Shown: positions 1-64,000 of the stretch, in pieces
How the letters are laid out: each line of letters opens with the position of its first letter
Numbering within the stretch: position 1 is the first letter of the stretch
Origin: a phage
Length of the DNA: 64,000 nucleotides
Direction: 5' to 3' (one strand)
Sequence record: PV467749.1
The notes under the pieces: model-generated
What the model saw: the letters and a program-made list of their open reading frames with translations, nothing else
The model's database searches: none
What the model was told of the DNA's origin: nothing
Made by a program: the position numbers and the translations under genes

Positions 1-176
1 ATGTAATTATACACATTGGCTTCTTGATAGTTAGTTCCCAGTGTAGCTTGAACATAGATTTCATTTAACTTAATAATTTTATCAGTATCTGGTAGTTTTG
101 ATGTGTTAATGGCAAATAACTTCAAAAACAGTCCATTTAAGATTGTTAGGTATTCTTCGTCGGTAATGATTCGCAT
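1..176 (-). CDS. Family A small protein (LGTNYQ motif), 3' end truncated by window edge
   Basis: Manual minus-strand translation: MRIITDEEYLTILNGLFLK...ATLGTNYQEANVYNY; ATG at 174-176; same family as following genes. Confidence 0.45.
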   Translation of the reverse strand, partial: MRIITDEEYLTILNGLFLKLFAINTSKLPDTDKIIKLNEIYVQATLGTNYQEANVYNY

Positions 177-388
177 TTGCATTGGATAAACCTTTTTAGT
201 TCTTTGATGTAATCATTAATATTGCATTCTTGATAGTTAGTCCCTAGGGTAGCTTGAACATAGATTTCACTCATTAGAATATTTTTTTCTTCATCAGGTA
301 AATCTGTGGTCTTTGCTATATACAATTTTAGAATTAAACTACTTAATAGTTCGTGGTATTCACTTGGTGAAAGGATTTTCATTTGCAT
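146..388 (-). CDS. Family A small protein (LGTNYQ motif)
   Basis: Track ORF 80 aa; LGTNYQE motif; tandem overlapping array. Confidence 0.5.
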   Translation of the reverse strand: MQMKILSPSEYHELLSSLILKLYIAKTTDLPDEEKNILMSEIYVQATLGTNYQECNINDYIKELKRFIQCKCESLPTKNT

Positions 389-594
389 GTTCTCAGTACA
401 GATTCTTTAAGTTCATCGATGTAGTCCTCAACGAATTGCTCTTGGAAGTTAGTTCCAACATATAAAAGAACTCTTAAATCTGCTCTAAGTAACTCTTTTT
501 CATCATCATCTATATCAGACAATGTTATGTTTAAGAATTTACTTGTATTAAAGATTAACAATTCTGTTTGTTCACTGTGGCTTAAAATTTTCAT
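379..594 (-). CDS. Family A small protein
   Basis: Track ORF 71 aa; VGTNFQE motif. Confidence 0.5.
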   Translation of the reverse strand: MKILSHSEQTELLIFNTSKFLNITLSDIDDDEKELLRADLRVLLYVGTNFQEQFVEDYIDELKESVLRTCK

Positions 595-802
595 AATCTC
601 TTTTTGCTTTCCTCGCCAAAAGGTACATATACGATTCTTCGTATTGTGCTTGGTAGTTTGTGTTTAAGAGTCGAAACAACTTCTGTTCTGCTAGAACGAG
701 TTGCTTATCTTCATAACAACGATAGCGTATCAACTTTTTGTATTCGATGTTGATTACATCCATTACTATAAGCCCATGTTCATCATCTGTCAAGTGTTTC
801 AT
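572..802 (-). CDS. Family A small protein
   Basis: Track ORF 76 aa; LNTNYQA motif. Confidence 0.5.
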   Translation of the reverse strand: MKHLTDDEHGLIVMDVINIEYKKLIRYRCYEDKQLVLAEQKLFRLLNTNYQAQYEESYMYLLARKAKRDYENFKPQ

Positions 803-1041
803 GCATTTTTTCTTTTTCTTATATGTTTAGTTAAAAGGTATATTAGTTTTCTGATGTATTCTTCTTGGTAGTTTGTTCCTAGGAGTGCAAGAAGCTTTGC
901 TTCAACTAGAGCTAATTGACGTTCTTCAAATGTGTGTTCCAGTATGTACTTTGGGTTTGATTTTTTAGAAATTGCACTATTAGTTTTCATTACAATCTTA
1001 TGATATTCATTAACTGTTAGGATTTTTAAATTCTTGAGCAT
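799..1041 (-). CDS. Family A small protein
   Basis: Track ORF 80 aa; LGTNYQEE motif. Confidence 0.5.
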   Translation of the reverse strand: MLKNLKILTVNEYHKIVMKTNSAISKKSNPKYILEHTFEERQLALVEAKLLALLGTNYQEEYIRKLIYLLTKHIRKRKNA

Positions 1042-1267
1042 GTACCTTTTCCTTTATAGAGAATTTAAGATATCGAAGCATACTTTCAATGTAATACTCT
1101 TGTCTGTCAGTTCCAAGAAAGTACATGAGTTGAATGTATAAAACTTCTGCACTCCTTTCGGCAGGTGACTTGTTTGTGTCGTTTGGAAGTTGATTTGTAA
1201 GTTTTCTGGATTTAATTAATCGTTCTTTTAACTCATCGTCTGTTAAGTATTTCATTTCATTTTGCAT
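1010..1267 (-). CDS. Family A small protein (LGTDRQ variant)
   Basis: Track ORF 85 aa; near-identical to the 1477 copy. Confidence 0.5.
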   Translation of the reverse strand: MQNEMKYLTDDELKERLIKSRKLTNQLPNDTNKSPAERSAEVLYIQLMYFLGTDRQEYYIESMLRYLKFSIKEKVHAQEFKNPNS

Positions 1268-1487
1268 TTACTTTTTCCATAATACTCATTACAAGATGTT
1301 CAATCATATTTTGAACCATAAATTCTTGTTTATCAGTTCCAAGAACGTATTGTAGCTTCTGAAACAATACATTCGCAGACATTTCATATATTGATTGATT
1401 TGGAACGAACTTAAGAGTAATGTTATTGGCTTTTAACATCTTCTCTTGAAATTCTTCATTCGTTAAGTATATCATTTCACTTTGCAT
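1257..1487 (-). CDS. Family A small protein (LGTDKQ variant)
   Basis: Track ORF 76 aa. Confidence 0.5.
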   Translation of the reverse strand: MQSEMIYLTNEEFQEKMLKANNITLKFVPNQSIYEMSANVLFQKLQYVLGTDKQEFMVQNMIEHLVMSIMEKVNAK

Positions 1488-1713
1488 TTATTTTTTCCAT
1501 AATAGTGATTTTAAGATATTTAATTATACGTTCAACGTGATACTCTTGCCTATCAGTTCCAAGAAGGTATGGTAATGACTGGAATAAAACTTCTGCACTC
1601 CTTTCCGCTGGGGTTTGGTTTGGGTTGTGTGGAAGATATTTTGTAAGTTTTTTGGATTTATCTAGTCTTTCTGTTAACTCATCATGTGTTAAGTATATCA
1701 TTTCATTTTGCAT
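1477..1713 (-). CDS. Family A small protein (LGTDRQ variant)
   Basis: Track ORF 78 aa; MQNEMIYLT N-terminus shared with neighbours. Confidence 0.5.
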   Translation of the reverse strand: MQNEMIYLTHDELTERLDKSKKLTKYLPHNPNQTPAERSAEVLFQSLPYLLGTDRQEYHVERIIKYLKITIMEKINAK

Positions 1714-1940
1714 TTAATGTTCCTTACGTAAATTGTCTGGATTAAAAGTGAAATCCATTTTTCTACATATTGGTTTTGATACTGTGTACCTAAGAGGAAC
1801 TGCATTTTAAACTCTGCTTCAAGTTCATATCTCTTTTCTATAGAAAAGCTTAAATGACCATATTCCTTATCGTATCGTCTCATAGCTTCCCCAATTCTAT
1901 CAAATCTTTCTGCTAATCTGATGTTATTCACAATATTCAT
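1698..1940 (-). CDS. Family A small protein (LGTQYQ variant)
   Basis: Track ORF 80 aa. Confidence 0.45.
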   Translation of the reverse strand: MNIVNNIRLAERFDRIGEAMRRYDKEYGHLSFSIEKRYELEAEFKMQFLLGTQYQNQYVEKWISLLIQTIYVRNIKCKMK

Positions 1941-2194
1941 CGATCAGTACACCTCAGTGGTTGGGTCATTTGATAAAAGTACAGCTTACCTTTGATTTCC
2001 AATAGTAACTCCGCGATTAAGCGATTTACTTCTGGCTCTTGATAGTTTGTTCCTAAGAATACACCCATCTTTAACTCACGCATCATAATCATTTTCTTAC
2101 TGTGTTGAATTTCTGGGTTGTGATAGATTGTATTACGTTTGTGTGTAATTTTTGTCATACGCTCGGTATATTCATCTTTACTTAAATTGATCAT
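1937..2194 (-). CDS. Family A small protein
   Basis: Track ORF 85 aa; LGTNYQEP. Confidence 0.5.
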   Translation of the reverse strand: MINLSKDEYTERMTKITHKRNTIYHNPEIQHSKKMIMMRELKMGVFLGTNYQEPEVNRLIAELLLEIKGKLYFYQMTQPLRCTDR

Positions 2195-2427
2195 TTTTTA
2201 TTCTCCAAAGCATCGCATTTATTTTCGATACAATTCATTAGTTCTCTAAGATAGTTTTTTACCTTACCTGCCTGATAGTTCGTCCCCAGGAAGTTGCATA
2301 ACTCTGCTTCTATTATTTTGATTCTTCTGTTATCAGGTTTCAATTTTTTGTTATTGAAGATTTGAATCCTTATATCCCTTGATGCATTTAAACGTTTTTG
2401 ATAATCATGGTAAGATAAATGAATCAT
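2191..2427 (-). CDS. Family A small protein
   Basis: Track ORF 78 aa; LGTNYQAG. Confidence 0.5.
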   Translation of the reverse strand: MIHLSYHDYQKRLNASRDIRIQIFNNKKLKPDNRRIKIIEAELCNFLGTNYQAGKVKNYLRELMNCIENKCDALENKK

Positions 2428-2642
2428 TTACTTTGTATCTCTCTCTTGAGGGCATCAATTAACAACAGTACAGCATTCTCTTGATAGTTTGTTCCTAAGA
2501 CTGAAAGCATCTTAATCTCATTTACTACAATCAACTTCTTTGAGCGTTCAATAATGTTACTATTATAAACGGCGTTACGTGCTGGATAAGTTTTTGCAAG
2601 ACGATCATAATATTCATCTTTACTTAAATTAATCATTTGCAT
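2424..2642 (-). CDS. Family A small protein
   Basis: Track ORF 72 aa; LGTNYQEN. Confidence 0.5.
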   Translation of the reverse strand: MQMINLSKDEYYDRLAKTYPARNAVYNSNIIERSKKLIVVNEIKMLSVLGTNYQENAVLLLIDALKREIQSK

Positions 2643-2851
2643 TTACTTTTGACCTCTTTCAGTAGAGCATCAACCCATATGTCTACATACATTTGTTGAT
2701 AGTTTGTGTCTAATAGTGCACCTACATATAGTTCAGCTACCATTGCGTGCTTTAGGTCAACAGGGATGCTCTTATCAGATTGAATCTTTACCCTTCTGCT
2801 TCCACATGTTTTCAGAAGCTTAACATATTCGTAACCTATTAATTTTCTCAT
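2633..2851 (-). CDS. Family A small protein
   Basis: Track ORF 72 aa; LDTNYQQM. Confidence 0.5.
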   Translation of the reverse strand: MRKLIGYEYVKLLKTCGSRRVKIQSDKSIPVDLKHAMVAELYVGALLDTNYQQMYVDIWVDALLKEVKSKCK

Positions 2852-3063
2852 TCTCTGGATAACACCTTGTTGCGTAAGGCACTTAACAATACGTCAGTGT
2901 AGATGTTTTGATAGTTTGTTCCTACGAAAGCACCCAACTTCATTTCAGCTATTATAACACATTTGTCCTCTTGTGCAATAGACTTGTCTAAAGAAATACT
3001 AACAACTTTCCTTCTTATAGCTTGTAACCTCCAATGATACTGAAACTCATTTAGTGTTATCAT
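2848..3063 (-). CDS. Family A small protein
   Basis: Track ORF 71 aa; VGTNYQNI. Confidence 0.5.
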   Translation of the reverse strand: MITLNEFQYHWRLQAIRRKVVSISLDKSIAQEDKCVIIAEMKLGAFVGTNYQNIYTDVLLSALRNKVLSRE

Positions 3064-3298
3064 TATCTCGTCTCCATATCTCGGTTCTAATGTGTTGACA
3101 TTGTGCTTCGATGAACATATCTATTGATTTGGCAATTGCGTTTTTATCTGTGCCAGTCATCAGTACAAGCATCTCGGCCTCACAGTGAAGTAAACGCATG
3201 ATATCATAGGGTAATATTCCAGATACCGTGTCATAGTGTTTCTGTGCCAGTGTCTGTAATAGTTTACAATACATTTTGTGATTTAGTCTGTGTCGCAT
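3047..3298 (-). CDS. Family A-like small protein (divergent, TGTDKN)
   Basis: Track ORF 83 aa; position and size fit the array, motif degenerate. Confidence 0.4.
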   Translation of the reverse strand: MRHRLNHKMYCKLLQTLAQKHYDTVSGILPYDIMRLLHCEAEMLVLMTGTDKNAIAKSIDMFIEAQCQHIRTEIWRRDNDNTK

Positions 3299-3558
3299 TG
3301 TTTATTCCATTCTTTTTTTTTGGCCTTGATGGTTTTATATTGGATTTGGTTTCTTAATGCTGATAAGTATCGTTGAATGAACAGATCTTGATAGTTTGTT
3401 CCAATGAATTTCATAAGATAAAGTTCACCGTTGATAACATCCACTTCAGGTGCACCATATAAGGCATTGTTTTTTCTAAGGGCATGGATTAAAGAGAATA
3501 GGGCAGTTTGATACTCAACTCCTGATAAAATCTTCATGTTTTGTGAGCAAATAATCAT
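3283..3558 (-). CDS. Family A small protein
   Basis: Track ORF 91 aa; IGTNYQDL. Confidence 0.5.
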   Translation of the reverse strand: MIICSQNMKILSGVEYQTALFSLIHALRKNNALYGAPEVDVINGELYLMKFIGTNYQDLFIQRYLSALRNQIQYKTIKAKKKEWNKQCDTD

Positions 3559-3772
3559 CTAGTTTATCCTGTATAACATTCGTTAATTGTTCGATATATT
3601 CTGTGCAAAACTTATCTTGATATTGAGTCCCCATAAAGTACAGCAACCATAGCTCATTAACTTTAGCTCGCATTTGGTTCCATGTAAGGCTGGGGTCATC
3701 GTAGACTATCCTTGCTATAGGGGTTAGTTTACGGACTATAGTTTCATATTCATCTAGTGTTAAGTGTTTCAT
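3515..3772 (-). CDS. Family A small protein
   Basis: Track ORF 85 aa; MGTQYQDK. Confidence 0.5.
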   Translation of the reverse strand: MKHLTLDEYETIVRKLTPIARIVYDDPSLTWNQMRAKVNELWLLYFMGTQYQDKFCTEYIEQLTNVIQDKLDDYLLTKHEDFIRS

Positions 3773-3987
3773 TTACATTTGTCCCTTATTAGATCAGTGA
3801 GGGCAACTATGTGTGCAACAACATACTCTTCCTGAAAGTTCGTCCCCAGTACAGCCATCATGCGTATATCGGTGGTGTTTATCCTGTGTTCCCTTACACA
3901 TAAACCTTCTGTGTGAGGAAGTGTAAAATATTTGTTTATTGCAGCAACGATAATTTTATTCTTCTCGGAGTTACTTAAATGTTTCAT
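3769..3987 (-). CDS. Family A small protein
   Basis: Track ORF 72 aa; LGTNFQEE. Confidence 0.5.
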   Translation of the reverse strand: MKHLSNSEKNKIIVAAINKYFTLPHTEGLCVREHRINTTDIRMMAVLGTNFQEEYVVAHIVALTDLIRDKCK

Positions 3988-4196
3988 AGTTTACTCCTGA
4001 TATAATTCTGAAGTGCAATTAAGTATTCCCCTACATAATACACCTGAAAGTCTGTATCAAGGAATGCACCCATAAGTAAATCTTTTTCTAATACCCTTGA
4101 TAAGTTAAGGTCTGCATTTGAAAGGTATATAAGTAAGATTTCACCCTGTGCGGAATTGAAACGTTTCTTATATTCTTCTGGTGTTAAAAAAATCAT
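3984..4196 (-). CDS. Family A small protein
   Basis: Track ORF 70 aa; LDTDFQVY. Confidence 0.5.
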   Translation of the reverse strand: MIFLTPEEYKKRFNSAQGEILLIYLSNADLNLSRVLEKDLLMGAFLDTDFQVYYVGEYLIALQNYIRSKL

Positions 4197-4408
4197 AATT
4201 TGCTCCTGATATATTTCTCAAGAGATGACAAATACTTTTCCTCATAATACTTCTGATAGTCTGTTCCTAAGAATGCACCCAAAAGTATTTCATTTTCCAA
4301 TACCTCGGCTAAGTTTAAATCAGAAGTCTCTTCGTATATTATGAGGATTTCAAGTTGTCTGGCAGCGATGCGTTCAGTATATTGATATGAGTTTTCTATA
4401 ATAATCAT
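4193..4408 (-). CDS. Family A small protein
   Basis: Track ORF 71 aa; LGTDYQKY; close paralog of the 3984 copy. Confidence 0.5.
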   Translation of the reverse strand: MIIIENSYQYTERIAARQLEILIIYEETSDLNLAEVLENEILLGAFLGTDYQKYYEEKYLSSLEKYIRSKL

Positions 4409-4614
4409 AATTTACTCTTTATATCTTGAATTAAAAATCGAATCCATTCTTCAACATAATCTTCCTGATGGTTTGTGTTCAGTACAGCCAACATGCGGAT
4501 CTCTGCTCTTGCAACTTCAATTTCAGTTTTAGGAAGGTCTTTGCTGATATCCACCATTAAGTCCATGTATTTCAAGATAAGACCGTATGATTGGGTTCGT
4601 GTTATAGTTTTCAT
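4405..4614 (-). CDS. Family A small protein
   Basis: Track ORF 69 aa; LNTNHQED. Confidence 0.5.
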   Translation of the reverse strand: MKTITRTQSYGLILKYMDLMVDISKDLPKTEIEVARAEIRMLAVLNTNHQEDYVEEWIRFLIQDIKSKL

Positions 4615-4811
4615 TGTTTCCTCGTGGACAATATTTTATTTTTCAATGTATCCATATATTGAATCACCCATCTTTCCTGATAGTTAGTTCCCAAAGTAAT
4701 CAAAAGGTATAACTCCATTCGTTCTACGTGTGTGTCTGTATTATAAATCTTTGTGAAGTTTTTACGTAACAGTTCTTGATAATCTTCTTTATTTAAAATA
4801 CGCATTTTCAT
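4611..4811 (-). CDS. Family A small protein
   Basis: Track ORF 66 aa; LGTNYQER. Confidence 0.5.
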   Translation of the reverse strand: MKMRILNKEDYQELLRKNFTKIYNTDTHVERMELYLLITLGTNYQERWVIQYMDTLKNKILSTRKQ

Positions 4812-5005
4812 AGTCTACCTTTTATGTCCCTTCGTAATTCTTGTAAGTATAGTTCGATATACTTTTCTTGATAGTTAGTTCCTATGAAAAGTTTCATAAC
4901 CAATTCACGCTTATATGCAATACCACGGATATGTGACATATGTAGGATATATGCCATGTTGGATATGAGTGTGTGGTTGTGCTCTTCTTGAGTTAAAATA
5001 CGCAT
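4808..5005 (-). CDS. Family A small protein (first gene of array)
   Basis: Track ORF 65 aa; IGTNYQEK; preceded on minus strand by TTGACT-N16-TATATT and GGAG RBS (~5012-5075). Confidence 0.5.
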   Translation of the reverse strand: MRILTQEEHNHTLISNMAYILHMSHIRGIAYKRELVMKLFIGTNYQEKYIELYLQELRRDIKGRL

Positions 5006-5034
5006 AGGGACTCCATTAAAAATAATATCAATCC

Positions 5035-5075
5035 AATAATATACGATTCATATAAAAAGTCAATAACATTTTATA
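5035..5075 (-). promoter_or_regulatory. Candidate sigma70-like promoter driving the family A array
   Basis: Minus strand reads TTGACT-16nt-TATATT then GGAG and the ATG at 5005. Confidence 0.4.
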
Positions 5076-5254
5076 AGTAATACCCCTTTATCGAAGTCGC
5101 TAAGGTTACCCGCCCTTTAGCCCCCTACGCATTTTGCCATAGTCCAATCCCTTTTTATTCATAAAAGTCAAGGGATTACCTATGCATTTTTTTAACGCTG
5201 AAGTTTAAAAATGCCTTGACTTTTTTATGATTCAGTACTAAATCCTTTTACGCA

Positions 5255-5464
5255 TTAATCCTTCGTTACGCTTACGATTATCTGTGTATCCCCATAGTCC
5301 TGCCATACTTCCACGCCAGCCGTCGCCCTGGTTAGTCGTGCTGTCATCTGCTTAATGGTCTTAGGCTTTAGTGGAACCTGTTGCAGTACTGTACGCATAG
5401 CACTATCGACGTTATCATGTACGCCTGCAATAGTGCCTAGGACGCTGTATACTGTATAGAACAT
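5255..5464 (-). CDS. Hypothetical protein
   Basis: Track ORF 69 aa; GGAGGG RBS before ATG; GC-rich hairpin AGGCCGC/GCGGCCT upstream at ~5496-5516. Confidence 0.45.
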   Translation of the reverse strand: MFYTVYSVLGTIAGVHDNVDSAMRTVLQQVPLKPKTIKQMTARLTRATAGVEVWQDYGDTQIIVSVTKD

Positions 5465-5532
5465 ATGTATGCCCTCCTGATATAGTTAAGGCCGCTACAA
5501 GGCGGCCTATGATGTTTGGTGATGTGTAACGC

Positions 5533-5934
5533 TTACAGTCCTAAGATAGTGCGTGCTTCGTTACGTTCCGTACACAGCTGCATGATGTGAGCAAGTAAGT
5601 CCTTGCTAATGTATCCGGTGTTCATAGCTTCACGAATAGATACATCATAAGCACCGAACCCAGTGCGAACGATACGCACATCATTCAGGTTAGTATTATA
5701 GATACCGCCGAGATCAACGGCTTCGAATACTACATCAACAGAATATTCATTGTTGCCATCGTGGAAGTTTTCCAGTGCAATAGTATTGGAAACCGCCCAA
5801 CGTTTGCAGTTTCCAATGATGCGGCACTGTTCCGGTTGGATAGTGCCATTACTTACAGCGTACTCCAGTGCATCTTTACCAAAAGTCCGAGCCAGTACTA
5901 AAACGTCAGCGAAGGAAGTGATTGAGAAGGTCAT
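5533..5934 (-). CDS. Hypothetical protein
   Basis: Track ORF trimmed to MTFSITSF behind AAGGAG RBS; upstream track residues translate the promoter/hairpin. Confidence 0.55.
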   Translation of the reverse strand: MTFSITSFADVLVLARTFGKDALEYAVSNGTIQPEQCRIIGNCKRWAVSNTIALENFHDGNNEYSVDVVFEAVDLGGIYNTNLNDVRIVRTGFGAYDVSIREAMNTGYISKDLLAHIMQLCTERNEARTILGL

Positions 5935-6023
5935 GATAAAACTCCTTAATTTAGGAGGGAGAACCATTTCCCCCTCTCTATGTAAAACATTATACATGAA
6001 TCTAAGTACTATGCAAGTACTTT

Positions 6024-6356
6024 TTACATTTTGATACCTGGATTCAGGTAGCGGTGAGATCCATACTCTGGATCGGTTTCGGTCCAGTACTGTAAATCGA
6101 TAGTACCTTTCGCGTTAATCTTGTCTACCAGCTTATTCATCTTAGCGTATACTACATCAGCATCGATGCGTTTAAAGCCAGTGGCTTTAGTGAAGTAGTA
6201 GTGATTTGCTTCACTATCATTCAGGATGTACCGAGAACCGTTTGCCGTTTGTGCGATAATGATTGAGTATTCTACGTTACGGTCGAGGCCGTCGATGAAT
6301 ACAGAGGAAACATTAGTACGGATGAATGCTTTAACGATAGCGATTGAAGTAGTCAT
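6024..6356 (-). CDS. Hypothetical protein
   Basis: Track ORF 110 aa. Confidence 0.5.
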   Translation of the reverse strand: MTTSIAIVKAFIRTNVSSVFIDGLDRNVEYSIIIAQTANGSRYILNDSEANHYYFTKATGFKRIDADVVYAKMNKLVDKINAKGTIDLQYWTETDPEYGSHRYLNPGIKM

Positions 6357-6557
6357 TTTGAATCTCCTAACTTTGTGGGCCGTCGCACCATTGCCGCCCT
6401 ACGAGATACATTATCGCAGTACTGATATACTTTGTCAATACTTTTTTATTAATAGTTTTCACCCCACCAGCAGATAGTTACTCACCGTTATTAACTATAT
6501 ATTTTGGATACACCTATGCACCCTGTGGGCTAGTTTTTGTCTATGCGTATATAATAG

Positions 6558-6590
6558 CAAAGGGACTGACCGGAGTCAATCCCTTTTTTT
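6558..6590 (-). terminator. Rho-independent terminator (UCCG loop) with embedded -35
   Basis: AAAGGGACTGAC-CGGA-GTCAATCCC flanked by A-run and T-run; on minus the stem carries TTGACT followed by TATTAT. Confidence 0.55.
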
Positions 6591-6601
6591 ATTCTTTTTT
6601 G

Positions 6602-6802
6602 TTAGATGATTCTCCAATCATCAACGATCATGGTAAGATACCGAACCAGTGATTCGAGTGATTCGTGTTCTCGATAGTCTGCCGCTCCACCAGCGGTACA
6701 AGTACAGCCGATTAAGCCGTTTTGTAGTTCCTGGATCTTTACGTCGATCTGGTTGGCTTTAGCTTCTTTCAGTACTGCAACCAGGGCGATAGCGATAGAC
6801 AT
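6602..6802 (-). CDS. Hypothetical protein
   Basis: Track ORF 66 aa; upstream promoter/leader hairpin module. Confidence 0.45.
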   Translation of the reverse strand: MSIAIALVAVLKEAKANQIDVKIQELQNGLIGCTCTAGGAADYREHESLESLVRYLTMIVDDWRII

Positions 6803-6892
6803 AATGTTTTACTCCAAACTATTGGCGGGAGAACTATTCCCCCGCTCTATGTAAAACATTATACATTACTGGTTAGTACTGTCAAATAGTTT

Positions 6893-7150
6893 TTATGAAA
6901 TATCTTCGATGTAGTCGGCCCATTTCATTTTTTCAGTACTGTCAATGGCGACCGGATTATTTGGATCAAACCATTCACCATCACCGCAATACATACCCAC
7001 GGCTACGGTTTTATAGCCATCCTGGGCAGTACACCACGACATTGCACGATAGATATGGCCTTTAACTGGTTGCAGTACTGGTAACGTTTTATGGTCTTCT
7101 ACGTAGGCCATAGCTTGTGGATTTACCCGATATTGTGTGAACTGATCCAT
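6893..7150 (-). CDS. Hypothetical protein
   Basis: Track ORF 85 aa. Confidence 0.5.
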   Translation of the reverse strand: MDQFTQYRVNPQAMAYVEDHKTLPVLQPVKGHIYRAMSWCTAQDGYKTVAVGMYCGDGEWFDPNNPVAIDSTEKMKWADYIEDIS

Positions 7151-7226
7151 TATGTTTCCCCTTGTAGTTAGTAAAGTTATTACATCAGTACTATCAAGCT
7201 ATGTCAATAGTACTGAAATAAAACTT

Positions 7227-7451
7227 TTAGATTAGATTATTGAGGCCGTCAATGGTAGACTCACCTTCTTCTTTCTCCCATTGTCGGTAGTACTTCCATG
7301 CTTCATGATAGGTGGCGATTAGTTCATCTTTTTGATCCTGGTTACATGCCAGTACTGAATCACGGTGAGCGGTGTTATAGATAGAATCGAATGATTTCTT
7401 CTCTTCTGCCAGGTTAGCTACTTCCCGCATCAGTTCATCAAAGTTAGCCAT
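7227..7451 (-). CDS. Hypothetical protein
   Basis: Track ORF 74 aa; AAGGAG RBS; promoter TTGCAT-17-TATAAT plus leader hairpin at 7470-7526. Confidence 0.55.
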   Translation of the reverse strand: MANFDELMREVANLAEEKKSFDSIYNTAHRDSVLACNQDQKDELIATYHEAWKYYRQWEKEEGESTIDGLNNLI

Positions 7452-7469
7452 TTTATTACTCCTTTTAGT

Positions 7470-7526
7470 GGGGGAGGATATCTCCCCCTATGCAAAACAT
7501 TATACTTTGTTTTAGTTATTATGCAA
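7470..7526 (-). promoter_or_regulatory. Early-type promoter plus 5' leader hairpin (representative of ~30 copies)
   Basis: Minus strand: TTGCAT-17nt-TATAAT, gttttgcata, hairpin GGGGGAG/CTCCCCC, then AAGGAG RBS. Confidence 0.6.
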
Positions 7527-7782
7527 GTACTTTTTTCATATAAACATTAAATTCTACACCGCCGTAACCTTCCACGATGATATGTTTTGCGTTATCACGT
7601 TTGCACATAGTGAAACCGTTGTTGATGTGTTCTGAATTTTCCAGGGCGACATCACCGATAGCGGCACATACAGCACTAATAACAGTATTCCGCAAAGTAC
7701 TGGTATCATTGGCGGTCATAGTAGTTTGCAGTACTACGTTGTCGTATACGTGTGCATTGATAGTGATTTCGATAGTGTTCAT
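7519..7782 (-). CDS. Hypothetical protein
   Basis: Track ORF trimmed to MNTIEITINA; promoter/leader module at 7801-7862. Confidence 0.5.
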   Translation of the reverse strand: MNTIEITINAHVYDNVVLQTTMTANDTSTLRNTVISAVCAAIGDVALENSEHINNGFTMCKRDNAKHIIVEGYGGVEFNVYMKKVLA

Positions 7783-7800
7783 GTTGTATCTCCTGGACTT

Positions 7801-7862
7801 GAGGGGAAACCATTTCCCCCTCTCGATATAAAACATTATACGTTAATCTAACTACAATGCAA
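7801..7862 (-). promoter_or_regulatory. Early-type promoter plus 5' leader hairpin
   Basis: Minus strand: TTGCAT-16nt-TATAAT then hairpin GAGGGG/CCCCTC; plus-strand signature gatataaaacattatacg. Confidence 0.6.
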
Positions 7863-7869
7863 GTACTTT

Positions 7870-8061
7870 TTAAATTTTATTTCCGATATAGTCCGGCATG
7901 TTCTTTTCAGTCATACGCTTTGCTAATGTCTGCATATGGCTTATAGCGTTCAAGGTGTCTTCCTCCAGGGATGAATCGAGATAATCAGGATCATTCTTCA
8001 CCTTGCAATGATTATGATAGCGTAGTACTGCCAGTACTTTTTTAACTTCTTCAACTGTCAT
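7870..8061 (-). CDS. Hypothetical protein
   Basis: Track ORF 63 aa. Confidence 0.45.
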   Translation of the reverse strand: MTVEEVKKVLAVLRYHNHCKVKNDPDYLDSSLEEDTLNAISHMQTLAKRMTEKNMPDYIGNKI

Positions 8062-8330
8062 AATAAGTACTCCACTTCGTTAGCTTTCAGGTTAGTATCA
8101 ATCATCAATGGTTTTTTGTAGTTCACAAAACGATTAGTTTTTTCGATAGCAAATCCCATATAATCCAGCTTACTAACAGTACATTCATTCTTAAAAACTT
8201 CTTTCGCTGCATCGATGGCTGATTGCATGGATAACCGACCATCTAAATTAATGTTTCCAAATGATCCACCAGCAGAAGTAGGATTACCGTTCATATCTTT
8301 AATGATCATAGTAGCGGAGTAGCTGGACAT
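8058..8330 (-). CDS. Hypothetical protein
   Basis: Track ORF 90 aa; start overlaps stop of 7870..8061 gene. Confidence 0.5.
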   Translation of the reverse strand: MSSYSATMIIKDMNGNPTSAGGSFGNINLDGRLSMQSAIDAAKEVFKNECTVSKLDYMGFAIEKTNRFVNYKKPLMIDTNLKANEVEYLL

Positions 8331-8417
8331 AATTTTGTTTCCTTTTATTGGTGGGGAGAACTATTCTCCCCTTGATGTAAACTATTATACAGTACTGATA
8401 TACTTTGTCAAATACTT

Positions 8418-8825
8418 TTATTCGCCCATATAGATTAGATTATCATCGCCTACATAGGGATCGCAAACGTTGATTTCTTCGCAGTACTTAGTGAATATAT
8501 CATCATAGTGACCGATATCACGATCCCAAAAACCAGTGCCGTGACCTTCGCGAGTAAGAAAGAGATCATGACCTGCATGACTATAAGTATAATCAGGATT
8601 ATGGTGTTTTTGTACTGTTTCCATATCTTCACCATGTACAGCAAGGAAACGTGAACATGCAATCACTGCCGCTTGATGGGCTTGCTCTGATAATTCATAA
8701 TCTTCCAGGTATTCGCCGTTCTCATTGTGTACTGTACTGAATTGCATAGCTTCAATGTAACCAGCGACCATTGCAGCATGATTTTTATCGTTGGCGATGG
8801 ACCGAGCTTGATTAGTAGTAGTCAT
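8418..8825 (-). CDS. Hypothetical protein (His/Asp-rich)
   Basis: Track ORF 135 aa. Confidence 0.5.
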   Translation of the reverse strand: MTTTNQARSIANDKNHAAMVAGYIEAMQFSTVHNENGEYLEDYELSEQAHQAAVIACSRFLAVHGEDMETVQKHHNPDYTYSHAGHDLFLTREGHGTGFWDRDIGHYDDIFTKYCEEINVCDPYVGDDNLIYMGE

Positions 8826-8908
8826 GATTTTATTCCTTTTAGTATCGGGGAGAACTATTCTCCCCTTGATGTAAACTATTATACAGTACTGGTATACTTT
8901 GTCAATAC

Positions 8909-18963: not shown

Positions 18964-18994
18964 ACACAAAAAAGCCCACCGTTTAAGGTGGGCT
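18964..18994 (-). terminator. Rho-independent terminator, 3' of 19016..19498
   Basis: Minus: AGCCCACC-ttaaac-GGTGGGCT followed by TTTTTTGTGTTT. Confidence 0.7.
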
Positions 18995-19015
18995 AGTGAT
19001 TCAGTACTTTAATTG

Positions 19016-19498
19016 TTATGCTTCAACTTTGCGATGAGCTTCGATCCATTCCTCGCGAGTCATACCACTGGAGTTAATCGCGTCCAGTACTACCGCAATA
19101 CAGTTACCACGCACCGGAATCAGATATTCTTCCCCGTTGTCCAGTACTACCGCTACGCGTTCCTGAATCCATTTTTTGGCTTTTACTTCTGGCTTGTCTT
19201 CCCCATACTTAACCGCCAGGGCTTTTTGTGCCATCTCTGTAACTACTTCCAGATCCAATCCAACTACTGCCGCCTGAATACTTTCGATTGTTGCTTGTAG
19301 TTCTGCTTCACGGGCCGCCTTTGCCGCTTCAATTTCTGCCGCTTTATTTGCTTGTAGTTCTTTCGCAGTACTGTACGCGATGTTAAAATTATTGCGTACC
19401 GCTTTCATGGTATCGTTATCCAGTTCAGCCAGGATCTCAGCCGCTACGTTAGTTTCATTTGCTACCAGTGCTTTGATGAATGATTTTACATTAGCCAT
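19016..19498 (-). CDS. Hypothetical protein (Ala/Glu-rich helical N-half)
   Basis: Track ORF trimmed to MANVKSF; terminators flank both ends. Confidence 0.55.
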   Translation of the reverse strand: MANVKSFIKALVANETNVAAEILAELDNDTMKAVRNNFNIAYSTAKELQANKAAEIEAAKAAREAELQATIESIQAAVVGLDLEVVTEMAQKALAVKYGEDKPEVKAKKWIQERVAVVLDNGEEYLIPVRGNCIAVVLDAINSSGMTREEWIEAHRKVEA

Positions 19499-19699
19499 TT
19501 TATAAATCCTCAATTAAAGTTTAGTTTACGTTTATTAGTGTATCAAAGTTTTCTCGACGTGTCCAGTTTTTCGTTCGACTTACTGGCGGTCTACTTAGTG
19601 CTCCCCGTCTTGATGTAATACATTCTACGCTTTTCTGCGGTAATGTCAACTACTTTCTTAAAACTATTTTCAAAGTATCTCAGTACTACGATACTACAA

Positions 19700-19726
19700 A
19701 AACAAAAAAGCCCACCAGGTGGGCTA
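19700..19726 (-). terminator. Rho-independent terminator, 3' of 19732..19962
   Basis: Minus: GCCCAC-ctg-GTGGGC followed by TTTTTTGTTTTT. Confidence 0.65.
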
Positions 19727-19731
19727 TGTAC

Positions 19732-19962
19732 TTAATCAGTGAGTAAAATATTAAACACTTTACCATTTAACGTTATTGGTGCACTGCTACCAGGCTCAAG
19801 ATCCGTTAATATACCTGCAATCGCTTTATCATTGGCGACCTTTCCAGTGTCCAACAGTACTACAGTACTGATAAGATTAACGCTCGTTTCAATATCATAA
19901 TGCACGGCGTTAAGTAGTTGTGTAGTACTGCTTTCGTTAAGTAAAACAATTCGCTTAGTCAT
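19732..19962 (-). CDS. Hypothetical protein
   Basis: Track ORF 76 aa; terminator immediately 3' at 19700-19726. Confidence 0.5.
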   Translation of the reverse strand: MTKRIVLLNESSTTQLLNAVHYDIETSVNLISTVVLLDTGKVANDKAIAGILTDLEPGSSAPITLNGKVFNILLTD

Positions 19963-19983
19963 GATGTTACCCCGTAGTATCTA

Positions 19984-20283
19984 TCAACGGCAATTAATAA
20001 CGCCGGTATGCGTTACTTTCTCAGTATCCATTACAGTGACCGAACCGCGTTTAGTACTGGCATCATAATAAATTGTTGTGCTACCGTTTTCGTCTTCTTC
20101 ATGGAACGGGCCGTTTTTAAATGCTTCCGGCTGGATCTCTAAATCCTTTAATACAATCTCGCCAGTACTTTCATCGGTCATTGCAACAGTGCACTGAATG
20201 AATTTTTCACTACTTACATCTAATGACGCATTAACAGCGAAAGAGGAAACAGATAAAGCCAGGGCGATGATTGTAATTTTCAT
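19984..20283 (-). CDS. Secreted/periplasmic protein candidate
   Basis: Trimmed to MKITIIALALSVSSFAVNA, a signal-peptide-like N-terminus. Confidence 0.5.
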   Translation of the reverse strand: MKITIIALALSVSSFAVNASLDVSSEKFIQCTVAMTDESTGEIVLKDLEIQPEAFKNGPFHEEDENGSTTIYYDASTKRGSVTVMDTEKVTHTGVINCR

Positions 20284-20389
20284 TTGATTATCCTTAGTTA
20301 CCAGGGGAACCGCTCCCCTATGCAAAACATTATACGCGTTTAAAAACTAATTGCAAGTATTTTAATAAAAAGTATTTGAAAAATAATTG

Positions 20390-20418
20390 TTGACAACTGC
20401 ATCCAGTACTGGCATAAT
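20390..20418 (+). promoter_or_regulatory. Plus-strand early-type promoter opposing flanking genes
   Basis: TTGACA-17nt-CATAAT then tactacatcaagacg; downstream CCCACCGGGTGC and a hairpin with U-rich tail at ~20498-20532. Confidence 0.5.
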
Positions 20419-20524
20419 TACTACATCAAGACGAAACAGTCACTAACCCACCGGGTGCCGAGATCCGTCTATTAAATGATTCAGTACTGAAAAAGTAACG
20501 GGGAGTTATTATCTCCCCGCGTTG

Positions 20525-20746
20525 TTATTTTGTAAGGTATAAACAGAAGTCGCCTTTATTTGCTACGCCGCCAGTGTAACGCGATGAATAGTTAGAAACG
20601 TCCTGGACTTCTGCTATTACCAGGGTATCATCATTCAATTCGTCGCAGAAGCAAACGGCTGGATCTTGTACGCCGATTTTGTCGGCATGTTCCCGCATAG
20701 ATTTAACCAGTGCTTCCAGTTGGGAAAGAGTAGTGATATTAGCCAT
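20525..20746 (-). CDS. Hypothetical protein
   Basis: Track ORF trimmed to MANITTLSQ. Confidence 0.5.
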   Translation of the reverse strand: MANITTLSQLEALVKSMREHADKIGVQDPAVCFCDELNDDTLVIAEVQDVSNYSSRYTGGVANKGDFCLYLTK

Positions 20747-20832
20747 TTTATTTTCCTCATTACCAGGGAGAACCATTTCTCCCTTTGATGTAAACCATTA
20801 TACAGTACTGAAAACTAATTGCAAGTACTTTT

Positions 20833-21093
20833 TCAATATTGTTTGTCGTCGTCTTCCTCGATGAATTGACCGACGAAATGATCTACTTTCGCTTTGAGGC
20901 TTTTATAATCTTCTTCTACTTCCTTTAAACGTTCCTGGTAGTATTCCAATGCTTCAAGATACGCCGCCTCAGCAGTTTTTGCACGCATGGCTAAATTCAT
21001 GCCACGCGTTTCATCAAATAGCCAATAACCATCGGTGCACTGGCTAATAGATAATGTCTTGCTTAGTGCTGTATAGCTAATTACTTTACTCAT
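20833..21093 (-). CDS. Hypothetical protein
   Basis: Track ORF 86 aa. Confidence 0.5.
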   Translation of the reverse strand: MSKVISYTALSKTLSISQCTDGYWLFDETRGMNLAMRAKTAEAAYLEALEYYQERLKEVEEDYKSLKAKVDHFVGQFIEEDDDKQY

Positions 21094-21150
21094 TAGATAA
21101 CCCTCAGTAAAGGCGGGAACTATTACCCGCCATTATCTCAGTACTGAATA

Positions 21151-21390
21151 TTACATTCCAACCATTGCAGCACGGATCGCAGTAGTGCTATATTTGAATC
21201 CGTCCGGCGTTGTAGTAGTACCGTTGGCTTTTAATCTGCGGTACATACATTCCGCAGCAATATCTTTAGTTCTACTTTGTGCGATGCAACTTTGTGCAAG
21301 CCGATACAATGACTCACCGTTATTAATCCAAAGGCTTACATTCCAATGAGTTTTGTTTTTGTGTCCGTTGTAAGTTTTAGTACTAGCCAT
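21151..21390 (-). CDS. Hypothetical protein (paralog of 23196..23435)
   Basis: Shares KNKTHWNVSLWINN...PDGFKYSTTAIRAAMVGM. Confidence 0.55.
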   Translation of the reverse strand: MASTKTYNGHKNKTHWNVSLWINNGESLYRLAQSCIAQSRTKDIAAECMYRRLKANGTTTTPDGFKYSTTAIRAAMVGM

Positions 21391-21480
21391 TTTTAAATCC
21401 TCGTTTGAGCGGGGAACCACTCCCCGCCTTGATGTAAAGTATTATACGCTTTTAAACTTAGTTTACAAGTACTTTTTAAA

Positions 21481-22092
21481 TTAATATTCGATTGATTCCA
21501 CTACGCCATCAATAACATTGAATTGATATTCGTTACCCTCAATCAGTGCAGTAATGTTTTCAGTAGTGAATTGATCCTCATATGCATTCTCTAAATCACG
21601 GTACAACTTACGAGATAATTCACGGATCGCATCAGTCAGTAAGTTTTCCAGGTCATCAGCAAGTGCCGCTTGTTTTACAGTTAAATCAGTGTAGCGAGTA
21701 TCAACGCAACCGCTTACCGTGTTTTCGTGTGCGTAGCGAGAGTGTGAACGTTCTACACTCATTGCCAAATCATCTTCATTCAACAAGTGACGGATTGAAC
21801 GATATTTCGTTAACGCCTTAACCTTGCGTAAAAACTTCTCAGCGTCAACGTGGTTAGTACTGATTGATGCACCGTCACCTTGCGACCAAAAACCACTGTA
21901 TTGCAATTCAGCTTCATCTATGCCGTATTCTGGTAGTACTGTTTCTTTATAGTACTCGATAACGCCCTCAGCAAAGAAATTATCCTCACATGAACGCTCA
22001 CGATCCCGAACCAGTTCGATAGCCGCCGTTTTTTGTTCTGCGTTCAGTTCAGAAAAAGCCATAACAAAAGTAGTAGTAGTGATAGTTTTCAT
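21481..22092 (-). CDS. Hypothetical acidic protein
   Basis: Track ORF 203 aa; contains GFWSQGDGASI; family not recognised. Confidence 0.55.
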   Translation of the reverse strand: MKTITTTTFVMAFSELNAEQKTAAIELVRDRERSCEDNFFAEGVIEYYKETVLPEYGIDEAELQYSGFWSQGDGASISTNHVDAEKFLRKVKALTKYRSIRHLLNEDDLAMSVERSHSRYAHENTVSGCVDTRYTDLTVKQAALADDLENLLTDAIRELSRKLYRDLENAYEDQFTTENITALIEGNEYQFNVIDGVVESIEY

Positions 22093-22316
22093 TTTGTAAC
22101 CCTCATTCAGTAGTTGATGTAAGTATTATACGCTTTTAAAAACATTTGTCAAACTATTTTATCAGGGGAGTTTTTCGTGTGCCTTACTCCTGGGCTACTT
22201 AACGGGAAGTTACTTATTTCGTTCCCCGTCCTGATGTAAAACATTATACGCTTATTGAGATAGTTTGCAAGTACTTTTTAAAAATAGTTTTCAGTACTGA
22301 ATAGTAAAAAAAAGTA

Positions 22317-22345
22317 TTGACAGCATTATCAAGTACTGGCATAAT
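22317..22345 (+). promoter_or_regulatory. Plus-strand early-type promoter
   Basis: TTGACA-17nt-CATAAT; transcript would contain CCCACCGGGTGC and downstream GCACCCTATGGG inverted partner. Confidence 0.5.
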
Positions 22346-22522
22346 ATACCCCATGACAACAGCTAACCCACCGGGTGCACAATTGTAACTATACTAAACT
22401 AATTTTTCTATAGATACACTCCCGCACCCTATGGGCTACGGCTTATCTGCCAATGAATACATTATGCCAGTACTGACAAAATAAGTCAATACCGGCAATT
22501 GTAAATTTTTCAAAAAATATGA

Positions 22523-22753
22523 TTATACTGCAATCGCGTCCAGGCTGTAATAATAATAAGTGCCGTATTGGTGTACTTTATTACCTTTTATTTCAGTACT
22601 GAATGAATCCGAACGATTTGCATATGATGTTAATTTAAAGTACTTTGATTTGCTGATACGTTGCCATACACCACAGATCCGCTGTAAGTAAGTAGTTTTA
22701 TTCGTGGTCGTATCTTTTACGGTTTTAACTTCAGTCATATACATATTAGTCAT
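22523..22753 (-). CDS. Hypothetical protein
   Basis: Track ORF 76 aa. Confidence 0.45.
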   Translation of the reverse strand: MTNMYMTEVKTVKDTTTNKTTYLQRICGVWQRISKSKYFKLTSYANRSDSFSTEIKGNKVHQYGTYYYYSLDAIAV

Positions 22754-22840
22754 TTTTATTACTCCAGGTTATAGGCGGGAAGAGTTCCCGCTCTCGATGT
22801 AAAACATTATACGCCTTTAAACATAGTTTGCAAGTACTTT

Positions 22841-23107
22841 TTATTCAAGTACTGCAATCTTTTTAGTACGGTACACGGTCACGCGGTTGCCCTTTCGGTC
22901 GAGCTTTATTTCTACCACTCGACGCGATACACTATCGGGACTTTTTAAGGCCGCTAACCAGTACTGTAATGATCTGGCGGTACTACGCTTTACAATGGCC
23001 CAACGTTTACCACGTTCCGATTGTACGCCCATATCTTTAAACGTTGCCCCGTCCTGGCGTGCGGCGATCCGAGCTTGTTCACGCGTCGCAAAATACTTAA
23101 TATTCAT
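22841..23107 (-). CDS. Hypothetical protein (paralog of 10859..11263)
   Basis: Trimmed to MNIKYFATREQARIAARQDGATFKDMG. Confidence 0.55.
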   Translation of the reverse strand: MNIKYFATREQARIAARQDGATFKDMGVQSERGKRWAIVKRSTARSLQYWLAALKSPDSVSRRVVEIKLDRKGNRVTVYRTKKIAVLE

Positions 23108-23195
23108 GCTGTTGCCCTTATCGTTGGTGTATGAATAAAACACTATTATAAAGTACTATCCCCGTGCAATAGTACTTTAAATAAATTCTATTCTA

Positions 23196-23435
23196 TTACA
23201 TTCCAACCATTGCCGCACGGATCGCAGTAGTGCTATATTTGAATCCGTCCGGTGTTTTATCTTGTCCAGTCTGTTCTAAAAATAACATCATATGACGGGC
23301 CGCATCATTGCGATTAGTGCTATCGTTAATAAAGTCCTGGGCCAACCGGTATAATGATTCATCGTTATTAATCCAAAGGCTTACATTCCAATGAGTTTTG
23401 TTTTTGTGACCTAAGAACATTTTTGATTTAGCCAT
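23196..23435 (-). CDS. Hypothetical protein (paralog of 21151..21390)
   Basis: Trimmed to MAKSKMFLGHKNKTHWN. Confidence 0.55.
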   Translation of the reverse strand: MAKSKMFLGHKNKTHWNVSLWINNDESLYRLAQDFINDSTNRNDAARHMMLFLEQTGQDKTPDGFKYSTTAIRAAMVGM

Positions 23436-23528
23436 TTTTTTAATCCTCTTATATAGTGGGGAACTATTCCCCACCTGATGTAAAACATTATACGCTTTTA
23501 AACTTAGTTTGCAAGTACTTTATTAAAC

Positions 23529-23891
23529 TTATTTGTAAATTTTGCCACTTTCTACCCATACCAGGAAACGAGGCATATTATCCCATGCATCTTGCTTTAA
23601 GTTTAAGCCGTGCAATTCCTCAGTTGTTGCCATGCCTGGGACTGGTTTACTATACACCGAGAATTTTTCGCCCATGTACTGATAAACCATCGTCAAATCA
23701 CTGGCGATCATCTTATGGATCATCGCATCAAGCATCACGGTCGCGGCGTATTGTTCACGCTTAAGCGGCAGCATTTTAATCAGTTCGCGGTATGCGTCAA
23801 TGTGAGTTTTAACCGTTGCCGCCGGAAGATCTTTCATCTCGTCGCGGAAGTTAACCAGGTTAGCAATAATTTTGGTGATTTGAGTCGCCAT
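23529..23891 (-). CDS. Hypothetical protein
   Basis: Track ORF trimmed to MATQITKIIA behind RBS. Confidence 0.5.
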   Translation of the reverse strand: MATQITKIIANLVNFRDEMKDLPAATVKTHIDAYRELIKMLPLKREQYAATVMLDAMIHKMIASDLTMVYQYMGEKFSVYSKPVPGMATTEELHGLNLKQDAWDNMPRFLVWVESGKIYK

Positions 23892-24199
23892 CGTTTTAAT
23901 CTCTCTTAAAAGTGAGTTAGGAGCGTTTCCCCCGTCTCGATGTAAAACATTATACGCCTTTAAACATAGTTTACAAGTACTTTCTACAAATACTTTTAAA
24001 ATAGTTTTCTTTCTATATAGGGAAACTATCATTCAGTACTGAATCAACCAAATCACTACTACACCCCGTAAAACGGCCTCAATCGCATTCTAACGCATTA
24101 TTACACCTAAGCTATACATTTGCACCATTCTAATCATTCCAGTGCGTTACGGGCCGTTTAAACGCGTTAAATTATTTTCAATTATTTTGTTTTTAGGTA

Positions 24200-24227
24200 T
24201 TGACTCAGTACTAAAAAAGCGTATAAT
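24200..24227 (+). promoter_or_regulatory. Plus-strand early-type promoter in ORF-free region
   Basis: TTGACT-16nt-TATAAT then tactacatagacgcgagaaag. Confidence 0.5.
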
Positions 24228-24415
24228 TACTACATAGACGCGAGAAAGCGGATACCCCAGGGGGTGCGGAATTGTGCCCAAAATTCAAGATATAAAAAAA
24301 GGATACACTCCCGCACCCTAGCAGGTAAACGCACTTTCTCAGTACTGAAATATAGTACCATAGTCCGGCCCAGGATAGCAAGCAAATTAATTAAAACTTT
24401 TTTGCTTCCAGGGTA

Positions 24416-24443
24416 TTGCTTTATTTTTTCAGTACTGTATAAT
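24416..24443 (+). promoter_or_regulatory. Plus-strand promoter candidate
   Basis: TTGCTT-16nt-TATAAT then agttccatcaagtcgagaaag and CCCACCGGGTGC. Confidence 0.45.
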
Positions 24444-24540
24444 AGTTCCATCAAGTCGAGAAAGACTCAAGCCCACCGGGTGCATAGTTACGCCCAAAAT
24501 TCAGTACTGAAAAAATTTTTAAAAATATCCGTCCAGGTCG

Positions 24541-24569
24541 TTGACATTGCCCCCAGTTTATAAGATAAT
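24541..24569 (+). promoter_or_regulatory. Plus-strand promoter candidate
   Basis: TTGACA-17nt-GATAAT. Confidence 0.4.
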
Positions 24570-24666
24570 GATTCCAGATTCAGAAAAATCTAACACCAGA
24601 TACTGCGGGGAAACTATCCCCACGCGGTAGGGGAACTATTGGAAAAAACAAAATAAAATTTTGATT

Positions 24667-24794
24667 TAGCCGTCTATACTTCCAGACGTGTAACCATCTA
24701 GCCGTTTAGCCGTCCAAACGTCTAGCCATCCAGCCATCCAGAAATCTAGCCGTTTAGCCGTCTAGATGGATAGCCATCTTTACTTCCAGACTTC
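24667..24794. repeat. Tandem degenerate 8-bp repeat array (consensus TAGCCRTC, ~16 units)
   Basis: Strict 8-bp phase: tagccgtc tatacttc cagacgtg taaccatc tagccgtt tagccgtc caaacgtc tagccatc cagccatc cagaaatc tagccgtt tagccgtc tagatgga tagccatc ... Confidence 0.6.
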
Positions 24795-25875
24795 TGGAGG
24801 GCTAGACATATCTACGCCCAAAATCCATCCAGGGTAACTACACCCAAAATCCGTCAGTACTATACCATAGATCTATCTTTTGAAAGGGAGTATTCAGTAC
24901 TGCCATCATAGCCCTCACTATGTTACCCTAGGAGGATGAAGACTATCATGTAGTACTGAATACTGTTAGAGGGAATCCACCAGCTTGTGCTGGTGGCATA
25001 ATGCTTTAGATTAAAATCAGTACTGACACCATTCTGTTAATATCAGTACTGTTATTACGATTTTCATATGAGGTTCAAAAAGATGTACCACCACAGGAGG
25101 AACTATCTTTTCTGTACTGTCTCACGACAGGAGGTAGAGTAAATGAATTGTTCGCAGCAACTCATCTCTCTATGTAGAACATTATACAGTACTGAATCAT
25201 AATGTCAATAGCTTTCTTTCATTATTCAGTACTGATATTCTTGAGAACTACCCGACTACAAACATCATTATATCCCACAAATCATAAACGTCCCAACGTA
25301 AATTTCAACTTTCGAAGAACCAACTTTTATTTCATAGGTACTCCAAAATTTTTAGGATCGAGATTTAGGATGGAGTACTAACCAACTTTTTGCTGGAGCC
25401 TCAAGGGGTAATTGAATTTTACCCCGAAGGGTAAAAGGGTAATTGAAATTAAGGTGAAAGTAATAATTCAGTACTAATCATTGCGTGATTACTTTTGATT
25501 ACATTTGATGTAATTTGCAAAATGGAAAAGGAGCTTGGAAACTACAAAGTACGGCAGACTTCCTCTGCCTACTTAGTGACATATCGACACCTTCAGTACT
25601 GAATACTTTTAGGGCAGTACTGAATCCTTCCCTAGCATTCTTGAGTAATCTTGTCTATAATAATCAGTACTGAATCATATATAATCATTCTGTGATTCTA
25701 CGGTGCTCATATAAATGTTTATATATGATTACTTATGACTACATATGATTACGGGGTTTAGCCTGGGGAGAATCCTAGTGATCGCATTTGTCCAGGCTGA
25801 ATTTTAACAATTCTTCTAATTGTTAAAGCCTGTCCAATGCTTTCCCTGCGGAGCTTCCCCTGTCTATATGTTGAA

Positions 25876-26082
25876 TTACTTCCTATATATAAGCATTAAC
25901 ATATAGTAGTACTGATTATGCTGTACATTCTCTTTAATATTATAAGGGTCTATAGCAATCTCGGTACATCTGTTAAATGCATATCTATTAAATGCCAGTA
26001 CTATTATAGATCTAATCCATGCTTGGTCAGTCGGTGGTAGTTTACTTATATAGTACTCTTTATAGTTTTTTATGTTCTGCAT
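25876..26082 (-). CDS. Family B small protein
   Basis: Track ORF 68 aa; N-terminal EYY/EFY and hydrophobic C-terminus LMLIYRK. Confidence 0.45.
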   Translation of the reverse strand: MQNIKNYKEYYISKLPPTDQAWIRSIIVLAFNRYAFNRCTEIAIDPYNIKENVQHNQYYYMLMLIYRK

Positions 26083-26093
26083 AGTATACCTTA

Positions 26094-26285
26094 TTATTTC
26101 AAAGTACCATATAGTACTCTTAATAGGAAGTAGTACGTATTAGAGATATCATTAGTAGTTAAAACAATCTTAGTACACATATTAAATTCGTATTGAGTCA
26201 TTGCCAGGGGGATTAAATTGTTAACCCATGCTTGTTCGTTTTCTTTGAGTTTACTTATATAGAAATCTTTATGTTCTTTATTCAT
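26094..26285 (-). CDS. Family B small protein
   Basis: Track ORF 63 aa; MNKEHKDFYISKL. Confidence 0.45.
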   Translation of the reverse strand: MNKEHKDFYISKLKENEQAWVNNLIPLAMTQYEFNMCTKIVLTTNDISNTYYFLLRVLYGTLK

Positions 26286-26487
26286 ATAGGAATAGTATAC
26301 CTATGATGCCGGAGTACATATTAGTACTGTTATTATTGTCGTTTGCGTTTAAGGTCATTTGAATACAATTATTGTAGCATAATCTGCCGAAATATGTATC
26401 AGTACTTAAAGGTGCTGTAGTCCTTAGAAACATTTGTTCTGTGGGGCTGAGGTGTTTGGAGTAGAATTCTTTATGTTCTTTATTCAT
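26278..26487 (-). CDS. Family B small protein
   Basis: Track ORF 69 aa; close paralog of the 26861 copy. Confidence 0.5.
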   Translation of the reverse strand: MNKEHKEFYSKHLSPTEQMFLRTTAPLSTDTYFGRLCYNNCIQMTLNANDNNNSTNMYSGIIGILFLYE

Positions 26488-26492
26488 ATTAG

Positions 26493-26678
26493 TTAGTGTC
26501 TGTATATAAGTAATAGTAAGAATACGTACTGCACCTGTTCATCTTTAGTATTGAGTACTGTACGTATTGCGTCATGGAACAAGAATATAGTACTTGGGTC
26601 ATTAGAATTTAAGGGGTTTACGGGGACGGCGTGTTTGTAGTTCCCTTTAACAAATTGTATATAGTATTCTCTATGCAT
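26493..26678 (-). CDS. Family B small protein
   Basis: Track ORF 61 aa. Confidence 0.45.
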   Translation of the reverse strand: MHREYYIQFVKGNYKHAVPVNPLNSNDPSTIFLFHDAIRTVLNTKDEQVQYVFLLLLIYRH

Positions 26679-26679
26679 A

Positions 26680-26868
26680 TCAGTACCTATATATTAGGGC
26701 GAGAATGTAGTACAGTTTATATGTATTATAATCTGGGTTGATAGCACATAGTGTGTGGTAGTGGAATTGTTTGGTATTTTTCTTATCCTTGATATCTATT
26801 GGGATTTGTGGTATAAGCATTTGGGAGTTTAGATCGAGATGGCTTAAGTAGAATTCTTTGTTATTCAT
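26680..26868 (-). CDS. Family B small protein
   Basis: Track ORF 62 aa. Confidence 0.45.
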   Translation of the reverse strand: MNNKEFYLSHLDLNSQMLIPQIPIDIKDKKNTKQFHYHTLCAINPDYNTYKLYYILALIYRY

Positions 26869-27067
26869 AGAAGAATATTAGTCCCATTACGCCTGAGTAT
26901 TGAATATTTTTGTTATTGTTTTCTAAAGCTTCTAGAGTAATACGTATACAATTATTAAAGCAATCTCTGGCGTGTGGTGTATCTAAACGTAAAGGTGATA
27001 CACTCCTTAGAAACATTTGTTCTGATGCACTGAGGTGTTTGGTGTAAAATTCTTTCTGTTCGTTCAT
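26861..27067 (-). CDS. Family B small protein
   Basis: Track ORF 68 aa; MNEQKEFYTKHLSASEQMFLR. Confidence 0.5.
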   Translation of the reverse strand: MNEQKEFYTKHLSASEQMFLRSVSPLRLDTPHARDCFNNCIRITLEALENNNKNIQYSGVMGLIFFYE

Positions 27068-27077
27068 ATTGGCCTCT

Positions 27078-27266
27078 TTAGTACACGAAAGCTAGGTACA
27101 GTACATGATACAGTACTCGATGATAGCTATCAAAATCTAGTATACATGCTTTAGTGCACATAGTAAAGTACACTTTATCGTTTTGAGCATTGATACCGCG
27201 AGGTTTATCTAATAGATTAGTACTGAGGTACATTGGGAAATATTTTGTGTAGTATTCTTTATGCAT
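27078..27266 (-). CDS. Family B small protein
   Basis: Track ORF trimmed to MHKEYYTKYF. Confidence 0.45.
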   Translation of the reverse strand: MHKEYYTKYFPMYLSTNLLDKPRGINAQNDKVYFTMCTKACILDFDSYHRVLYHVLYLAFVY

Positions 27267-27267
27267 A

Positions 27268-27450
27268 TTAGTACCTGAATATAAGTAGGATAGTGTTATA
27301 TAATTGGTCATAGCTACTACTATTTTCTATACTGCGTTCTATGCAATTATTGAATCCCAGTACTGCCAAATCGTTATCCAGGGGGACTTTATATCTGGCG
27401 TAGTGTTCAAATATACTGGGGAGAAATTGTGTGTAGTATTCTTTGTGCAT
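27268..27450 (-). CDS. Family B small protein
   Basis: Track ORF 60 aa; MHKEYYTQFL. Confidence 0.45.
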   Translation of the reverse strand: MHKEYYTQFLPSIFEHYARYKVPLDNDLAVLGFNNCIERSIENSSSYDQLYNTILLIFRY

Positions 27451-27451
27451 A

Positions 27452-27643
27452 TTAGTACTTATATATTAGTAAAAGGATGTGATACAGTACTCTATTATAG
27501 TCCTCAATATATATCGAGGATTTAGTGCACTGAATGAAGTAGTCTTTTTCGTAGTCTTTTTCTATACTCAATTGTTTTGTTGGTACAAGGTGTTGGAGAT
27601 ACATTGGGAGTTTCTCTATGTAGTATTCTTTGTGGTTATTCAT
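27452..27643 (-). CDS. Family B small protein
   Basis: Track ORF 63 aa. Confidence 0.45.
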   Translation of the reverse strand: MNNHKEYYIEKLPMYLQHLVPTKQLSIEKDYEKDYFIQCTKSSIYIEDYNRVLYHILLLIYKY

Positions 27644-27651
27644 ATTATGTG

Positions 27652-27825
27652 TTATTTCGTGAAAACAAGGGTTAGTACTGCATAGTACAAGTCATACGTA
27701 TCTTTAGGGTTAATAGCACCTTTAATACATTCTTTCATTACTTCATTATAGATAATTTTAGTACTGAATGTATTGGATGTTACTATATCGGAATTAAGGT
27801 ACGAGAGGTAGAATTCTTTATACAT
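27652..27825 (-). CDS. Family B small protein
   Basis: Track ORF trimmed to MYKEFYLSYL. Confidence 0.4.
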   Translation of the reverse strand: MYKEFYLSYLNSDIVTSNTFSTKIIYNEVMKECIKGAINPKDTYDLYYAVLTLVFTK

Positions 27826-28477
27826 AGTTTGAAATATACGTAATGAGGTGATGAAATTTCTTATCAGTACTGATAAGTTCCTGTACATGTTTTGTTAGTT
27901 TGTACGCGTTTTTATAGAGTCCTGGATTATCGATTACAGTACTGTACATGAATTCTTCTTCCTCGGATAATTCTTTGTGTTCTAGTTCTTTGAGGAATTG
28001 CAGTACTGTATCAGTTTCGTTAGTACGTTGCTTTTGGAAGAAGTGCATGTTATCGTGTATTTTTTCTGAACCCATGCAGTACATATCGCCGATTTGGAAT
28101 TGTGCAGTACTGATATCATGGGTGCTATTACAATTCCCGAAGAAGTATACATTCCCGAAAGATAGAATTATAGTGCACGGGATATTATCCATGTGTATAT
28201 AGATAGATGCATTCTTTAGTGCTTTTGTGCTGGTATTAGTACTCAATACTTTTAAATCAGTATTATAGATATTAATAAAAGCAAGAGCTATATTATTTTT
28301 CTTCAAGTACGATTTGAGGTTCTTAGATACGAGAACATTTCTGGATTTTTTCTTTTTATTTCGTTTCTTTAGTACACACGGGTCGTAAGTATATGCTGGT
28401 GTAAAAGATTCTGCTTGAATACTGTTGAGGTATTTAAAGTGCTTAAGGTATTGTTTGCTGTGTGCATTAAGTTTCAT
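27818..28477 (-). CDS. Hypothetical protein (219 aa) embedded in the family B array
   Basis: Track ORF; Lys-rich N-half; CNST motif and size loosely recall the 48973..49623 gene. Confidence 0.5.
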   Translation of the reverse strand: MKLNAHSKQYLKHFKYLNSIQAESFTPAYTYDPCVLKKRNKKKKSRNVLVSKNLKSYLKKNNIALAFINIYNTDLKVLSTNTSTKALKNASIYIHMDNIPCTIILSFGNVYFFGNCNSTHDISTAQFQIGDMYCMGSEKIHDNMHFFQKQRTNETDTVLQFLKELEHKELSEEEEFMYSTVIDNPGLYKNAYKLTKHVQELISTDKKFHHLITYISNYV

Positions 28478-28487
28478 TTGGTTTCCT

Positions 28488-28667
28488 TTATACAGATGCG
28501 AGAGCGAGGATTTCCCTGAAGGGATTATCTTTTGTTAGTGCGTGATGAATGCAGCTATTGAGATTAATATTTTTAGTACTATTAGTTGCCAGGTTGTAGT
28601 ACTTCACGAAGGTGTCGTACATGAAACGGTCTTTAATGCTTATGTGTTCTATATAGTATTCTTGCAT
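28488..28667 (-). CDS. Family B small protein (59 aa, not in track)
   Basis: Manual translation MQEYYIEHISIKDRFMYDTFVKYYNLATNSTKNINLNSCIHHALTKDNPFREILALASV. Confidence 0.4.
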   Translation of the reverse strand: MQEYYIEHISIKDRFMYDTFVKYYNLATNSTKNINLNSCIHHALTKDNPFREILALASV

Positions 28668-28675
28668 ATTATTCC

Positions 28676-28864
28676 TTACATAGAGATGAGTTTCAGTACA
28701 TCAATATACATATAACGTTCAGATGACAGTACACGGGTAGTGATAATCTCAATCGATATATTTTTAATTCCATGTGCAGATGATTGATGGTGCTGAATAA
28801 ATGAGTTGTGCATACTTTGTTCTATGTGGTTTAGTTTATTGAAGTAGTACTCAAAAGTGTTCAT
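28676..28864 (-). CDS. Family B small protein
   Basis: Track ORF 62 aa; C-terminal VLKLISM. Confidence 0.45.
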   Translation of the reverse strand: MNTFEYYFNKLNHIEQSMHNSFIQHHQSSAHGIKNISIEIITTRVLSSERYMYIDVLKLISM

Positions 28865-28871
28865 GTCTACC

Positions 28872-29051
28872 TTAGATTAAGATTAGTTTAAGTACTTCTC
28901 TGTACGTGTACTTTTCGTTTTGTGCTTCTACTGTACACGAGAGTAGATAACGTTTTTTATCTCTTTTGTTCCCGACTGTGTAGTACCTTTGGAATTTATT
29001 ATAGTTGTATCTATCTTTGTGCTGGAGGTTATAGATATAGAATTCTTGCAT
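28872..29051 (-). CDS. Family B small protein (59 aa, not in track)
   Basis: Manual translation MQEFYIYNLQHKDRYNYNKFQRYYTVGNKRDKKRYLLSCTVEAQNEKYTYREVLKLILI. Confidence 0.4.
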   Translation of the reverse strand: MQEFYIYNLQHKDRYNYNKFQRYYTVGNKRDKKRYLLSCTVEAQNEKYTYREVLKLILI

Positions 29052-29059
29052 AGAGTACC

Positions 29060-29245
29060 TTAGATTGCTATCAGTTTGAGTACTTCAATATATGTGCGGT
29101 ACTCTGCTTTAATTAAATTTGTACACACTGTAAGGGAATTTCTTTGTATAAGTTTATTGCCGCTTTTATACGCATTTCTCCACACATAGAGATGAGATCT
29201 TTCAGGCATAGATAGTTTATTTGTATAGTACTCAAATGTGTTCAT
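29060..29245 (-). CDS. Family B small protein
   Basis: Track ORF 61 aa; C-terminal EVLKLIAI. Confidence 0.45.
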   Translation of the reverse strand: MNTFEYYTNKLSMPERSHLYVWRNAYKSGNKLIQRNSLTVCTNLIKAEYRTYIEVLKLIAI

Positions 29246-29253
29246 ATATTACC

Positions 29254-29436
29254 TCAAATAGAGATTAGTTTAAGTACTTCTCTGTATGTGTACTTTTCGT
29301 TTTGTGCATCTCTTGTGCTTGTATATAGGTATCCTCGACGATATTTGTTGCTCCCGTTCTTGTAGTTGAATTCGAACTTATTGTAGATGAATCTATCGCC
29401 AGGCTGTAATTTACTTAAGTACAATTCAATGTTCAT
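29254..29436 (-). CDS. Family B small protein
   Basis: Track ORF trimmed to MNIELYLSKL. Confidence 0.45.
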   Translation of the reverse strand: MNIELYLSKLQPGDRFIYNKFEFNYKNGSNKYRRGYLYTSTRDAQNEKYTYREVLKLISI

Positions 29437-29446
29437 AGTATTCTCT

Positions 29447-29632
29447 TTACATATCAATAAGTTTCAGTACTGCTCTGTACGTGTACTTAGTTGTTAGTGC
29501 TTCTTTTATAGCAATACAGAAGTAATGTTGTTTGTCTCTTATACTACCGCGTTTGTAGTACCATACATTGGAGTTGTGGGTGTACTTGTCCCTGTCGGAT
29601 AGATTTTGGTAATAGTATAATATATGATTCAT
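29447..29632 (-). CDS. Family B small protein
   Basis: Track ORF 61 aa; C-terminal AVLKLIDM. Confidence 0.45.
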   Translation of the reverse strand: MNHILYYYQNLSDRDKYTHNSNVWYYKRGSIRDKQHYFCIAIKEALTTKYTYRAVLKLIDM

Positions 29633-29832
29633 GGTAATGTAATTAGCCTTATTATGTTAAAGTACTCGGTCCCTGGTACACCTTGTAGAATATTATCAAC
29701 TACATTTTCTTGGTGCAGGATTAATACATTCGGTGCGGTTCTTTTAAGGTTTTTTAAAGTACTGTATTCTTGTTTAAGGATGAACTGTACATCTTTAGGG
29801 AGAATATCTAAGTAGTACTGGTGTATGTTCAT
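29629..29832 (-). CDS. Family B small protein
   Basis: Track ORF trimmed to MNIHQYYLDILP. Confidence 0.45.
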   Translation of the reverse strand: MNIHQYYLDILPKDVQFILKQEYSTLKNLKRTAPNVLILHQENVVDNILQGVPGTEYFNIIRLITLP

Positions 29833-29852
29833 AGTTTTCATATAGTACTCTT

Positions 29853-30038
29853 TTAGAACTTAAAGATGAGGTTCATGATAGATAAGTACTTAGTTTCAGG
29901 AAATTGATGTTCTATTGCATAACGTGTCTCCAGTCTGAAGTCAAATTTATAAAAGGGACTATTCATATCCATAGGTTCATTGGGAAATGAATCTCTGTAT
30001 TGTTTGTGCAGCTTACTACAGTAGAATTCTTTATACAT
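29853..30038 (-). CDS. Family B small protein
   Basis: Track ORF 61 aa. Confidence 0.45.
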   Translation of the reverse strand: MYKEFYCSKLHKQYRDSFPNEPMDMNSPFYKFDFRLETRYAIEHQFPETKYLSIMNLIFKF

Positions 30039-30039
30039 A

Positions 30040-30252
30040 TTAGTGCTCGATTAAAAGGGTTAGGATGTAATAGTATTGCATACTTTCTACCCCTTGTACA
30101 GCATTTCTTATTTTATTATTCCTGTACGAGTTCAAGAGTTTAGGACAATGTTTGAAGTTTATATAATTATTTTGTGTATACAGTAGGCTTTCTCGTAGAC
30201 CTTTTGTTGGTAGTGCATCAATGTAGTACTGTTCAATGTTCATAGTGTTCAT
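30040..30252 (-). CDS. Family B small protein
   Basis: Track ORF 70 aa; MNTMNIEQYYIDALP. Confidence 0.45.
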   Translation of the reverse strand: MNTMNIEQYYIDALPTKGLRESLLYTQNNYINFKHCPKLLNSYRNNKIRNAVQGVESMQYYYILTLLIEH

Positions 30253-30476
30253 AGAGCTACCAGTACTAAGATTTTTGATAATTGTTTATTGCTATCCCCG
30301 CAGATGTTGCTGTGTAAAATACTCACTACAAGGGTATCAAGTGCATTGTTCAGCATAAGGTTACATCCAGTACTGTTATGTGTTTTTAGCTCAATTAGCC
30401 ACGAACTATCCGCGAGAAACTTCGCGTACTCTAGTTCATTTAGAGTATTAATGTAGTACTTAAGTGTAGTTGTCAT
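30249..30476 (-). CDS. Family B-like small protein (first gene of array)
   Basis: Track ORF 75 aa; YYINTL and hydrophobic C-terminus. Confidence 0.4.
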   Translation of the reverse strand: MTTTLKYYINTLNELEYAKFLADSSWLIELKTHNSTGCNLMLNNALDTLVVSILHSNICGDSNKQLSKILVLVAL

Positions 30477-30587
30477 GTACAGTTCTCCTTATATTCCTTA
30501 TATTCCTTCTATAGTACATCAGTACTGAAAGGTTGTCAAGGGTTTTCTTTTTGGGGTAAATATGATATAATGAATAAAGGAGGAAAT

Positions 30588-31724
30588 ATGTTACCTTTTG
30601 CAAGAATGGTTAAGTACGGGAACGTAGCACCAGATAAACTAAAAATACGTGATATTGTTGCAGGTGCTAATTCATTATTACTAATAACCGAGGATAATGA
30701 ATTATGGGTGCGTGGTAATAATGCGTATGGCAAATTAGGTATAGGAACTGATACTATAGTGAATGTAACCGAGTGGACTAAAGTTAGAGATGATGTTAAG
30801 TTTGCTTGTGCTAGTAATTTAGTATGCGTTGTATTAACTGTAGATAATAAAATTTTCTACTGTGGTGATCAATGGTTTGAATCTGGTGGTTCGACAAGTT
30901 CTAAAGTTGTTACATGGAAAGATGTTACGACACAATTTAGTGCAGTGAATCTAAGCACAGTTCGTGAAATGAAAATAACTTATTATTGTGTAGGATTACT
31001 TACAAATGATAATAGATTATATGCTAAAGGATATGATAATAACCAATCATTTGGTGGTTCAACAAGCAAAGTTAATGCTGTATTAGTTGCGTCAAATGTT
31101 TCAAAATTCTACACTTCTCTATCTGGTACTATATATTCTAGTACTACTGGTGGTTACTACCGCTGTGGTATAAGCAATACTGGAGCATTGGGTACTAGCA
31201 CAAATTTAACTTCTTATAATTTGTACTCTGCTCCCGAATTTGCATCCGAATGTGCAGTTGGTATGTCAACATTAAACTCTGGTATATTATATTATGATAC
31301 TAATGGTATCACTAGATATGTTATAGCAGGTCAAAATAGAAATTATCAACTAGGTAATTCTTCTTCAAATACCACAAACGTATATTCGTATACAGAATTA
31401 ACCGGATATAGAGGCAGGTTTAGGGATTTGTGGAGTGATATGAATAACTCTGTTCTTTCTTTTGCTATAAGCACAGATGGCAATACTTTATATTATGCTG
31501 GTACTAACAATACACTATCTTCTGGTGATCCTGGTGTTGAATATTCATCTGCATTTAAAGAAGTACCACACGGGTTTAATGATATAACAAAGGTGGTATC
31601 GTTAGCCTATCTATCTATAGTGCAAGATTCAACTGGATGGTATTATTCTGGAAATGCAACTACGTTATATGGTTTGCCATCGAGTGATGAATTTATACCA
31701 TTACCATTACCAACAATAATTTAA
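30588..31724 (+). CDS. RCC1-repeat-like beta-propeller protein, family C member 1
   Basis: Starts MLPFARMVKYGN behind AAGGAGG RBS; repeated Gly-rich motifs such as GNNAYGKLGIG and GYDNNQSFGG. Confidence 0.65.
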   Translation: MLPFARMVKYGNVAPDKLKIRDIVAGANSLLLITEDNELWVRGNNAYGKLGIGTDTIVNVTEWTKVRDDVKFACASNLVCVVLTVDNKIFYCGDQWFESGGSTSSKVVTWKDVTTQFSAVNLSTVREMKITYYCVGLLTNDNRLYAKGYDNNQSFGGSTSKVNAVLVASNVSKFYTSLSGTIYSSTTGGYYRCGISNTGALGTSTNLTSYNLYSAPEFASECAVGMSTLNSGILYYDTNGITRYVIAGQNRNYQLGNSSSNTTNVYSYTELTGYRGRFRDLWSDMNNSVLSFAISTDGNTLYYAGTNNTLSSGDPGVEYSSAFKEVPHGFNDITKVVSLAYLSIVQDSTGWYYSGNATTLYGLPSSDEFIPLPLPTII

Positions 31725-31730
31725 ATACAG

Positions 31731-31787
31731 GCCAGTACTTGATACTGGCTTTTTTTGATTAAATATAGTATAATGAATAAGGGAGGG
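31731..31787 (+). promoter_or_regulatory. Family C intergenic cassette: hairpin, T-run, TATAAT box, RBS (representative)
   Basis: GCCAGTACttgaTACTGGC, T7, TTGATTAAATATAGTATAATGAATAAAGGAGGGAAT then ATG; near-identical copies before most family C genes (e.g. 32948, 34129, 35326, 36518, 41306, 42547, 43800, 45049, 47724). Confidence 0.6.
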
Positions 31788-31790
31788 AAT

Positions 31791-32939
31791 ATGTTACCTT
31801 TTGTAAGAATGTTTGATTATGGAAATGAAGCTCCTACCAACTCTGGTCGTTATAAAATATATTCCAGTGATTCTATGTATCTTCATGATACTTATACTGA
31901 CAAGTTGTATGCATCTTCTGCGACGAATTGGGGTACTGGTACAGGTGTAGCATCGAGTAAATTTATTCTTTGTGCGGAGAATGTTAAACGAGTTCTATTG
32001 GAAGATAACAGTAGTGATTGTCAATTGTATGAAGAGAAAGGTACTGGAAAAGTTTTTATCACTGGTAACACGAAGGCATTCACTGGTGTAACTGATAGAA
32101 AAACTTTGTGGACGGACTGTACTACGTGGATAACATCAAGTGGTATTAATGTTTCTGATATAAAATACATGAGTAGTTTTTATGATATGAAGGTGAATTT
32201 GATAACAAACGATGGTACATTGTATTGTTGTGGAGCTAACAATATATCGAACATATCATCATTTGGTGATGGCACAAACATTAATTCTTTTAACACATTC
32301 AAAAGAGTAGATACTATAACTTCGGTTAAAAAGGCTGTTGGTAACATTTATTTGCGAGAAGATAATACTTTATGGGGTTGTGGTTTTAACTATTACTACC
32401 AGTTGGGCACGGGTAATCAAACTTCTATTACTGGGGTGACGATGATTTCTTCGGATGTTATAGATTTTAATGTAAGTTATCAGAGTACATTTTTTATCAA
32501 ATCGGATAATAATTTGTACGCTTGTGGTAAACAGTTCGGTGCACAATATGGGAACGAATTTGGTACAGGTGGTACTTCCTCTTCTACTGATATACAATAT
32601 AAAACTCCGACATTATTGAGTTCAGGAGTTTATACTCTATATACTTGTGTTGGTAACATGGCATCACATATTGTCAAAGCAGATGAAGTTCTATATGCTT
32701 CTGGATCGAATAGGTTTGGGCAATTAGGTGTTGGTAATAATAATAATCAGTACTCCTATACTCCTTCATATACTTCGTTTAATACTTCGTGTAATTTGGT
32801 ACGCACTCCATCTGGTTCACTTATACTTACTGACACTTCGAAGTTATATTATTCGGGTGCTTCATTTGTAGTAATGGGTGGTGGTGCTGGACAGAACGTT
32901 CTTAATTATACCGAAGTCGATATGTCATTTGTGCAGTAA
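31791..32939 (+). CDS. RCC1-repeat-like protein, family C member 2
   Basis: MLPFVRMFDYGN; GSNRFGQLGVGNN; conserved upstream cassette. Confidence 0.65.
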   Translation: MLPFVRMFDYGNEAPTNSGRYKIYSSDSMYLHDTYTDKLYASSATNWGTGTGVASSKFILCAENVKRVLLEDNSSDCQLYEEKGTGKVFITGNTKAFTGVTDRKTLWTDCTTWITSSGINVSDIKYMSSFYDMKVNLITNDGTLYCCGANNISNISSFGDGTNINSFNTFKRVDTITSVKKAVGNIYLREDNTLWGCGFNYYYQLGTGNQTSITGVTMISSDVIDFNVSYQSTFFIKSDNNLYACGKQFGAQYGNEFGTGGTSSSTDIQYKTPTLLSSGVYTLYTCVGNMASHIVKADEVLYASGSNRFGQLGVGNNNNQYSYTPSYTSFNTSCNLVRTPSGSLILTDTSKLYYSGASFVVMGGGAGQNVLNYTEVDMSFVQ

Positions 32940-33012
32940 ATTAATATGCCAGTACTTGAGTACTGGCTTTTCTTTTTGTATTAAATATAGTATAATGAAT
33001 AAGGGAGGAAAT

Positions 33013-34122
33013 ATGTTACCTTTTGTAAGAATGGTTAAGTACGGGAATATTGCACCAGTACCGAAAAAAATAAAGAAAGTTATAGCAGGATATGATAATT
33101 TATATGTACTATATGGTGATGGTTCGCTATATGGTTGTGGAATCAATAACTATCAACAGTTAAATATTGATGGAACTGCTACACAAAATAATTGGGTACT
33201 AATTACCAATGGTGTTAGTAATGCATGGGCTGGTGGATACAATATTTTATATTTGAAAGAAGATAAATTTATAATGCACGGAACTAATGTCTCATTAGGT
33301 TTAGGAAATACTACAATTCCATTAGGTGGAGTAGATGTAACTTCTTCATTCCCAGATATCTCTAATATTAAAATGATATCCATTGGTTTTGATTCAATGC
33401 ACTATGTTAGTGCTGATGGTACAACTGTATATGGAAGAGGTATGAACACAAATGGTTCTGTTGGTTCAGGTAGTACTTACTCACAGAGTACTTTCACTTC
33501 AGTACTGAATAATGGAACTAATCAGGTTATTGATATATTTGGTAACGTTAATAATACAGTGCTTCTAACATCGAATGGTGAGCTTCGAGCATGTGGGACA
33601 AGTGCTTATGGTTCTATAGGAAATGAAACTGGTAAGTGGACATCGTTTGGTTTAAAATTATCTGGCACTAAAATAATGGGTGGTAATGGGTATAGTACGC
33701 TTGCATATACAAATTCGGGAATGTACCACTCAGGGTGGCAGTTAAATGGGGAACTAGGAAATGGTTTAAATACTAACGTACAGGTATATCCATTTCAATT
33801 TAACTCTAAAACGATAGATAGCAAGATAGATAAAATTGCCAAATCATCATCTGGGTCATATGTTAACATGTACTCAACAACAGAAGGAAAGATATATACG
33901 ACAGGTTCGTTTGGTAAAAACGGGTCAACTACTGCATTGAATTTGTTCACCAATACATTAACACTTATAAATTACAATCCAGATACCGCCTCGTTGTATA
34001 CGTGCACAAACTTCAGTGTTGTGTATGATGGTAATGAAACTATTGCTGTAAGTGGTAGTCCTACATATGTACCAGGGGGCGTTGCCGCTAATAGATGGAC
34101 TACAATTCCATTACCCAAGTAA
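33013..34122 (+). CDS. RCC1-repeat-like protein, family C member 3
   Basis: MLPFVRMVKYGN; GINNYQQLNIDG; upstream cassette. Confidence 0.65.
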   Translation: MLPFVRMVKYGNIAPVPKKIKKVIAGYDNLYVLYGDGSLYGCGINNYQQLNIDGTATQNNWVLITNGVSNAWAGGYNILYLKEDKFIMHGTNVSLGLGNTTIPLGGVDVTSSFPDISNIKMISIGFDSMHYVSADGTTVYGRGMNTNGSVGSGSTYSQSTFTSVLNNGTNQVIDIFGNVNNTVLLTSNGELRACGTSAYGSIGNETGKWTSFGLKLSGTKIMGGNGYSTLAYTNSGMYHSGWQLNGELGNGLNTNVQVYPFQFNSKTIDSKIDKIAKSSSGSYVNMYSTTEGKIYTTGSFGKNGSTTALNLFTNTLTLINYNPDTASLYTCTNFSVVYDGNETIAVSGSPTYVPGGVAANRWTTIPLPK

Positions 34123-34190
34123 TACTATGCCAGTACTTGATACTGGCTTTTTTTTGATTAAATATAGTATAATGAATAAAGGAGGGAATT

Positions 34191-35318
34191 ATGTTACCTT
34201 TTGTTAGAATGTTTGATTATGGGAATATAATCGAAGTTAATAATATAAAGAAAAGTGTTGTTAGTTACACTCTTGAAATGTTTCTAATGCAAGATGGCAC
34301 TGTATATGCACACGGTGAAGATTCAAACTATAATGCGGGTTTAAGTACACAGTTTGTATCGTTAGGAGCAGTTCAACAAATCACAACTGAAGTTGATGAC
34401 TTATGGTTAGGATCGTTTTCCGTTGTTATTAAAGGTGATAAAATATATGGTTCAGGTTCAACATATGCATTCACGAATTCTAATACTTTCCAACAAGGAT
34501 ATACTGACTGGGCTGTGTATTTCACTGGTATAGATGTTACCCAAATTAAAAAAATGTTATGTGGTTATACAGCATTTATATTAATGAAAGACGGAACACT
34601 TTATGGAAGAGGATGGAATCGAAGTGGTGCATTAGGTTTAGGACATAAAAATTATGTTTCAGCGTGGACTGTACTTGACACTAATGTGGATAATATATTT
34701 GGCGGTTACCTTGGCGATACATTGTTTAAGATTAAAAACGATGGAACTGTATATGGTTCAGGTTCAAATAACAGCTTTCAAGTTAAAGCAACATCGGGTG
34801 ATGCAACCACATTTGTTCCATTGTTTGATGATATATCTTATGATATAAAATGCAGTTTTGTTTCTGGTGTTGGTTTTGTAATGATAACATCTGATAATAA
34901 AATATATACAACTGGAACTACTTTTGCTGGTAGTGGTGCACATAGTAAAGTTTTTGATGTTGGTTTTACTATAGGTGATATGAGTAATATATATCATCCT
35001 GATTCGTTGGACTATTCGACTAGTGTTGTATTTTTAATTAATGCAGATACAAACAAACTAATAGCAACTGGGCATACCCCATTTACGGGAAGTAGTTCAA
35101 GTTCCCTTCCATATTTTACAGCATTTCAAGAATTCAATTTTACATCGTTCAATTCGAATACACGATATAGTGGGTCTTTATACTGGAATACATTTTACGA
35201 AGGTAATAATGTATGGATGAATGGATATAATCCTGAAAATACGGGTGGAAAGAATTTCTCATTGTGTTCAATACCGTTAGATACTATTATTACTAAGCAA
35301 ATTGATTTACCTTTTTGA
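34191..35318 (+). CDS. RCC1-repeat-like protein, family C member 4
   Basis: MLPFVRMFDYGN; GWNRSGALGLGHKN. Confidence 0.65.
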   Translation: MLPFVRMFDYGNIIEVNNIKKSVVSYTLEMFLMQDGTVYAHGEDSNYNAGLSTQFVSLGAVQQITTEVDDLWLGSFSVVIKGDKIYGSGSTYAFTNSNTFQQGYTDWAVYFTGIDVTQIKKMLCGYTAFILMKDGTLYGRGWNRSGALGLGHKNYVSAWTVLDTNVDNIFGGYLGDTLFKIKNDGTVYGSGSNNSFQVKATSGDATTFVPLFDDISYDIKCSFVSGVGFVMITSDNKIYTTGTTFAGSGAHSKVFDVGFTIGDMSNIYHPDSLDYSTSVVFLINADTNKLIATGHTPFTGSSSSSLPYFTAFQEFNFTSFNSNTRYSGSLYWNTFYEGNNVWMNGYNPENTGGKNFSLCSIPLDTIITKQIDLPF

Positions 35319-35388
35319 ATACTATGCCAGTACTTGATACTGGCTTTTTTTTTGATTAAATATAGTATAATGAATAAAGGAGGGAATT

Positions 35389-36510
35389 ATGTTACCTTTT
35401 GTTAGAATGTTTGATTATGGAAATGAAGTACCTGATCCTAGTTCGGGATTTCGAATAATAAGTACAGGAGACGCATTACTATTAATTACTAAGAGTGGTG
35501 ATTTGTGGGTGCGTGGTTATAACCGTTATGGTAAGTTAGGTATAGGTAATAACACCACTACCTATGTACTTGATTGGACGAAGGTTAGAAGTGATGTAAA
35601 GTTTGCGTGTGGTAGTGGATTGGTAACAGTTATCTTTACTAAGGATAATCGCATATTGTACTGTGGTGACAAATGGTTTGAAACGGGTGGTGTTGGTAGT
35701 GCACAGATTTTCACATGGACAGATGTTACGCATCAATTTGGGGTAGTAGATTTGAGTACTGTAAGGGATATGAAAATATCTTATTACGCGATTGGGTTAG
35801 TTACTACTAATAATCAATTATACGCTAAGGGATTTGATAATAACCTATCATTTGGTGGGGTTACTAATAAGGCGACTGCTGTGTTTATTGCGAATAATGT
35901 ACAAGAGTTGTATACGAGTTTAGTTAGTACTATCTACGTTGATACAAGTGGTATATTACATCGTTGTGGCATGAGTGATAACGGTTCGTTGGGTAATAAT
36001 GGTAGTTTAACTTCGTATCTAAGTTATTCACAGACTGGTATGACGATTAAGGACATTGGAATGATGACTACGAACACTGGGTTATTATATACTGATTCTA
36101 GTGCACGCACGAGATATTTTATTGCTGGACAGAACTTGAATAAACAGATGGGTAATGCGGCGGGTGCGAGTGCCATTACGAGTACTTACACAGAGCTTTC
36201 TGGTAGTGTTGATAAGTTTTCTTCTTTATGGGAGAATGATGGGATATTGATGACATTTGCTGTGGGTAAGAACACTAATCAGTTATTTTATGCTGGGATG
36301 AATACTTTTCATGCGAGTGGTGGTGAATCTTCATATGCGGATACATATGAGTTAGTCCCGATGGTGTTTAATGACATACAGGAAGTGTTATGTGCACAGC
36401 GTTTATCGGTGGTACATGATTCTACGAAGTGGTATTACTGTGGTGATGCTAATTCAATGTATGGTTTACCGGACGTAAGTACTTTTACTGAGTTACCGTT
36501 GCCCTTTTAA
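35389..36510 (+). CDS. RCC1-repeat-like protein, family C member 5
   Basis: MLPFVRMFDYGN; colinear with and highly similar to member 1 over the N-terminal ~200 aa. Confidence 0.65.
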   Translation: MLPFVRMFDYGNEVPDPSSGFRIISTGDALLLITKSGDLWVRGYNRYGKLGIGNNTTTYVLDWTKVRSDVKFACGSGLVTVIFTKDNRILYCGDKWFETGGVGSAQIFTWTDVTHQFGVVDLSTVRDMKISYYAIGLVTTNNQLYAKGFDNNLSFGGVTNKATAVFIANNVQELYTSLVSTIYVDTSGILHRCGMSDNGSLGNNGSLTSYLSYSQTGMTIKDIGMMTTNTGLLYTDSSARTRYFIAGQNLNKQMGNAAGASAITSTYTELSGSVDKFSSLWENDGILMTFAVGKNTNQLFYAGMNTFHASGGESSYADTYELVPMVFNDIQEVLCAQRLSVVHDSTKWYYCGDANSMYGLPDVSTFTELPLPF

Positions 36511-36581
36511 TAATAGGTCAGTACTCAAGTACTGGCTTTTCTTTTTGATTAAATATAGTATAATGAATAAAGGAGGGAATT

Positions 36582-37763
36582 ATGTTACCTTTTGTTAGAA
36601 TGTTTGATTATGGGAACGTCGTTGAGCCACCTGTGGGTACACGTTATACCTGTAGTGACTATAGTGCGACTTATAGTTTAATAAAGGATGGTGTGTTATA
36701 TGTATCTGGGATGAATAACTATTATCAGTTAGGTAATAACACTAACGTAACACGTTACAACGAGTGGTTAAAAGTTCCAGAGACTGATAGTGTTAAGTTT
36801 TGTAGTACTGGTTATAGTCAGACAATGTATCTGACTAACAATGGTAGGATAATGATAGCAGGTGAAGATCCTACTTCCAGTGCGACTTCGGTAAGTGTAA
36901 AGGTTTGGACGGATATAACTTCTAGATTTCGTGCAGTTGATACTAAAAAGATTGTTTATATTTCAATAGAACGCTTTGGTGTAATGATGATCATGGAAGA
37001 TGGTTCAGTATGGGCGTGTGGTGTTGATAATACTGGTTGGAGTGGACAAGGGAGTAAGACTGTTGGTTTCTTTACTTTCAGACAAATATACACCGGAAGT
37101 GCAGGAAGTGCAGTTGCTTGTACTGCTGGTACTGGTACTGCGAGAATTCTGTTAGCTAATGGAACAATCTTGTCCTCTGGTACTAATACATATCATCAAT
37201 GTAATGCTAGTACTAATCCGGCTGTTCTAACATTCACTGAATCATTCCCTGGGGTTGATCCTTCATTGATATATCAAATCAAGATGTGTAATAACAACTG
37301 TATTATATTTTTGAGTGATAAGAGATATTACGGTACTGGCTGGGGAAGTTTTGGTGCATTGGGTGATGGTGATATTACGGGTTCGAATAATAAATTCTAT
37401 GCAGGTACATTGTCAGTTGCTCCTAAAAACATGCGTGCTTATATGTCGTATCTATGTAGTTCTTCTGGGGATTCTAGTATGTACATAGGCGATGATAATT
37501 TCATATACACCTGCGGTTATCGTGGGAGGAACTTAATAAATGCCACTACAGATATTGGTACGTTCACGAAATGCATTCAAAGTGCACAAGGATACAAGAA
37601 TGGACTTATATATAGTGGGAATTATTGTGCTGTAGTTTTTGATCCAGATTTGGGTTCAGGAATGTCATATGCGGTTTCATCACCAAAATTGAATTCTCCA
37701 GCACCACAGGCTAGTGTTCCAGCATTGGGTATGAGTTCGTTACAATCTATCATTTTACCATAA
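36582..37763 (+). CDS. RCC1-repeat-like protein, family C member 6
   Basis: MLPFVRMFDYGN; GWGSFGALGDGD. Confidence 0.65.
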   Translation: MLPFVRMFDYGNVVEPPVGTRYTCSDYSATYSLIKDGVLYVSGMNNYYQLGNNTNVTRYNEWLKVPETDSVKFCSTGYSQTMYLTNNGRIMIAGEDPTSSATSVSVKVWTDITSRFRAVDTKKIVYISIERFGVMMIMEDGSVWACGVDNTGWSGQGSKTVGFFTFRQIYTGSAGSAVACTAGTGTARILLANGTILSSGTNTYHQCNASTNPAVLTFTESFPGVDPSLIYQIKMCNNNCIIFLSDKRYYGTGWGSFGALGDGDITGSNNKFYAGTLSVAPKNMRAYMSYLCSSSGDSSMYIGDDNFIYTCGYRGRNLINATTDIGTFTKCIQSAQGYKNGLIYSGNYCAVVFDPDLGSGMSYAVSSPKLNSPAPQASVPALGMSSLQSIILP

Positions 37764-37837
37764 ATGATACCAGTACTGAAATACGTACTGGTATTTTTTT
37801 GTAAATACATTATAATTATTATATGGAGATTTTAGTT

Positions 37838-48972: not shown

Positions 48973-49623
48973 TTACATATTATATAATGTGAATGCAGTC
49001 ACTTTACCAGTTGTTGTTAGTTCATTATAAAGATACTCCAAGATTCTCGCACACTCTAAGTATATCTCGATATCATCATGAATAAGTGAGTACTGAAATA
49101 GCTGTTCTTCAGGTAATTTGTATTGACTTCCTTTTAATGAATTGAGAATATCTTTCACATCATCAAGTACTGGGTAAAGTACGAAATCTTCATCATATTT
49201 TGAAGCAATAAATTCAAATCCACCACCATCAGTACTAGATATACCAATCAGTACTTTATCAATCAAGTTAATGTTTATATAACGGTTGTGATTTGGGTGA
49301 ATTGAAATCTCAAACATACGAGTACTGTTACAATCAACATCAATATACAAATATACATCATTGAATTTATAAGTTAAACAACCGTACTCAAGAAAATCAG
49401 AACAAATAATTGATGAGTTTTTTCTTGTCTCTGCGTAATGCATCTTGATATTCTTTTCACGCATAAGTAATTCGAACTTTGCACTAAACTTGCCACCAGC
49501 AAGATAGTTAGTATTAGGACGTTTGTAACTTGCAACTGGTCGGTGGGATGATGTAAAGTATTTTTTTGTGAATCGTTTCTGTTTAGTGAAATATTCTTGA
49601 TAGAACTTACTTCTTTTATTCAT
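48973..49623 (-). CDS. Hypothetical protein inserted between family C members
   Basis: Track ORF 216 aa on the opposite strand; shares the bidirectional hairpin at 48946-48965. Confidence 0.55.
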   Translation of the reverse strand: MNKRSKFYQEYFTKQKRFTKKYFTSSHRPVASYKRPNTNYLAGGKFSAKFELLMREKNIKMHYAETRKNSSIICSDFLEYGCLTYKFNDVYLYIDVDCNSTRMFEISIHPNHNRYININLIDKVLIGISSTDGGGFEFIASKYDEDFVLYPVLDDVKDILNSLKGSQYKLPEEQLFQYSLIHDDIEIYLECARILEYLYNELTTTGKVTAFTLYNM

Positions 49624-49700
49624 GAGTACCTCAATTAAATCGCTGTAAAATTGTACATTATAAAATGATTAAATAAAGTATAACACAAGGAGATTTTATC

Positions 49701-50825
49701 ATGTTACCTTTCGTATTGTTATTTGATTATGGGAACGAAAAACAAGAAAGTTCTTATGATGTTAGTGTATATGGAAACAATAACTACATTTTAAATAAAC
49801 AAACTGGAAACCTTTTTGCATCCGGTGCTGCGGCATTCATGGGTGATAACACAGTTAAGTATTATATTACCCAAATAGAATCAAATGTTCATAGCTGTGA
49901 GATAGGTTTCCTATCATCATGGATAATTAAGAAGGACAAAACTGTTTTCATTTTAGGAAACAAAAGCAGTATAGGATTAACTGGTTCGACAACATCATGG
50001 TTCGAAATTACAAATTTATTTTCTGCTGTTCCTGAAATATGGGACAACCTATTTGAATGTAAAGTTCAATTGGGATATAACTGTATACGTGTTATGACAC
50101 CACTAGGATCAATCTATGCGATTGGTACAAACACTTATGGTGCATTGGGTACTGGTACTACATCCTCATCAACTTCGTTCGTTAAAAGTGGTGCTGTGGA
50201 TGCTGTACGCATGGAATCAACAGAACGTTCAGTGTTCTATCAAAACAGTTCTGGACAATGGTTTGGATGTGGTGATAACACATATGGTATACTAGGTCTA
50301 GGAACTACCGCGAGTCGTGTAAACTCATACACCGCACCAGTATGGACTAATGCAGAAGCTGTTAGCTTCTCTAACCGTGGGATCATATACAGCCTCAATG
50401 GTACTCTATACTCATGTGGTGACAAAGTTAATGGTCAGCTAGGGGATGGATATACACAAAGCATAGACGCTGCCAGGAGCACACCATACACCATAGGAAC
50501 CGCATTCCAAATTGGTAAGGCAATAACATCAGCTACACAAGCATCAGCCAACGTATTCATTGGTAAAGATAATAAGTTCTATGGTACTGGTAGTATTGCT
50601 GCTGGTATAAATGGTAGTACTAGTGCTGCATTAAGTAAAGTTACTGCGTTATCAGCAGCACTACCACCTGACATTACATACAATGATATTATAACATTTA
50701 ATACAGGGACCGTAACTTTTATTCAAGCAAAAGGACAACTATATTATGTTGGTAGAAGAACTTACATAGATAATAGTTCAGACGTTACCACACAGTTCAG
50801 TGTAATTGGTGGCTTAGATAATTAA
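49701..50825 (+). CDS. RCC1-repeat-like protein, family C member 16
   Basis: MLPFVLLFDYGN; GDKVNGQLGDGY, GDNTYGILGLGT; different upstream region. Confidence 0.65.
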   Translation: MLPFVLLFDYGNEKQESSYDVSVYGNNNYILNKQTGNLFASGAAAFMGDNTVKYYITQIESNVHSCEIGFLSSWIIKKDKTVFILGNKSSIGLTGSTTSWFEITNLFSAVPEIWDNLFECKVQLGYNCIRVMTPLGSIYAIGTNTYGALGTGTTSSSTSFVKSGAVDAVRMESTERSVFYQNSSGQWFGCGDNTYGILGLGTTASRVNSYTAPVWTNAEAVSFSNRGIIYSLNGTLYSCGDKVNGQLGDGYTQSIDAARSTPYTIGTAFQIGKAITSATQASANVFIGKDNKFYGTGSIAAGINGSTSAALSKVTALSAALPPDITYNDIITFNTGTVTFIQAKGQLYYVGRRTYIDNSSDVTTQFSVIGGLDN

Positions 50826-50830
50826 AATTA

Positions 50831-50860
50831 ATCCAGTACTATTATAGTACTGGATTTTTT
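50831..50860. terminator. Bidirectional terminator at end of family C array
   Basis: ATCCAGTACTattatAGTACTGGAT then T6; lies between convergent genes. Confidence 0.55.
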
Positions 50861-50861
50861 A

Positions 50862-51233
50862 TTATAACATACGTTTTTTACGAATAGTATTGTGGATATT
50901 TTTTAAGTAGTTCACACCTTTACACAACCCATAAAATACACCAGCACATACACCAAATGCAGGTATCATACATGCAAACATCGTTATCAATTCCCACATC
51001 TCCATGCCATCTTGATTCGGTCCAAGGTCAAAGATAACAACCGAAACCAAACCTGTGATACTTAGCATATAATATGCCATGAAGATAATAAAAGAAACAA
51101 TACCAACATCAGAGCGAACTGAATTTAGCATATTATATACTGGGGTTACACAGAAGTAATACAATAACCAAATCAAAGAACCTAAACTAAACACAATAAT
51201 AGTAATGATCGAAAATATTTCACGATAACTCAT
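50862..51233 (-). CDS. Family D small polytopic membrane protein
   Basis: Track ORF 123 aa; 3-4 hydrophobic segments; basic C-terminal tail. Confidence 0.55.
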   Translation of the reverse strand: MSYREIFSIITIIVFSLGSLIWLLYYFCVTPVYNMLNSVRSDVGIVSFIIFMAYYMLSITGLVSVVIFDLGPNQDGMEMWELITMFACMIPAFGVCAGVFYGLCKGVNYLKNIHNTIRKKRML

Positions 51234-51234
51234 T

Positions 51235-51597
51235 TTAGTTCCTCTTACCTAAACGCTCATGGATTTCGGAAATCTTATTATACATCCATGCCAGCAACTC
51301 AACGGATGCACAGAGAATAACCACACACAGTGTTAGTGAACATACCATAATACCAAATGTTATAAAATTCGAACTCGATGTTAATAATGCAACCAGCATT
51401 AGAATAAAACCAAAATTGAATGCTGTACTCAACACAGTATATGCTGGACTATATCTCCTTTGTATTACATCATATATATTTGATAATGGTCGCTTATGGA
51501 AGTACTTCCCAATGCACACGAATGCATTCAGTGAGAAGATAAATGTATACGCCATTACCATTAATTGACCAATAAAAGATAATTCAATATTATTCAT
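51235..51597 (-). CDS. Family D small membrane protein
   Basis: Track ORF 120 aa; hydrophobic segments. Confidence 0.55.
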   Translation of the reverse strand: MNNIELSFIGQLMVMAYTFIFSLNAFVCIGKYFHKRPLSNIYDVIQRRYSPAYTVLSTAFNFGFILMLVALLTSSSNFITFGIMVCSLTLCVVILCASVELLAWMYNKISEIHERLGKRN

Positions 51598-51598
51598 G

Positions 51599-51970
51599 TT
51601 ATCCTCGTTTGCGGTATTTGATGCTTTGGTGCATTCTCTGAAAATGTGGAACTAATACATATTGTACGGTTTGCCAAATTACCATCAGATTATGGACAGC
51701 ACCACCGAGTAGACCAAACACTACACAGATAATTGCCAGTACTGGATCACCATCTACCATACCCCATTTGAATATATGTAAAATCCATACAGTGATAAGT
51801 AGTAATAAACTAATCCAATACGTAGTAAAAAATCCTGCATGTAATTCATAGTCATCAGCAATTTCATCGTATACGGTTTCCAAGAAGGATACACAGAAGA
51901 ACTTGCCAATAATAATAATTGTACTAATAAACAACATAGCAGTTAATATAATAAGTGCAATTTCCATCAC
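51599..51970 (-). CDS. Family D small membrane protein
   Basis: Track ORF 123 aa. Confidence 0.55.
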   Translation of the reverse strand: MMEIALIILTAMLFISTIIIIGKFFCVSFLETVYDEIADDYELHAGFFTTYWISLLLLITVWILHIFKWGMVDGDPVLAIICVVFGLLGGAVHNLMVIWQTVQYVLVPHFQRMHQSIKYRKRG

Positions 51971-52281
51971 ATCCCTCGTTTACGCTTTTGATTGCGTCTA
52001 AATTCGGTTAGCCCACGACTAATCGGTGGCATCAGACTACATAAAAAAATAACAGTTGTTGGTAATAACATGAAGTCAATCATTGCTGTATTAACAGGTG
52101 GATCACATACCAAATAATACAAACAAGTAATACTAATTATGGTTGACCCAATAAAAGGAATACAAAATTCTTTTATCTGTTTTTCAACATAATCAAACAT
52201 CTTCAATACAAATAAAAATCCAACCCAACACATAATAAAATAGAATGAATAAAGCGTGTAAATCAATGTTACGATATCCAT
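51967..52281 (-). CDS. Family D small membrane protein
   Basis: Track ORF 104 aa. Confidence 0.55.
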   Translation of the reverse strand: MDIVTLIYTLYSFYFIMCWVGFLFVLKMFDYVEKQIKEFCIPFIGSTIISITCLYYLVCDPPVNTAMIDFMLLPTTVIFLCSLMPPISRGLTEFRRNQKRKRGM

Positions 52282-52619
52282 TAGTACCTCGCATCAGGAA
52301 CTTTAGCACGTAATTTATGAACGACTGGGAACAACAACAAACTTACATATGCAATAGTTGAACCCCAATAGAATACTAATATAATTGGTTCACCATTGGA
52401 ACGGAACCCTCTACTAATCATTGAGTAGTGAATAATAGGCATGAACATCGCCATACCAAACCATGCGTGTAATTTTAATTGCAGCATGTTATCAGAGATG
52501 AATACTGAAATTGGTCGTTTGAAGAACCACATCAGAAAGTAGAATCCAGCACTAAGGATATAGTACATAGTACTAACTTTCATATACCACGGCAGTAAGT
52601 GTAAAAAATATTCCATCAT
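52281..52619 (-). CDS. Family D small membrane protein
   Basis: Track ORF 112 aa; C-terminal KLRAKVPDARY. Confidence 0.55.
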   Translation of the reverse strand: MMEYFLHLLPWYMKVSTMYYILSAGFYFLMWFFKRPISVFISDNMLQLKLHAWFGMAMFMPIIHYSMISRGFRSNGEPIILVFYWGSTIAYVSLLLFPVVHKLRAKVPDARY

Positions 52620-52963
52620 TCCTCCGGTATCTTGTTTCGAAGTTCAATCATAACACAACAAAGTTTAATGGTCAAGTAAAAAACTACACATATCATACCC
52701 AATGTACCGTAAACTGCGGAGAATGCTGGCAGTACCTTTCCTGTGAGTGTTGCTACAATACATGCTATCAATGTTGATGCAAACAACGATTGATTAATGA
52801 AAGAATTCATAAAATCTTCACCATTACGCTTATAGAATTGTCGTTTAAAATACCATCCTAGAAACATAACTACCCAAAATGTTACATAACCTGTTAGAAT
52901 AATCCCTGCAATTGAATGTGCAACAGAACTACTCTTTAAAAACTCAAGATAAGATTCAAACAT
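52616..52963 (-). CDS. Family D small membrane protein
   Basis: Track ORF 115 aa; C-terminal ELRNKIPEE. Confidence 0.55.
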   Translation of the reverse strand: MFESYLEFLKSSSVAHSIAGIILTGYVTFWVVMFLGWYFKRQFYKRNGEDFMNSFINQSLFASTLIACIVATLTGKVLPAFSAVYGTLGMICVVFYLTIKLCCVMIELRNKIPEE

Positions 52964-53301
52964 TAGAAGTCCCCACGAATTTTTGCTCTACCATTAATGA
53001 TGAGATTAAACAAGTATATCAGCACCCAAATTAGTAATCCAAGGAATACAATATATTGTGATATTGAGTTCAACTGTGGATTAGCACAATAAATTAAGTG
53101 TGCGATAAGACCAACAATTGCAAACATACCTTGGATAATAGTGAAAAGAAGTAGTGAAATGTTTCCATCTGGATACAGTTTGAAAACGATTTTCTTTTTA
53201 AAATACCATAGTACTACAACTAGTGCATGATAAAAGAAAAAACCAAACAGATAAATCAAAGTAATACTAAGCATTGTATCTGAATTAAAAAACTCAAGCA
53301 T
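52963..53301 (-). CDS. Family D small membrane protein
   Basis: Track ORF 112 aa. Confidence 0.55.
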   Translation of the reverse strand: MLEFFNSDTMLSITLIYLFGFFFYHALVVVLWYFKKKIVFKLYPDGNISLLLFTIIQGMFAIVGLIAHLIYCANPQLNSISQYIVFLGLLIWVLIYLFNLIINGRAKIRGDF

Positions 53302-53368
53302 ATCGTATCTCCGGTGGTGAATATTAAGTTATAGTACTACACTATGGTAGTACTGTCAATACATGTAA

Positions 53369-54142
53369 TTAAATTTTCTCAAGGAACATGTTTTCTGCCA
53401 TTGACTCCCAATCATATGGAAATTTATTATACAGACCAGCGATCAGTACTGGCATACGCAGAGAAGGTGAACGCAGCTTTTCTTCGTTGTTCAGCATCCA
53501 GTTTAAGATAGCTTTACAACCATTTTTATTAACCCCATTGTTCTCAAGAATATTAGTCTTGTTCATGATGTTCTCAATGTGAATCATAACTTCTTCGTTA
53601 GTGAACAGTTGAAGATCAACAAAGATACTACGAGTAATCAGTGCATCAATGTGTGGTGCTAAACTGCTTTTACCTTTAGCAATCTGTGACAGGTTTTTGT
53701 TCGTCAGGAAGATTACCTTCCCACGGAATTCAAACTGCTTAGGAATACCCTGCTGTTCCAGGTACTTCCCAGAAGTTGCATAAGATACAACCCGCTTCTC
53801 TGAAGTATCCAGTACTGCTTTGAGCAAGTCAATGTTGGTTTCATCGCTGAAGATATCAACGTCATCAAGTAACAGTACTGAAGCGGCATGACGTGAACGA
53901 TACAGTGCTTCGTACAAACCCATAGTGGTTACTTTACCGCTGATCTTTTTGTAGTCGATTTCAAAGTTATCATCAGCTTTCTGTAAACGCTGGTCAACGT
54001 TGTAAGTTTTACCAACACCACCTTTACCAGATACAATCAGGGAATTGATTGAATTAGCTTGGGTATCAAGTAAACATTCCAAAGCTGCCATCATGCTGTT
54101 GAAGTTCTTTTCGATTTGGATTGCTTTCTCTGTACGGGTCAT
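53369..54142 (-). CDS. P-loop NTPase
   Basis: Walker A SGKGGVGKT (KGGxxGK[ST] form) and Walker B-like VLLLDDVD; promoter with -35 inside upstream terminator hairpin. Confidence 0.55.
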   Translation of the reverse strand: MTRTEKAIQIEKNFNSMMAALECLLDTQANSINSLIVSGKGGVGKTYNVDQRLQKADDNFEIDYKKISGKVTTMGLYEALYRSRHAASVLLLDDVDIFSDETNIDLLKAVLDTSEKRVVSYATSGKYLEQQGIPKQFEFRGKVIFLTNKNLSQIAKGKSSLAPHIDALITRSIFVDLQLFTNEEVMIHIENIMNKTNILENNGVNKNGCKAILNWMLNNEEKLRSPSLRMPVLIAGLYNKFPYDWESMAENMFLEKI

Positions 54143-54180
54143 GTATTCATCCTCTCGTCTTGATGAAATAATTATAGCAA

Positions 54181-54210
54181 AAAGGGCTGACCGAAGTCAA
54201 CCCTTTTTTC
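54181..54210 (-). terminator. Terminator-promoter module between HNH and NTPase genes
   Basis: Minus: GGGTTGACT-TCGG-TCAGCCC, T-run, then TATAAT 18 nt after the TTGACT inside the stem. Confidence 0.6.
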
Positions 54211-54610
54211 TTTCAATCAAACATAGTCTACCAGAATGTACCATGCGATGGTGATTAGAACAAAGAATCATACACTTTCGAATTTCATCTTTGATAGCAT
54301 CTCGACTTTTACTGAACATAGAACTTGGTGTATGTTCTTTGGTATTAGGGTCAAGATGGTGAAAGTCTAAACATTCTGGATACTTCATCATACAAACACT
54401 ACAACCATAAAATGATTTAACTCTGGTCATGAAATCTTTATTTTTTCTTTTGATTTCTTCAAGTTTTTTGACATCAGTTTTTTTATTTCTGGTTTTCTTA
54501 CTGGTAATATTACTACAACCTTTGCATGTATTTCTATGTTTCCCAGTATCACTTCTTATACCAAATTCACTAATGTCTTTTTCAATATTACACGTGATAC
54601 ACTTCTTCAT
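54197..54610 (-). CDS. HNH endonuclease
   Basis: N-terminal Cys pairs (CITC, CKGC); C-terminal CLDFHHLDP...ILCSNHHRMVH; stop codon lies inside the terminator stem. Confidence 0.7.
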   Translation of the reverse strand: MKKCITCNIEKDISEFGIRSDTGKHRNTCKGCSNITSKKTRNKKTDVKKLEEIKRKNKDFMTRVKSFYGCSVCMMKYPECLDFHHLDPNTKEHTPSSMFSKSRDAIKDEIRKCMILCSNHHRMVHSGRLCLIERKKG

Positions 54611-54912
54611 TGTTTAATCCATTTATTCAACAATGCACCCAACTTCACAATCTCATACCCATCCAGATAGCCATAGGAACACTCAGGTGTTTCATAAGTT
54701 GAACCATCATGGATACCTTGGCATTGGCTTTTGGAACGTTCAAGCAATCGTTGCAGTACTGATACGTCATCAAGAACGTAATACAAGTTAGCATATGGGT
54801 CCGTCACAATACAGTACTTAAACATACCAAATGTATCAATCGATTTTTCAACCTTAGCAAATTGTTTCTTTTCTTTATTATACAGTGCGTACATATTAAT
54901 CTCCACAATCAA
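54607..54912 (-). CDS. Hypothetical protein
   Basis: Track ORF 101 aa; overlaps 3' end of upstream kinase-like gene by 17 nt. Confidence 0.45.
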   Translation of the reverse strand: MIVEINMYALYNKEKKQFAKVEKSIDTFGMFKYCIVTDPYANLYYVLDDVSVLQRLLERSKSQCQGIHDGSTYETPECSYGYLDGYEIVKLGALLNKWIKQ

Positions 54913-55267
54913 GTTTAACTAACTTACCACCCAGATACCCAAAGTTTTCTGGCTTCGCATCTGAATAGAAGAAGTCAGTACTCAACTCTGAATCCAATGC
55001 TAAAGCACACAACTCCACCCAAAATAAACCCCTATGTTGTACTGGCTTACAACGTTTCTGTACAGTTACTAGTCCAGTACATGATGACCACAACGTAGGG
55101 CAGATACCACTATCACTACGCTTGGAGTACTGCATCCAAGAACGTTCATTGAGGTTAGCTATCATCCCTGTTAAGAATAGCTTCCAACTTTTAAAGGTTG
55201 GAATCTTGATAGCATATTCCCCAATGAGTATGACAGTTCGGGTTGCACCTTTCAAATCTATATTCAT
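54896..55267 (-). CDS. Small protein-kinase-like protein (motif-level)
   Basis: AIK lysine motif, SDAKPENFG catalytic-loop-like segment, terminal KLDCGD (DFG-like); ends right after the DFG-like motif. Confidence 0.4.
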   Translation of the reverse strand: MNIDLKGATRTVILIGEYAIKIPTFKSWKLFLTGMIANLNERSWMQYSKRSDSGICPTLWSSCTGLVTVQKRCKPVQHRGLFWVELCALALDSELSTDFFYSDAKPENFGYLGGKLVKLDCGD

Positions 55268-55276
55268 ATTTTTTAA

Positions 55277-55528
55277 TTAGAAGAACACAAACCAAGTCCA
55301 GAATAAATTCCACACTACAAATAAAGACATAGTGGTTTTATGTACAATATCAGCAGTACTGGTCCATCCTCCACCGTGTCCTATTCCATTTATGAATAGA
55401 ACTAAGAACAAGATACCATTTACTACAATAGTACATAGTAAGTACACAAACACATTCCATGCAAGTTCAGGGGATACTAACGTAAATGGTAAAACAATTA
55501 GTAGTATTAGAACTAATAAAATTTTCAT
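55277..55528 (-). CDS. Small membrane protein
   Basis: Track ORF 83 aa; strongly hydrophobic, Trp-rich C-terminus. Confidence 0.5.
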   Translation of the reverse strand: MKILLVLILLIVLPFTLVSPELAWNVFVYLLCTIVVNGILFLVLFINGIGHGGGWTSTADIVHKTTMSLFVVWNLFWTWFVFF

Positions 55529-55556
55529 TTATCGCCTCACTTAATTAACGTGACAA

Positions 55557-55733
55557 TTAGTACGAATCAGATTCCCAGTACTCGATTGCTTCTTTCAGCA
55601 ATTCTTTAGCACGTTGTTTTGCAATGCGAGCGGGTAACAGATATGTGTACATTAACTGACGCTTCACTTCATTCAGTGAAAGCTGTTCATGGTACAGTGC
55701 ATCCATCAGTCGATTACGAGTACGTAGTTTCAT
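55557..55733 (-). CDS. Hypothetical small protein (58 aa, not in track)
   Basis: Manual translation MKLRTRNRLMDALYHEQLSLNEVKRQLMYTYLLPARIAKQRAKELLKEAIEYWESDSY. Confidence 0.35.
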   Translation of the reverse strand: MKLRTRNRLMDALYHEQLSLNEVKRQLMYTYLLPARIAKQRAKELLKEAIEYWESDSY

Positions 55734-55744
55734 ATAAGTTATCC

Positions 55745-56299
55745 TTATTTCAAAGAATCATAGTAAGCAGTGTCAAAGATTGGAGTCATAATAACATAGT
55801 CAATACGGTCAATGTAAGTTGAACTCCACATTTCTGGTTTGTCATAAAATTGACGCTCGCGTTCATTCATACGAGTCAGTACTTCTTCCAATTTACTACG
55901 TGAAGCCATCAATGTATTACGCGATCCATAAGTGAAGTACTCAGTCCATTGATATTCATATTCAGTACTGATAGATTGAATAGTACCATCTTTGAAATGA
56001 GCTAAGGCATATCCTTTCTCTACAAAGTTATCAGGTGGAAGAACACTATCTGGATTAGTTTTCAATGCTTTGGTTAACTTTTCTTTAATTTCAGTTAACG
56101 TGCATACTGAACGAATGTTCTTCAGGTTTGATACTTGAAAATCACTGTACTTTCCAAAGAAAAATACACGCCAATCTTTAGGTTCATTATCAGATACGGT
56201 AATATTCGGATGATGGGCGAGTAAACGAAGAAGGCCAGCTTTGTGACCGTTAATGTAGATCTCATGGATGTGGTTAGCAGTTTTCTTAAAAGTAATCAT
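55745..56299 (-). CDS. Hypothetical protein
   Basis: Track ORF trimmed to MITFKKTANH behind GAGGAA RBS and leader hairpin GGGGATGA/TCATCCCC. Confidence 0.55.
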   Translation of the reverse strand: MITFKKTANHIHEIYINGHKAGLLRLLAHHPNITVSDNEPKDWRVFFFGKYSDFQVSNLKNIRSVCTLTEIKEKLTKALKTNPDSVLPPDNFVEKGYALAHFKDGTIQSISTEYEYQWTEYFTYGSRNTLMASRSKLEEVLTRMNERERQFYDKPEMWSSTYIDRIDYVIMTPIFDTAYYDSLK

Positions 56300-56374
56300 G
56301 ACAATTCCTCGATTGTGGGATGAGAAGTTCATCCCCTTGATAAACATTATACAGTACTGAATGAGTTTGTCAAC

Positions 56375-56755
56375 TCAAAATAAATTCATTTCATGTGCGT
56401 ATTGTGGTTCAAGATGCGATAAGTTTTTGAAGCTTTCTTTCAACTCAGCATCATCTACATACACCGTGCCTGGTACATTCCCCATAGTGAAACCTACCCA
56501 CACAGTCATGTCACCAGTCCCTAAGCGTGGCATTGATAGCGAACCATCAGGTGAAACATCAAACGCTACACTGAAGTCATCAGTAACAACGTCAGAACCA
56601 TTTTCGAGAATAATACATCCACTATCTTTAAGCTTCTGAATGTGGATAGCAGCCTCTACAGCACGTTTGAAGTTATAGTAAGACTCTTTATCCTCAAACA
56701 TTGATTGTTTAATCAGACGCTTGTTTAGCTCGGTTACTTTGTGCATTTGACGCAT
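56375..56755 (-). CDS. Hypothetical protein
   Basis: Track ORF 126 aa. Confidence 0.5.
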   Translation of the reverse strand: MRQMHKVTELNKRLIKQSMFEDKESYYNFKRAVEAAIHIQKLKDSGCIILENGSDVVTDDFSVAFDVSPDGSLSMPRLGTGDMTVWVGFTMGNVPGTVYVDDAELKESFKNLSHLEPQYAHEMNLF

Positions 56756-57012
56756 TACTTATCCATCTCCCACAGTTGTAGAATTTCATAAGAGCCTGGT
56801 GGTGCTGGATTCCTGATCTCAGGGAATTGAGTACTTTTAGGATTTCCACCAGCATTAAATTCGTCAAGTAATGATTCCAGTTCGCGACGATCCTGAACAA
56901 CATAAACACAATCACCTGAACCTTCTTCGAGAATCATTTCACTTCCTGCACAATCCCATACTGTTGAGATACATAGAATCTCTTTTGTATTTTTATTACG
57001 CAATGCAAACAT
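56755..57012 (-). CDS. Hypothetical protein
   Basis: Track ORF 85 aa. Confidence 0.5.
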   Translation of the reverse strand: MFALRNKNTKEILCISTVWDCAGSEMILEEGSGDCVYVVQDRRELESLLDEFNAGGNPKSTQFPEIRNPAPPGSYEILQLWEMDK

Positions 57013-57020
57013 AGCACCCC

Positions 57021-57389
57021 CTATCGATTTGGCATTTTATCTCGTAATCTAATGAGATAATCAACCACAGACCATGTTGAAATGAAAGTGATATAAGTAC
57101 CGAAGAATCCTACCAGAATAAAGGCAACAAGTGTACTCCCATTTGGATCTTCAGCTTTAATACCGATGATACCATCAAATACAGTGAAAAATGTAGACAT
57201 ACACGTTAAACAGATGTACATCACCAATAAGAATTCATGTTTCAATGATGGATATAAACGGTCAAAGAGTTTATAAAATTTAAAGTACAGTAGGAGTATA
57301 CCAACAAAGACATAGAAAGTAAACAGTGTTGTTATGATATATGATATTAAATTTAAATTATACATCTCAACGCTCCGGTAGATTATCAC
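57021..57389 (-). CDS. Family D-related small membrane protein
   Basis: Track ORF 122 aa; FKFYKLFDRLYP motif; C-terminal RLRDKMPNR. Confidence 0.55.
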   Translation of the reverse strand: MIIYRSVEMYNLNLISYIITTLFTFYVFVGILLLYFKFYKLFDRLYPSLKHEFLLVMYICLTCMSTFFTVFDGIIGIKAEDPNGSTLVAFILVGFFGTYITFISTWSVVDYLIRLRDKMPNR

Positions 57390-57714
57390 GTAATGTTTTG
57401 ATTCGATTATACAATTTCATTGCTACATTTCCAAATAAACCAAAACCCATTACTAAAATGTATGCGATGATCATAGTAATAATTACAATAGTACCTAGAC
57501 TGTAATGTACTGCACTGATACCCATTATTGTTTCTACAATGATGTGAGCAACAGAAATAATCAAAAGTACTACTACAATTGGATGATTTGGATACATTCG
57601 GTTAAACAATGTTTTGTACTTAAAGAAGTACAGTACTCCACCAAATAAGAAGTACACAATGTAGATTGATGCAACTGCATAAGCAAACGCATTAGTGTAA
57701 AAAATCATTATCAA
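57367..57714 (-). CDS. Family D-related small membrane protein
   Basis: Track ORF 115 aa; FKYKTLFNRMYP; C-terminal LRDNLPER. Confidence 0.55.
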   Translation of the reverse strand: MIMIFYTNAFAYAVASIYIVYFLFGGVLYFFKYKTLFNRMYPNHPIVVVLLIISVAHIIVETIMGISAVHYSLGTIVIITMIIAYILVMGFGLFGNVAMKLYNRIKTLRDNLPER

Positions 57715-57717
57715 TCC

Positions 57718-58056
57718 TTACTTTTCAGGGATTTTATTACGCCACTCATCGATGCGATGAAGCAGTTTAAAGAGCAAAAATATCGGAACAGTAGCTATCA
57801 TAGTAGCAATTGTTAGTAATGTCAACACCGATACGAGATTTAATTCGTCAGTACTATATCCACATACCAGTGCTTCAATTATCCCCCACGTACATACACT
57901 GAACATCAAAAATGAAATTGGTGCATCGTAGTATATGCGTTGATACAAGGTCGTGTATCGGAAGAATGCAATAATGTAACAAAACATGTAATACACCCAA
58001 ATTAACGATACTACATAAAATGATACCTTATTAATTAATTCAAAATGATGTTCCAT
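57718..58056 (-). CDS. Family D-related small membrane protein
   Basis: Track ORF 112 aa; FRYTTLYQRIYY; C-terminal WRNKIPEK. Confidence 0.55.
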   Translation of the reverse strand: MEHHFELINKVSFYVVSLIWVYYMFCYIIAFFRYTTLYQRIYYDAPISFLMFSVCTWGIIEALVCGYSTDELNLVSVLTLLTIATMIATVPIFLLFKLLHRIDEWRNKIPEK

Positions 58057-58065
58057 TTTTACCCC

Positions 58066-58368
58066 CTACATATATTCTAAGAATAATGTATTAGCTTCGT
58101 CTATGTTCTTAAGATAATACATGTAATACAGATTTGGTTGTCCGTCTTTTGAACTCAAATCAAAGTACTTTAAACTATGCACCTTCATGACAAAAACAAA
58201 TAATGACTTAAAACCAATCTCACCGTACTTAATAAACAGTTCATCTAAATGAATGTAACTCTTAGTTTCAGATAATTCCTTCACATCATCTTCAATTTCT
58301 TGTAAGCGAAGTTTACCGATTAAGTTTTCAAATGAACGCATGATGTTGTTCCTTATGCTGGTACACAA
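58066..58368 (-). CDS. Hypothetical protein
   Basis: Track ORF 100 aa. Confidence 0.5.
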   Translation of the reverse strand: MCTSIRNNIMRSFENLIGKLRLQEIEDDVKELSETKSYIHLDELFIKYGEIGFKSLFVFVMKVHSLKYFDLSSKDGQPNLYYMYYLKNIDEANTLFLEYM

Positions 58369-58766
58369 TTTTTTATAATGAATACACGTTTCATGAATGA
58401 ACTTTCATATACGTACTTCAGTTTACCATTTTCACGCATACGATGAAACACATCTTTACCGCTAGTACTCCATGTTGAACCAGTCTCTGCATCAACATTG
58501 TTCATTACACCAGATGTTACATTCACCCCGTACTTGAAGCTAAAGGTACTACCTTCTTCTACTAGAGGGATTGGTGTACTACGTTCATGTTCCAGTACAA
58601 GTTTACTGCCGATGATGTTGTACGAAGTTAGCTTGCATTTTAAAACACCCATCTCTTGTGCAGTTGGGTAATTCTTCTCAAATAAATCAGATACTTCATT
58701 TGCATAACAAACTGAACTAATCATAAGAAGTAATGAACTGATAGAACGGAAAATAACTTTTAACAT
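58353..58766 (-). CDS. Secreted protein candidate
   Basis: Signal-peptide-like MLKVIFRSISSLLLMISSVCYA; GGAGG RBS; promoter TTGACT-18-TATAAT overlapping upstream terminator. Confidence 0.55.
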   Translation of the reverse strand: MLKVIFRSISSLLLMISSVCYANEVSDLFEKNYPTAQEMGVLKCKLTSYNIIGSKLVLEHERSTPIPLVEEGSTFSFKYGVNVTSGVMNNVDAETGSTWSTSGKDVFHRMRENGKLKYVYESSFMKRVFIIKNCVPA

Positions 58767-58802
58767 GTTTGCCTCCAGTAGTTGATGAAATGATTATAGC
58801 AA

Positions 58803-58832
58803 AAAGGGCCGACCGAAGTCAACCCTTTTCTT
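58803..58832 (-). terminator. Terminator-promoter module
   Basis: Minus: GGGTTGACT-TCGG-TCGGCCC, T-run, TATAAT at correct spacing, GGAGG RBS. Confidence 0.6.
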
Positions 58833-59207
58833 TTATATTTTACATGTCATGTCTGGTTTTGGCTTTTCATTCTTTGGCTTTTCAAATGGATTTGGCTTAG
58901 GGGACTTTTTATCTTTGTCATCTTTAGCTTTCTTTTTGTTTTCTTTTTTATCCGATTTGTCAGCTTTGTCTTTCTTATCTTTTGAATCTTTGTCAGCTTT
59001 AGATTGTGGTTCCTCACATACAGCAGTTTTTGGCTCCGGCATATCACATGAGTTATCCACTGGTTTAATGAACTCTTTACAGTTGTAGAAGTATAAACTT
59101 TCATTGGTAGTAAGATTGTGGAATCTAAAGGTATTTTCACCATTAGTATATACTTTCTTAGTACTCTCAATATCATTACACATTGCAACTGTGTCACCGG
59201 AATTCAT
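58833..59207 (-). CDS. Hypothetical protein with Lys/Asp-rich low-complexity C-terminus
   Basis: Track ORF 124 aa; preferred over overlapping same-strand ORF 58847..59197 by context. Confidence 0.4.
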   Translation of the reverse strand: MNSGDTVAMCNDIESTKKVYTNGENTFRFHNLTTNESLYFYNCKEFIKPVDNSCDMPEPKTAVCEEPQSKADKDSKDKKDKADKSDKKENKKKAKDDKDKKSPKPNPFEKPKNEKPKPDMTCKI

Positions 59208-59445
59208 GCTCGATACCTATTACATCCGACTTACGTTCAGATAGTATTCCAGACGTATATCGATCTTTGTTATCAAATGCATTGAACCCTATAGTTTTAT
59301 TATTGTCATGTACCAATCCTCTAGTGTAAGACTTGGTATAGAACTCACCGTTTCTAAACTCCTGTCTAGCAATGGAGCACTGGTATTCAGTACTATAAAC
59401 TATATCAGTAAACAATACAAGTGAAAATAAAACATATTTAAACAT
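59194..59445 (-). CDS. Secreted protein candidate
   Basis: Signal-peptide-like MFKYVLFSLVLFTDIVYS. Confidence 0.5.
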   Translation of the reverse strand: MFKYVLFSLVLFTDIVYSTEYQCSIARQEFRNGEFYTKSYTRGLVHDNNKTIGFNAFDNKDRYTSGILSERKSDVIGIEHEFR

Positions 59446-59486
59446 TGCATTACCTCTTATAAAACCCTCTACAATATTTACAAAAA

Positions 59487-59512
59487 AAGGTTGACCGAAG
59501 TCAACCTTTTAA
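59487..59512 (-). terminator. Rho-independent terminator (UUCG tetraloop), 3' of 59517..61028
   Basis: Perfect GGTTGAC-CGAA-GTCAACC; minus transcript has stem then a U7 run. Confidence 0.7.
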
Positions 59513-59516
59513 ATGT

Positions 59517-61028
59517 TTATTTTTTATCCTTTCCAACACCACGGTCGTACTCTTTGAATGAGTTATCAAGTGTAGTTAGTGCATACTCATATGCTTCTGG
59601 TGATTCAATGTCAACATCATCTGCACCATTTACTAAATCAGCCCAAGCCTTTTGAAGTTTACGAGCATTGTTACCAACATTATCTTTAATCCAACTAATA
59701 TTTTTGTTGATACTTTTACTATCAGCACCTGCTTTTTTACCAATCTCGGATATCCACATCATTAACTTTTGAAGTTCATGAATTGATTTATCAGTCATTT
59801 CAAGATGTTCTTCTTCCATACCGTCAGAATCAGATGAACCAACGTCAATTCCATGTTTAGCTAATAGTTTACCAAGTTCAAAGAATGCAGCTTCAGCAGG
59901 GAAGTCATAACCTTTGTCTTTGTAGTTATTCCATGCACTATCAAACTCGTCAACAAAACGGTTAGCATAATCTGGATTTTTAACTAATGCTTTATATACT
60001 GCCATTGCATGTTCAAAACCTTCTTTATCTGACCCAAACTCTTCCATCTCAGGACGATGAATATATCCATCCATATCAACGGTATCAGGTAGATCTTCTT
60101 GTTCAGGTTCTACATCTTTCTGTTCAACTGCACCTTCTTCATCTGCACGCTTTAGATAACCATCTGGTGTTACCTTCTCACCATGTTCTGCTTCATACTT
60201 TTTCATAGTGTTGAATGCAGCATCCATAGCTGTTACGAAGCGACTTTTCTCACCTTGTACATAAGATTTAAGTGCACTGTTAACTGCATCTGATACGAGC
60301 TTAACCTTATCGTCTTTACCTTCTAAACGGTTTTCAAGTTTAGCCAGTACATTCTTGATTTGCTGGGCATTAGCACGGTCTGCTTTACCAATACTATCAA
60401 AAGTTTTAAGAATACCATCAAGACTTGCTTCACCCTGTTCAGGTTCTTTCGAATCTTCTTTGTGTGTACCTTCAAGTGCACGCATGATAGTACTGAATAC
60501 TTCAGTGGGTTCAGTACTCTTATTACCTTTCATTGCATCAAGTACAGCTTGTGCTTTACCTTTGAGTTCTTCTTTAGGAACTGCCTGTAGTGCTTTGACA
60601 ATACCCTGAATCAACTGTGGTTTGTTAGCAAAGATCTTACCTAAGTTATCAGATAACTCTTTAACAGGGTTAGCTGCTTTAGGAGCTTCTGGTTTTGGTT
60701 CTTCTTTAGGAACTGCTTGTTCTTTCTCAGCACGTTCCATATCAGCAAGGCGTTGTTTCTGTGTTGCGTTAAGAAGACCTAATGAGTTAACATAACGTAG
60801 CTTTTCTAGCTCAGTCATGTTCTCAGTACTCTTAACTTCACCTGCTTCTGCGTTTGCCTTACCAGCTAAACCTGTCCCTTGATTACGTGAACCACGTGAC
60901 CCCTGTCCTGCTTGGTAGCTATTTTGACGACGATTGCGTTCACTCCATTTATCAGAGTGACCTGCCATGTTCCCGCCATTTTTATCAGTAAATTGACCTG
61001 GCATTTGATTTCTCTCCATAGATTTCAT
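59517..61028 (-). CDS. Large hydrophilic Lys/Glu-rich protein (start uncertain)
   Basis: Track ORF 503 aa; probable start at third ATG (MPGQ) behind GGAGAG; strong terminator immediately 3'. Confidence 0.6.
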   Translation of the reverse strand: MKSMERNQMPGQFTDKNGGNMAGHSDKWSERNRRQNSYQAGQGSRGSRNQGTGLAGKANAEAGEVKSTENMTELEKLRYVNSLGLLNATQKQRLADMERAEKEQAVPKEEPKPEAPKAANPVKELSDNLGKIFANKPQLIQGIVKALQAVPKEELKGKAQAVLDAMKGNKSTEPTEVFSTIMRALEGTHKEDSKEPEQGEASLDGILKTFDSIGKADRANAQQIKNVLAKLENRLEGKDDKVKLVSDAVNSALKSYVQGEKSRFVTAMDAAFNTMKKYEAEHGEKVTPDGYLKRADEEGAVEQKDVEPEQEDLPDTVDMDGYIHRPEMEEFGSDKEGFEHAMAVYKALVKNPDYANRFVDEFDSAWNNYKDKGYDFPAEAAFFELGKLLAKHGIDVGSSDSDGMEEEHLEMTDKSIHELQKLMMWISEIGKKAGADSKSINKNISWIKDNVGNNARKLQKAWADLVNGADDVDIESPEAYEYALTTLDNSFKEYDRGVGKDKK

Positions 61029-61067
61029 ATTGTTTATTCTCTATGACTATATTTATAGTATAAAGAA

Positions 61068-61092
61068 AAGGTTGACCGAAGTCAACCCTATT
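61068..61092 (-). terminator. Rho-independent terminator (UUCG tetraloop)
   Basis: GGTTGACCGAAGTCAACC flanked by A/T runs. Confidence 0.6.
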
Positions 61093-61109
61093 TTCACTGT
61101 ACTATACCA

Positions 61110-61406
61110 TTAGTAGTTACAGTCAGCTTTCGCTGTGAATGTTTTACTTTCACCTCGTTGTGTGGTGATTCGTCCGAGTAAAGTAGTTTTGTCAATAGTC
61201 ATTGTAGTTAGTACTGGAACATTACCTTCAAAGTCAATAGCTTTGAAATTGTAGGTGGTTTCATTCTCCACTACACTTGGACCAAAGAGTTCATATGTGT
61301 TGATTTCAAGTGTGTCACCATCTGAACGCAACAGTGTGCAGTCCAGATTAGGAGTAGCCAGTACTGGGAAAGCCAAACACATCATCATTACAATAATTAA
61401 TTTCAT
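61110..61406 (-). CDS. Secreted protein candidate
   Basis: Trimmed to MKLIIVMMMCLAFPVLA, a signal-peptide-like N-terminus. Confidence 0.5.
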   Translation of the reverse strand: MKLIIVMMMCLAFPVLATPNLDCTLLRSDGDTLEINTYELFGPSVVENETTYNFKAIDFEGNVPVLTTMTIDKTTLLGRITTQRGESKTFTAKADCNY

Positions 61407-61407
61407 T

Positions 61408-61665
61408 TCACTTCTCCTGTTTTTTCTTAGGATCAACCAATGACCAAATGAAGAATCCGAGAATTACAAGTACCCACAGAATCATGATAAAGAAAGCAAA
61501 CAGTACAATAGTATTTGTCAAAAAGAAATACAATAGAATGTTCGACCCAATACTACATACAATCAATGCAGCTTCATGTTTAACAACACGAATGGCTGTA
61601 ATGAGTGCGGGAAGAAATCCGACAAATAACAGTACTAATGCATATAGTGATAATGTTTCAGCCAT
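61408..61665 (-). CDS. Small membrane protein
   Basis: Track ORF 85 aa; two long hydrophobic segments. Confidence 0.5.
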   Translation of the reverse strand: MAETLSLYALVLLFVGFLPALITAIRVVKHEAALIVCSIGSNILLYFFLTNTIVLFAFFIMILWVLVILGFFIWSLVDPKKKQEK

Positions 61666-61845
61666 GATATCCCTTATTTGGTTTGTTCAACACTAGGTGT
61701 ATTGATATAGGTGTCAATTGAATAACATACTGTACCCACTACAACAGCAGCGATTAGGGCAGTGATGATGAATTTAGTACCTTGCATAATTTAATACCTC
61801 ACGTTGTTTGTATTTTGTATCACTTGATGAAAATATTATACGACA

Positions 61846-61872
61846 AAGGGCTGACTGAAGTCAACCCCTTTT
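61846..61872 (-). terminator. Rho-independent terminator
   Basis: GGGCTGACTGAAGTCAACCCC then T-run; overlaps stop of 61861..62259. Confidence 0.5.
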
Positions 61873-62259
61873 AATTATTTTTTTAAACTTATGTTTTTCG
61901 CCTTCAATAGAGTTCACGATGTCATCATGAATCTTGCGAAGGTTATGAGTTTTCTTTAGTGCTTCATGTAGTGCACGGAATGCTGCGTGTACTGTTGCCT
62001 TGAAGTGCTCTTTAGGAGTCACTTTAAGTTTCTCAATGATATCACGTACATAAATTGGATGATCTTCAAATACACGATTCAATTCATGGCCTAGTGATTC
62101 TAGACTGAAAGCTTTTTCACGTGAAGGACGATCATGTGCAAGACTTTGGTCAGGCTTTAGTAGACCTAGTGAATCAAGATACTTATGCTTATGTGCATTA
62201 TCAATTCCAGAAATATCCACATCATGCGATGGATCTTTCTTATTCCATTTATCAACCAT
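61861..62259 (-). CDS. Hypothetical protein
   Basis: Track ORF 132 aa; stop codon overlaps terminator hairpin. Confidence 0.5.
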   Translation of the reverse strand: MVDKWNKKDPSHDVDISGIDNAHKHKYLDSLGLLKPDQSLAHDRPSREKAFSLESLGHELNRVFEDHPIYVRDIIEKLKVTPKEHFKATVHAAFRALHEALKKTHNLRKIHDDIVNSIEGEKHKFKKIIKRG

Positions 62260-62370
62260 TTCATACTCCTTAAAGAGATAAATTACTTTAATATTTATAC
62301 TTCATGTGCTGTTTATTTCAACAGACACTTAAGATTATATCACATATGAAATGGTTGTTCCAACGTCAAA

Positions 62371-62814
62371 TCAGTACTGTTTAAGTTCTGAACTGAAGAT
62401 AAAGGAATCCATATCTTCTAGTGTTAACTTCAAGTTCGGTGTGTACTTTAATATCACACATTCAGGTTTCTTAATGGCAGCTTGATAGGCAGCAATTGCC
62501 AACTGTTGAAGCTGCTCTGGTGTGTAGTTCATGCGTTCTGCATTGAATACGATGTTCTTAATATCACCACCTGGCAGCTTCTCAAACTCACGCATAACAG
62601 CAGCCATCACATCATCAGATGTATTCTTATAAGCCCAATGAGGTAGTTGCATAACGTCATAAATCTCGCCATTGTCGTTCATAAGAGAGATCCATTTTTT
62701 ACCGTCCGATGAACTAAACAGACGACCTTTAATAGCAATGTTCTCTACCAAATTAACAAAGGCAAATATGTCTTGCTCATTTAGCTCAATGCTATTAACG
62801 TTAATCCAACCCAT
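62371..62814 (-). CDS. Hypothetical protein
   Basis: Track ORF 147 aa. Confidence 0.5.
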   Translation of the reverse strand: MGWINVNSIELNEQDIFAFVNLVENIAIKGRLFSSSDGKKWISLMNDNGEIYDVMQLPHWAYKNTSDDVMAAVMREFEKLPGGDIKNIVFNAERMNYTPEQLQQLAIAAYQAAIKKPECVILKYTPNLKLTLEDMDSFIFSSELKQY

Positions 62815-62827
62815 ACTTCATCTCCAG

Positions 62828-63400
62828 TTATAAATCACGAACGACATTCATTAAACACAATTTGGGCTTTATCGCATTCAAAACCCATATGCATTCTTTG
62901 TAAGTTGCTATTATAGCATCTAAATGCTCAGTTACAATGCTTTCTTGAAAATATTCTTCTTCATTGAGCTTTGCTAAATTAGTTACATCACATGTAGGTA
63001 CTATAGGTCTGGATTGTACACCCATTCCATTATTGATATTGGTAAAATGTAAAAAATTGTACTTCACCACACCTTTATCTACATTTATGATACATGACAA
63101 ATGTTCCAACTCAGTTAGTTCTGTATTACAAGTGACATTAATGAATCCAGCATTATAGGCTCTATAATCATCTACTGATATCTCAAAATCATTACGTTCA
63201 AATATAAGTGAAATGAGTTTGTCTTGTGGTTTAACCTTCTGAAATTTTACCGAATTTACGTATGATACGTTAATCTTAGATGAAATTATCTTTTTACTAA
63301 GTGCAGTTAATTCTTCTTTAGCCTTAAAAGTTAAAGTTATAGGTCTAAATCTAGAACTTTTGTTCTTCTTTGATACTTTGAACTTACCTTTTCTATTCAT
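62828..63400 (-). CDS. Hypothetical protein
   Basis: Track ORF 190 aa. Confidence 0.5.
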   Translation of the reverse strand: MNRKGKFKVSKKNKSSRFRPITLTFKAKEELTALSKKIISSKINVSYVNSVKFQKVKPQDKLISLIFERNDFEISVDDYRAYNAGFINVTCNTELTELEHLSCIINVDKGVVKYNFLHFTNINNGMGVQSRPIVPTCDVTNLAKLNEEEYFQESIVTEHLDAIIATYKECIWVLNAIKPKLCLMNVVRDL

Positions 63401-63454
63401 TAATTAAACCCCACATAAAGTAAAAGGGATGGCATATTACCAACCCTATATCTT

Positions 63455-63691
63455 TTATTTTTTAATAGATTCATAAAGCAGAAACAACCAAATAAACATT
63501 GATGAACAAACTACTACTGGGATTAATGTAAATTCAGTAAAGAATAAAAGTATTCCATAAGTTAGTATGCAACATAAGTTTACGTACATAATTGCTTCTG
63601 CATTTTTATTTTTCATTTTATATGCAATGAATGTTGGTGACCACATTACCAAAAATGCAAACAACGCACATATGATGATTATAGTTTCCAT
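63455..63691 (-). CDS. Small membrane protein
   Basis: Track ORF 78 aa; hydrophobic. Confidence 0.45.
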   Translation of the reverse strand: METIIIICALFAFLVMWSPTFIAYKMKNKNAEAIMYVNLCCILTYGILLFFTEFTLIPVVVCSSMFIWLFLLYESIKK

Positions 63692-63761
63692 ATTACACCT
63701 CCGTAAAATAATGTTCTGTACTGCTATTATTTACAGAGAATATCTGAAAAATTGATCTAGA

Positions 63762-63986
63762 TCAATTTTTAGTCACTTTACAATTTGAATCTTTTTTGTA
63801 CTGAACAATCACATTGTTCTTAAGGAAGATGATGGTCCCATAGGAACCTTGGGCTGCAACTTCAACAATATGGTTCTTATATGTTTCAGTATACCCTTCC
63901 ATCTCGTTGATACACACTACATGATACTTTGGTTTAGCACATACAACAGTACTCAAGAATAGCAGTACTAGTACTAGATATTTCAT
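63762..63986 (-). CDS. Secreted protein candidate
   Basis: Signal-peptide-like MKYLVLVLLFLSTVVCA. Confidence 0.5.
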   Translation of the reverse strand: MKYLVLVLLFLSTVVCAKPKYHVVCINEMEGYTETYKNHIVEVAAQGSYGTIIFLKNNVIVQYKKDSNCKVTKN

Positions 63987-64000
63987 TTTATTACCTTATA

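Follow-up and report, generated by a model that had tools for sequence, protein, structure and literature searches.

PV467749.1 comes from an Asteriusvirus jumbo coliphage with 99% identity to phage WPEC5. The stretch of 64,000 nucleotides that was analysed is hereafter referred to as the window. Between positions 25876 and 30476, the minus strand of the window carries 20 small genes, which we name family B, and one embedded gene that encodes 219 amino acids (Table 1). These 21 genes occupy 4,601 bp and are spaced -8 to +11 nt apart; a Shine-Dalgarno-like core is present upstream of 13 of the 21. Three starts in the list of open reading frames were over-extended and were shortened to family-consistent starts, in agreement with the annotation of WPEC5; the members are therefore 57 to 75 aa long. 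An earlier note, made from the sequence alone, had described about 20 small proteins of 59-75 aa encoded in tandem, with a 219-aa gene among them. The tandem family, the number of its members and the embedded gene are confirmed, but the length range had to be widened. The two members of 59 aa, whose conservation in relatives had been proposed there as a check, are both genuine, since they have orthologues in related genomes (Table 1) and are annotated in WPEC5 and in other records. The region is best explained as a single operon of 20 diverged paralogues of about 60 aa and one unrelated protein of 219 aa. At the DNA level most paralogues share little identity, and only one pair keeps 72%; the similarity is at the protein level. 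A tandem repeat at the DNA level was considered as an explanation and discarded, as TRF gave no repeat array whose period is close to 190 bp.

Table 1 Genes and other features of the family B locus (window coordinates).
Feature	Coordinates	Strand	Length (aa)	Subfamily	Remarks
Array promoter	30511..30539	-			TTGACA-N17-TACTAT, sigma-70-type; consensus scan, consensus match only
Member 1	30249..30476	-	75	B3	Opens the operon; orthologue in 10/10 genomes, dN/dS 0.43-0.54
Member 2	30040..30252	-	70	B3	
Member 3	29853..30038	-	61	B1-like	Amid B3 genes; B1-profile match E 7e-10, though left out of profile building
Member 4	29629..29841	-	70	B3	
Member 5	29447..29632	-	61	B2	C-terminus ..AVLKLIDM
Member 6	29254..29436	-	60	B2	Start corrected from TTG of 67-aa ORF
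Member 7	29060..29245	-	61	B2	B1 profile cross-matches weakly, E 0.007
Member 8	28872..29051	-	59	B2	Orthologue in 5/10 genomes
Member 9	28676..28864	-	62	B2	
Member 10	28488..28667	-	59	B2	Orthologue in 10/10 genomes, dN/dS 0.39-0.53
Embedded gene	27818..28477	-	219		phrog_29152; dN/dS 0.43-0.50
Member 11	27652..27825	-	57	B1	Start corrected
Member 12	27452..27643	-	63	B1	Modelled by AlphaFold2
Member 13	27268..27450	-	60	B1	dN/dS 0-0.02
Member 14	27078..27266	-	62	B1	Start corrected
Member 15	26861..27067	-	68	B1	Close paralogue of member 18 (72% DNA identity)
Member 16	26680..26868	-	62	B1	
Member 17	26493..26678	-	61	B1	
Member 18	26278..26487	-	69	B1	
Member 19	26094..26285	-	63	B1	Limited to window/WPEC5/fEgEco12 lineage
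Member 20	25876..26082	-	68	B1	Last gene of the operon
Start of direct terminal repeat, hairpin	25553..25573	-			25573 = fEgEco12 base 1; weak terminator-like hairpin 25569-25553

An all-against-all comparison of the members with phmmer gave 68 matches at E<1e-3 among 380 ordered pairs, and none in five shuffled sets, so that the similarity goes far beyond chance. The members can be divided into three subfamilies, B1, B2 and B3, whose profiles match each other over their full length in hhalign, with E-values of 2.9e-7 for B1-B2 (probability 93%), 3.4e-9 for B1-B3 and 9.4e-6 for B2-B3. The profile HMM phrog_11711 matches 11 of the 20 members, namely B1 and the B1-like gene, with a best E-value of 2e-27, while the other nine (B2 and B3) have, on their own, no match in PHROG, Pfam or NCBIfam. 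The hhalign matches tie these nine to B1, and by profile comparison the three subfamilies form a single superfamily, a grouping first made in this analysis. Profile searches of family B in Pfam, NCBIfam and the PDB were all empty. Family A, another array of small genes at 146-5005, was examined as possible kin and is unrelated (hhalign E 0.16, one aligned column). The N-terminal motif M-x-x-(K/H)-E-(F/Y)-Y of the earlier note holds in part. Its strict form, [KH]-E-[FY]-Y, is present in only nine of the 20 members and a relaxed form, x-E-[FYL]-Y, in 15; the second aromatic residue, a Tyr, is the only invariant one, and it is also kept in 49 of 49 non-redundant relatives. The conserved hydrophobic C-terminus is borne out, with the motif Y-x-x-[IV]-L-x-L-I.

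The small members number 15-21 per genome among ten related genomes. They fall into 28 orthologue groups, 13 of which are common to all ten. Their presence and absence form a mosaic between genomes, and one paralogue has been relocated across the 219-aa gene (the nearest relatives of member 15 in other genomes sit on the opposite side of that gene). The array is a birth-and-death family, made of tandem paralogues whose copy number and content differ between close relatives. About 30 relatives were found among 1.84 billion protein representatives, all of them from Asteriusvirus-type contigs, and judged by this search family B is confined to this phage genus. An apparent fused array, P0046 (486 aa, 8 stretches), was a low-complexity tandem-repeat artefact of exhaustive search. 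Family B is not mentioned in the literature on fEgEco12, Sharanji, UE-S1, phAPEC6 or CBB, or in two jumbo-phage reviews.

The pooled dN/dS of the members, calculated against four genomes, is 0.34-0.40 and comes from 75-104 synonymous and 113-179 non-synonymous substitutions, non-synonymous sites being about four times more numerous. Three flanking orthologues have a dN/dS of 0.08-0.20. A value of about 0.37 reveals constraint rather than positive selection; a few members have ratios of 1 or more, which rest on very few substitutions. The members are real genes under purifying selection.

The 219-aa gene is found at the same place of the array in every relative, where it divides B2 and B3 from B1. 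That it could be a family B member carrying an insertion or an N-terminal extension was rejected as unproven: HMM and hhalign comparisons gave only E 0.0013-0.016 over 28-39 C-terminal columns, with a probability of about 3%. The protein matches phrog_29152 at E 3e-113, and neither this PHROG nor phrog_11711 carries a function. Its AlphaFold2 model was unusable (pLDDT 36.7). The C-terminus of the protein has a four-helix secondary-structure pattern, which is suggestive only.

The AlphaFold2 model of member 12 is a compact four-helix monomer with a pLDDT of 90.9. The helices consist of residues 3-9, 14-17, 30-45 and 49-61, the last of which corresponds to the hydrophobic C-terminal segment. A relative modelled independently in BFVD superposes on it with a TM of 0.79-0.83, and a fold search of the PDB and BFVD gave no similar structure except family members. 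The conserved hydrophobic residues of the N-terminal, central and C-terminal regions are located on helix faces of the model. The conserved positions are 53, 56, 57, 59 and 60 in the C-terminal helix and 36, 40, 43 and 44 in helix 3, with the spacing of a helix face, and in the model these residues would fit a hydrophobic fold core. Variable positions cluster at residues 13-35 and 45-52; variation is high in the second helix, in the long loop and on exposed faces of the model.

Upstream of the array, an AAGGAG Shine-Dalgarno sequence is located 8 nt ahead of the first ATG. This sequence and the -35 and -10 elements of the array promoter are kept in 11 of 11 aligned genomes, the -10 element being TACAAT in the diverged JNE01. 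A T4-type late promoter (TATAAATA) was looked for and is not present in or near the array. At its other end, the array stops 303 bp outside the start of the direct terminal repeat (DTR), which is about 20.5 kb long. This start was placed by comparison with fEgEco12, whose bases 1-1498 align with window positions 25573-24084 and whose termini were mapped with PhageTerm and restriction digests (PMC13070987). The DTR contains 12 of the 13 perfect (12/12) sigma-70 consensus promoters of the window, and all 12 have the orientation of the array. In the related phage CBB, there is a clustering of RpoD-like promoters over short genes of hypothetical products, suspected by the authors to be early takeover genes (PMC5259590). 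Two different small-gene arrays are located exactly at both inner edges of the DTR, and this may bear on the origin of such expansions.

We infer, with a probability of roughly 45%, that family B is a lineage-specific birth-and-death family of small early binders directed at proteins or defences of the host. Its members are probably early host-interaction factors and not membrane proteins. The host-type sigma-70 promoter ahead of the first gene would most likely drive the operon early in infection, and the tight packing and overlap of the reading frames would couple translation along it. The paralogues may then bind host proteins or defences during takeover, each with a somewhat different specificity. 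The apparent core is conserved, the exposed parts vary and members are gained and lost; therefore a family of small binders is the most likely reading. None of the known anti-defence or takeover proteins resembles the fold of family B, and the proposed function therefore draws solely on its context and its pattern of evolution. A bolder version of the proposal is tentative and rather doubtful: one scaffold of about 60 aa may have given rise to at least 20 co-expressed variants, a 'binder library' in which each would neutralise another host factor or defence; birth-and-death turnover at the DTR junction would reshuffle the set, with the unrelated family A in the same role at the other junction.

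Other functions were considered. The neighbouring array encodes expanded RCC1-like β-propeller virion proteins, and family B could have co-expanded with it as a set of partners, chaperones or adaptors. In all genomes, down to the most distant relatives, the two arrays are neighbours in divergent orientation, and the counts of RCC1-like and family B genes covary (16 and 20 in the window, 11 and 18 in phAPEC6, about 12 and 16 in 121Q, about 9-10 and 15 in SD-15_S21), although this covariation rests on only four genomes. We consider such a partnership unlikely. The genes are neither paired one to one nor interleaved but form separate divergent blocks of 16 and 20, and their expression signals differ: at least seven RCC1-like genes each have their own terminator hairpin, then AAATATAGTATAAT and AAAGGAGG, whereas family B stands behind a single sigma-70-type promoter. 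Furthermore, the virion proteome of phAPEC6 includes the RCC1-like gp549 and gp551 but not family B; of the 62 virion proteins identified by mass spectrometry, none is encoded by an annotated gene of the array (gp540c-gp548c). Small proteins can evade this method, yet the phAPEC6 study detected a protein of 4.66 kDa.

Small DNA-binding or transcription-modulating proteins, possibly recognising the palindrome AGTACT, are an improbable alternative. This palindrome occurs 274 times in the genome, against 21.5 expected, and CAGTACTG occurs 61 times, against 1.04 expected. AGTACT is located in promoter spacers, that of the array included, and it abuts the -10 element of putative early promoters. 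All but one of the six B2 members have a basic pI (9.4-9.6), and the zinc ribbons of phage G, expanded to about 35 copies, have been proposed as transcription factors or DNA-binding proteins (PMC7824862). However, the B1 members are neutral to acidic (pI 5.5-8.7), sequence searches of Pfam, NCBIfam and the PDB and the fold search gave no HTH or other DNA-binding family, and nothing ties the family B proteins to AGTACT.

The earlier note had suggested that the C-terminus could be a membrane anchor, and tail-anchored or single-pass inner-membrane proteins could have such roles as superinfection exclusion or the control of lysis. The last 8-12 residues are indeed hydrophobic and conserved, and Kyte-Doolittle means over 11 residues reach 2.0-2.25 in a few B1 members. 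A bilayer-spanning segment of about 18-20 residues was not found in any member by Kyte-Doolittle scan: the highest 19-residue mean is 1.13, where the conventional transmembrane threshold is about 1.6, and the longest run free of charged or strongly polar residues has 12 residues. Lys or Arg is present within the C-terminal motif of most members, as in EVLKLISI and LLIYRY, and the AlphaFold2 model packs this segment into the compact monomer. A membrane anchor is thus very improbable. Lastly, the view that the array consists of non-functional ORFs, whether decaying duplicates or chance products of repeated AT-rich DNA, is largely refuted and keeps hardly any probability: gene callers often miss members (phAPEC6 annotates only 8 of 18), members are freely lost and gained, and the dN/dS is above that of the flanking genes, but the pooled ratio itself, the lack of frame disruptions among the members detected in ten genomes, the conserved start contexts, the conservation of the proteins despite the low DNA identity and the confident fold prediction all stand against it.

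The proposal of early host-directed binders can be compared with known systems. The host-takeover cluster of SPO1, at the terminally redundant end, encodes mostly small proteins; its operons stand behind strong early promoters of the host type and have good ribosome-binding sites (PMC6873191). The family B array likewise has small proteins in an operon with its own putative sigma-70-type promoter, beside a DTR rich in perfect consensus promoters. However, most genes of the SPO1 cluster have no relationship with each other while the 20 genes here are paralogues that share one fold; unlike pre-early clusters of the SPO1 or T5 type, the array is located outside the terminal redundancy; and the SPO1 proteins share no sequence or structural similarity with family B. 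In Bacillus phage G, the zinc ribbons are a lineage-specific expansion whose function has only been guessed (PMC7824862). In both cases one small domain was amplified to tens of copies in one jumbo-phage lineage, but family B is predicted to be all-helical, has no metal-binding Cys/His pattern and, unlike the phage G case, has its copies contiguous in one operon with copy-number turnover between close relatives.

By its architecture, family B may also be likened to families of large eukaryotic viruses, in that it is tandem, lies beside the terminal repeat of a large linear dsDNA genome and varies in copy number. The MGF families of ASFV and the terminal host-range genes, or gene 'accordions', of poxviruses are tandem paralogues by terminal repeats, with a copy number that varies between isolates, and are linked to host interaction. 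Virus and host are unrelated to those considered here and the family B proteins are much smaller, so that the analogy is one of genome architecture only.

Several 350-kb coliphages of this kind are under consideration for therapy, and about 80% of the genes in such phages lack a known function. The family B operon alone accounts for 21 such genes. With one fold, soluble and probably early products and a turnover between close relatives, it is now defined well enough to be taken into toxicity screens, pull-downs and deletion studies. Should its members inhibit host factors or defences, they would provide a large set of new small inhibitors that share a single scaffold.

On the minus strand, the segment 25876-30476 holds 20 small open reading frames (ORFs), here called family B, and one ORF of 219 amino acids, as seen in the ORF listing. 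The earlier note's description of a tandem array of about 20 small genes with an embedded 219-aa gene is correct, and lies well beyond chance. Three of the ORFs had been over-extended by the longest-ORF rule. Starts that agree with the family and with the annotation of phage WPEC5 give 62, 57 and 60 aa, so the small genes, first described as 59-75 aa, encode 57-75 aa. The 21 genes of the array fill 4,533 of its 4,601 bp. Neighbouring genes are spaced by -8 to +11 nt, and a Shine-Dalgarno-like core precedes 13 of the 21. The 4.6-kb array region matches 34 phage records, all of them jumbo phages (310-386 kb) of Escherichia or Salmonella that belong to the PBECO4/121Q group (genus Asteriusvirus). 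WPEC5 matches best, at 99.3% identity and with 100% of the region covered. Family B sequences are already public in phage genomes: every matched gene under the region is annotated as a hypothetical protein, and part of the family forms a PHROG cluster with no assigned function. Several annotations omit members of the array, and that of phAPEC6 records only 8 small genes there.

Features of the window around the terminal repeat and the small-gene array
Feature	Coordinates	Strand	Description
Family A	146-5005	minus	22 tandem genes of 65-91 aa, motif LGTNYQE
8-bp repeat	24667-24765		about 12 copies (TAGCCGTC and variants), in an ORF-poor 1.3-kb gap (24563-25876)
Subfamily B1	25876-27825 and 29853-30038	minus	ten genes at 25876-27825 plus the gene at 29853-30038, from phmmer groups
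Subfamily B2	28488-29632	minus	six genes ending in ..VLKLISI, from phmmer groups
Subfamily B3	29629-29841, 30040-30252, 30249-30476	minus	from phmmer groups
RCC1-like (WD40_RLD) paralogues	30570-50825	plus	16 tandem genes of 358-449 aa
Third tandem set	50862-53301	minus	seven genes of 104-123 aa, end to end

In an all-against-all phmmer comparison of the 20 members, 68 of the 380 ordered pairs matched at E<1e-3, against 0 in five shuffled sets. The matches split into three subfamilies, B1, B2 and B3. From the window sequences alone, B1 and B2 were joined by a modest hhalign E of 7e-5. Deeper profiles, built by adding 164 unique relatives drawn from eleven genomes and the database matches, aligned all three over their full length, with E values of 2.9e-7 for B1-B2 (93% probability), 3.4e-9 for B1-B3 and 9.4e-6 for B2-B3, and with these profiles the B1-B2 link is solid. 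The proposed N-terminal motif M-x-x-(K/H)-E-(F/Y)-Y held in part: its second tyrosine does not vary in any of the 49 non-redundant relatives, and the strict form [KH]-E-[FY]-Y occurs in 9 of the 20 members. In B1, the final sense codons AGG-TAC (Arg-Tyr) of one gene provide the AGG in the ribosome-binding site of the gene that follows, so part of the C-terminal conservation may be due to dual coding.

The idea that the small ORFs are non-genes is less well supported. The array was rebuilt in ten genomes and its genes were sorted into orthologue sets. The pooled dN/dS of the small genes was 0.34 against 121Q, 0.39 against slurp01, and 0.40 against both SD-15_S21 and E9.1, which clearly points to purifying selection. 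This selection is comparatively relaxed, as three flanking orthologues gave 0.08, 0.13 and 0.20. The two 59-aa members, whose conservation had been in question, have orthologues in 10/10 and 5/10 genomes. Members are gained and lost rapidly: copies per genome range from 15 (Salmonella phage SD-15_S21) to 21 (slurp01 and E9.1), 13 of the 28 orthologue groups are common to all ten genomes, and the closest relatives of one paralogue sit, in other genomes, across the 219-aa gene from its position in the window. In slurp01, an extra 71-aa ORF (2024-2239) just past the array end contains an internal triple repeat (DSVLISIDKIAQECTEMCVN x3) and does not belong to the family.

The 219-aa gene always lies at the B2/B1 boundary. 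It shares the narrow distribution of the small genes (23 clusters found), has a dN/dS of 0.43-0.50 and matches phrog_29152, a PHROG with no assigned function. Profile comparisons did not support its C-terminus as a relative of family B, and its AlphaFold2 model (pLDDT 36.7) was unusable.

Structure prediction gave a helical fold for the small proteins. The AlphaFold2 model of the gene at 27455-27643, from a 61-sequence alignment, has a pLDDT of 90.9 and a pTM of 0.75, with helices at residues 3-9, 14-17, 30-45 and 49-61. The BFVD entry for a relative with 32% identity, a model computed independently, superposes on it at TM 0.79-0.83. A fold search of BFVD returned no other significant match, and on these models the fold would be one without known relatives. 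Across 49 non-redundant members, conservation falls on positions 4-8, 12, 17, 36, 40, 43-44, 53, 56-57, 59-61 and 63, spaced at i, i+3/4 in the two long helices, while positions 13-35 and 45-52 are near maximal variability; the proteins have a conserved core and a variable surface. The hydrophobic C-terminus had been considered a possible membrane anchor, and family B could then consist of membrane proteins. The anchor reading is not supported, and membrane proteins are a less well supported rival: in a Kyte-Doolittle scan of all members no 19-residue mean exceeded 1.13, and the segment is a helix in the model. From the model, the helix spacing of the conserved positions and the low hydropathy, we infer a core helix rather than a membrane anchor. 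The array is one operon, and the mini-protein that it encodes as 20 paralogues is helical and soluble.

A profile search of 5.8 billion proteins found 42 family B clusters. When 1.84 billion representatives were scanned exhaustively with HMMER, 31 matches emerged, one a repeat artefact and the others proteins of about 60 aa. All matches with source names or a traced source come from Asteriusvirus phages or contigs of about 350 kb, and for one of the more divergent matches tblastn found only Escherichia and Salmonella jumbo phages. Several family members and 219-aa homologues are listed under Escherichia coli assemblies, on contigs that measure 350-359 kb and are whole jumbo-phage genomes within bacterial isolate assemblies. 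The layout (RCC1-like genes, divergent small genes, a gene of about 220 aa, further small genes, ORF-poor gap) is unchanged in the diverged JNE01 and in a metagenomic relative with a 65% identical 219-aa homologue.

The RCC1-like genes, of which the small proteins could be partners, differ in organisation: no fewer than seven carry a hairpin terminator of their own and an AAATATAGTATAAT element, in a shared cassette ahead of the gene that consists of the hairpin (GCCAGTACT..AGTACTGGC), then a T-run, and GATTAAATATAGTATAAT with AAAGGAGG. By mass spectrometry, two phAPEC6 orthologues of these genes are virion proteins, and none of the annotated phAPEC6 array genes gp540c-gp548c was among the virion proteins so identified. 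In 121Q and SD-15_S21 the RCC1-like array is reduced in length and partly fragmented, and the block equivalent to the third tandem set is annotated as hypothetical. A partnership is less well supported. So is the proposal that family B proteins bind DNA, possibly at the palindrome AGTACT. The window contains this hexamer 274 times, 12.7-fold the 21.5 copies that base composition predicts, most densely at 6000-30000; the second most enriched palindromic hexamer reaches 3.6-fold, and many others have 0 occurrences. The sequence CAGTACTG is present in 61 copies, where dinucleotide shuffles give 1.04. An AGTACT-containing motif abuts the -10 element of putative early promoters (cAGTACTG|TATAAT) and lies in -35 flanks (AAAAAGTACTTGCA). 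Terminator stems that separate RCC1-like genes contain AGTACT too, as does coding sequence: the 219-aa gene has four copies, three as the Ser-Thr codons AGT-ACT. A literature search on the excess gave nothing relevant, and no explanation was found.

In phage fEgEco12, termini mapped by PhageTerm and restriction digestion define a direct terminal repeat (DTR) of 20,993 bp (PMC13070987), and base 1 of that genome aligns to window position 25573. Because the mapped ends align there, the DTR would span about 5100-25573 on the minus strand, with the array ending 303 bp outside it. Family A starts about 100 bp past the other edge, so two different small-gene arrays bracket the DTR; the two families are unrelated (hhalign E 0.16). 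The block from 30476 down to 146 has a single transcription direction. The 94-bp gap upstream of the first array gene contains the putative promoter TTGACA-N17-TACTAT followed by AAGGAG, all conserved in eleven genomes. Of 13 perfect (12/12) sigma-70 consensus promoters in the window, 12 are in the DTR, all on the coding strand, and none is on the window plus strand. The DTR promoters (TTGACA-N16/17-TATAAT) mostly have an extended consensus, aaaaGTATTGACAaagtat..cAGTACTGTATAATagtttacatcaaGGGGAG, in common and look like a duplicated promoter cassette. The 8-bp repeat sits about 800-900 bp inside the DTR boundary, between strong promoters on both strands, and may have an iteron-like or packaging-related role. 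RpoD-like promoters of the related phage CBB are concentrated over short hypothetical ORFs and reach into the terminal repeat, and these ORFs are suspected to be early takeover genes (PMC5259590).

The position of the array at the DTR edge is notable. Analogies are found in SPO1's host-takeover module, a small early gene cluster (PMC6873191), and in the lineage-specific expansions of other jumbo phages (PMC7824862). Family B is a lineage-specific multigene family of small, probably early, phage proteins, which would be transcribed early by the host RNA polymerase and may form a diversified set that binds host proteins or defences.

Follow-up and report, generated by a model that had tools for sequence, protein, structure and literature searches.

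The window, the whole stretch of 64,000 nucleotides that we analysed (PV467749.1), comes from an Asteriusvirus (121Q/PBECO4-like) jumbo phage of E. coli. ORF calling recovered all ten small genes of the original prediction, D1 to D10, on the minus strand and at the positions proposed there (Table 1). The public annotation of phage WPEC3, which is 98.4% identical, has slightly shorter starts for D3, D5, D8 and D9, and we give the coordinates and lengths of these four from the WPEC3 starts. The dN/dS ratios of the ten genes range from 0.10 to 0.40 (D1, 0.20; D2, 0.38; D3, 0.10; D5, 0.14; D7, 0.27). This indicates purifying selection and shows that the ten ORFs are real, constrained genes.

Table 1. 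Family genes and neighbouring features, in window coordinates.
Feature	Coordinates	Strand	Description
Bidirectional terminator hairpin	50830..50856	.	12-bp stem; between D1 and the convergent RCC1-like gene
D1 (orthogroup G1)	50862..51233	-	123 aa, 3-TM; last gene of cluster 1
D2 (G2)	51235..51597	-	120 aa, 3-TM
D3 (G3)	51599..51967	-	122 aa from the WPEC3-annotated ATG, 3-TM
D4 (G4)	51967..52281	-	104 aa, 3-TM; most divergent of the ten
D5 (G5)	52281..52616	-	111 aa, 3-TM; C-terminal LRAKVPDARY
D6 (G6)	52616..52963	-	115 aa, 3-TM; C-terminal LRNKIPEE; hub of the profile network
D7 (G7)	52963..53301	-	112 aa, 3-TM; first gene of cluster 1
Weaker promoter-like site	53331..53359	-	TTGACA-17-TACTAT, 10/12; consensus match only
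nrdC.10-like P-loop ATPase	53369..54142	-	phrog_1250 and weak AAA_16 matches
Hairpin and sigma-70 promoter cassette (PeSL-like)	54171..54203	-	precedes the ATPase and cluster 1 operon
D8 (G8/9/10 group)	57021..57365	-	114 aa
D9 (G8/9/10 group)	57367..57708	-	113 aa
D10 (G8/9/10 group)	57718..58056	-	112 aa
Second hairpin and promoter cassette copy	58793..58825	-	precedes the cluster 2 operon

The genes are organised in two operons whose start and stop codons overlap or abut, each Shine-Dalgarno sequence being embedded in the last codons of the upstream gene. Cluster 1 lies immediately downstream of the nrdC.10-like ATPase gene, which is not a member of the family, has homologues in about 1,300 phage records, T4-likes included, and is probably co-transcribed with the cluster. 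The promoter of the cassette preceding this operon (TTGACT-18-TATAAT) matches 11 of the 12 consensus positions and has an extended -10 TG; the 33-mer of the cassette recurs as the second copy, with 0 occurrences expected by chance. The operon behind this second copy comprises the ORFs 58353-58766 and 58066-58368, then D10-D9-D8. The weaker promoter-like site falls within the 67-nt gap just before D7; in Munch, a terminator is annotated at the position equivalent to the hairpin that follows D1. Over the whole window we counted 29 near-consensus sigma-70 sites, mostly intergenic and on the coding strand, against 4.5 +/- 1.9 expected; all promoters given here are assigned by their match to the consensus. 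Both cassettes resemble the PeSLs of T4-type phages (PMC2839356, PMC4122927) in combining a GC-rich hairpin and a T-run that overlap a near-consensus early sigma-70 promoter, and in being near-identical repeats within a mosaic region. PeSLs are known from Straboviridae, whereas these cassettes are carried by a RaK2-like jumbo phage, and only two copies of the exact cassette are present in the window. Further envelope-targeted small proteins are encoded among the neighbouring genes.

The ten proteins constitute a single, ancient and clade-specific multigene family of inner-membrane proteins of about 105-125 aa, which was previously undescribed. Pairwise BLASTP joins only D8, D9 and D10 (E = 1e-9 to 1e-12; 2e-9 for D8 against D9, 2e-12 for D9 against D10) and, weakly, D6 and D7 (2e-3). 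Comparison of orthogroup profiles with hhalign connects all eight orthogroups into one network, 14 of the 28 pairs scoring above all 56 reversed-sequence decoys. The scores reach 50.5 for G2-G3 and 48 for G5-G6 (95% probability each), and G4, represented by D4, rises barely above the decoys. HMMs built with one orthogroup left out recovered all ten members, with E-values from 2e-11 to 1.5e-3, the best of 396 decoy ORFs reaching 0.04. The values were 1.2e-9, 4.6e-7 and 9.9e-7 for D1 to D3, 1.5e-3 for D4 (best decoy 0.055), 6.5e-4, 8.7e-10 and 2e-9 for D5 to D7, and 2.2e-11, 1.2e-5 and 5.7e-6 for D8 to D10. When a clade-wide HMM was run over the 353 ORFs of the window, it retrieved exactly these ten (E <= 3e-18; next best 0.066). 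The proposed paralogy is thus borne out by the profile network and the leave-one-out searches. In PHROGs, each window member except D2 matches its own group with E-values of 1e-46 to 1e-61, D8 more weakly (4e-4 to phrog_19285); D2 has no significant match there. Groups 27618, 26405, 33258, 27396, 19046, 19454 and 19285, of 'unknown function', and group 16874, labelled 'membrane protein', contain these same proteins. PHROGs thus divides the family into at least eight groups without links; our analysis unites them and extends the family over the RaK2-like clade.

Members are also present in RaK2, Munch, Serratia BF, Erwinia, Yersinia, GAP32, CBB and Xanthomonas XbC2 phages; the copy number per genome is 5-13 in Asteriusvirus, RaK2, Munch, fENko-Kae01, BF, XbC2, CBB and one metagenomic contig. 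In every RaK2-like genome examined, the array comes after the nrdC.10-like ATPase gene, additional copies sitting a few kb upstream of the main array. The RaK2 paralogues map one-to-one on G1, G3-G7 and the upstream G8/9/10 type (E = 1e-10 to 3e-33): 3e-33 for D1, 4e-19 for D3, 3e-20 for D4 at the identical array position, 8e-25 for D5 and 5e-15 for D7. Munch has an orthologue of D3 (5e-16), and D10-type orthologues occupy the upstream locus in RaK2 (3e-12), Munch (6e-13) and XbC2 (5e-11). The one-to-one mapping in RaK2 shows that the duplications are ancient and that paralogues have been individually retained. The region that houses the family is mosaic and indel-rich, with homing endonucleases and PeSL-like recombination cassettes.

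Hydropathy analysis detected exactly three hydrophobic segments in 87 of the 92 family members. The original prediction of three or four segments therefore stands for three and falls for four. In 87 of 87 members, loop 1 and the C-tail together carry more lysines and arginines than do the N-terminus and loop 2 (656 against 81 in total), and the C-tails contain 397 K+R for 123 D+E. Hydropathy and the positive-inside rule thus predict a uniform topology of three TM helices, N-out/C-in, consistent from member to member, which places a short N-terminus and one short loop of acidic or neutral character in the periplasm. The AlphaFold model of D6 has three long helices (pLDDT 73; helices 2-10, 12-44, 51-77 and 79-111), and three TM were predicted by TMHMM for the CBB homologue (supplement of PMC5259590). 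HMMs, profiles, AlphaFold, hydropathy and charge all support the initial description of the genes as encoding paralogous small polytopic inner-membrane proteins.

Conservation is highest in loop 1 and in the basic C-tail, both predicted to be cytoplasmic (relative entropy 1.18 and 1.73, against 0.57-0.81 in other regions). What marks the family is a juxtamembrane motif following TM1, [GW]-x-[YF]-F-[KRHC], or in its longer form [GW]-x-[YF]-F-[KRHC]...[YF]-[DPN], cytoplasmic by prediction, whose Phe is invariant in 65 sequences. D8-D10 do carry the loop motif F-(K/R)-(F/Y)-x-x-L-(F/Y)-x-R-(L/M/I)-Y, as first noted, but it is not special to cluster 2, being the local form that the family-wide motif takes there. 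The C-terminal motif that had been thought common to all ten did not hold up. Its strict form, R-x-K-[IVM]-P-[ED], occurs in D5, D6 and D10 only (3/10), a relaxed form adds D8 and D9 (5/10), D7 has a degenerate GRAKIRGDF, and the tails of D1-D4 are basic but different (H-x-x-I-[KR]-x-[KR]-R, or KRKRGM). Part of the conservation at the extreme C-terminus may stem from a nucleotide-level constraint, because the embedded Shine-Dalgarno sequence sits there; the best-conserved Arg of the tail is encoded about 20 nt before the stop codon, too distant for such a constraint to explain it. All ten proteins share a length of about 100-130 aa, three TM, the invariant Phe, a basic C-tail and a location either downstream of nrdC.10 or at the upstream locus, and so do the members from RaK2, Munch, BF, XbC2 and CBB. 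We are highly confident of family membership, architecture and distribution taken jointly.

The family proteins are probably non-virion: none of gp012c-017c and gp028c-029c of phAPEC6 appears in its 62-protein virion proteome, although mass spectrometry of virions readily overlooks membrane proteins. Expression is probably early and non-structural, as suggested by the 29 sigma-70 sites of the window and the matching hairpin/promoter cassettes before both operons. Both clusters sit behind matches of the sigma-70 early type, not of the ATAAATA type that forms the late motif in CBB and GAP32 (PMC5259590). The homologous block of CBB is predicted to be an early host-takeover region (PMC5259590), PA5oct, a relative, relies on the RNA polymerase of its host (PMC7318152), and a T7 gp0.7-like kinase adjoins cluster 2 in phAPEC6, 121Q and Munch; these three points also argue for early expression.

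Searches of Pfam, NCBIfam, PADLOC and annotated PHROGs gave no match that would back the roles first suggested, i.e. exclusion, lysis timing or defence blocking, and neither sequence nor fold matches were found in the PDB. The most likely role, which we put forward tentatively, is that of early inner-membrane host takeover or exclusion factors. Host sigma-70 RNA polymerase would transcribe both operons early from the hairpin/promoter cassettes and translation of the operon genes would be coupled, so that the paralogues would enter the host inner membrane together, soon after infection. There they could form a non-redundant set of membrane modules, sharing a common cytoplasmic face and each engaging a separate partner through divergent TM and periplasmic surfaces, and thereby alter inner-membrane function to the benefit of the phage by takeover or exclusion. 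The exclusion proteins T4 Imm, P22 SieA and HK97 gp15 offer a plausible functional analogy. These are small phage proteins of the inner membrane whose synthesis precedes infection or falls early in it; for the family, location and timing are predictions, from sequence and from promoters. They are single genes and not conserved ordered arrays. No homology to them or to another characterised exclusion protein was detected, and neither Pfam nor PHROGs yielded a match with an assigned function. Taken as a whole, this explanation blending family, expression and function may well be right, short of being probable. Deep conservation across hosts suits a core phage function as well as host takeover.

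Such a core function could be that of a single hetero-oligomeric inner-membrane complex (ring, channel or scaffold) serving the phage's own cycle, with the paralogues as its subunits; it might anchor replication or assembly to the membrane, or conduct ions or DNA. The subunit stoichiometry would be fixed by translational coupling, with the conserved cytoplasmic face as the common interface. The order G7-G6-G5-G4-G3-G2-G1, strict in Asteriusvirus and nearly kept in RaK2, fits this possibility, as do the start/stop overlaps with Shine-Dalgarno sequences inside the upstream coding sequence and the retention of every paralogue under purifying selection since before the genera split. Occurrence in phages whose hosts range from Enterobacterales to Xanthomonas also suits a phage-intrinsic role. 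Yet copy number ranges from about 5 to 13, cluster 2 has one member in A4, three in the window and at least three confirmed in JNE01, and tandem duplications exist (G7 in 121Q, G4 in JNE01). Matching paralogue by paralogue fails for distant genera, and viable 121Q, CBB and Salmonella SD phages carry split or truncated single members, so that single paralogues are dispensable, at least in the laboratory. We consider a complex rather doubtful. There is a still smaller chance that such a phage-built machine constitutes a core organelle that defines the clade of RaK2-like jumbo phages, for example a holin-like timer of several subunits acting on the membrane-tethered endolysin, or an early membrane platform for genome entry or replication. 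Its parts would then assemble through the conserved cytoplasmic motifs, in a sequence set by the fixed gene order.

It is unlikely that the paralogues are fast-evolving accessory genes for counter-defence or superinfection exclusion, each fitted to one defence effector or to a competitor's entry route. The mosaic locus with its indels, homing endonucleases and PeSL-like cassettes, the copy number that differs among genomes and the envelope-targeted small proteins nearby would agree with it. Against it, the dN/dS of the family is no higher than the 0.08-0.32 of flanking genes, and the high-dS blocks include non-family genes too, showing that mosaicism is regional. Conservation of individual paralogues extends across E. 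coli and Klebsiella phage genera, and PADLOC yielded no defence-system match (best E 0.084, to a generic 2TM effector, for 1/10 proteins) nor any anti-defence match. Deep paralogue conservation and ordinary purifying selection argue against a fast arms race with strain-specific defence. We regard as improbable a role as holin-, pinholin- or antiholin-type regulators, which would accumulate in the inner membrane and then trigger or delay its depolarisation, controlling release of the clade's membrane-tethered (SAR-like) endolysin. Class I holins such as lambda S have about 100-125 aa, three TM, an N-out/C-in topology and a charged basic C-terminal tail, and the predicted architecture of the family equals this textbook form. 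Moreover, RaK2-like endolysins bear an N-terminal TM domain (PMC5259590), and no convincing holin is known in the group, none being reported for Sharanji, JP4, phAPEC6 or CBB; the 'holin' annotation in fEgEco12 rests on an HHpred match with E = 2.6. In that phage, the family lies at about 322-330 kb, far from the lysozyme (118 kb) and from the sole annotated, T-like holin candidate (246 kb), and no lysis gene was found in the flanking regions examined across relatives. Unlike lambda S105-type holins, the family has no adjoining endolysin or spanin and no Lys-containing dual-start motif, its promoters are predicted to be early and not late, and its 5-13 diverged paralogues per genome resemble no known holin system. 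No sequence similarity to known holin families was found in Pfam, NCBIfam or annotated PHROGs. The sigma-70/PeSL-like promoters, the position in the predicted early block and the absence from the virion proteome speak for an early function at the membrane rather than for lysis timing.

Jumbo phages often have arrays of paralogous small genes, so that the family in itself will not surprise specialists. RaK2-like jumbo phages (121Q, PBECO4, phAPEC6, RaK2, K64-1, GAP32, CBB and others) are in development for therapy and biocontrol, and for more than 80% of their genes no function is known. About 5-13 'hypothetical' or 'putative membrane' genes per genome now form one defined family. Its architecture is clear, its motifs are diagnostic, its genomic address is fixed and its expression class is predicted, which makes it tractable for studies by cloning, deletion and interaction. 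Should the family control exclusion, membrane takeover or lysis, it would have a bearing on host range, on cocktail compatibility and on the missing holin of this group.

The ten small ORFs that had been predicted in two clusters, D1-D7 (50862-53301) and D8-D10 (57021-58056), were all found on the minus strand at these coordinates. The 7.2-kb region that they span is 98.4% identical to Escherichia phage WPEC3 and is matched by about 35 further Asteriusvirus-type (121Q/PBECO4/phAPEC6-like) jumbo phages of 350-385 kb. The starts annotated in WPEC3 make D8, D9, D3 and D5 shorter by 1-8 codons; with these starts neighbouring D genes abut or share one base, and the Shine-Dalgarno sequence of each downstream gene lies inside the last codons of the gene upstream. 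All public records label the D1-D10 homologues 'hypothetical protein', now and then 'membrane protein'. Their dN/dS values against 121Q orthologues (0.10-0.40) show that D1-D10 are real genes.

Pairwise BLASTP joined D8, D9 and D10 only, plus D6 and D7 weakly, and would not by itself establish the paralogy proposed for all ten. The homologues used for the paralogy test, namely the relatives from homology searches and those of loci L002-L004 (L004 being 121Q), fall into eight orthogroups: one shared by D8, D9 and D10 (G8/9/10) and one each for D1 to D7 (G1-G7). When the orthogroup profiles were compared with hhalign, 14 of 28 pairs scored above all 56 reversed-sequence decoys, and these links tie all eight orthogroups together. 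The strongest were G2-G3, G5-G6, G8/9/10-G6, G1-G3, G8/9/10-G7 and G2-G6; G4 was the weakest orthogroup in the network. HMMs built with one orthogroup left out recognised every window member, with E-values from 2e-11 to 1.5e-3 as against 0.04 for the best of 396 decoy ORFs, and a clade-wide HMM picked out exactly D1-D10 among the 353 ORFs of the window. The three approaches thus bear out the paralogy. Judged from these sequence comparisons, D1-D10 and their relatives are a real protein family, previously unrecognised as such.

This family is wider and older than the original prediction could see, its architecture is cleaner and its defining motif is different. Exactly three hydrophobic segments were found in 87 of 92 members, so that of the 'three or four' first proposed only three holds. 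Summed over these 87 members, the N-terminus has 35 lysine and arginine residues, loop 1 has 259, loop 2 has 46 and the C-tail has 397. The predicted topology is consistent between members, the positive-inside rule for an N-out/C-in orientation being satisfied in 87/87. An AlphaFold model of D6 (pLDDT 73, pTM 0.41) comprises one short N-terminal helix and three long helices, and the TMHMM column of the CBB paper gives 3 TM for a family homologue (PMC5259590). Conservation peaks in loop 1 and the C-tail, both predicted to be cytoplasmic. The basic C-terminal motif is not common to all ten proteins as had been claimed: D5, D6 and D10 carry it in strict form, D8 and D9 in a relaxed one and D7 in a degenerate one, while D1-D4 end in H-x-x-I-[KR]-x-[KR]-R or KRKRGM. 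The family signature is found instead where TM1 meets the cytoplasm: [GW]-x-[YF]-F-[KRHC], with [YF]-[DPN] a few residues on. Its Phe (F39 in D6) does not vary among 65 sequences; the conserved Arg of the C-tail is R109 in D6. The loop motif noticed in cluster 2 is real, but it is the local form of this signature rather than a separate element.

An exhaustive search with a profile of the ten sequences returned 22 close relatives only, so that the family at first seemed confined to one genus; local HMM searches guided by synteny showed otherwise. In Klebsiella phage RaK2 the nrdC.10-like ATPase gene is followed by eight members, and another lies upstream, with scores of 24-46 bits (other ORFs, at most 6.5). 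These paralogues correspond one-to-one to G6 (twice), G7, G5, G4, G3, G1 and an upstream G8/9/10 type (E 1e-10 to 3e-33), in an order nearly equal to that of the window. Hence the duplications happened before the genera separated, and every paralogue has been retained since. The arrangement across the clade is nrdC.10, then an array of 3-TM genes of about 110 codons, then a convergent array of RCC1-like genes, with one or more additional 3-TM members a few kb upstream. It was found in phages Salmonella Munch, Klebsiella fENko-Kae01, Serratia BF, Xanthomonas XbC2 and Pectobacterium CBB and on a metagenomic contig; tblastn added Erwinia, Yersinia and Cronobacter GAP32 phages. When 5.8 billion proteins were finally searched with a clade-wide profile, the matches were of similar size, lacked Pfam domains and came only from jumbo-phage-sized or short metagenomic contigs. 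Two were labelled E. coli, yet lie on phage-sized contigs of ~350 kb, and no match had an evident bacterial chromosomal context. The family is not described in the genome papers on phAPEC6, Sharanji, fEgEco12, UE-S1, JP4, CBB, Eneladusvirus and RaK2, nor in a comparison of 224 jumbo phages.

The adjacency of ATPase gene and array is kept within the clade, yet this does not amount to evidence of a common mechanism. Homologues of nrdC.10 occur in ~1,300 phage records, and T4-like phages carry nrdC.10 with no 3-TM array after it; their nrdC.9 is soluble and their nrdC.7 has a single TM, and the family HMM matches neither. Functional linkage was rejected on these grounds. The ORF of ~780 bp by which the array of BF, XbC2 and CBB is broken up is not a second ATPase: the conserved soluble protein of ~260 aa that stands mid-array in Eneladusvirus and Mimasvirus-type phages has no similarity to the nrdC.10 one. 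Coordinates are collected in the table.

Features in and around the 3-TM gene arrays
Feature	Location	Strand	Remark
nrdC.10-like ATPase gene	window 53369-54142	-	directly upstream of cluster 1
Hairpin and sigma-70 cassette	window 54171-54203	-	near-identical 33 nt; the two copies lie upstream of both clusters
Hairpin and sigma-70 cassette	window 58793-58825	-	second copy
Strong bidirectional terminator	window 50830-50856		cluster 1 end
HNH endonuclease gene	window 54197-54610		
~260-aa soluble protein gene	L009 (BF) 13133-13933		
~260-aa soluble protein gene	L011 (XbC2) 14378-15160		
~260-aa soluble protein gene	L012 (CBB) 7681-8451		
~260-aa soluble protein gene	L015 7175-7957		

Neighbouring genes gave no informative family match. 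Small envelope-directed proteins are encoded in the transcription direction of cluster 2 at 58353-58766, 59194-59445 and 55277-55528, two with N-terminal signal-peptide-like sequences and one an 83-aa hydrophobic protein; the family HMM recognises none of them. The fEgEco12 label 'lytic conversion lipoprotein' for the homologue of 59194-59445 was set aside, PHROGs giving only 'unknown function'. Convergent with cluster 1, a long plus-strand array of RCC1-repeat 'DNA condensation' paralogues of ~1.1 kb each runs up to 50825 (e.g. 49701-50825; in WPEC3, L006 27311-41877). Their homologues are virion proteins in phAPEC6, and they form a second large paralogous family, conserved beside the 3-TM array in all genera examined. 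About twenty consecutive genes on one strand of WPEC3 (L006 23024-27208), of 174-228 bp (~57-75 aa) except one of 660 bp, are probably another tandem paralogous family. Between the ATPase and HNH endonuclease genes, the window (54143-54196) lacks a ~2.7-kb segment of WPEC3 (L001 9282-12033) with denV, small ORFs and a 1.5-kb endonuclease; the homing-endonuclease site here carries an indel polymorphism.

Sigma-70 consensus matches of at least 11/12 number 29 in the window, where 4.5 +/- 1.9 would be expected; almost all of them fall between genes and on the coding strand. They lie mostly in 6,000-25,300 on the minus strand, and many are perfect TTGACA-16-TATAAT sites, each in the intergenic gap before a small ORF; from its sequence, this stretch looks like a dense early-gene region. 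The 33-nt cassette, GGGTTGACTTCGGTC[A/G]GCCCTTTTTGCTATAAT, consists of a GC terminator-like hairpin and T-run overlapping TTGACT-18-TATAAT, with 0 matches expected by chance. It is similar to the PeSLs of T4-type phages, which are composite terminator/promoter elements (PMC4122927). In the CBB paper, the homologous block is assigned, as a prediction, to the early host-takeover region (PMC5259590), and the relative PA5oct needs host RNA polymerase (PMC7318152). PA5oct, the only relative with RNA-seq, had no tblastn match to the family, and its paper nowhere mentions membrane proteins (PMC7318152). No members occur among the 62 virion proteins of phAPEC6. From the sigma-70 sites and cassettes, the CBB prediction, the polymerase dependence of PA5oct and this virion absence, we infer that the 3-TM family is expressed early and is non-structural.

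Curated libraries, solved structures and fold search gave no functional lead: no sequence match in Pfam, NCBIfam, PADLOC or PDB passed the threshold, and the best E-values for the D6 model were 1.6 (viral structures) and 6.3 (PDB). In architecture the proteins agree with a class I holin, and this phage group is without a convincing holin; location, promoter type and copy number nevertheless make holin-type lysis control highly improbable. Fast-evolving counter-defence genes are also improbable, given the deep orthology of the paralogues and their ordinary selection. The dS between window and 121Q is a mosaic of ~0 to 1.9. Within 48973-58341 it is low (~0-0.18) at 55277-56299 and in D5/D6, and high (1.0-1.9) in the ATPase gene, D1, D3, 48973-49623 and 56755-57012, a pattern that indicates block-wise allele exchange between related phages. 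The high-dS blocks take in non-family genes and the dN/dS of the family equals that of its neighbours; the mosaic is regional, and no family-specific signal of diversifying selection or an arms race was found.

A single hetero-oligomeric complex would agree with the fixed gene order and the coupling, but we regard it as rather doubtful since copy number varies between phages and losses are tolerated. In some isolates members are split or truncated, as in 121Q gp228/229 (L004 16985-17300), CBB gp439/438 (L012 7315-7667) and Salmonella phages SD-1, SD-2 and SD-6, where D6 is matched only in part; this shows that single paralogues can be lost. The best-supported reading is that the family consists of early inner-membrane modules acting on host membrane functions, in which the paralogues would share a common cytoplasmic face and present divergent membrane and periplasmic surfaces.

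What the first reader, a model, noticed from the sequence alone, without database searches (positions are those of the whole stretch)
54181..54210. Terminator hairpins with a UUCG/UCCG tetraloop and a -35 box built into the stem
Nine copies of the hairpin GGTTGAC-CGAA-GTCAACC (variants GGGACTGAC-CGGA-GTCAATCCC) follow minus-strand genes. On the minus transcript the loop is UUCG or UCCG closed by C-G, a very stable tetraloop class. The stem contains TTGAC(T), and several copies have TATAAT or TATTAT 17-18 nt downstream (54181, 58803, 6558, 9317, 12581), so the terminator of one gene doubles as the -35 element of the next promoter. A-runs and T-runs on both sides suggest bidirectional termination.
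Basis: seen in the sequence. Interest (0 to 1): 0.7.

Follow-up and report, generated by a model that had tools for sequence, protein, structure and literature searches.

The report
Combined terminator–promoter cassettes in jumbo phage
Nine short repeats in the early-gene regions of this E. coli jumbo phage each appear to pack a transcription stop hairpin and the next gene's start signal into about 45 bases; this is a known phage design (PeSL cassettes of T4-like phages), seen here in a phage group where no paper I could search describes it.

Summary
Nine minus-strand hairpins sit at the stated places. All nine carry TTGAC in the 5' arm. The loops are UUCG (5), UCCG (3) and UUCA (1).

Each hairpin follows a stop codon and is followed by a T-run. 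Eight of nine have a TATAAT-like box 17-18 nt after TTGACT. Six of nine have an extended -10 (TGn). Seven have a CAT start site 7 nt after the -10.

The window is from an Asteriusvirus, the PBECO4/121Q group of RaK2-like jumbo phages.

The best reading is a composite of an intrinsic terminator and a sigma-70-type promoter, probably early. That is a PeSL ("promoter-early stem-loop") cassette, described in T4-like phages in 2010 and 2014. One described PeSL subclass has the stem-loop overlapping the -35.

Three results support this:
- G·U wobbles make the hairpin 1-9.5 kcal/mol stronger on the gene-strand RNA.
- The 5' arm never varies, while the 3' arm and the outer stem do.
- Depositors of related genomes annotated the same hairpins as terminators.

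As with PeSLs, the cassettes are junctions where genes re-assort between related phages.

The bidirectional-termination idea is weak, and the UNCG loop is not conserved in relatives. No transcript ends have been mapped. Verdict: a new member of a known kind, of modest interest.

A side observation may matter more. The palindrome AGTACT is 12-fold over-represented in the window.

The parts
54164..54208 (-). Cassette at the finding. A-run and hairpin 54208-54179 (GGGUUGAC-UUCG-GUCAGCCC), -35 TTGACT 54200-54195, 18-nt spacer containing the U-run, TGC + TATAAT 54176-54171, predicted +1 at 54164. SD and ATG of the 257-aa ORF at 54142.
   Evidence: dG is -19.8 kcal/mol on the minus strand and -14.1 on the plus strand. 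The stop codon of the HNH endonuclease ORF 54197-54610 lies inside the 5' arm.
58786..58830 (-). Cassette: hairpin 58830-58801 (GGGUUGAC-UUCG-GUCGGCCC, two wobble pairs), -35 58822-58817, TGC + TATAAT 58798-58793 (spacer 18), predicted +1 about 58786. ATG of the 137-aa ORF at 58766.
59477..59510 (-). Hairpin 59510-59485 (GGUUGAC-UUCG-GUCAACC, a perfect palindrome) with a long U-run but only a weak -10 (TGTAAA/TAAATA). Probably a terminator-only or degraded 'half' cassette. ATG of the 83-aa ORF at 59445.
   Evidence: The G17 orthologue has the same weak box.
61050..61089 (-). Cassette: hairpin 61089-61068, -35 61085-61080, TATACT 61062-61057 (spacer 17), overlapping a T4-late-like TATAAATA. Upstream of the 503-aa ORF 59517-61028.
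   Evidence: PHROG 20398 'virion structural protein'.
61828..61870 (-). Cassette: hairpin 61870-61845 (loop UUCA), -35 61864-61859, TATAAT 61840-61835 (spacer 18, no TGn), predicted +1 at 61828. Followed by the 37-aa ORF 61674-61787.
16252..16294 (-). Cassette: hairpin 16294-16267 (GUGGUUGAC-UUCG-GUCAGCCAU), -35 16287-16282, TGC + TATTAT 16264-16259 (spacer 17), predicted +1 at 16252. Followed by a conserved leader and a second promoter about 95 nt downstream.
12566..12608 (-). Cassette: hairpin 12608-12581 (GGGAUUGAC-UCCG-GUCAGUCCC), -35 12601-12596, TGC + TATTAT 12578-12573 (spacer 17), predicted +1 at 12566.
9301..9343 (-). Cassette: hairpin 9343-9316 (loop UCCG), -35 9336-9331, TGC + TATTAT 9313-9308 (spacer 17), predicted +1 at 9301. 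It follows a 213-aa ORF with only a weak, sub-threshold Pfam kinase match.
6544..6586 (-). Cassette: hairpin 6586-6559 (loop UCCG), -35 6579-6574, TGC + TATTAT 6556-6551 (spacer 17), predicted +1 at 6544.
   Evidence: A TH47 alignment ends at 6599, 13 nt from the hairpin.
14569..14643 (-). Comparison case. An ordinary terminator hairpin (GCCCACUGGU-UAAC-GCUGGUGGGC + U-run, 14643-14618) is followed by a separate TTGACA promoter, so the two elements do not overlap in this arrangement in the same genome.

Best explanation
Each copy is a compact regulatory cassette of about 45 bp, read on the minus strand, that does two jobs.

First job: RNA. When RNA polymerase arrives from the upstream gene it transcribes A-run, GGG, UUGAC, a 4-nt loop, GUCAR, CCC and a U-run. 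This folds into a stable hairpin followed by U's, the form of an intrinsic terminator or attenuator. Transcripts would end inside what is the promoter spacer on the DNA.

Second job: DNA. The same bases are a promoter for host sigma-70 RNA polymerase:
- The 5' arm plus the first loop base is the -35 hexamer TTGACT.
- The rest of the loop, the 3' arm and the T-run fill the 17-18 bp spacer.
- The T-run ends in TG(C), an extended -10, followed by TATAAT or TATTAT.
- Transcription would start at the A of a CAT 7 nt further on.
- The upstream A-run sits where the proximal UP-element subsite lies.

The new transcript starts downstream of the hairpin, so it is not terminated by its own cassette. The result is an insulated transcription unit for each small gene or gene group.

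Because about 55 bp are nearly identical at many sites, the cassettes also serve as homologous-recombination junctions where genes are deleted, inserted or swapped between related phages.

Shown here: the sequence anatomy, the strand asymmetry, the conservation pattern and the re-assortment of flanks. Inferred: actual termination, actual initiation, early timing and the UP-element role.
For: Anatomy and position
- All nine copies lie just after minus-strand stop codons. In the 54-62 kb cluster, four of five are 34-39 nt before the next SD and ATG. The fifth (61845) is 57 nt before a 37-aa ORF.
- Hairpin dG is -12.7 to -19.8 kcal/mol, with z-scores of -3.7 to -6.6.

Strand asymmetry
- 7 of 9 copies have U·G wobbles that pair only on the gene-strand RNA. 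Minus versus plus dG is, for example, -15.9 vs -6.4 and -18.0 vs -10.1. This argues for an RNA hairpin rather than a DNA palindrome.

Constraint on the 5' arm
- I ran a motif-free census of hairpin-plus-T-run sites in the window and eight relatives' loci. It found 15 distinct variants of this family, one of which is the plus-strand reading of the perfect palindrome at 59485.
- All keep TTGAC in the 5' arm, and every gene-strand variant has T as the first loop base.
- The 3' arm varies (GTCAA, GTCAG, GTCGG).
- A T-to-C change in the 5' arm would repair the wobble, but it never occurs.
- The outer stem shows compensatory changes: 16 double changes in columns 5-8 paired with 23-26.

Promoter features
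- Across 63 distinct instances from all loci, 52 match the -10 consensus in at least 5 of 6 positions and 56 have a 17-18 nt spacer.
- T-15 occurs in 0.94 and G-14 in 0.71 of instances. An A preceded by a pyrimidine occurs 7 nt after the -10 in 0.86.
- The same -10 followed by a CAT-type start-region signature occurs in about 30 hairpin-less promoters in the window.
- Three of the five best sigma-70 matches in 52-64 kb are these modules, and all five are on the gene strand.

Natural control
- Chance occurrences of the 14-mer TTGACTTCGGTCAG in IMG/VR that lack an outer stem have no -10 box. Nearly all of the roughly 24 with an outer stem of at least 4 bp have a T-run and a -10-like box at 16-18 nt; a few outliers do not.

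Independent annotation
- Depositors of G17, UE-S1 and GAP32 annotated these hairpins as rho-independent terminators; the G17 and GAP32 notes name ARNold.
- 8 of 9 annotated terminators in G17 42-60 kb are of this type.

Precedent
- PeSL cassettes of RB49/phi1 were shown by lacZ fusions to be strong promoters and effective terminators. One subclass has the stem-loop overlapping the -35 (PMC2839356).
- The nt-1/KVP40 stem consensus is A3-4G3-loop-C3T3-4 (PMC4122927). A KVP40-like Vibrio phage carries an identical hairpin.

Recombination junctions
- In alignment A2 the core is identical while the flanks re-assort. SP27_a combines the upstream flank of G17 module 2 with the downstream flank of G17 module 1.
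- The window's single module stands where G17 has three modules and 2.7 kb, including denV.
- The segment between modules 61845 and 61068 is replaced, with boundaries 21 and 5 nt from the hairpins.
Against: - There are no transcript 5' or 3' ends, no in vitro data and no expression timing for this phage or any Asteriusvirus in the library I could search.
- The U-tract is short and interrupted in four copies (UUUGCUAUU), so termination may be partial.
- With TGn + TATAAT in six copies, the promoter might work without a -35.
- The spacer is 18 nt rather than the optimal 17 in three copies.
- One copy (59485) lacks a convincing -10. Another (61068) precedes a gene classed as a virion structural protein and overlaps a late-type TATAAATA, so not every copy need be an early promoter.
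- The copies are paralogous and probably homogenised by recombination, so counts of conserved features are not independent.
- Indel boundaries in gene-dense phage DNA fall in intergenic regions anyway. Other promoter cassettes in the window are boundaries too.
Confidence: 0.75

Rival explanations
1. The hairpins are terminators only. They end upstream transcripts, and the TATAAT-like boxes are either AT-rich background or belong to extended -10 promoters that do not use the TTGAC. On this reading the -35 in the stem is a coincidence of a successful hairpin family.
For: - The sequence is AT-rich (35% GC), so promoter-like hexamer pairs are as frequent as in shuffles overall: 52 found against 52.5 expected.
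- TGn is present in 6 of 9 copies, and extended -10 promoters can dispense with a -35.
- Copy 59485 has no good -10.
Against: - TTGAC is invariant in the 5' arm while the 3' arm and outer stem vary. The stabilising T-to-C change never appears.
- The first loop base is T in every gene-strand variant found in the motif-free census.
- The -10 sits at 17-18 nt in 56 of 63 instances across several phage lineages.
- Other terminator families in the same genome (GCCCAC..., GCCAGTAC...) have no TTGAC.
Confidence: 0.1
2. The inverted repeat works as double-stranded DNA. It would be an operator for a dimeric phage or host regulator that overlaps the -35 and switches these promoters off or on. It would not be an RNA terminator.
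For: - GTTGAC-N4-GTCAAC is a near-perfect palindrome in two copies (59485, 61068).
- It sits exactly on a promoter.
Against: - 7 of 9 copies break the DNA palindrome with exactly those changes that keep RNA pairing, A to G giving U·G.
- The outer stem co-varies in pairing, not in sequence.
- The loop sequence varies freely.
- A T-run always follows, and the position is always just after a stop codon.
- Depositors of related genomes annotated these hairpins as rho-independent terminators, and the G17 and GAP32 notes name ARNold.
Confidence: 0.04
3. The hairpin is mainly an RNA 3'-end stabiliser or processing site. It would protect upstream mRNAs from 3' exonucleases after processing, without stopping RNA polymerase efficiently.
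For: - The U-tracts are short and interrupted in four copies.
- UNCG-type tetraloop hairpins are very stable, and stable stem-loops can block exonucleases (my own knowledge).
Against: - The hairpin-plus-U-run geometry is that of intrinsic terminators.
- The tested PeSL stem-loop reduced downstream lacZ about as much as rrnB T1 (PMC2839356).
- The two roles are not exclusive.
Confidence: 0.07
4. The hairpins are bidirectional terminators. The A-run and T-run would let the same hairpin stop transcription coming from either direction.
For: - A-runs of 3-7 lie upstream and T-runs of 3-7 downstream.
- The plus-strand RNA still folds, at -6.4 to -14.1 kcal/mol.
- The simple scan lists 59485 and 61068 on the plus strand too.
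Against: - No plus-strand genes face these sites.
- The plus-strand hairpin is weakened by C·A mismatches in 7 of 9 copies.
- At one convergent gene junction in the window (48943-48968) a different, perfectly symmetric hairpin is used.
- The A-run position fits an UP element equally well.
Confidence: 0.15

Closest known systems
PeSL (promoter-early stem-loop) cassettes of T4-like phages RB49/phi1 (Arbiol et al. 2010, PMC2839356)
   Same: - An intergenic composite of a strong sigma-70-like promoter and a stem-loop terminator.
- An AT-rich stretch upstream of the -35.
- G-T pairs in the stems.
- An SD and start codon at the 3' end.
- Many copies clustered among small genes of unknown function.
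- One described subclass has the stem-loop overlapping the -35.
- The cassettes sit at insertion, deletion and replacement junctions between close relatives.
   Different: - The host phage is a roughly 350-kb Asteriusvirus, not a T4-like phage.
- Here the stem is one fixed solution (TTGAC, 4-nt loop, GTCAR, clamped by G-runs and C-runs). RB49 has polyG/polyC stems, placed mostly between -35 and -10 or over the -10.
- Activities and mini-circles were measured in RB49/phi1 but not here.
PeSLs of Vibrio phages nt-1/KVP40 (Comeau et al. 2014, PMC4122927)
   Same: - The stem frame is A3-4 G3 - loop - C3 T3-4.
- KVP40-like phages carry an identical AAAAGGGTTGACTTCGGTCAGCCCTTTTT followed by TATAAA and a similar copy (L048).
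   Different: - The paper places the nt-1 stem-loops just upstream of the promoter, with a -35 consensus of TTGYVH.
- The loci I read show generic AAAAAGGG-[variable]-CCCTTTTT terminators, with the TTGAC version as a minority case.
- In the Asteriusvirus 52-64 kb region the TTGAC version is the main terminator type.
Intrinsic (rho-independent) terminators with a cUUCGg tetraloop
   Same: - A GC-clamped stem of 7-9 bp.
- A 4-nt UNCG loop closed by C-G in 8 of 9 copies.
- A U-run after the stem, just after stop codons.
   Different: - The stem sequence is constrained by a second, DNA-level function.
- The tetraloop is not conserved among relatives.
- Several U-tracts are short.
Morons of lambdoid phages (promoter-gene-terminator units)
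   Same: Single genes bring their own promoter and terminator.
   Different: Morons have separate, unrelated promoters and terminators, and no conserved repeated cassette that could drive homologous exchange (discussed in PMC2839356).

Membership tests
PeSL composite promoter/terminator cassette | A sigma-70-like promoter (-35, about 17 bp, -10) and a stable stem-loop within one short conserved intergenic motif | tested here: met
   TTGACT in 9 of 9 copies. A -10 matching at least 5 of 6 at 17-18 nt in 8 of 9. Hairpin z-scores of -3.7 to -6.6. Similarity among copies is limited to about 55 bp.
PeSL composite promoter/terminator cassette | [quoted passage not shown] | tested here: met
   An A-run lies directly upstream of the GGG. 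Stop codons lie 2-20 nt upstream or inside the 5' arm.
PeSL composite promoter/terminator cassette | Shine-Dalgarno and start codon of the next gene at the 3' end of the motif | tested here: inconclusive
   Met for four copies in 54-62 kb, where the ATG lies 34-39 nt after the hairpin. 61845 has a 37-aa ORF 57 nt after the hairpin. The four copies at 6.5-16.3 kb are instead followed by a conserved leader and a second promoter.
PeSL composite promoter/terminator cassette | Many copies, clustered in variable regions rich in small genes of unknown function | tested here: met
   There are two clusters, at 6.5-16.3 kb and 54.2-61.9 kb, among 37-257-aa ORFs that mostly have no family match, plus one 503-aa ORF with a PHROG match. 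By BLAST of the 54179 module, relatives have 3-9 similar places per genome, most 5-9.
PeSL composite promoter/terminator cassette | Located at insertion, deletion or replacement junctions between closely related phages, with the cassette shared by both flanks | tested here: met
   Six of nine modules have an alignment end within 25 nt in the relatives' loci compared. Flanks re-assort around an identical core.
PeSL composite promoter/terminator cassette | Measured promoter and terminator activity; mini-circle formation between neighbouring cassettes | not testable with these tools
   This needs reporter fusions, in vitro transcription and inverse PCR.
Intrinsic terminator | A GC-rich stem-loop directly followed by a U-rich tract, downstream of a coding region, on the transcribed strand | tested here: met
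   Depositors annotated the orthologous hairpins in G17, UE-S1 and GAP32 as rho-independent terminators, and the G17 and GAP32 notes name ARNold. The U-tract is only UUU + GCUAUU in four copies.
cUNCGg tetraloop hairpin | A UNCG loop closed by a C-G pair, conserved across homologues | tested here: not met
   The loop is present in 8 of 9 window copies but is not conserved. Loops UUCA, UAAG, UUUA, UUUG, UUAG, UUGG, GAAA and AUAA occur in orthologues and relatives.
Bidirectional intrinsic terminator | A symmetric hairpin flanked by an A-tract and a U-tract, placed between convergent genes | tested here: not met
   The tracts are present, but there are no convergent genes at any of the nine sites. 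In 7 of 9 copies the hairpin is asymmetric, with C·A mismatches on the plus RNA.
Sigma-70 promoter with extended -10 and UP element | TGn immediately upstream of the -10; A-tract at about -38 to -46; purine start 7 nt after the -10 | tested here: inconclusive
   TGC is present in 6 of 9 copies, and G-14 in 0.71 of 63 instances. A start-site A occurs in 0.86. The A-run position fits the proximal UP subsite consensus as I recall it, but the A-run could equally serve the hairpin.

The most novel reading that the evidence does not exclude
The overlap may be more than compaction. Because termination would release RNA polymerase inside the promoter it has just crossed, the cassette could hand the enzyme on for local re-initiation. 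Upstream transcription would then feed the next unit instead of interfering with it.

A second possibility is that the near-identical module in unrelated phage lineages reflects movement of the cassette itself rather than repeated invention. The lineages are Asteriusvirus, RaK2, GAP32, KVP40-like Vibrio phages, Aeromonas phage 65, 150-kb Certrevirus-like phages and the Gram-positive Brochothrix phage A9.

My data do not exclude either reading. However, the shared similarity is confined to positions that function alone would fix, and the BLAST matches do not extend beyond the query segment itself (query positions 9-63).
Probability: 0.1. Interest if true: 0.6.

Novelty: new member of a known kind. 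Interest (0 to 1): 0.3.

Why it matters
- If confirmed, the result extends PeSL-type cassettes from T4-like phages to the RaK2/Asteriusvirus jumbo phages. Their genome papers list promoters and terminators separately or not at all.
- It gives a simple rule for annotating transcription units in these roughly 350-kb genomes.
- It offers a mechanism for the gene-by-gene mosaicism seen between Asteriusvirus isolates.
- The 45-bp module is a candidate natural stop-and-restart insulator part for synthetic biology.
- The TTGAC / 4-nt loop / GTCAR solution recurs in distant phages, including one infecting a Gram-positive host. That suggests it is close to the shortest way to overlap a -35 with a terminator.

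Tried and rejected
- Rfam (gathering thresholds) and ARAGORN found nothing in the window, so the repeats are not a known RNA family or tRNA-like.
- The generic promoter scan shows no overall excess of promoter-like sites (52 against 52.5). Only the top-scoring sites are informative.
- The IMG/VR scan for the 14-mer returned mostly chance hits in GC-rich coding DNA. I used these as a control rather than as homologues.
- The DNA-operator reading is rejected because of the wobble asymmetry.
- I considered that the repeats are homing sites of the adjacent HNH endonuclease. I dropped this because only one of the nine copies has such a neighbour.
- I considered that the window is phage TH47, which has a 100% match to the 66-nt module. 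Other regions are only 92.7% identical, so the window is a different mosaic isolate.
- The inner-stem invariance in alignment A3 is imposed by my search pattern and is not evidence. I rely on the motif-free census instead.
- I searched the held literature for PeSLs or transcript mapping in Asteriusvirus or RaK2-like phages and found nothing.
Full report
**What the window is**

A 4-kb stretch around the finding matches complete genomes of Escherichia jumbo phages of the genus Asteriusvirus: EC.P1, WPEC3, fEgEco12, G17, 121Q, PBECO4 and SP27. Identity is 89-99%, with patchy coverage. No single record matches throughout. TH47 is identical over the 66-nt module but only 92.7% identical over 5-18 kb. 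The window therefore comes from a mosaic relative.

By colinearity with fEgEco12, window positions of about 5.1 to about 25.5 kb correspond to that phage's 20,993-bp direct terminal repeat (PMC13070987; mapping). This mapping is an inference.

**The observation**

The sequence at 54181-54210 is as described. A hairpin scan with no motif imposed, plus two pattern searches, find nine copies, all read on the minus strand. Chance expectation is 0.01-0.28 matches.

- Eight loops are UUCG or UCCG closed by C-G, and one is UUCA.
- Every copy has TTGAC as the inner 5' arm and T as the first loop base, giving TTGACT.
- Folding energies of the minus-strand RNA are -12.7 to -19.8 kcal/mol, with z-scores of -3.7 to -6.6.

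**Position**

- Each hairpin begins 2-20 nt after the stop codon of a minus-strand ORF. In two cases it contains the stop codon.
- In the 54-62 kb cluster, four of five copies have the next SD and ATG 34-39 nt after the hairpin. After 61845 there is a 37-aa ORF 57 nt downstream.
- The four copies at 6.5-16.3 kb share about 100 further bases: a conserved leader and a second promoter.
- Similarity among all nine copies is limited to about 55 bp, running from the A-run to a CAT after the -10.

**Promoter features**

- The distance from TTGACT to the best -10 is 17 nt in five copies and 18 nt in three.
- The boxes are TATAAT (3), TATTAT (4) and TATACT (1). Copy 59485 has only a weak box.
- Six copies have TGC directly before the box, which is an extended -10.
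- Seven have CAT with its A 7 nt after the box.
- 8 of 9 modules, against 15 of 113 other TTGAC sites, have a match of at least 5 of 6 at 17-18 nt. The copies are not independent, so this p-value is overstated.
- The same signature of a -10 followed by 5-6 nt and a CAT-type start region (CATCAAG, CATCGAG and variants) marks about 30 hairpin-less promoters in 5-25 kb. The modules therefore belong to the phage's general family of sigma-70-like promoters.
- In the generic scan the total number of promoter-like sites equals chance. However, the five best sites in 52-64 kb are all on the gene strand, and three are modules.

**RNA or DNA?**

In 7 of 9 copies the first T of TTGAC, or the first two, faces G in the 3' arm. 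This gives U·G on the minus RNA but C·A on the plus RNA. The core hairpin is 0.1-5.8 kcal/mol more stable on the gene strand, and the flanked construct 1.5-9.5 kcal/mol more stable. A DNA operator would be expected to keep the palindrome. An RNA hairpin on the gene strand explains the pattern.

**Sequence constraint on the 5' arm**

I took a motif-free census of hairpin-plus-T-run sites in the window and in eight relatives' loci that had been fetched by homology. It gave 15 distinct variants of this family, one of which is the plus-strand reading of the perfect palindrome at 59485.

- Gene-strand loops are UUCG, UCCG, UUCA, UAAG, UACG, UUUA and UUUG.
- 3' arms are GTCAA, GTCAG and GTCGG.
- The 5' arm is always TTGAC and, in the gene-strand variants, is always followed by T.
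- The change that would turn the wobble into a C-G pair never occurs.
- Outer stem pairs do show compensatory changes, such as GG/CC, GGG/CCC, GGGA/TCCC and GTGG/CCAT. There are 16 double changes in alignment A3.
- The inner stem of A3 is fixed by my search pattern, so it is not evidence.

This is what a -35 hexamer embedded in a hairpin predicts. The other terminator families in the same genome lack TTGAC. These are GCCCAC...GTGGGC, GGCGGGA...TCCCGCC and GCCAGTAC...GTACTGGC.

**Wider distribution**

The 66-nt module finds 619 places in 175 phage records:
- Asteriusvirus
- RaK2 and K64-1
- GAP32
- Salmonella 7t3
- Erwinia and Yersinia jumbo phages
- KVP40-like Vibrio phages
- Aeromonas phages 65 and CC2
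- phages of about 150 kb such as CB7, CR8 and CR9
- the hairpin alone in Brochothrix phage A9

Vibrio phage D482 carries AAAAGGGTTGACTTCGGTCAGCCCTTTTT-CA-TATAAA between its DNA ligase gene and the next gene.

An IMG/VR scan for the 14-mer core gave a useful control. Copies without an outer stem, mostly in GC-rich coding DNA, have no -10. Nearly all of the roughly 24 distinct copies with an outer stem of at least 4 bp have a T-run and a -10-like box at 16-18 nt, with a few outliers.

Across 63 distinct instances the -10 positions are T 1.00, A 0.90, T 0.97, A/T, A 0.86 and T 0.90. T-15 is 0.94 and G-14 is 0.71. A pyrimidine-A start lies 7 nt downstream in 0.86. Choosing the best of four spacers inflates these values slightly.

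The similarity between lineages does not extend beyond the module (query positions 9-63). It is therefore compatible with repeated invention of the shortest workable overlap: -35 consensus, a stable tetraloop whose closing C-G is supplied by TTGAC, and the complementary arm.

**Independent annotation**

The depositors of G17, UE-S1 and GAP32 annotated the orthologous or related hairpins as rho-independent terminators; the G17 and GAP32 notes name ARNold. TTGAC-type hairpins followed by TATAAT-like boxes account for:
- 8 of 9 annotated terminators in G17 42-60 kb
- 4 of 11 in G17 342-366 kb
- 2 of 3 in UE-S1
- 1 of 2 in the GAP32 locus

None of these records annotates the promoter.

**What is known**

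Arbiol et al. 2010 (PMC2839356) described PeSLs in RB49/phi1. These are intergenic cassettes combining a near-consensus sigma-70 promoter with a stem-loop. There are five subclasses according to where the stem-loop lies, including overlapping the -35.
- A stem-loop reduced downstream lacZ about as much as rrnB T1.
- The promoters were so strong that clones acquired -35 or -10 mutations.
- Recombination between cassettes deletes or inserts genes and yields mini-circles.

Comeau et al. 2014 (PMC4122927) extended this to T4/PST and KVP40/nt-1, with the nt-1 stem consensus A3-4G3-loop-C3T3-4.

The KVP40-like loci I read show that frame with variable inner stems, and the TTGAC version as a special case.

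In the held literature, papers on RaK2-like phages either list RpoD-like promoters and terminators separately or do not discuss them:
- CBB: 18 promoters with an UP-like element concentrated among small early genes, and 74 terminators
- RaK2, UE-S1, fEgEco12 and Sharanji: no discussion

No paper in the library mentions PeSLs for this group. No transcript-end mapping for Asteriusvirus turned up.

**Recombination junctions**

Comparison with G17, 121Q, UE-S1, EC.P1 and SP27 shows three things.
- The window's single module at 54179 aligns to two G17 modules, 2.7 kb apart. That 2.7 kb contains a third module, denV and four other genes, and is absent from the window.
- The 730 bp between modules 61845 and 61068 is replaced by 135 bp in G17 and 121Q. 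The boundaries lie 21 and 5 nt from the hairpins.
- EC.P1 has an extra gene inserted exactly at the edge of module 61068.

In alignment A2 the core from AAAGGG to TTTCATC is identical, or differs by 1 nt, in seven modules, while the flanks re-assort.
- SP27_a has the upstream flank of G17 module 2 and the downstream flank of G17 module 1.
- The window has EC.P1's upstream flank (an HNH endonuclease gene, PHROG 2255), the denV-type leader, and then a coding sequence like G17_00091.

Six of the nine modules have an alignment end within 25 nt in the relatives' loci compared.

Two caveats apply. Indel boundaries tend to be intergenic in any case. The other promoter cassettes in 5-21 kb are boundaries as well. 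The specific point is that homology from both sides overlaps within the module.

**Judgement**

The reading of a terminator whose stem is the next promoter's -35 is the best-supported explanation (confidence 0.75). It is inferred from anatomy, conservation and precedent, not from transcript data.

Two refinements follow.
- The hairpin is oriented for the gene strand, so the bidirectional claim is weak.
- The UNCG loop is frequent but dispensable.

This is a PeSL-type cassette. It is a new member of a known kind in a phage group where it does not seem to have been described.

Noticed in passing
window 5234-64000 (none in 1-5233): The palindrome AGTACT occurs 274 times against 22.4 ± 4.9 expected. 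Density is about 1 per 140 bp from 5.2 to 30.5 kb and about 3 per kb elsewhere, with none in the first 5.2 kb.

189 sites are in coding sequence, in all three frames, and 85 are intergenic. The weak flanking consensus is CAGTACTG.

The 8-20-fold excess is also present in loci of G17, 121Q, fEgEco12, RaK2, GAP32 and other RaK2-like phages. It is absent from the KVP40-like, Aeromonas 65 and Brochothrix A9 loci.

I found no paper on it. This may be more unusual than the finding itself.
   Followed up: partly
window about 5900-24000, minus strand (e.g. 16922-16941, 18435-18454, 13257-13276, 9153-9172): About 25 further promoter cassettes of two types: AAAAAGTACTTGCA...GCG-TATAAT-GTTTTACATCGAG, and GTATTGACA...CAGTACTG-TATAAT-AGTTTACATCAAG.

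Each is followed at once by a 5'-leader hairpin (GGGGAGAA-N4-TTCTCCCC, with stems that vary in a paired way), then an SD and ATG. Almost every small gene has its own cassette. These cassettes also coincide with alignment breakpoints between relatives.
   Followed up: partly
window 30570-50825, plus strand: An array of about 17 tandem paralogous genes of 358-449 aa; two I read begin MLPFVRMFDYGN.

Nine of the intergenic gaps carry a second kind of composite cassette: a GCCAGTAC-loop-GTACTGGC hairpin, a T-run, (A)TTAAATATAGTATAATGAATAAAGGAGG and the start codon. There is no -35, and the motif looks late-like.

SP27 labels five upstream plus-strand genes, probable homologues that I did not align, 'putative DNA condensation protein'.
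   Followed up: partly
window 6506-6530, 9258-9282, 12528-12552, 16209-16233, about 14520-14545 (minus strand); about 24254-24280 and about 24470-24500 (plus strand): A conserved leader motif, (A/G)CCCAnnGGGTGC(R)nnn(n)GTAyCy, lies about 18-45 nt after the predicted start sites of seven transcripts, including the four modules at 6.5-16.3 kb. It forms a weak hairpin with no compensatory changes. There is no Rfam match.
   Followed up: partly
window 54197-54610, minus strand: A 137-aa HNH endonuclease ORF (PHROG 2255, E = 9e-32) lies directly upstream of module 54179, with its stop codon inside the hairpin. The roughly 405-bp gene is absent from G17, 121Q, SP27 and UE-S1. It is present in EC.P1 and probably in WPEC3 and fEgEco12, whose matches here carry an HNH endonuclease annotation. 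It looks like a mobile gene that borrows the cassette's terminator.
   Followed up: partly
window about 5100 to about 25500: By colinearity with fEgEco12, this stretch corresponds to the roughly 21-kb direct terminal repeat. The inner boundary falls in the gap just before the first AGTACT site. The strand switch with divergent promoters is at 24.0-24.5 kb.

The four UCCG/UUCG modules at 6.5-16.3 kb would then lie in the terminal repeat. The window looks like an assembly with the repeat collapsed.
   Followed up: partly
window 61040-61065, minus strand: The -10 region of module 61068 (TATACT) overlaps TATAAATA, the T4 late-promoter consensus. The gene downstream (503 aa) matches PHROG 20398, 'virion structural protein'. 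This suggests early termination followed by late re-start at this copy.
   Followed up: no
window 1-5200, minus strand: By colinearity with relatives (about 25 genes of about 70 aa in G17, and g057-g075 in fEgEco12), this stretch holds a run of tiny, tightly packed or overlapping genes. It has none of the promoter or terminator cassettes seen elsewhere and no AGTACT, and it lies just outside the inferred terminal repeat.
   Followed up: no

Follow-up and report, generated by a model that had tools for sequence, protein, structure and literature searches.

The gene designated ORF A probably encodes a complete, stand-alone minimal protein-kinase-like enzyme that would act as an ATP-dependent phosphotransferase. 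It is located in a window of 64,000 nucleotides (sequence record PV467749.1), which is the whole stretch of DNA that was analyzed. The source phage is an Escherichia jumbo phage of the genus Asteriusvirus (121Q/PBECO4/G17 group), and the 3.1 kb surrounding ORF A match phage EC.P1 with 96% as well as many relatives of 350–385 kb. All genes treated here are encoded on the minus strand (Table 1). Judged from conserved motifs, a predicted fold and the analogy to known minimal kinases, ORF A appears to retain that half of a Ser/Thr-type kinase fold which binds the nucleotide and carries out catalysis. The retained elements are the G-x-T-R-x-V loop, Lys21, Glu41, β4-5, one αE-like helix, the D-A-K-P-E-N loop, β7-8 and Asp120, while the activation segment and the helices αF-αI are missing.

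Table 1. Features of the ORF A region and of the paralogous gene; positions refer to the window.
Feature	Position	Strand	Remark
ORF A	54896..55267	(-)	Complete gene; predicted 123-aa minimal protein-kinase-like protein, Hanks subdomains I-VII; TAA stop 54898-54896
Phosphate-loop equivalent G7-A-T9-R10-T-V12	55232..55249	(-)	Family consensus G-x-T/S-R-x-V
K21 (AIK), equivalent of the β3 ATP-binding lysine	55205..55207	(-)	Invariant; in model strand 18-23
E41, equivalent of the αC glutamate that pairs with the β3 lysine	55145..55147	(-)	160/160 sequences; helix 28-43
Catalytic loop D103-A-K105-P-E-N108	54944..54961	(-)	Sequence and family alignment
DFG-equivalent D120-C121-G122	54902..54910	(-)	D120 invariant; family has Tyr at 121
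GGAG Shine-Dalgarno sequence of ORF B	54901..54904	(-)	Within the final ORF A codons; junction kept in five Asteriusvirus genomes
ORF B	54607..54894	(-)	Separate 95-aa gene, unknown function, phrog_8563; ATG 54894
HNH endonuclease gene	54197..54610	(-)	phrog_2255, E 9e-32; context feature, only in some relatives
Perfect sigma-70 consensus promoter (TTGACA-16-TATAAT with TG)	56346..56373	(-)	Upstream of the co-oriented run containing ORF A
9355 paralogue	9355..9939	(-)	Distant; also phrog_4301; 194 aa from ATG 9939; N-terminal helical extension and tail of about 22 aa after DYG

The amino acid sequence of the ORF A protein (123 aa) is MNIDLKGATRTVILIGEYAIKIPTF...FFYSDAKPENFGYLGGKLVKLDCGD, after which the TAA stop codon follows. 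The kinase-like motifs to which an earlier note on this DNA had drawn attention were all recovered, namely A19-I-K21, S102-D-A-K-P-E-N-F-G110 and the terminal K118-L-D-C-G-D123 directly before TAA. These motifs are not a matter of chance, because they coincide with columns that are invariant, or nearly so, throughout a large family. Five columns, G7, R10, K21, E41 and D120, and no others, are invariant among 118 diverse members that share 27–66% identity with ORF A. In the alignment of 160 family sequences position 103 is Asp or Glu in 154, K105 is found in 136, position 108 is Asn or Ser in 154 and D120 is kept in 156, the remaining four being gaps. Two flavours of the catalytic loop were observed: D-x-K-P-E-N (101/160) and E-x-K-x-D/N-S (42/160), so that about a quarter of the sequences carry the Glu/Ser form. 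The D-x-K-P-E-N loop is a signature of Ser/Thr protein kinases. The distances of 82 residues from K21 to D103 and of 17 residues from D103 to D120 are close to those of the canonical kinase PKA (K72/D166/D184). Pairwise dN/dS values of 0.05–0.27 indicate purifying selection on ORF A.

The residue following D120 is peculiar to the window. Cys (TGT) occurs at position 121 only in this copy; Tyr is found in 142 of the 160 family members and is encoded by TAT in all six Asteriusvirus orthologues examined. This position is equivalent to the phenylalanine of DFG. Cys121 may weaken the protein of the window or may reflect a sequencing error. Split or truncated copies were detected in some isolates (P0006; CMSTMSU, in two pieces; BFVD fragments of 84 and 38 aa) and the gene is therefore dispensable in culture.

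An AlphaFold2 model of ORF A, calculated from a 15-sequence alignment, reached a mean pLDDT of 90.5 and a pTM of 0.80. It consists of a strand (residues 2-4), two further strands (10-15 and 18-23), a helix (28-43), strands 58-61 and 68-71, a helix (79-92), a short helix (97-101) and strands 109-112 and 115-118, after which the protein ends. The phosphate-loop equivalent is situated between the first two strands. According to the model, this order of elements is that of a protein kinase from β1 to DFG. The Lys-Glu pair that characterizes the N-lobe β-sheet and helix αC of the PKL fold superfamily is present in the model as K21 and E41, both invariant, and the D-x-K-x-x-N loop is followed by the Mg-binding Asp about 17 residues on. 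The structural similarity to solved kinases expected of this superfamily was found as well: the top Foldseek matches in the PDB were the kinases Legionella Lpg2603 and TTK, with modest E-values near 1e-3. Subdomains VIII-XI with the activation segment/APE, αF and the GHI helices are absent, since ORF A ends one residue past D-x-G.

Sequence methods gave no significant link between ORF A and any kinase model. Searches of Pfam (E≤1), NCBIfam and PADLOC yielded no match, the gathering score of Pfam Pkinase (PF00069) was not reached and none of the 118 family members matched a kinase Pfam. Profile searches against PDB sequences produced only sub-threshold matches to TTK (E 0.5–1.3), in which the segment vdakpenfGylngklvkiDyg of the family profile was aligned with TTK and the catalytic loop fell on HSDLKPANF. 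Given these null and sub-threshold results, a direct sequence link to known kinases was discarded.

To determine the extent of the family, its profile was searched exhaustively against 1.8 billion representatives of clusters formed at 50% identity. This search returned 1210 clusters at E≤1e-3, of which 636 remained at E≤1e-10. In the best 150 of the 1210 clusters the median length is 123 aa, and in about 130 of these 150 the C-terminus lies between -1 and +2 residues from the end of the profile, which is one residue past D-x-G. Homologues down to about 30% identity have lengths of 110–135 aa. The fifteen closest clusters (44–97% identity) comprise 118–127 aa, every one ending with KLD-x-G and one further residue. 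The rare longer relatives carry unrelated extensions without any Pfam match. Domain fusions were consequently rejected as a hint to function, and the one in P0042 was a tandem-repeat artefact. The best PHROG match is phrog_4301 ('unknown function', PHROGs v4; E 1.3e-41), where residues 2-122 align with positions 40-167 of 225. ORF A is a short form of phrog_4301, because only this part of the profile is covered. From these sequence comparisons the ORF A family appears as a large, uncharacterized and mostly phage-borne family whose native C-terminus lies at D-x-G. It is covered by no Pfam, NCBIfam or PADLOC model, its PHROG carries no functional annotation, and literature searches for minimal kinases with phage, for phrog_4301 and for phage kinase-like families did not retrieve a description of it. 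A few records label relatives as 'serine/threonine kinase'; thus, annotators occasionally noticed the kinase resemblance.

Using tblastn the short form was found in 113 records of cultured phages. Jumbo phages among the carriers are Asteriusvirus, Erwinia Y3-like phages, Klebsiella Miami, Aeromonas PS1 and Ralstonia RP12, and the T-even carriers include the BASEL phage Bas45 'PaulHMueller'. Further carriers are an rV5-sized phage, a Salmonella phage of FelixO1 size, a 50-kb coliphage and Pseudomonas siphophages, for example PaMx11 and NP1. Bas45 infects E. coli K-12 and encodes the family member bas45_0262; therefore, the kinase question is directly testable. A recent search for phage kinases in the BASEL collection is described as having found only T7 kinase homologues and P1 Doc (PMC13645617).

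The genomic surroundings of the homologues are heterogeneous. In a Salmonella lambdoid prophage the gene lies between an Rz-type lysis gene and terminase Nu1, and in other phages it is located behind lysozyme or ahead of terminase. It was also found within a run of small genes including a Tad2-like gene, inside a structural module, in a ribonucleotide-reductase cluster and, in Bas45, between ipI and a tRNA cluster. No conserved neighbour or partner gene was detected across nine genomic contexts, and guilt by association, which gave no clue to a substrate, was abandoned. In the window ORF A is the fourth gene of the co-oriented run behind the sigma-70 promoter. Perfect sigma-70 consensus sites occur 13 times on the minus strand, compared with 0.08 expected. 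This consensus match suggests early transcription of the run by the host RNA polymerase.

Several known systems were compared with ORF A. The minimal fold of the functional kinases NleH and OspG lacks subdomains VIII-XI, and ORF A conforms to the definition of a minimal kinase given for them (PMC12756638). The type III effector kinases OspG, NleH1 and NleH2 (PDB 4q5h, 4lrj) comprise 160–196 aa, and since they are longer than ORF A, their extra residues must be located in the flanks. As secreted effectors they enter eukaryotic cells. ORF A has nothing but a single residue after D-x-G. Homology to them was not detected: PDB-sequence profile searches with the ORF A family profiles retrieved neither OspG nor NleH at E≤10.

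The T7 kinase gp0.7 (T7K) is phage-encoded, too. Its kinase-only construct (residues 1-242, with the DFG-equivalent DPV at 213-215) ends at most 27 residues past the DFG-equivalent, is active and phosphorylates broadly; T7K disarms several defence systems and has a broad counter-defence role (PMC13645617). Distant T7K homologues were reported in jumbophage G17 without the gene being named (PMC13645617). G17 is a close relative of the phage of the window. T7K belongs to phrog_2828/15752/18305, whereas ORF A is found only in phrog_4301. The motifs also differ, with DPV and D-x-H-x-x-N in T7K and DYG (DCG in the window) and D-x-K-P-E-N in the ORF A family. Unlike ORF A, T7K is extended at the N-terminus and carries a shut-off domain at the C-terminus. 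Comparison of the two by phmmer and blastp was not significant, hhalign gave an E-value of 0.22 and T7K was not among the top 50 structural neighbours of ORF A in BFVD. With different PHROGs, no DPV motif and no significant sequence match, a T7K-type identity of ORF A was rejected.

In contrast to eukaryotic-type Ser/Thr kinases (PF00069; TTK/MPS1, PknB), ORF A has no activation segment, no APE motif and no αF-αI. The small atypical kinases HopBF1, Bud32, RIO and archaeal Ark1/ArkI all comprise at least 173 aa and keep structure after DFG, and no sequence relationship of ORF A to any of them was detected. The predicted function of ORF A is that of an extreme, widespread and uncharacterized variant of the minimal-kinase idea.

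In the proposed mechanism Mg-ATP would be bound via K21, E41, N108 and D120, with R10 touching the phosphates. The γ-phosphate would then be passed through D103 and K105 to substrates reaching a very open active site. With neither an activation segment nor a substrate-binding lobe, the enzyme would have an open active site, whose specificity is probably either low or conferred by a partner. Such an activity is plausible, since NleH/OspG and the T7 kinase-only construct are precedents. The enzyme may serve in host takeover or counter-defence in a manner resembling T7 kinase, possibly early from the host-type promoter. To protein substrates together with this role we would assign perhaps half of the probability given to an active phosphotransferase. 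Points that speak against this explanation are the Glu/Ser loop in about a quarter of the family, Cys121, the lack of a significant sequence match to any kinase model, the split or truncated copies of some isolates and the heterogeneous contexts.

If ORF A is active, it would show how small a protein-kinase fold can be, and everything past DFG would be dispensable for catalysis. Phage kinases would gain a large class that has so far gone unannotated, while T7K and JSS1_004 emerge as broad counter-defence enzymes. A wider reading, which we put forward tentatively and consider rather doubtful, is that the family represents the smallest self-sufficient catalytic unit of protein kinases (about 120 residues, subdomains I-VII), with the invariant phosphate-loop Arg offsetting the missing C-lobe, and that it is a widespread phage weapon with promiscuous phosphorylation of host or defence proteins. 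Should this be true, the weapon would be carried by jumbo, T-even, rV5-like, FelixO1-like and lambdoid phages and by Pseudomonas siphophages. The counter-defence principle of T7 kinase would then extend to many phage lineages overlooked by kinase surveys.

There is a small chance that ORF A is a half-kinase that becomes active only when completed in trans, either by homodimerization or with the missing C-lobe surface provided by a protein of the host or the phage. The lack of αF and the remaining C-lobe would suit such dependence, which is compatible with, rather than exclusive of, a minimal phosphotransferase. Dependence on host partners is known for the minimal kinases OspG and HopBF1, of which OspG is activated by E2~ubiquitin. 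A dedicated phage partner is nevertheless not apparent in the nine contexts, which share no neighbouring gene, and the monomer model of ORF A is confident alone. ORF B was rejected as the completing partner on comparative data, since it is lost, replaced or not found beside distant homologues of ORF A.

It is rather improbable that ORF A is a non-catalytic protein with a kinase fold which serves as a nucleotide sponge, a scaffold or a dominant-negative decoy of kinase-based host defences. The model without activation segment, αF and substrate-binding lobe would suit such a protein, as would the Glu/Ser substitutions in the catalytic loop of one subfamily and the Tad2-like gene, which lies a few genes from one homologue. 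Phages are known to counter host defences with small proteins that sequester nucleotides. However, most members keep D/E103, K105 and N/S108, which are needed for phosphotransfer beyond mere binding, and D120, K21 and E41 are invariant. Pseudokinases typically lose at least one catalytic residue. The earlier note had considered a truncated pseudokinase next to an unrelated gene; the architecture agrees with this description, but all catalytic residues are conserved under purifying selection and the label 'pseudokinase' is, from the sequence, not favoured.

An activity on small molecules or nucleic acids instead of proteins, with a nucleotide, a signalling molecule, an RNA 2'-OH or a cell-envelope sugar as the substrate, is likewise improbable. 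ORF A has no platform for peptide binding, and one homologue is found inside a nucleotide-metabolism cluster. On the other hand, the loop is of the D-x-K-P-E-N type, the sub-threshold sequence matches are to TTK only and metabolic genes do not form a conserved neighbourhood.

The junction between ORF A and the gene that follows it reads ...GAT TGT GGA GAT TAA T ATG TAC..., in which the TAA of ORF A is followed by one base and the ATG of ORF B. This start codon is backed by the GenBank annotations of EC.P1, 121Q and JNE01, by the N-termini of homologues and by the GGAG six bases upstream. The overlap of 17 nt between the two reading frames, described previously, was merely the product of a mechanical TTG start call at 54912 for ORF B. 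In EC.P1, 121Q and JNE01 GenBank shows genes of 372 nt and 270–288 nt with a 1-nt gap. The PBECO4 record begins its copy of ORF B 11 nt within ORF A, and its sequence has the identical TAA-T-ATG junction. Downstream, the TGA of ORF B overlaps the ATG of the HNH gene, which is missing from the corresponding site of 121Q.

ORF B matches phrog_8563 over its full length (E 1e-21) and thus belongs to a PHROG different from that of ORF A. Its homologues form only four close clusters of 89–95 aa, all of Asteriusvirus type and none fused. In its own frame pairwise dN/dS values of 0.16–0.25 point to purifying selection. ORF B is not encoded beside distant ORF A homologues in seven unrelated phage contexts. 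The arrangement varies even among Asteriusvirus phages. In EJP2 an ORF A orthologue of 127 aa (66% identity) is followed by TGA, one nucleotide and an unrelated gene of 62 aa in place of ORF B. In A4 ORF A is intact and ORF B is deleted down to ten codons ahead of the denV promoter.

That a single kinase gene was split by a frameshift or a sequencing indel, or that programmed recoding fuses ORF A with ORF B to restore the C-lobe, has next to no chance of being correct: ORF A indeed stops right behind the DFG-like motif and ORF B starts one nucleotide on in the +1 frame, but hundreds of divergent homologues stop at the corresponding position, 121Q, PBECO4, JNE01 and A4 share the junction GGAGATTAATATG without any difference, the downstream gene varies as in EJP2 and A4, no slippery heptamer is present at the junction and no fused homologue occurs among the matches of the family profile search or the homologues of ORF B. 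The signs of a programmed frameshift or split gene, i.e. a slippery site, a continuation of the family downstream and fused homologues, are thus all lacking. Both proposals of the earlier note, the frameshift and the recoding site, fell accordingly: the short form ending at D-x-G is native in divergent homologues, and ORF B is a separate genus-restricted family that is replaced in EJP2 and deleted in A4 with ORF A intact. The same note had reasoned that individual conservation of both ORFs, each with its own ribosome-binding site and without fusion, would contradict a fused product, and exactly this was observed. By its sequence ORF B is unrelated to the gene beside it and has its own Shine-Dalgarno sequence and ATG, and frameshifting or recoding is absent. 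For annotation practice this means that a stop codon at DFG in a kinase-like ORF is no reason to correct the gene as frameshifted.

A second phrog_4301 gene is present in the window. The distant paralogy between ORF A and the gene at 9355 that had been suspected before was confirmed at the family level, as the two proteins match this PHROG with E-values of 1.3e-41 and 1.6e-41. The alignment of both kinase-like families that had been proposed as a check was carried out with hhalign and showed colinear G-x-S/T-R-x-V, IK, αC Glu, catalytic Asp and DYG motifs. It gave E-values of 0.0013–0.0023 but a probability of only 12.6–18%; therefore, the PHROG match is the stronger evidence for paralogy. Direct BLASTP between the two proteins was not significant, and a narrow HMM built from close homologues of ORF A did not detect the 9355 protein, which was found only with the PHROG profile and hhalign. 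'Distant paralogue' is therefore an apt description. Pfam Pkinase matches the 9355 protein weakly (E 0.004; 16.9 bits, cut-off 31.7). Homologues of this protein have 191–202 aa, hence its true start is the ATG at 9939 and it comprises 194 aa. Compared to ORF A it possesses two additional helices at the N-terminus and continues for about 22 residues past DYG. Its AlphaFold2 model adds little, with a pLDDT of 59 overall and confidence confined to the N-lobe. In a motif scan of the window, ORF A and the 9355 gene were the only kinase-like genes.

The mini-kinase-like gene ORF A differs from its relatives within the DFG-equivalent. Codon 121 is TGT (Cys), and it is TAT (Tyr) in all other Asteriusvirus orthologues examined; Tyr occupies this position in 142 of 160 family members. 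By sequence comparison, Cys121 is a private substitution. The TGT codon may reflect either genuine variation or an error in sequencing.

Downstream lies the 95-aa gene ORF B, at 54607-54894 on the minus strand. Its TGA is overlapped by the ATG of an HNH endonuclease gene (ATGA), which is missing at the corresponding site of the relatives 121Q, PBECO4, JNE01 and A4. ORF B ends in GALLNKWIKQ in the HNH carriers (window, EC.P1), whereas it ends in GIIE in 121Q, PBECO4 and JNE01. These termini look as if the last codons of ORF B had been swapped out by the mobile HNH gene. 121Q, A4, PBECO4 and EC.P1 carry the endonuclease V gene denV at the adjoining site; denV was not found anywhere in the whole 64-kb window. 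The promoter-like leader TTGACT...TATAAT...GAGGATGAATACATGAC, which precedes denV in A4, lies in the window upstream of a gene for a 257-aa AAA-ATPase-like protein that the window shares only with EC.P1, UE-S1 and SP27.

Perfect TTGACA-N16-18-TATAAT sites were found 13 times in the window, on the minus strand only (0.08 expected). Most share the extended motif ...CAGTACTGTATAAT, and judged by their sequence the 13 sites seem to form a set of related, strong early promoters of the host type. The stretch from 6.8 to 15.2 kb, around the distant ORF A paralogue (the 9355 gene), holds ten of them. The mechanical ORF of this gene has a TTG start and 213 aa; all homologues comprise 191-202 aa. The true start is probably the ATG at 9939, giving a product of 194 aa.

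Features of the window and of two loci with ORF A homologues (window positions unless a locus is named)
Feature	Position	Strand	Remark
HNH endonuclease gene	54197-54610	minus	phrog_2255
Site of denV in relatives	54143-54200 + 53369-54142	minus	
ORF A codon 121	54905-54907	minus	
Perfect TTGACA-N16-18-TATAAT sites (starts)	6858, 8384, 8878, 11299, 11730, 11999, 12339, 13978, 14838, 15152, 22125, 25181, 56346	minus	consensus match
9355 gene, mechanical ORF	9355-9996	minus	
85-aa ORF	56755-57012	minus	
bas45_0262, 126 aa	L019 2501-2881, Escherichia phage PaulHMueller (BASEL Bas45)		annotated 'hypothetical'
Mini-kinase homologue	L008 2159-2524		

The family member bas45_0262 is flanked by ipI and a tRNA cluster in a T-even phage infecting E. 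coli K-12, which makes Bas45 a handy system for experiments. In its account of the search for kinases in BASEL, PMC13645617 makes no mention of bas45_0262. On one metagenomic phage contig (L008) a Tad2-like (anti-Thoeris sponge) gene is located ~1.5 kb upstream of the mini-kinase homologue, both inside a run of small genes; this weakly hints at a counter-defence island. The database protein P0042 (E 3e-25 against the family profile) was rejected as a relative: its 1073 aa are a repeat artefact in which a 67-aa unit recurs ~16 times in tandem.

A jackhmmer comparison of ORF B with the ORFs of the window revealed no significant paralogue. By eye, both ends of an 85-aa ORF (MFALRNKNTKE...SYEILQL) are similar to those of ORF B (MYALYNKEKKQ...GYEIVKL).
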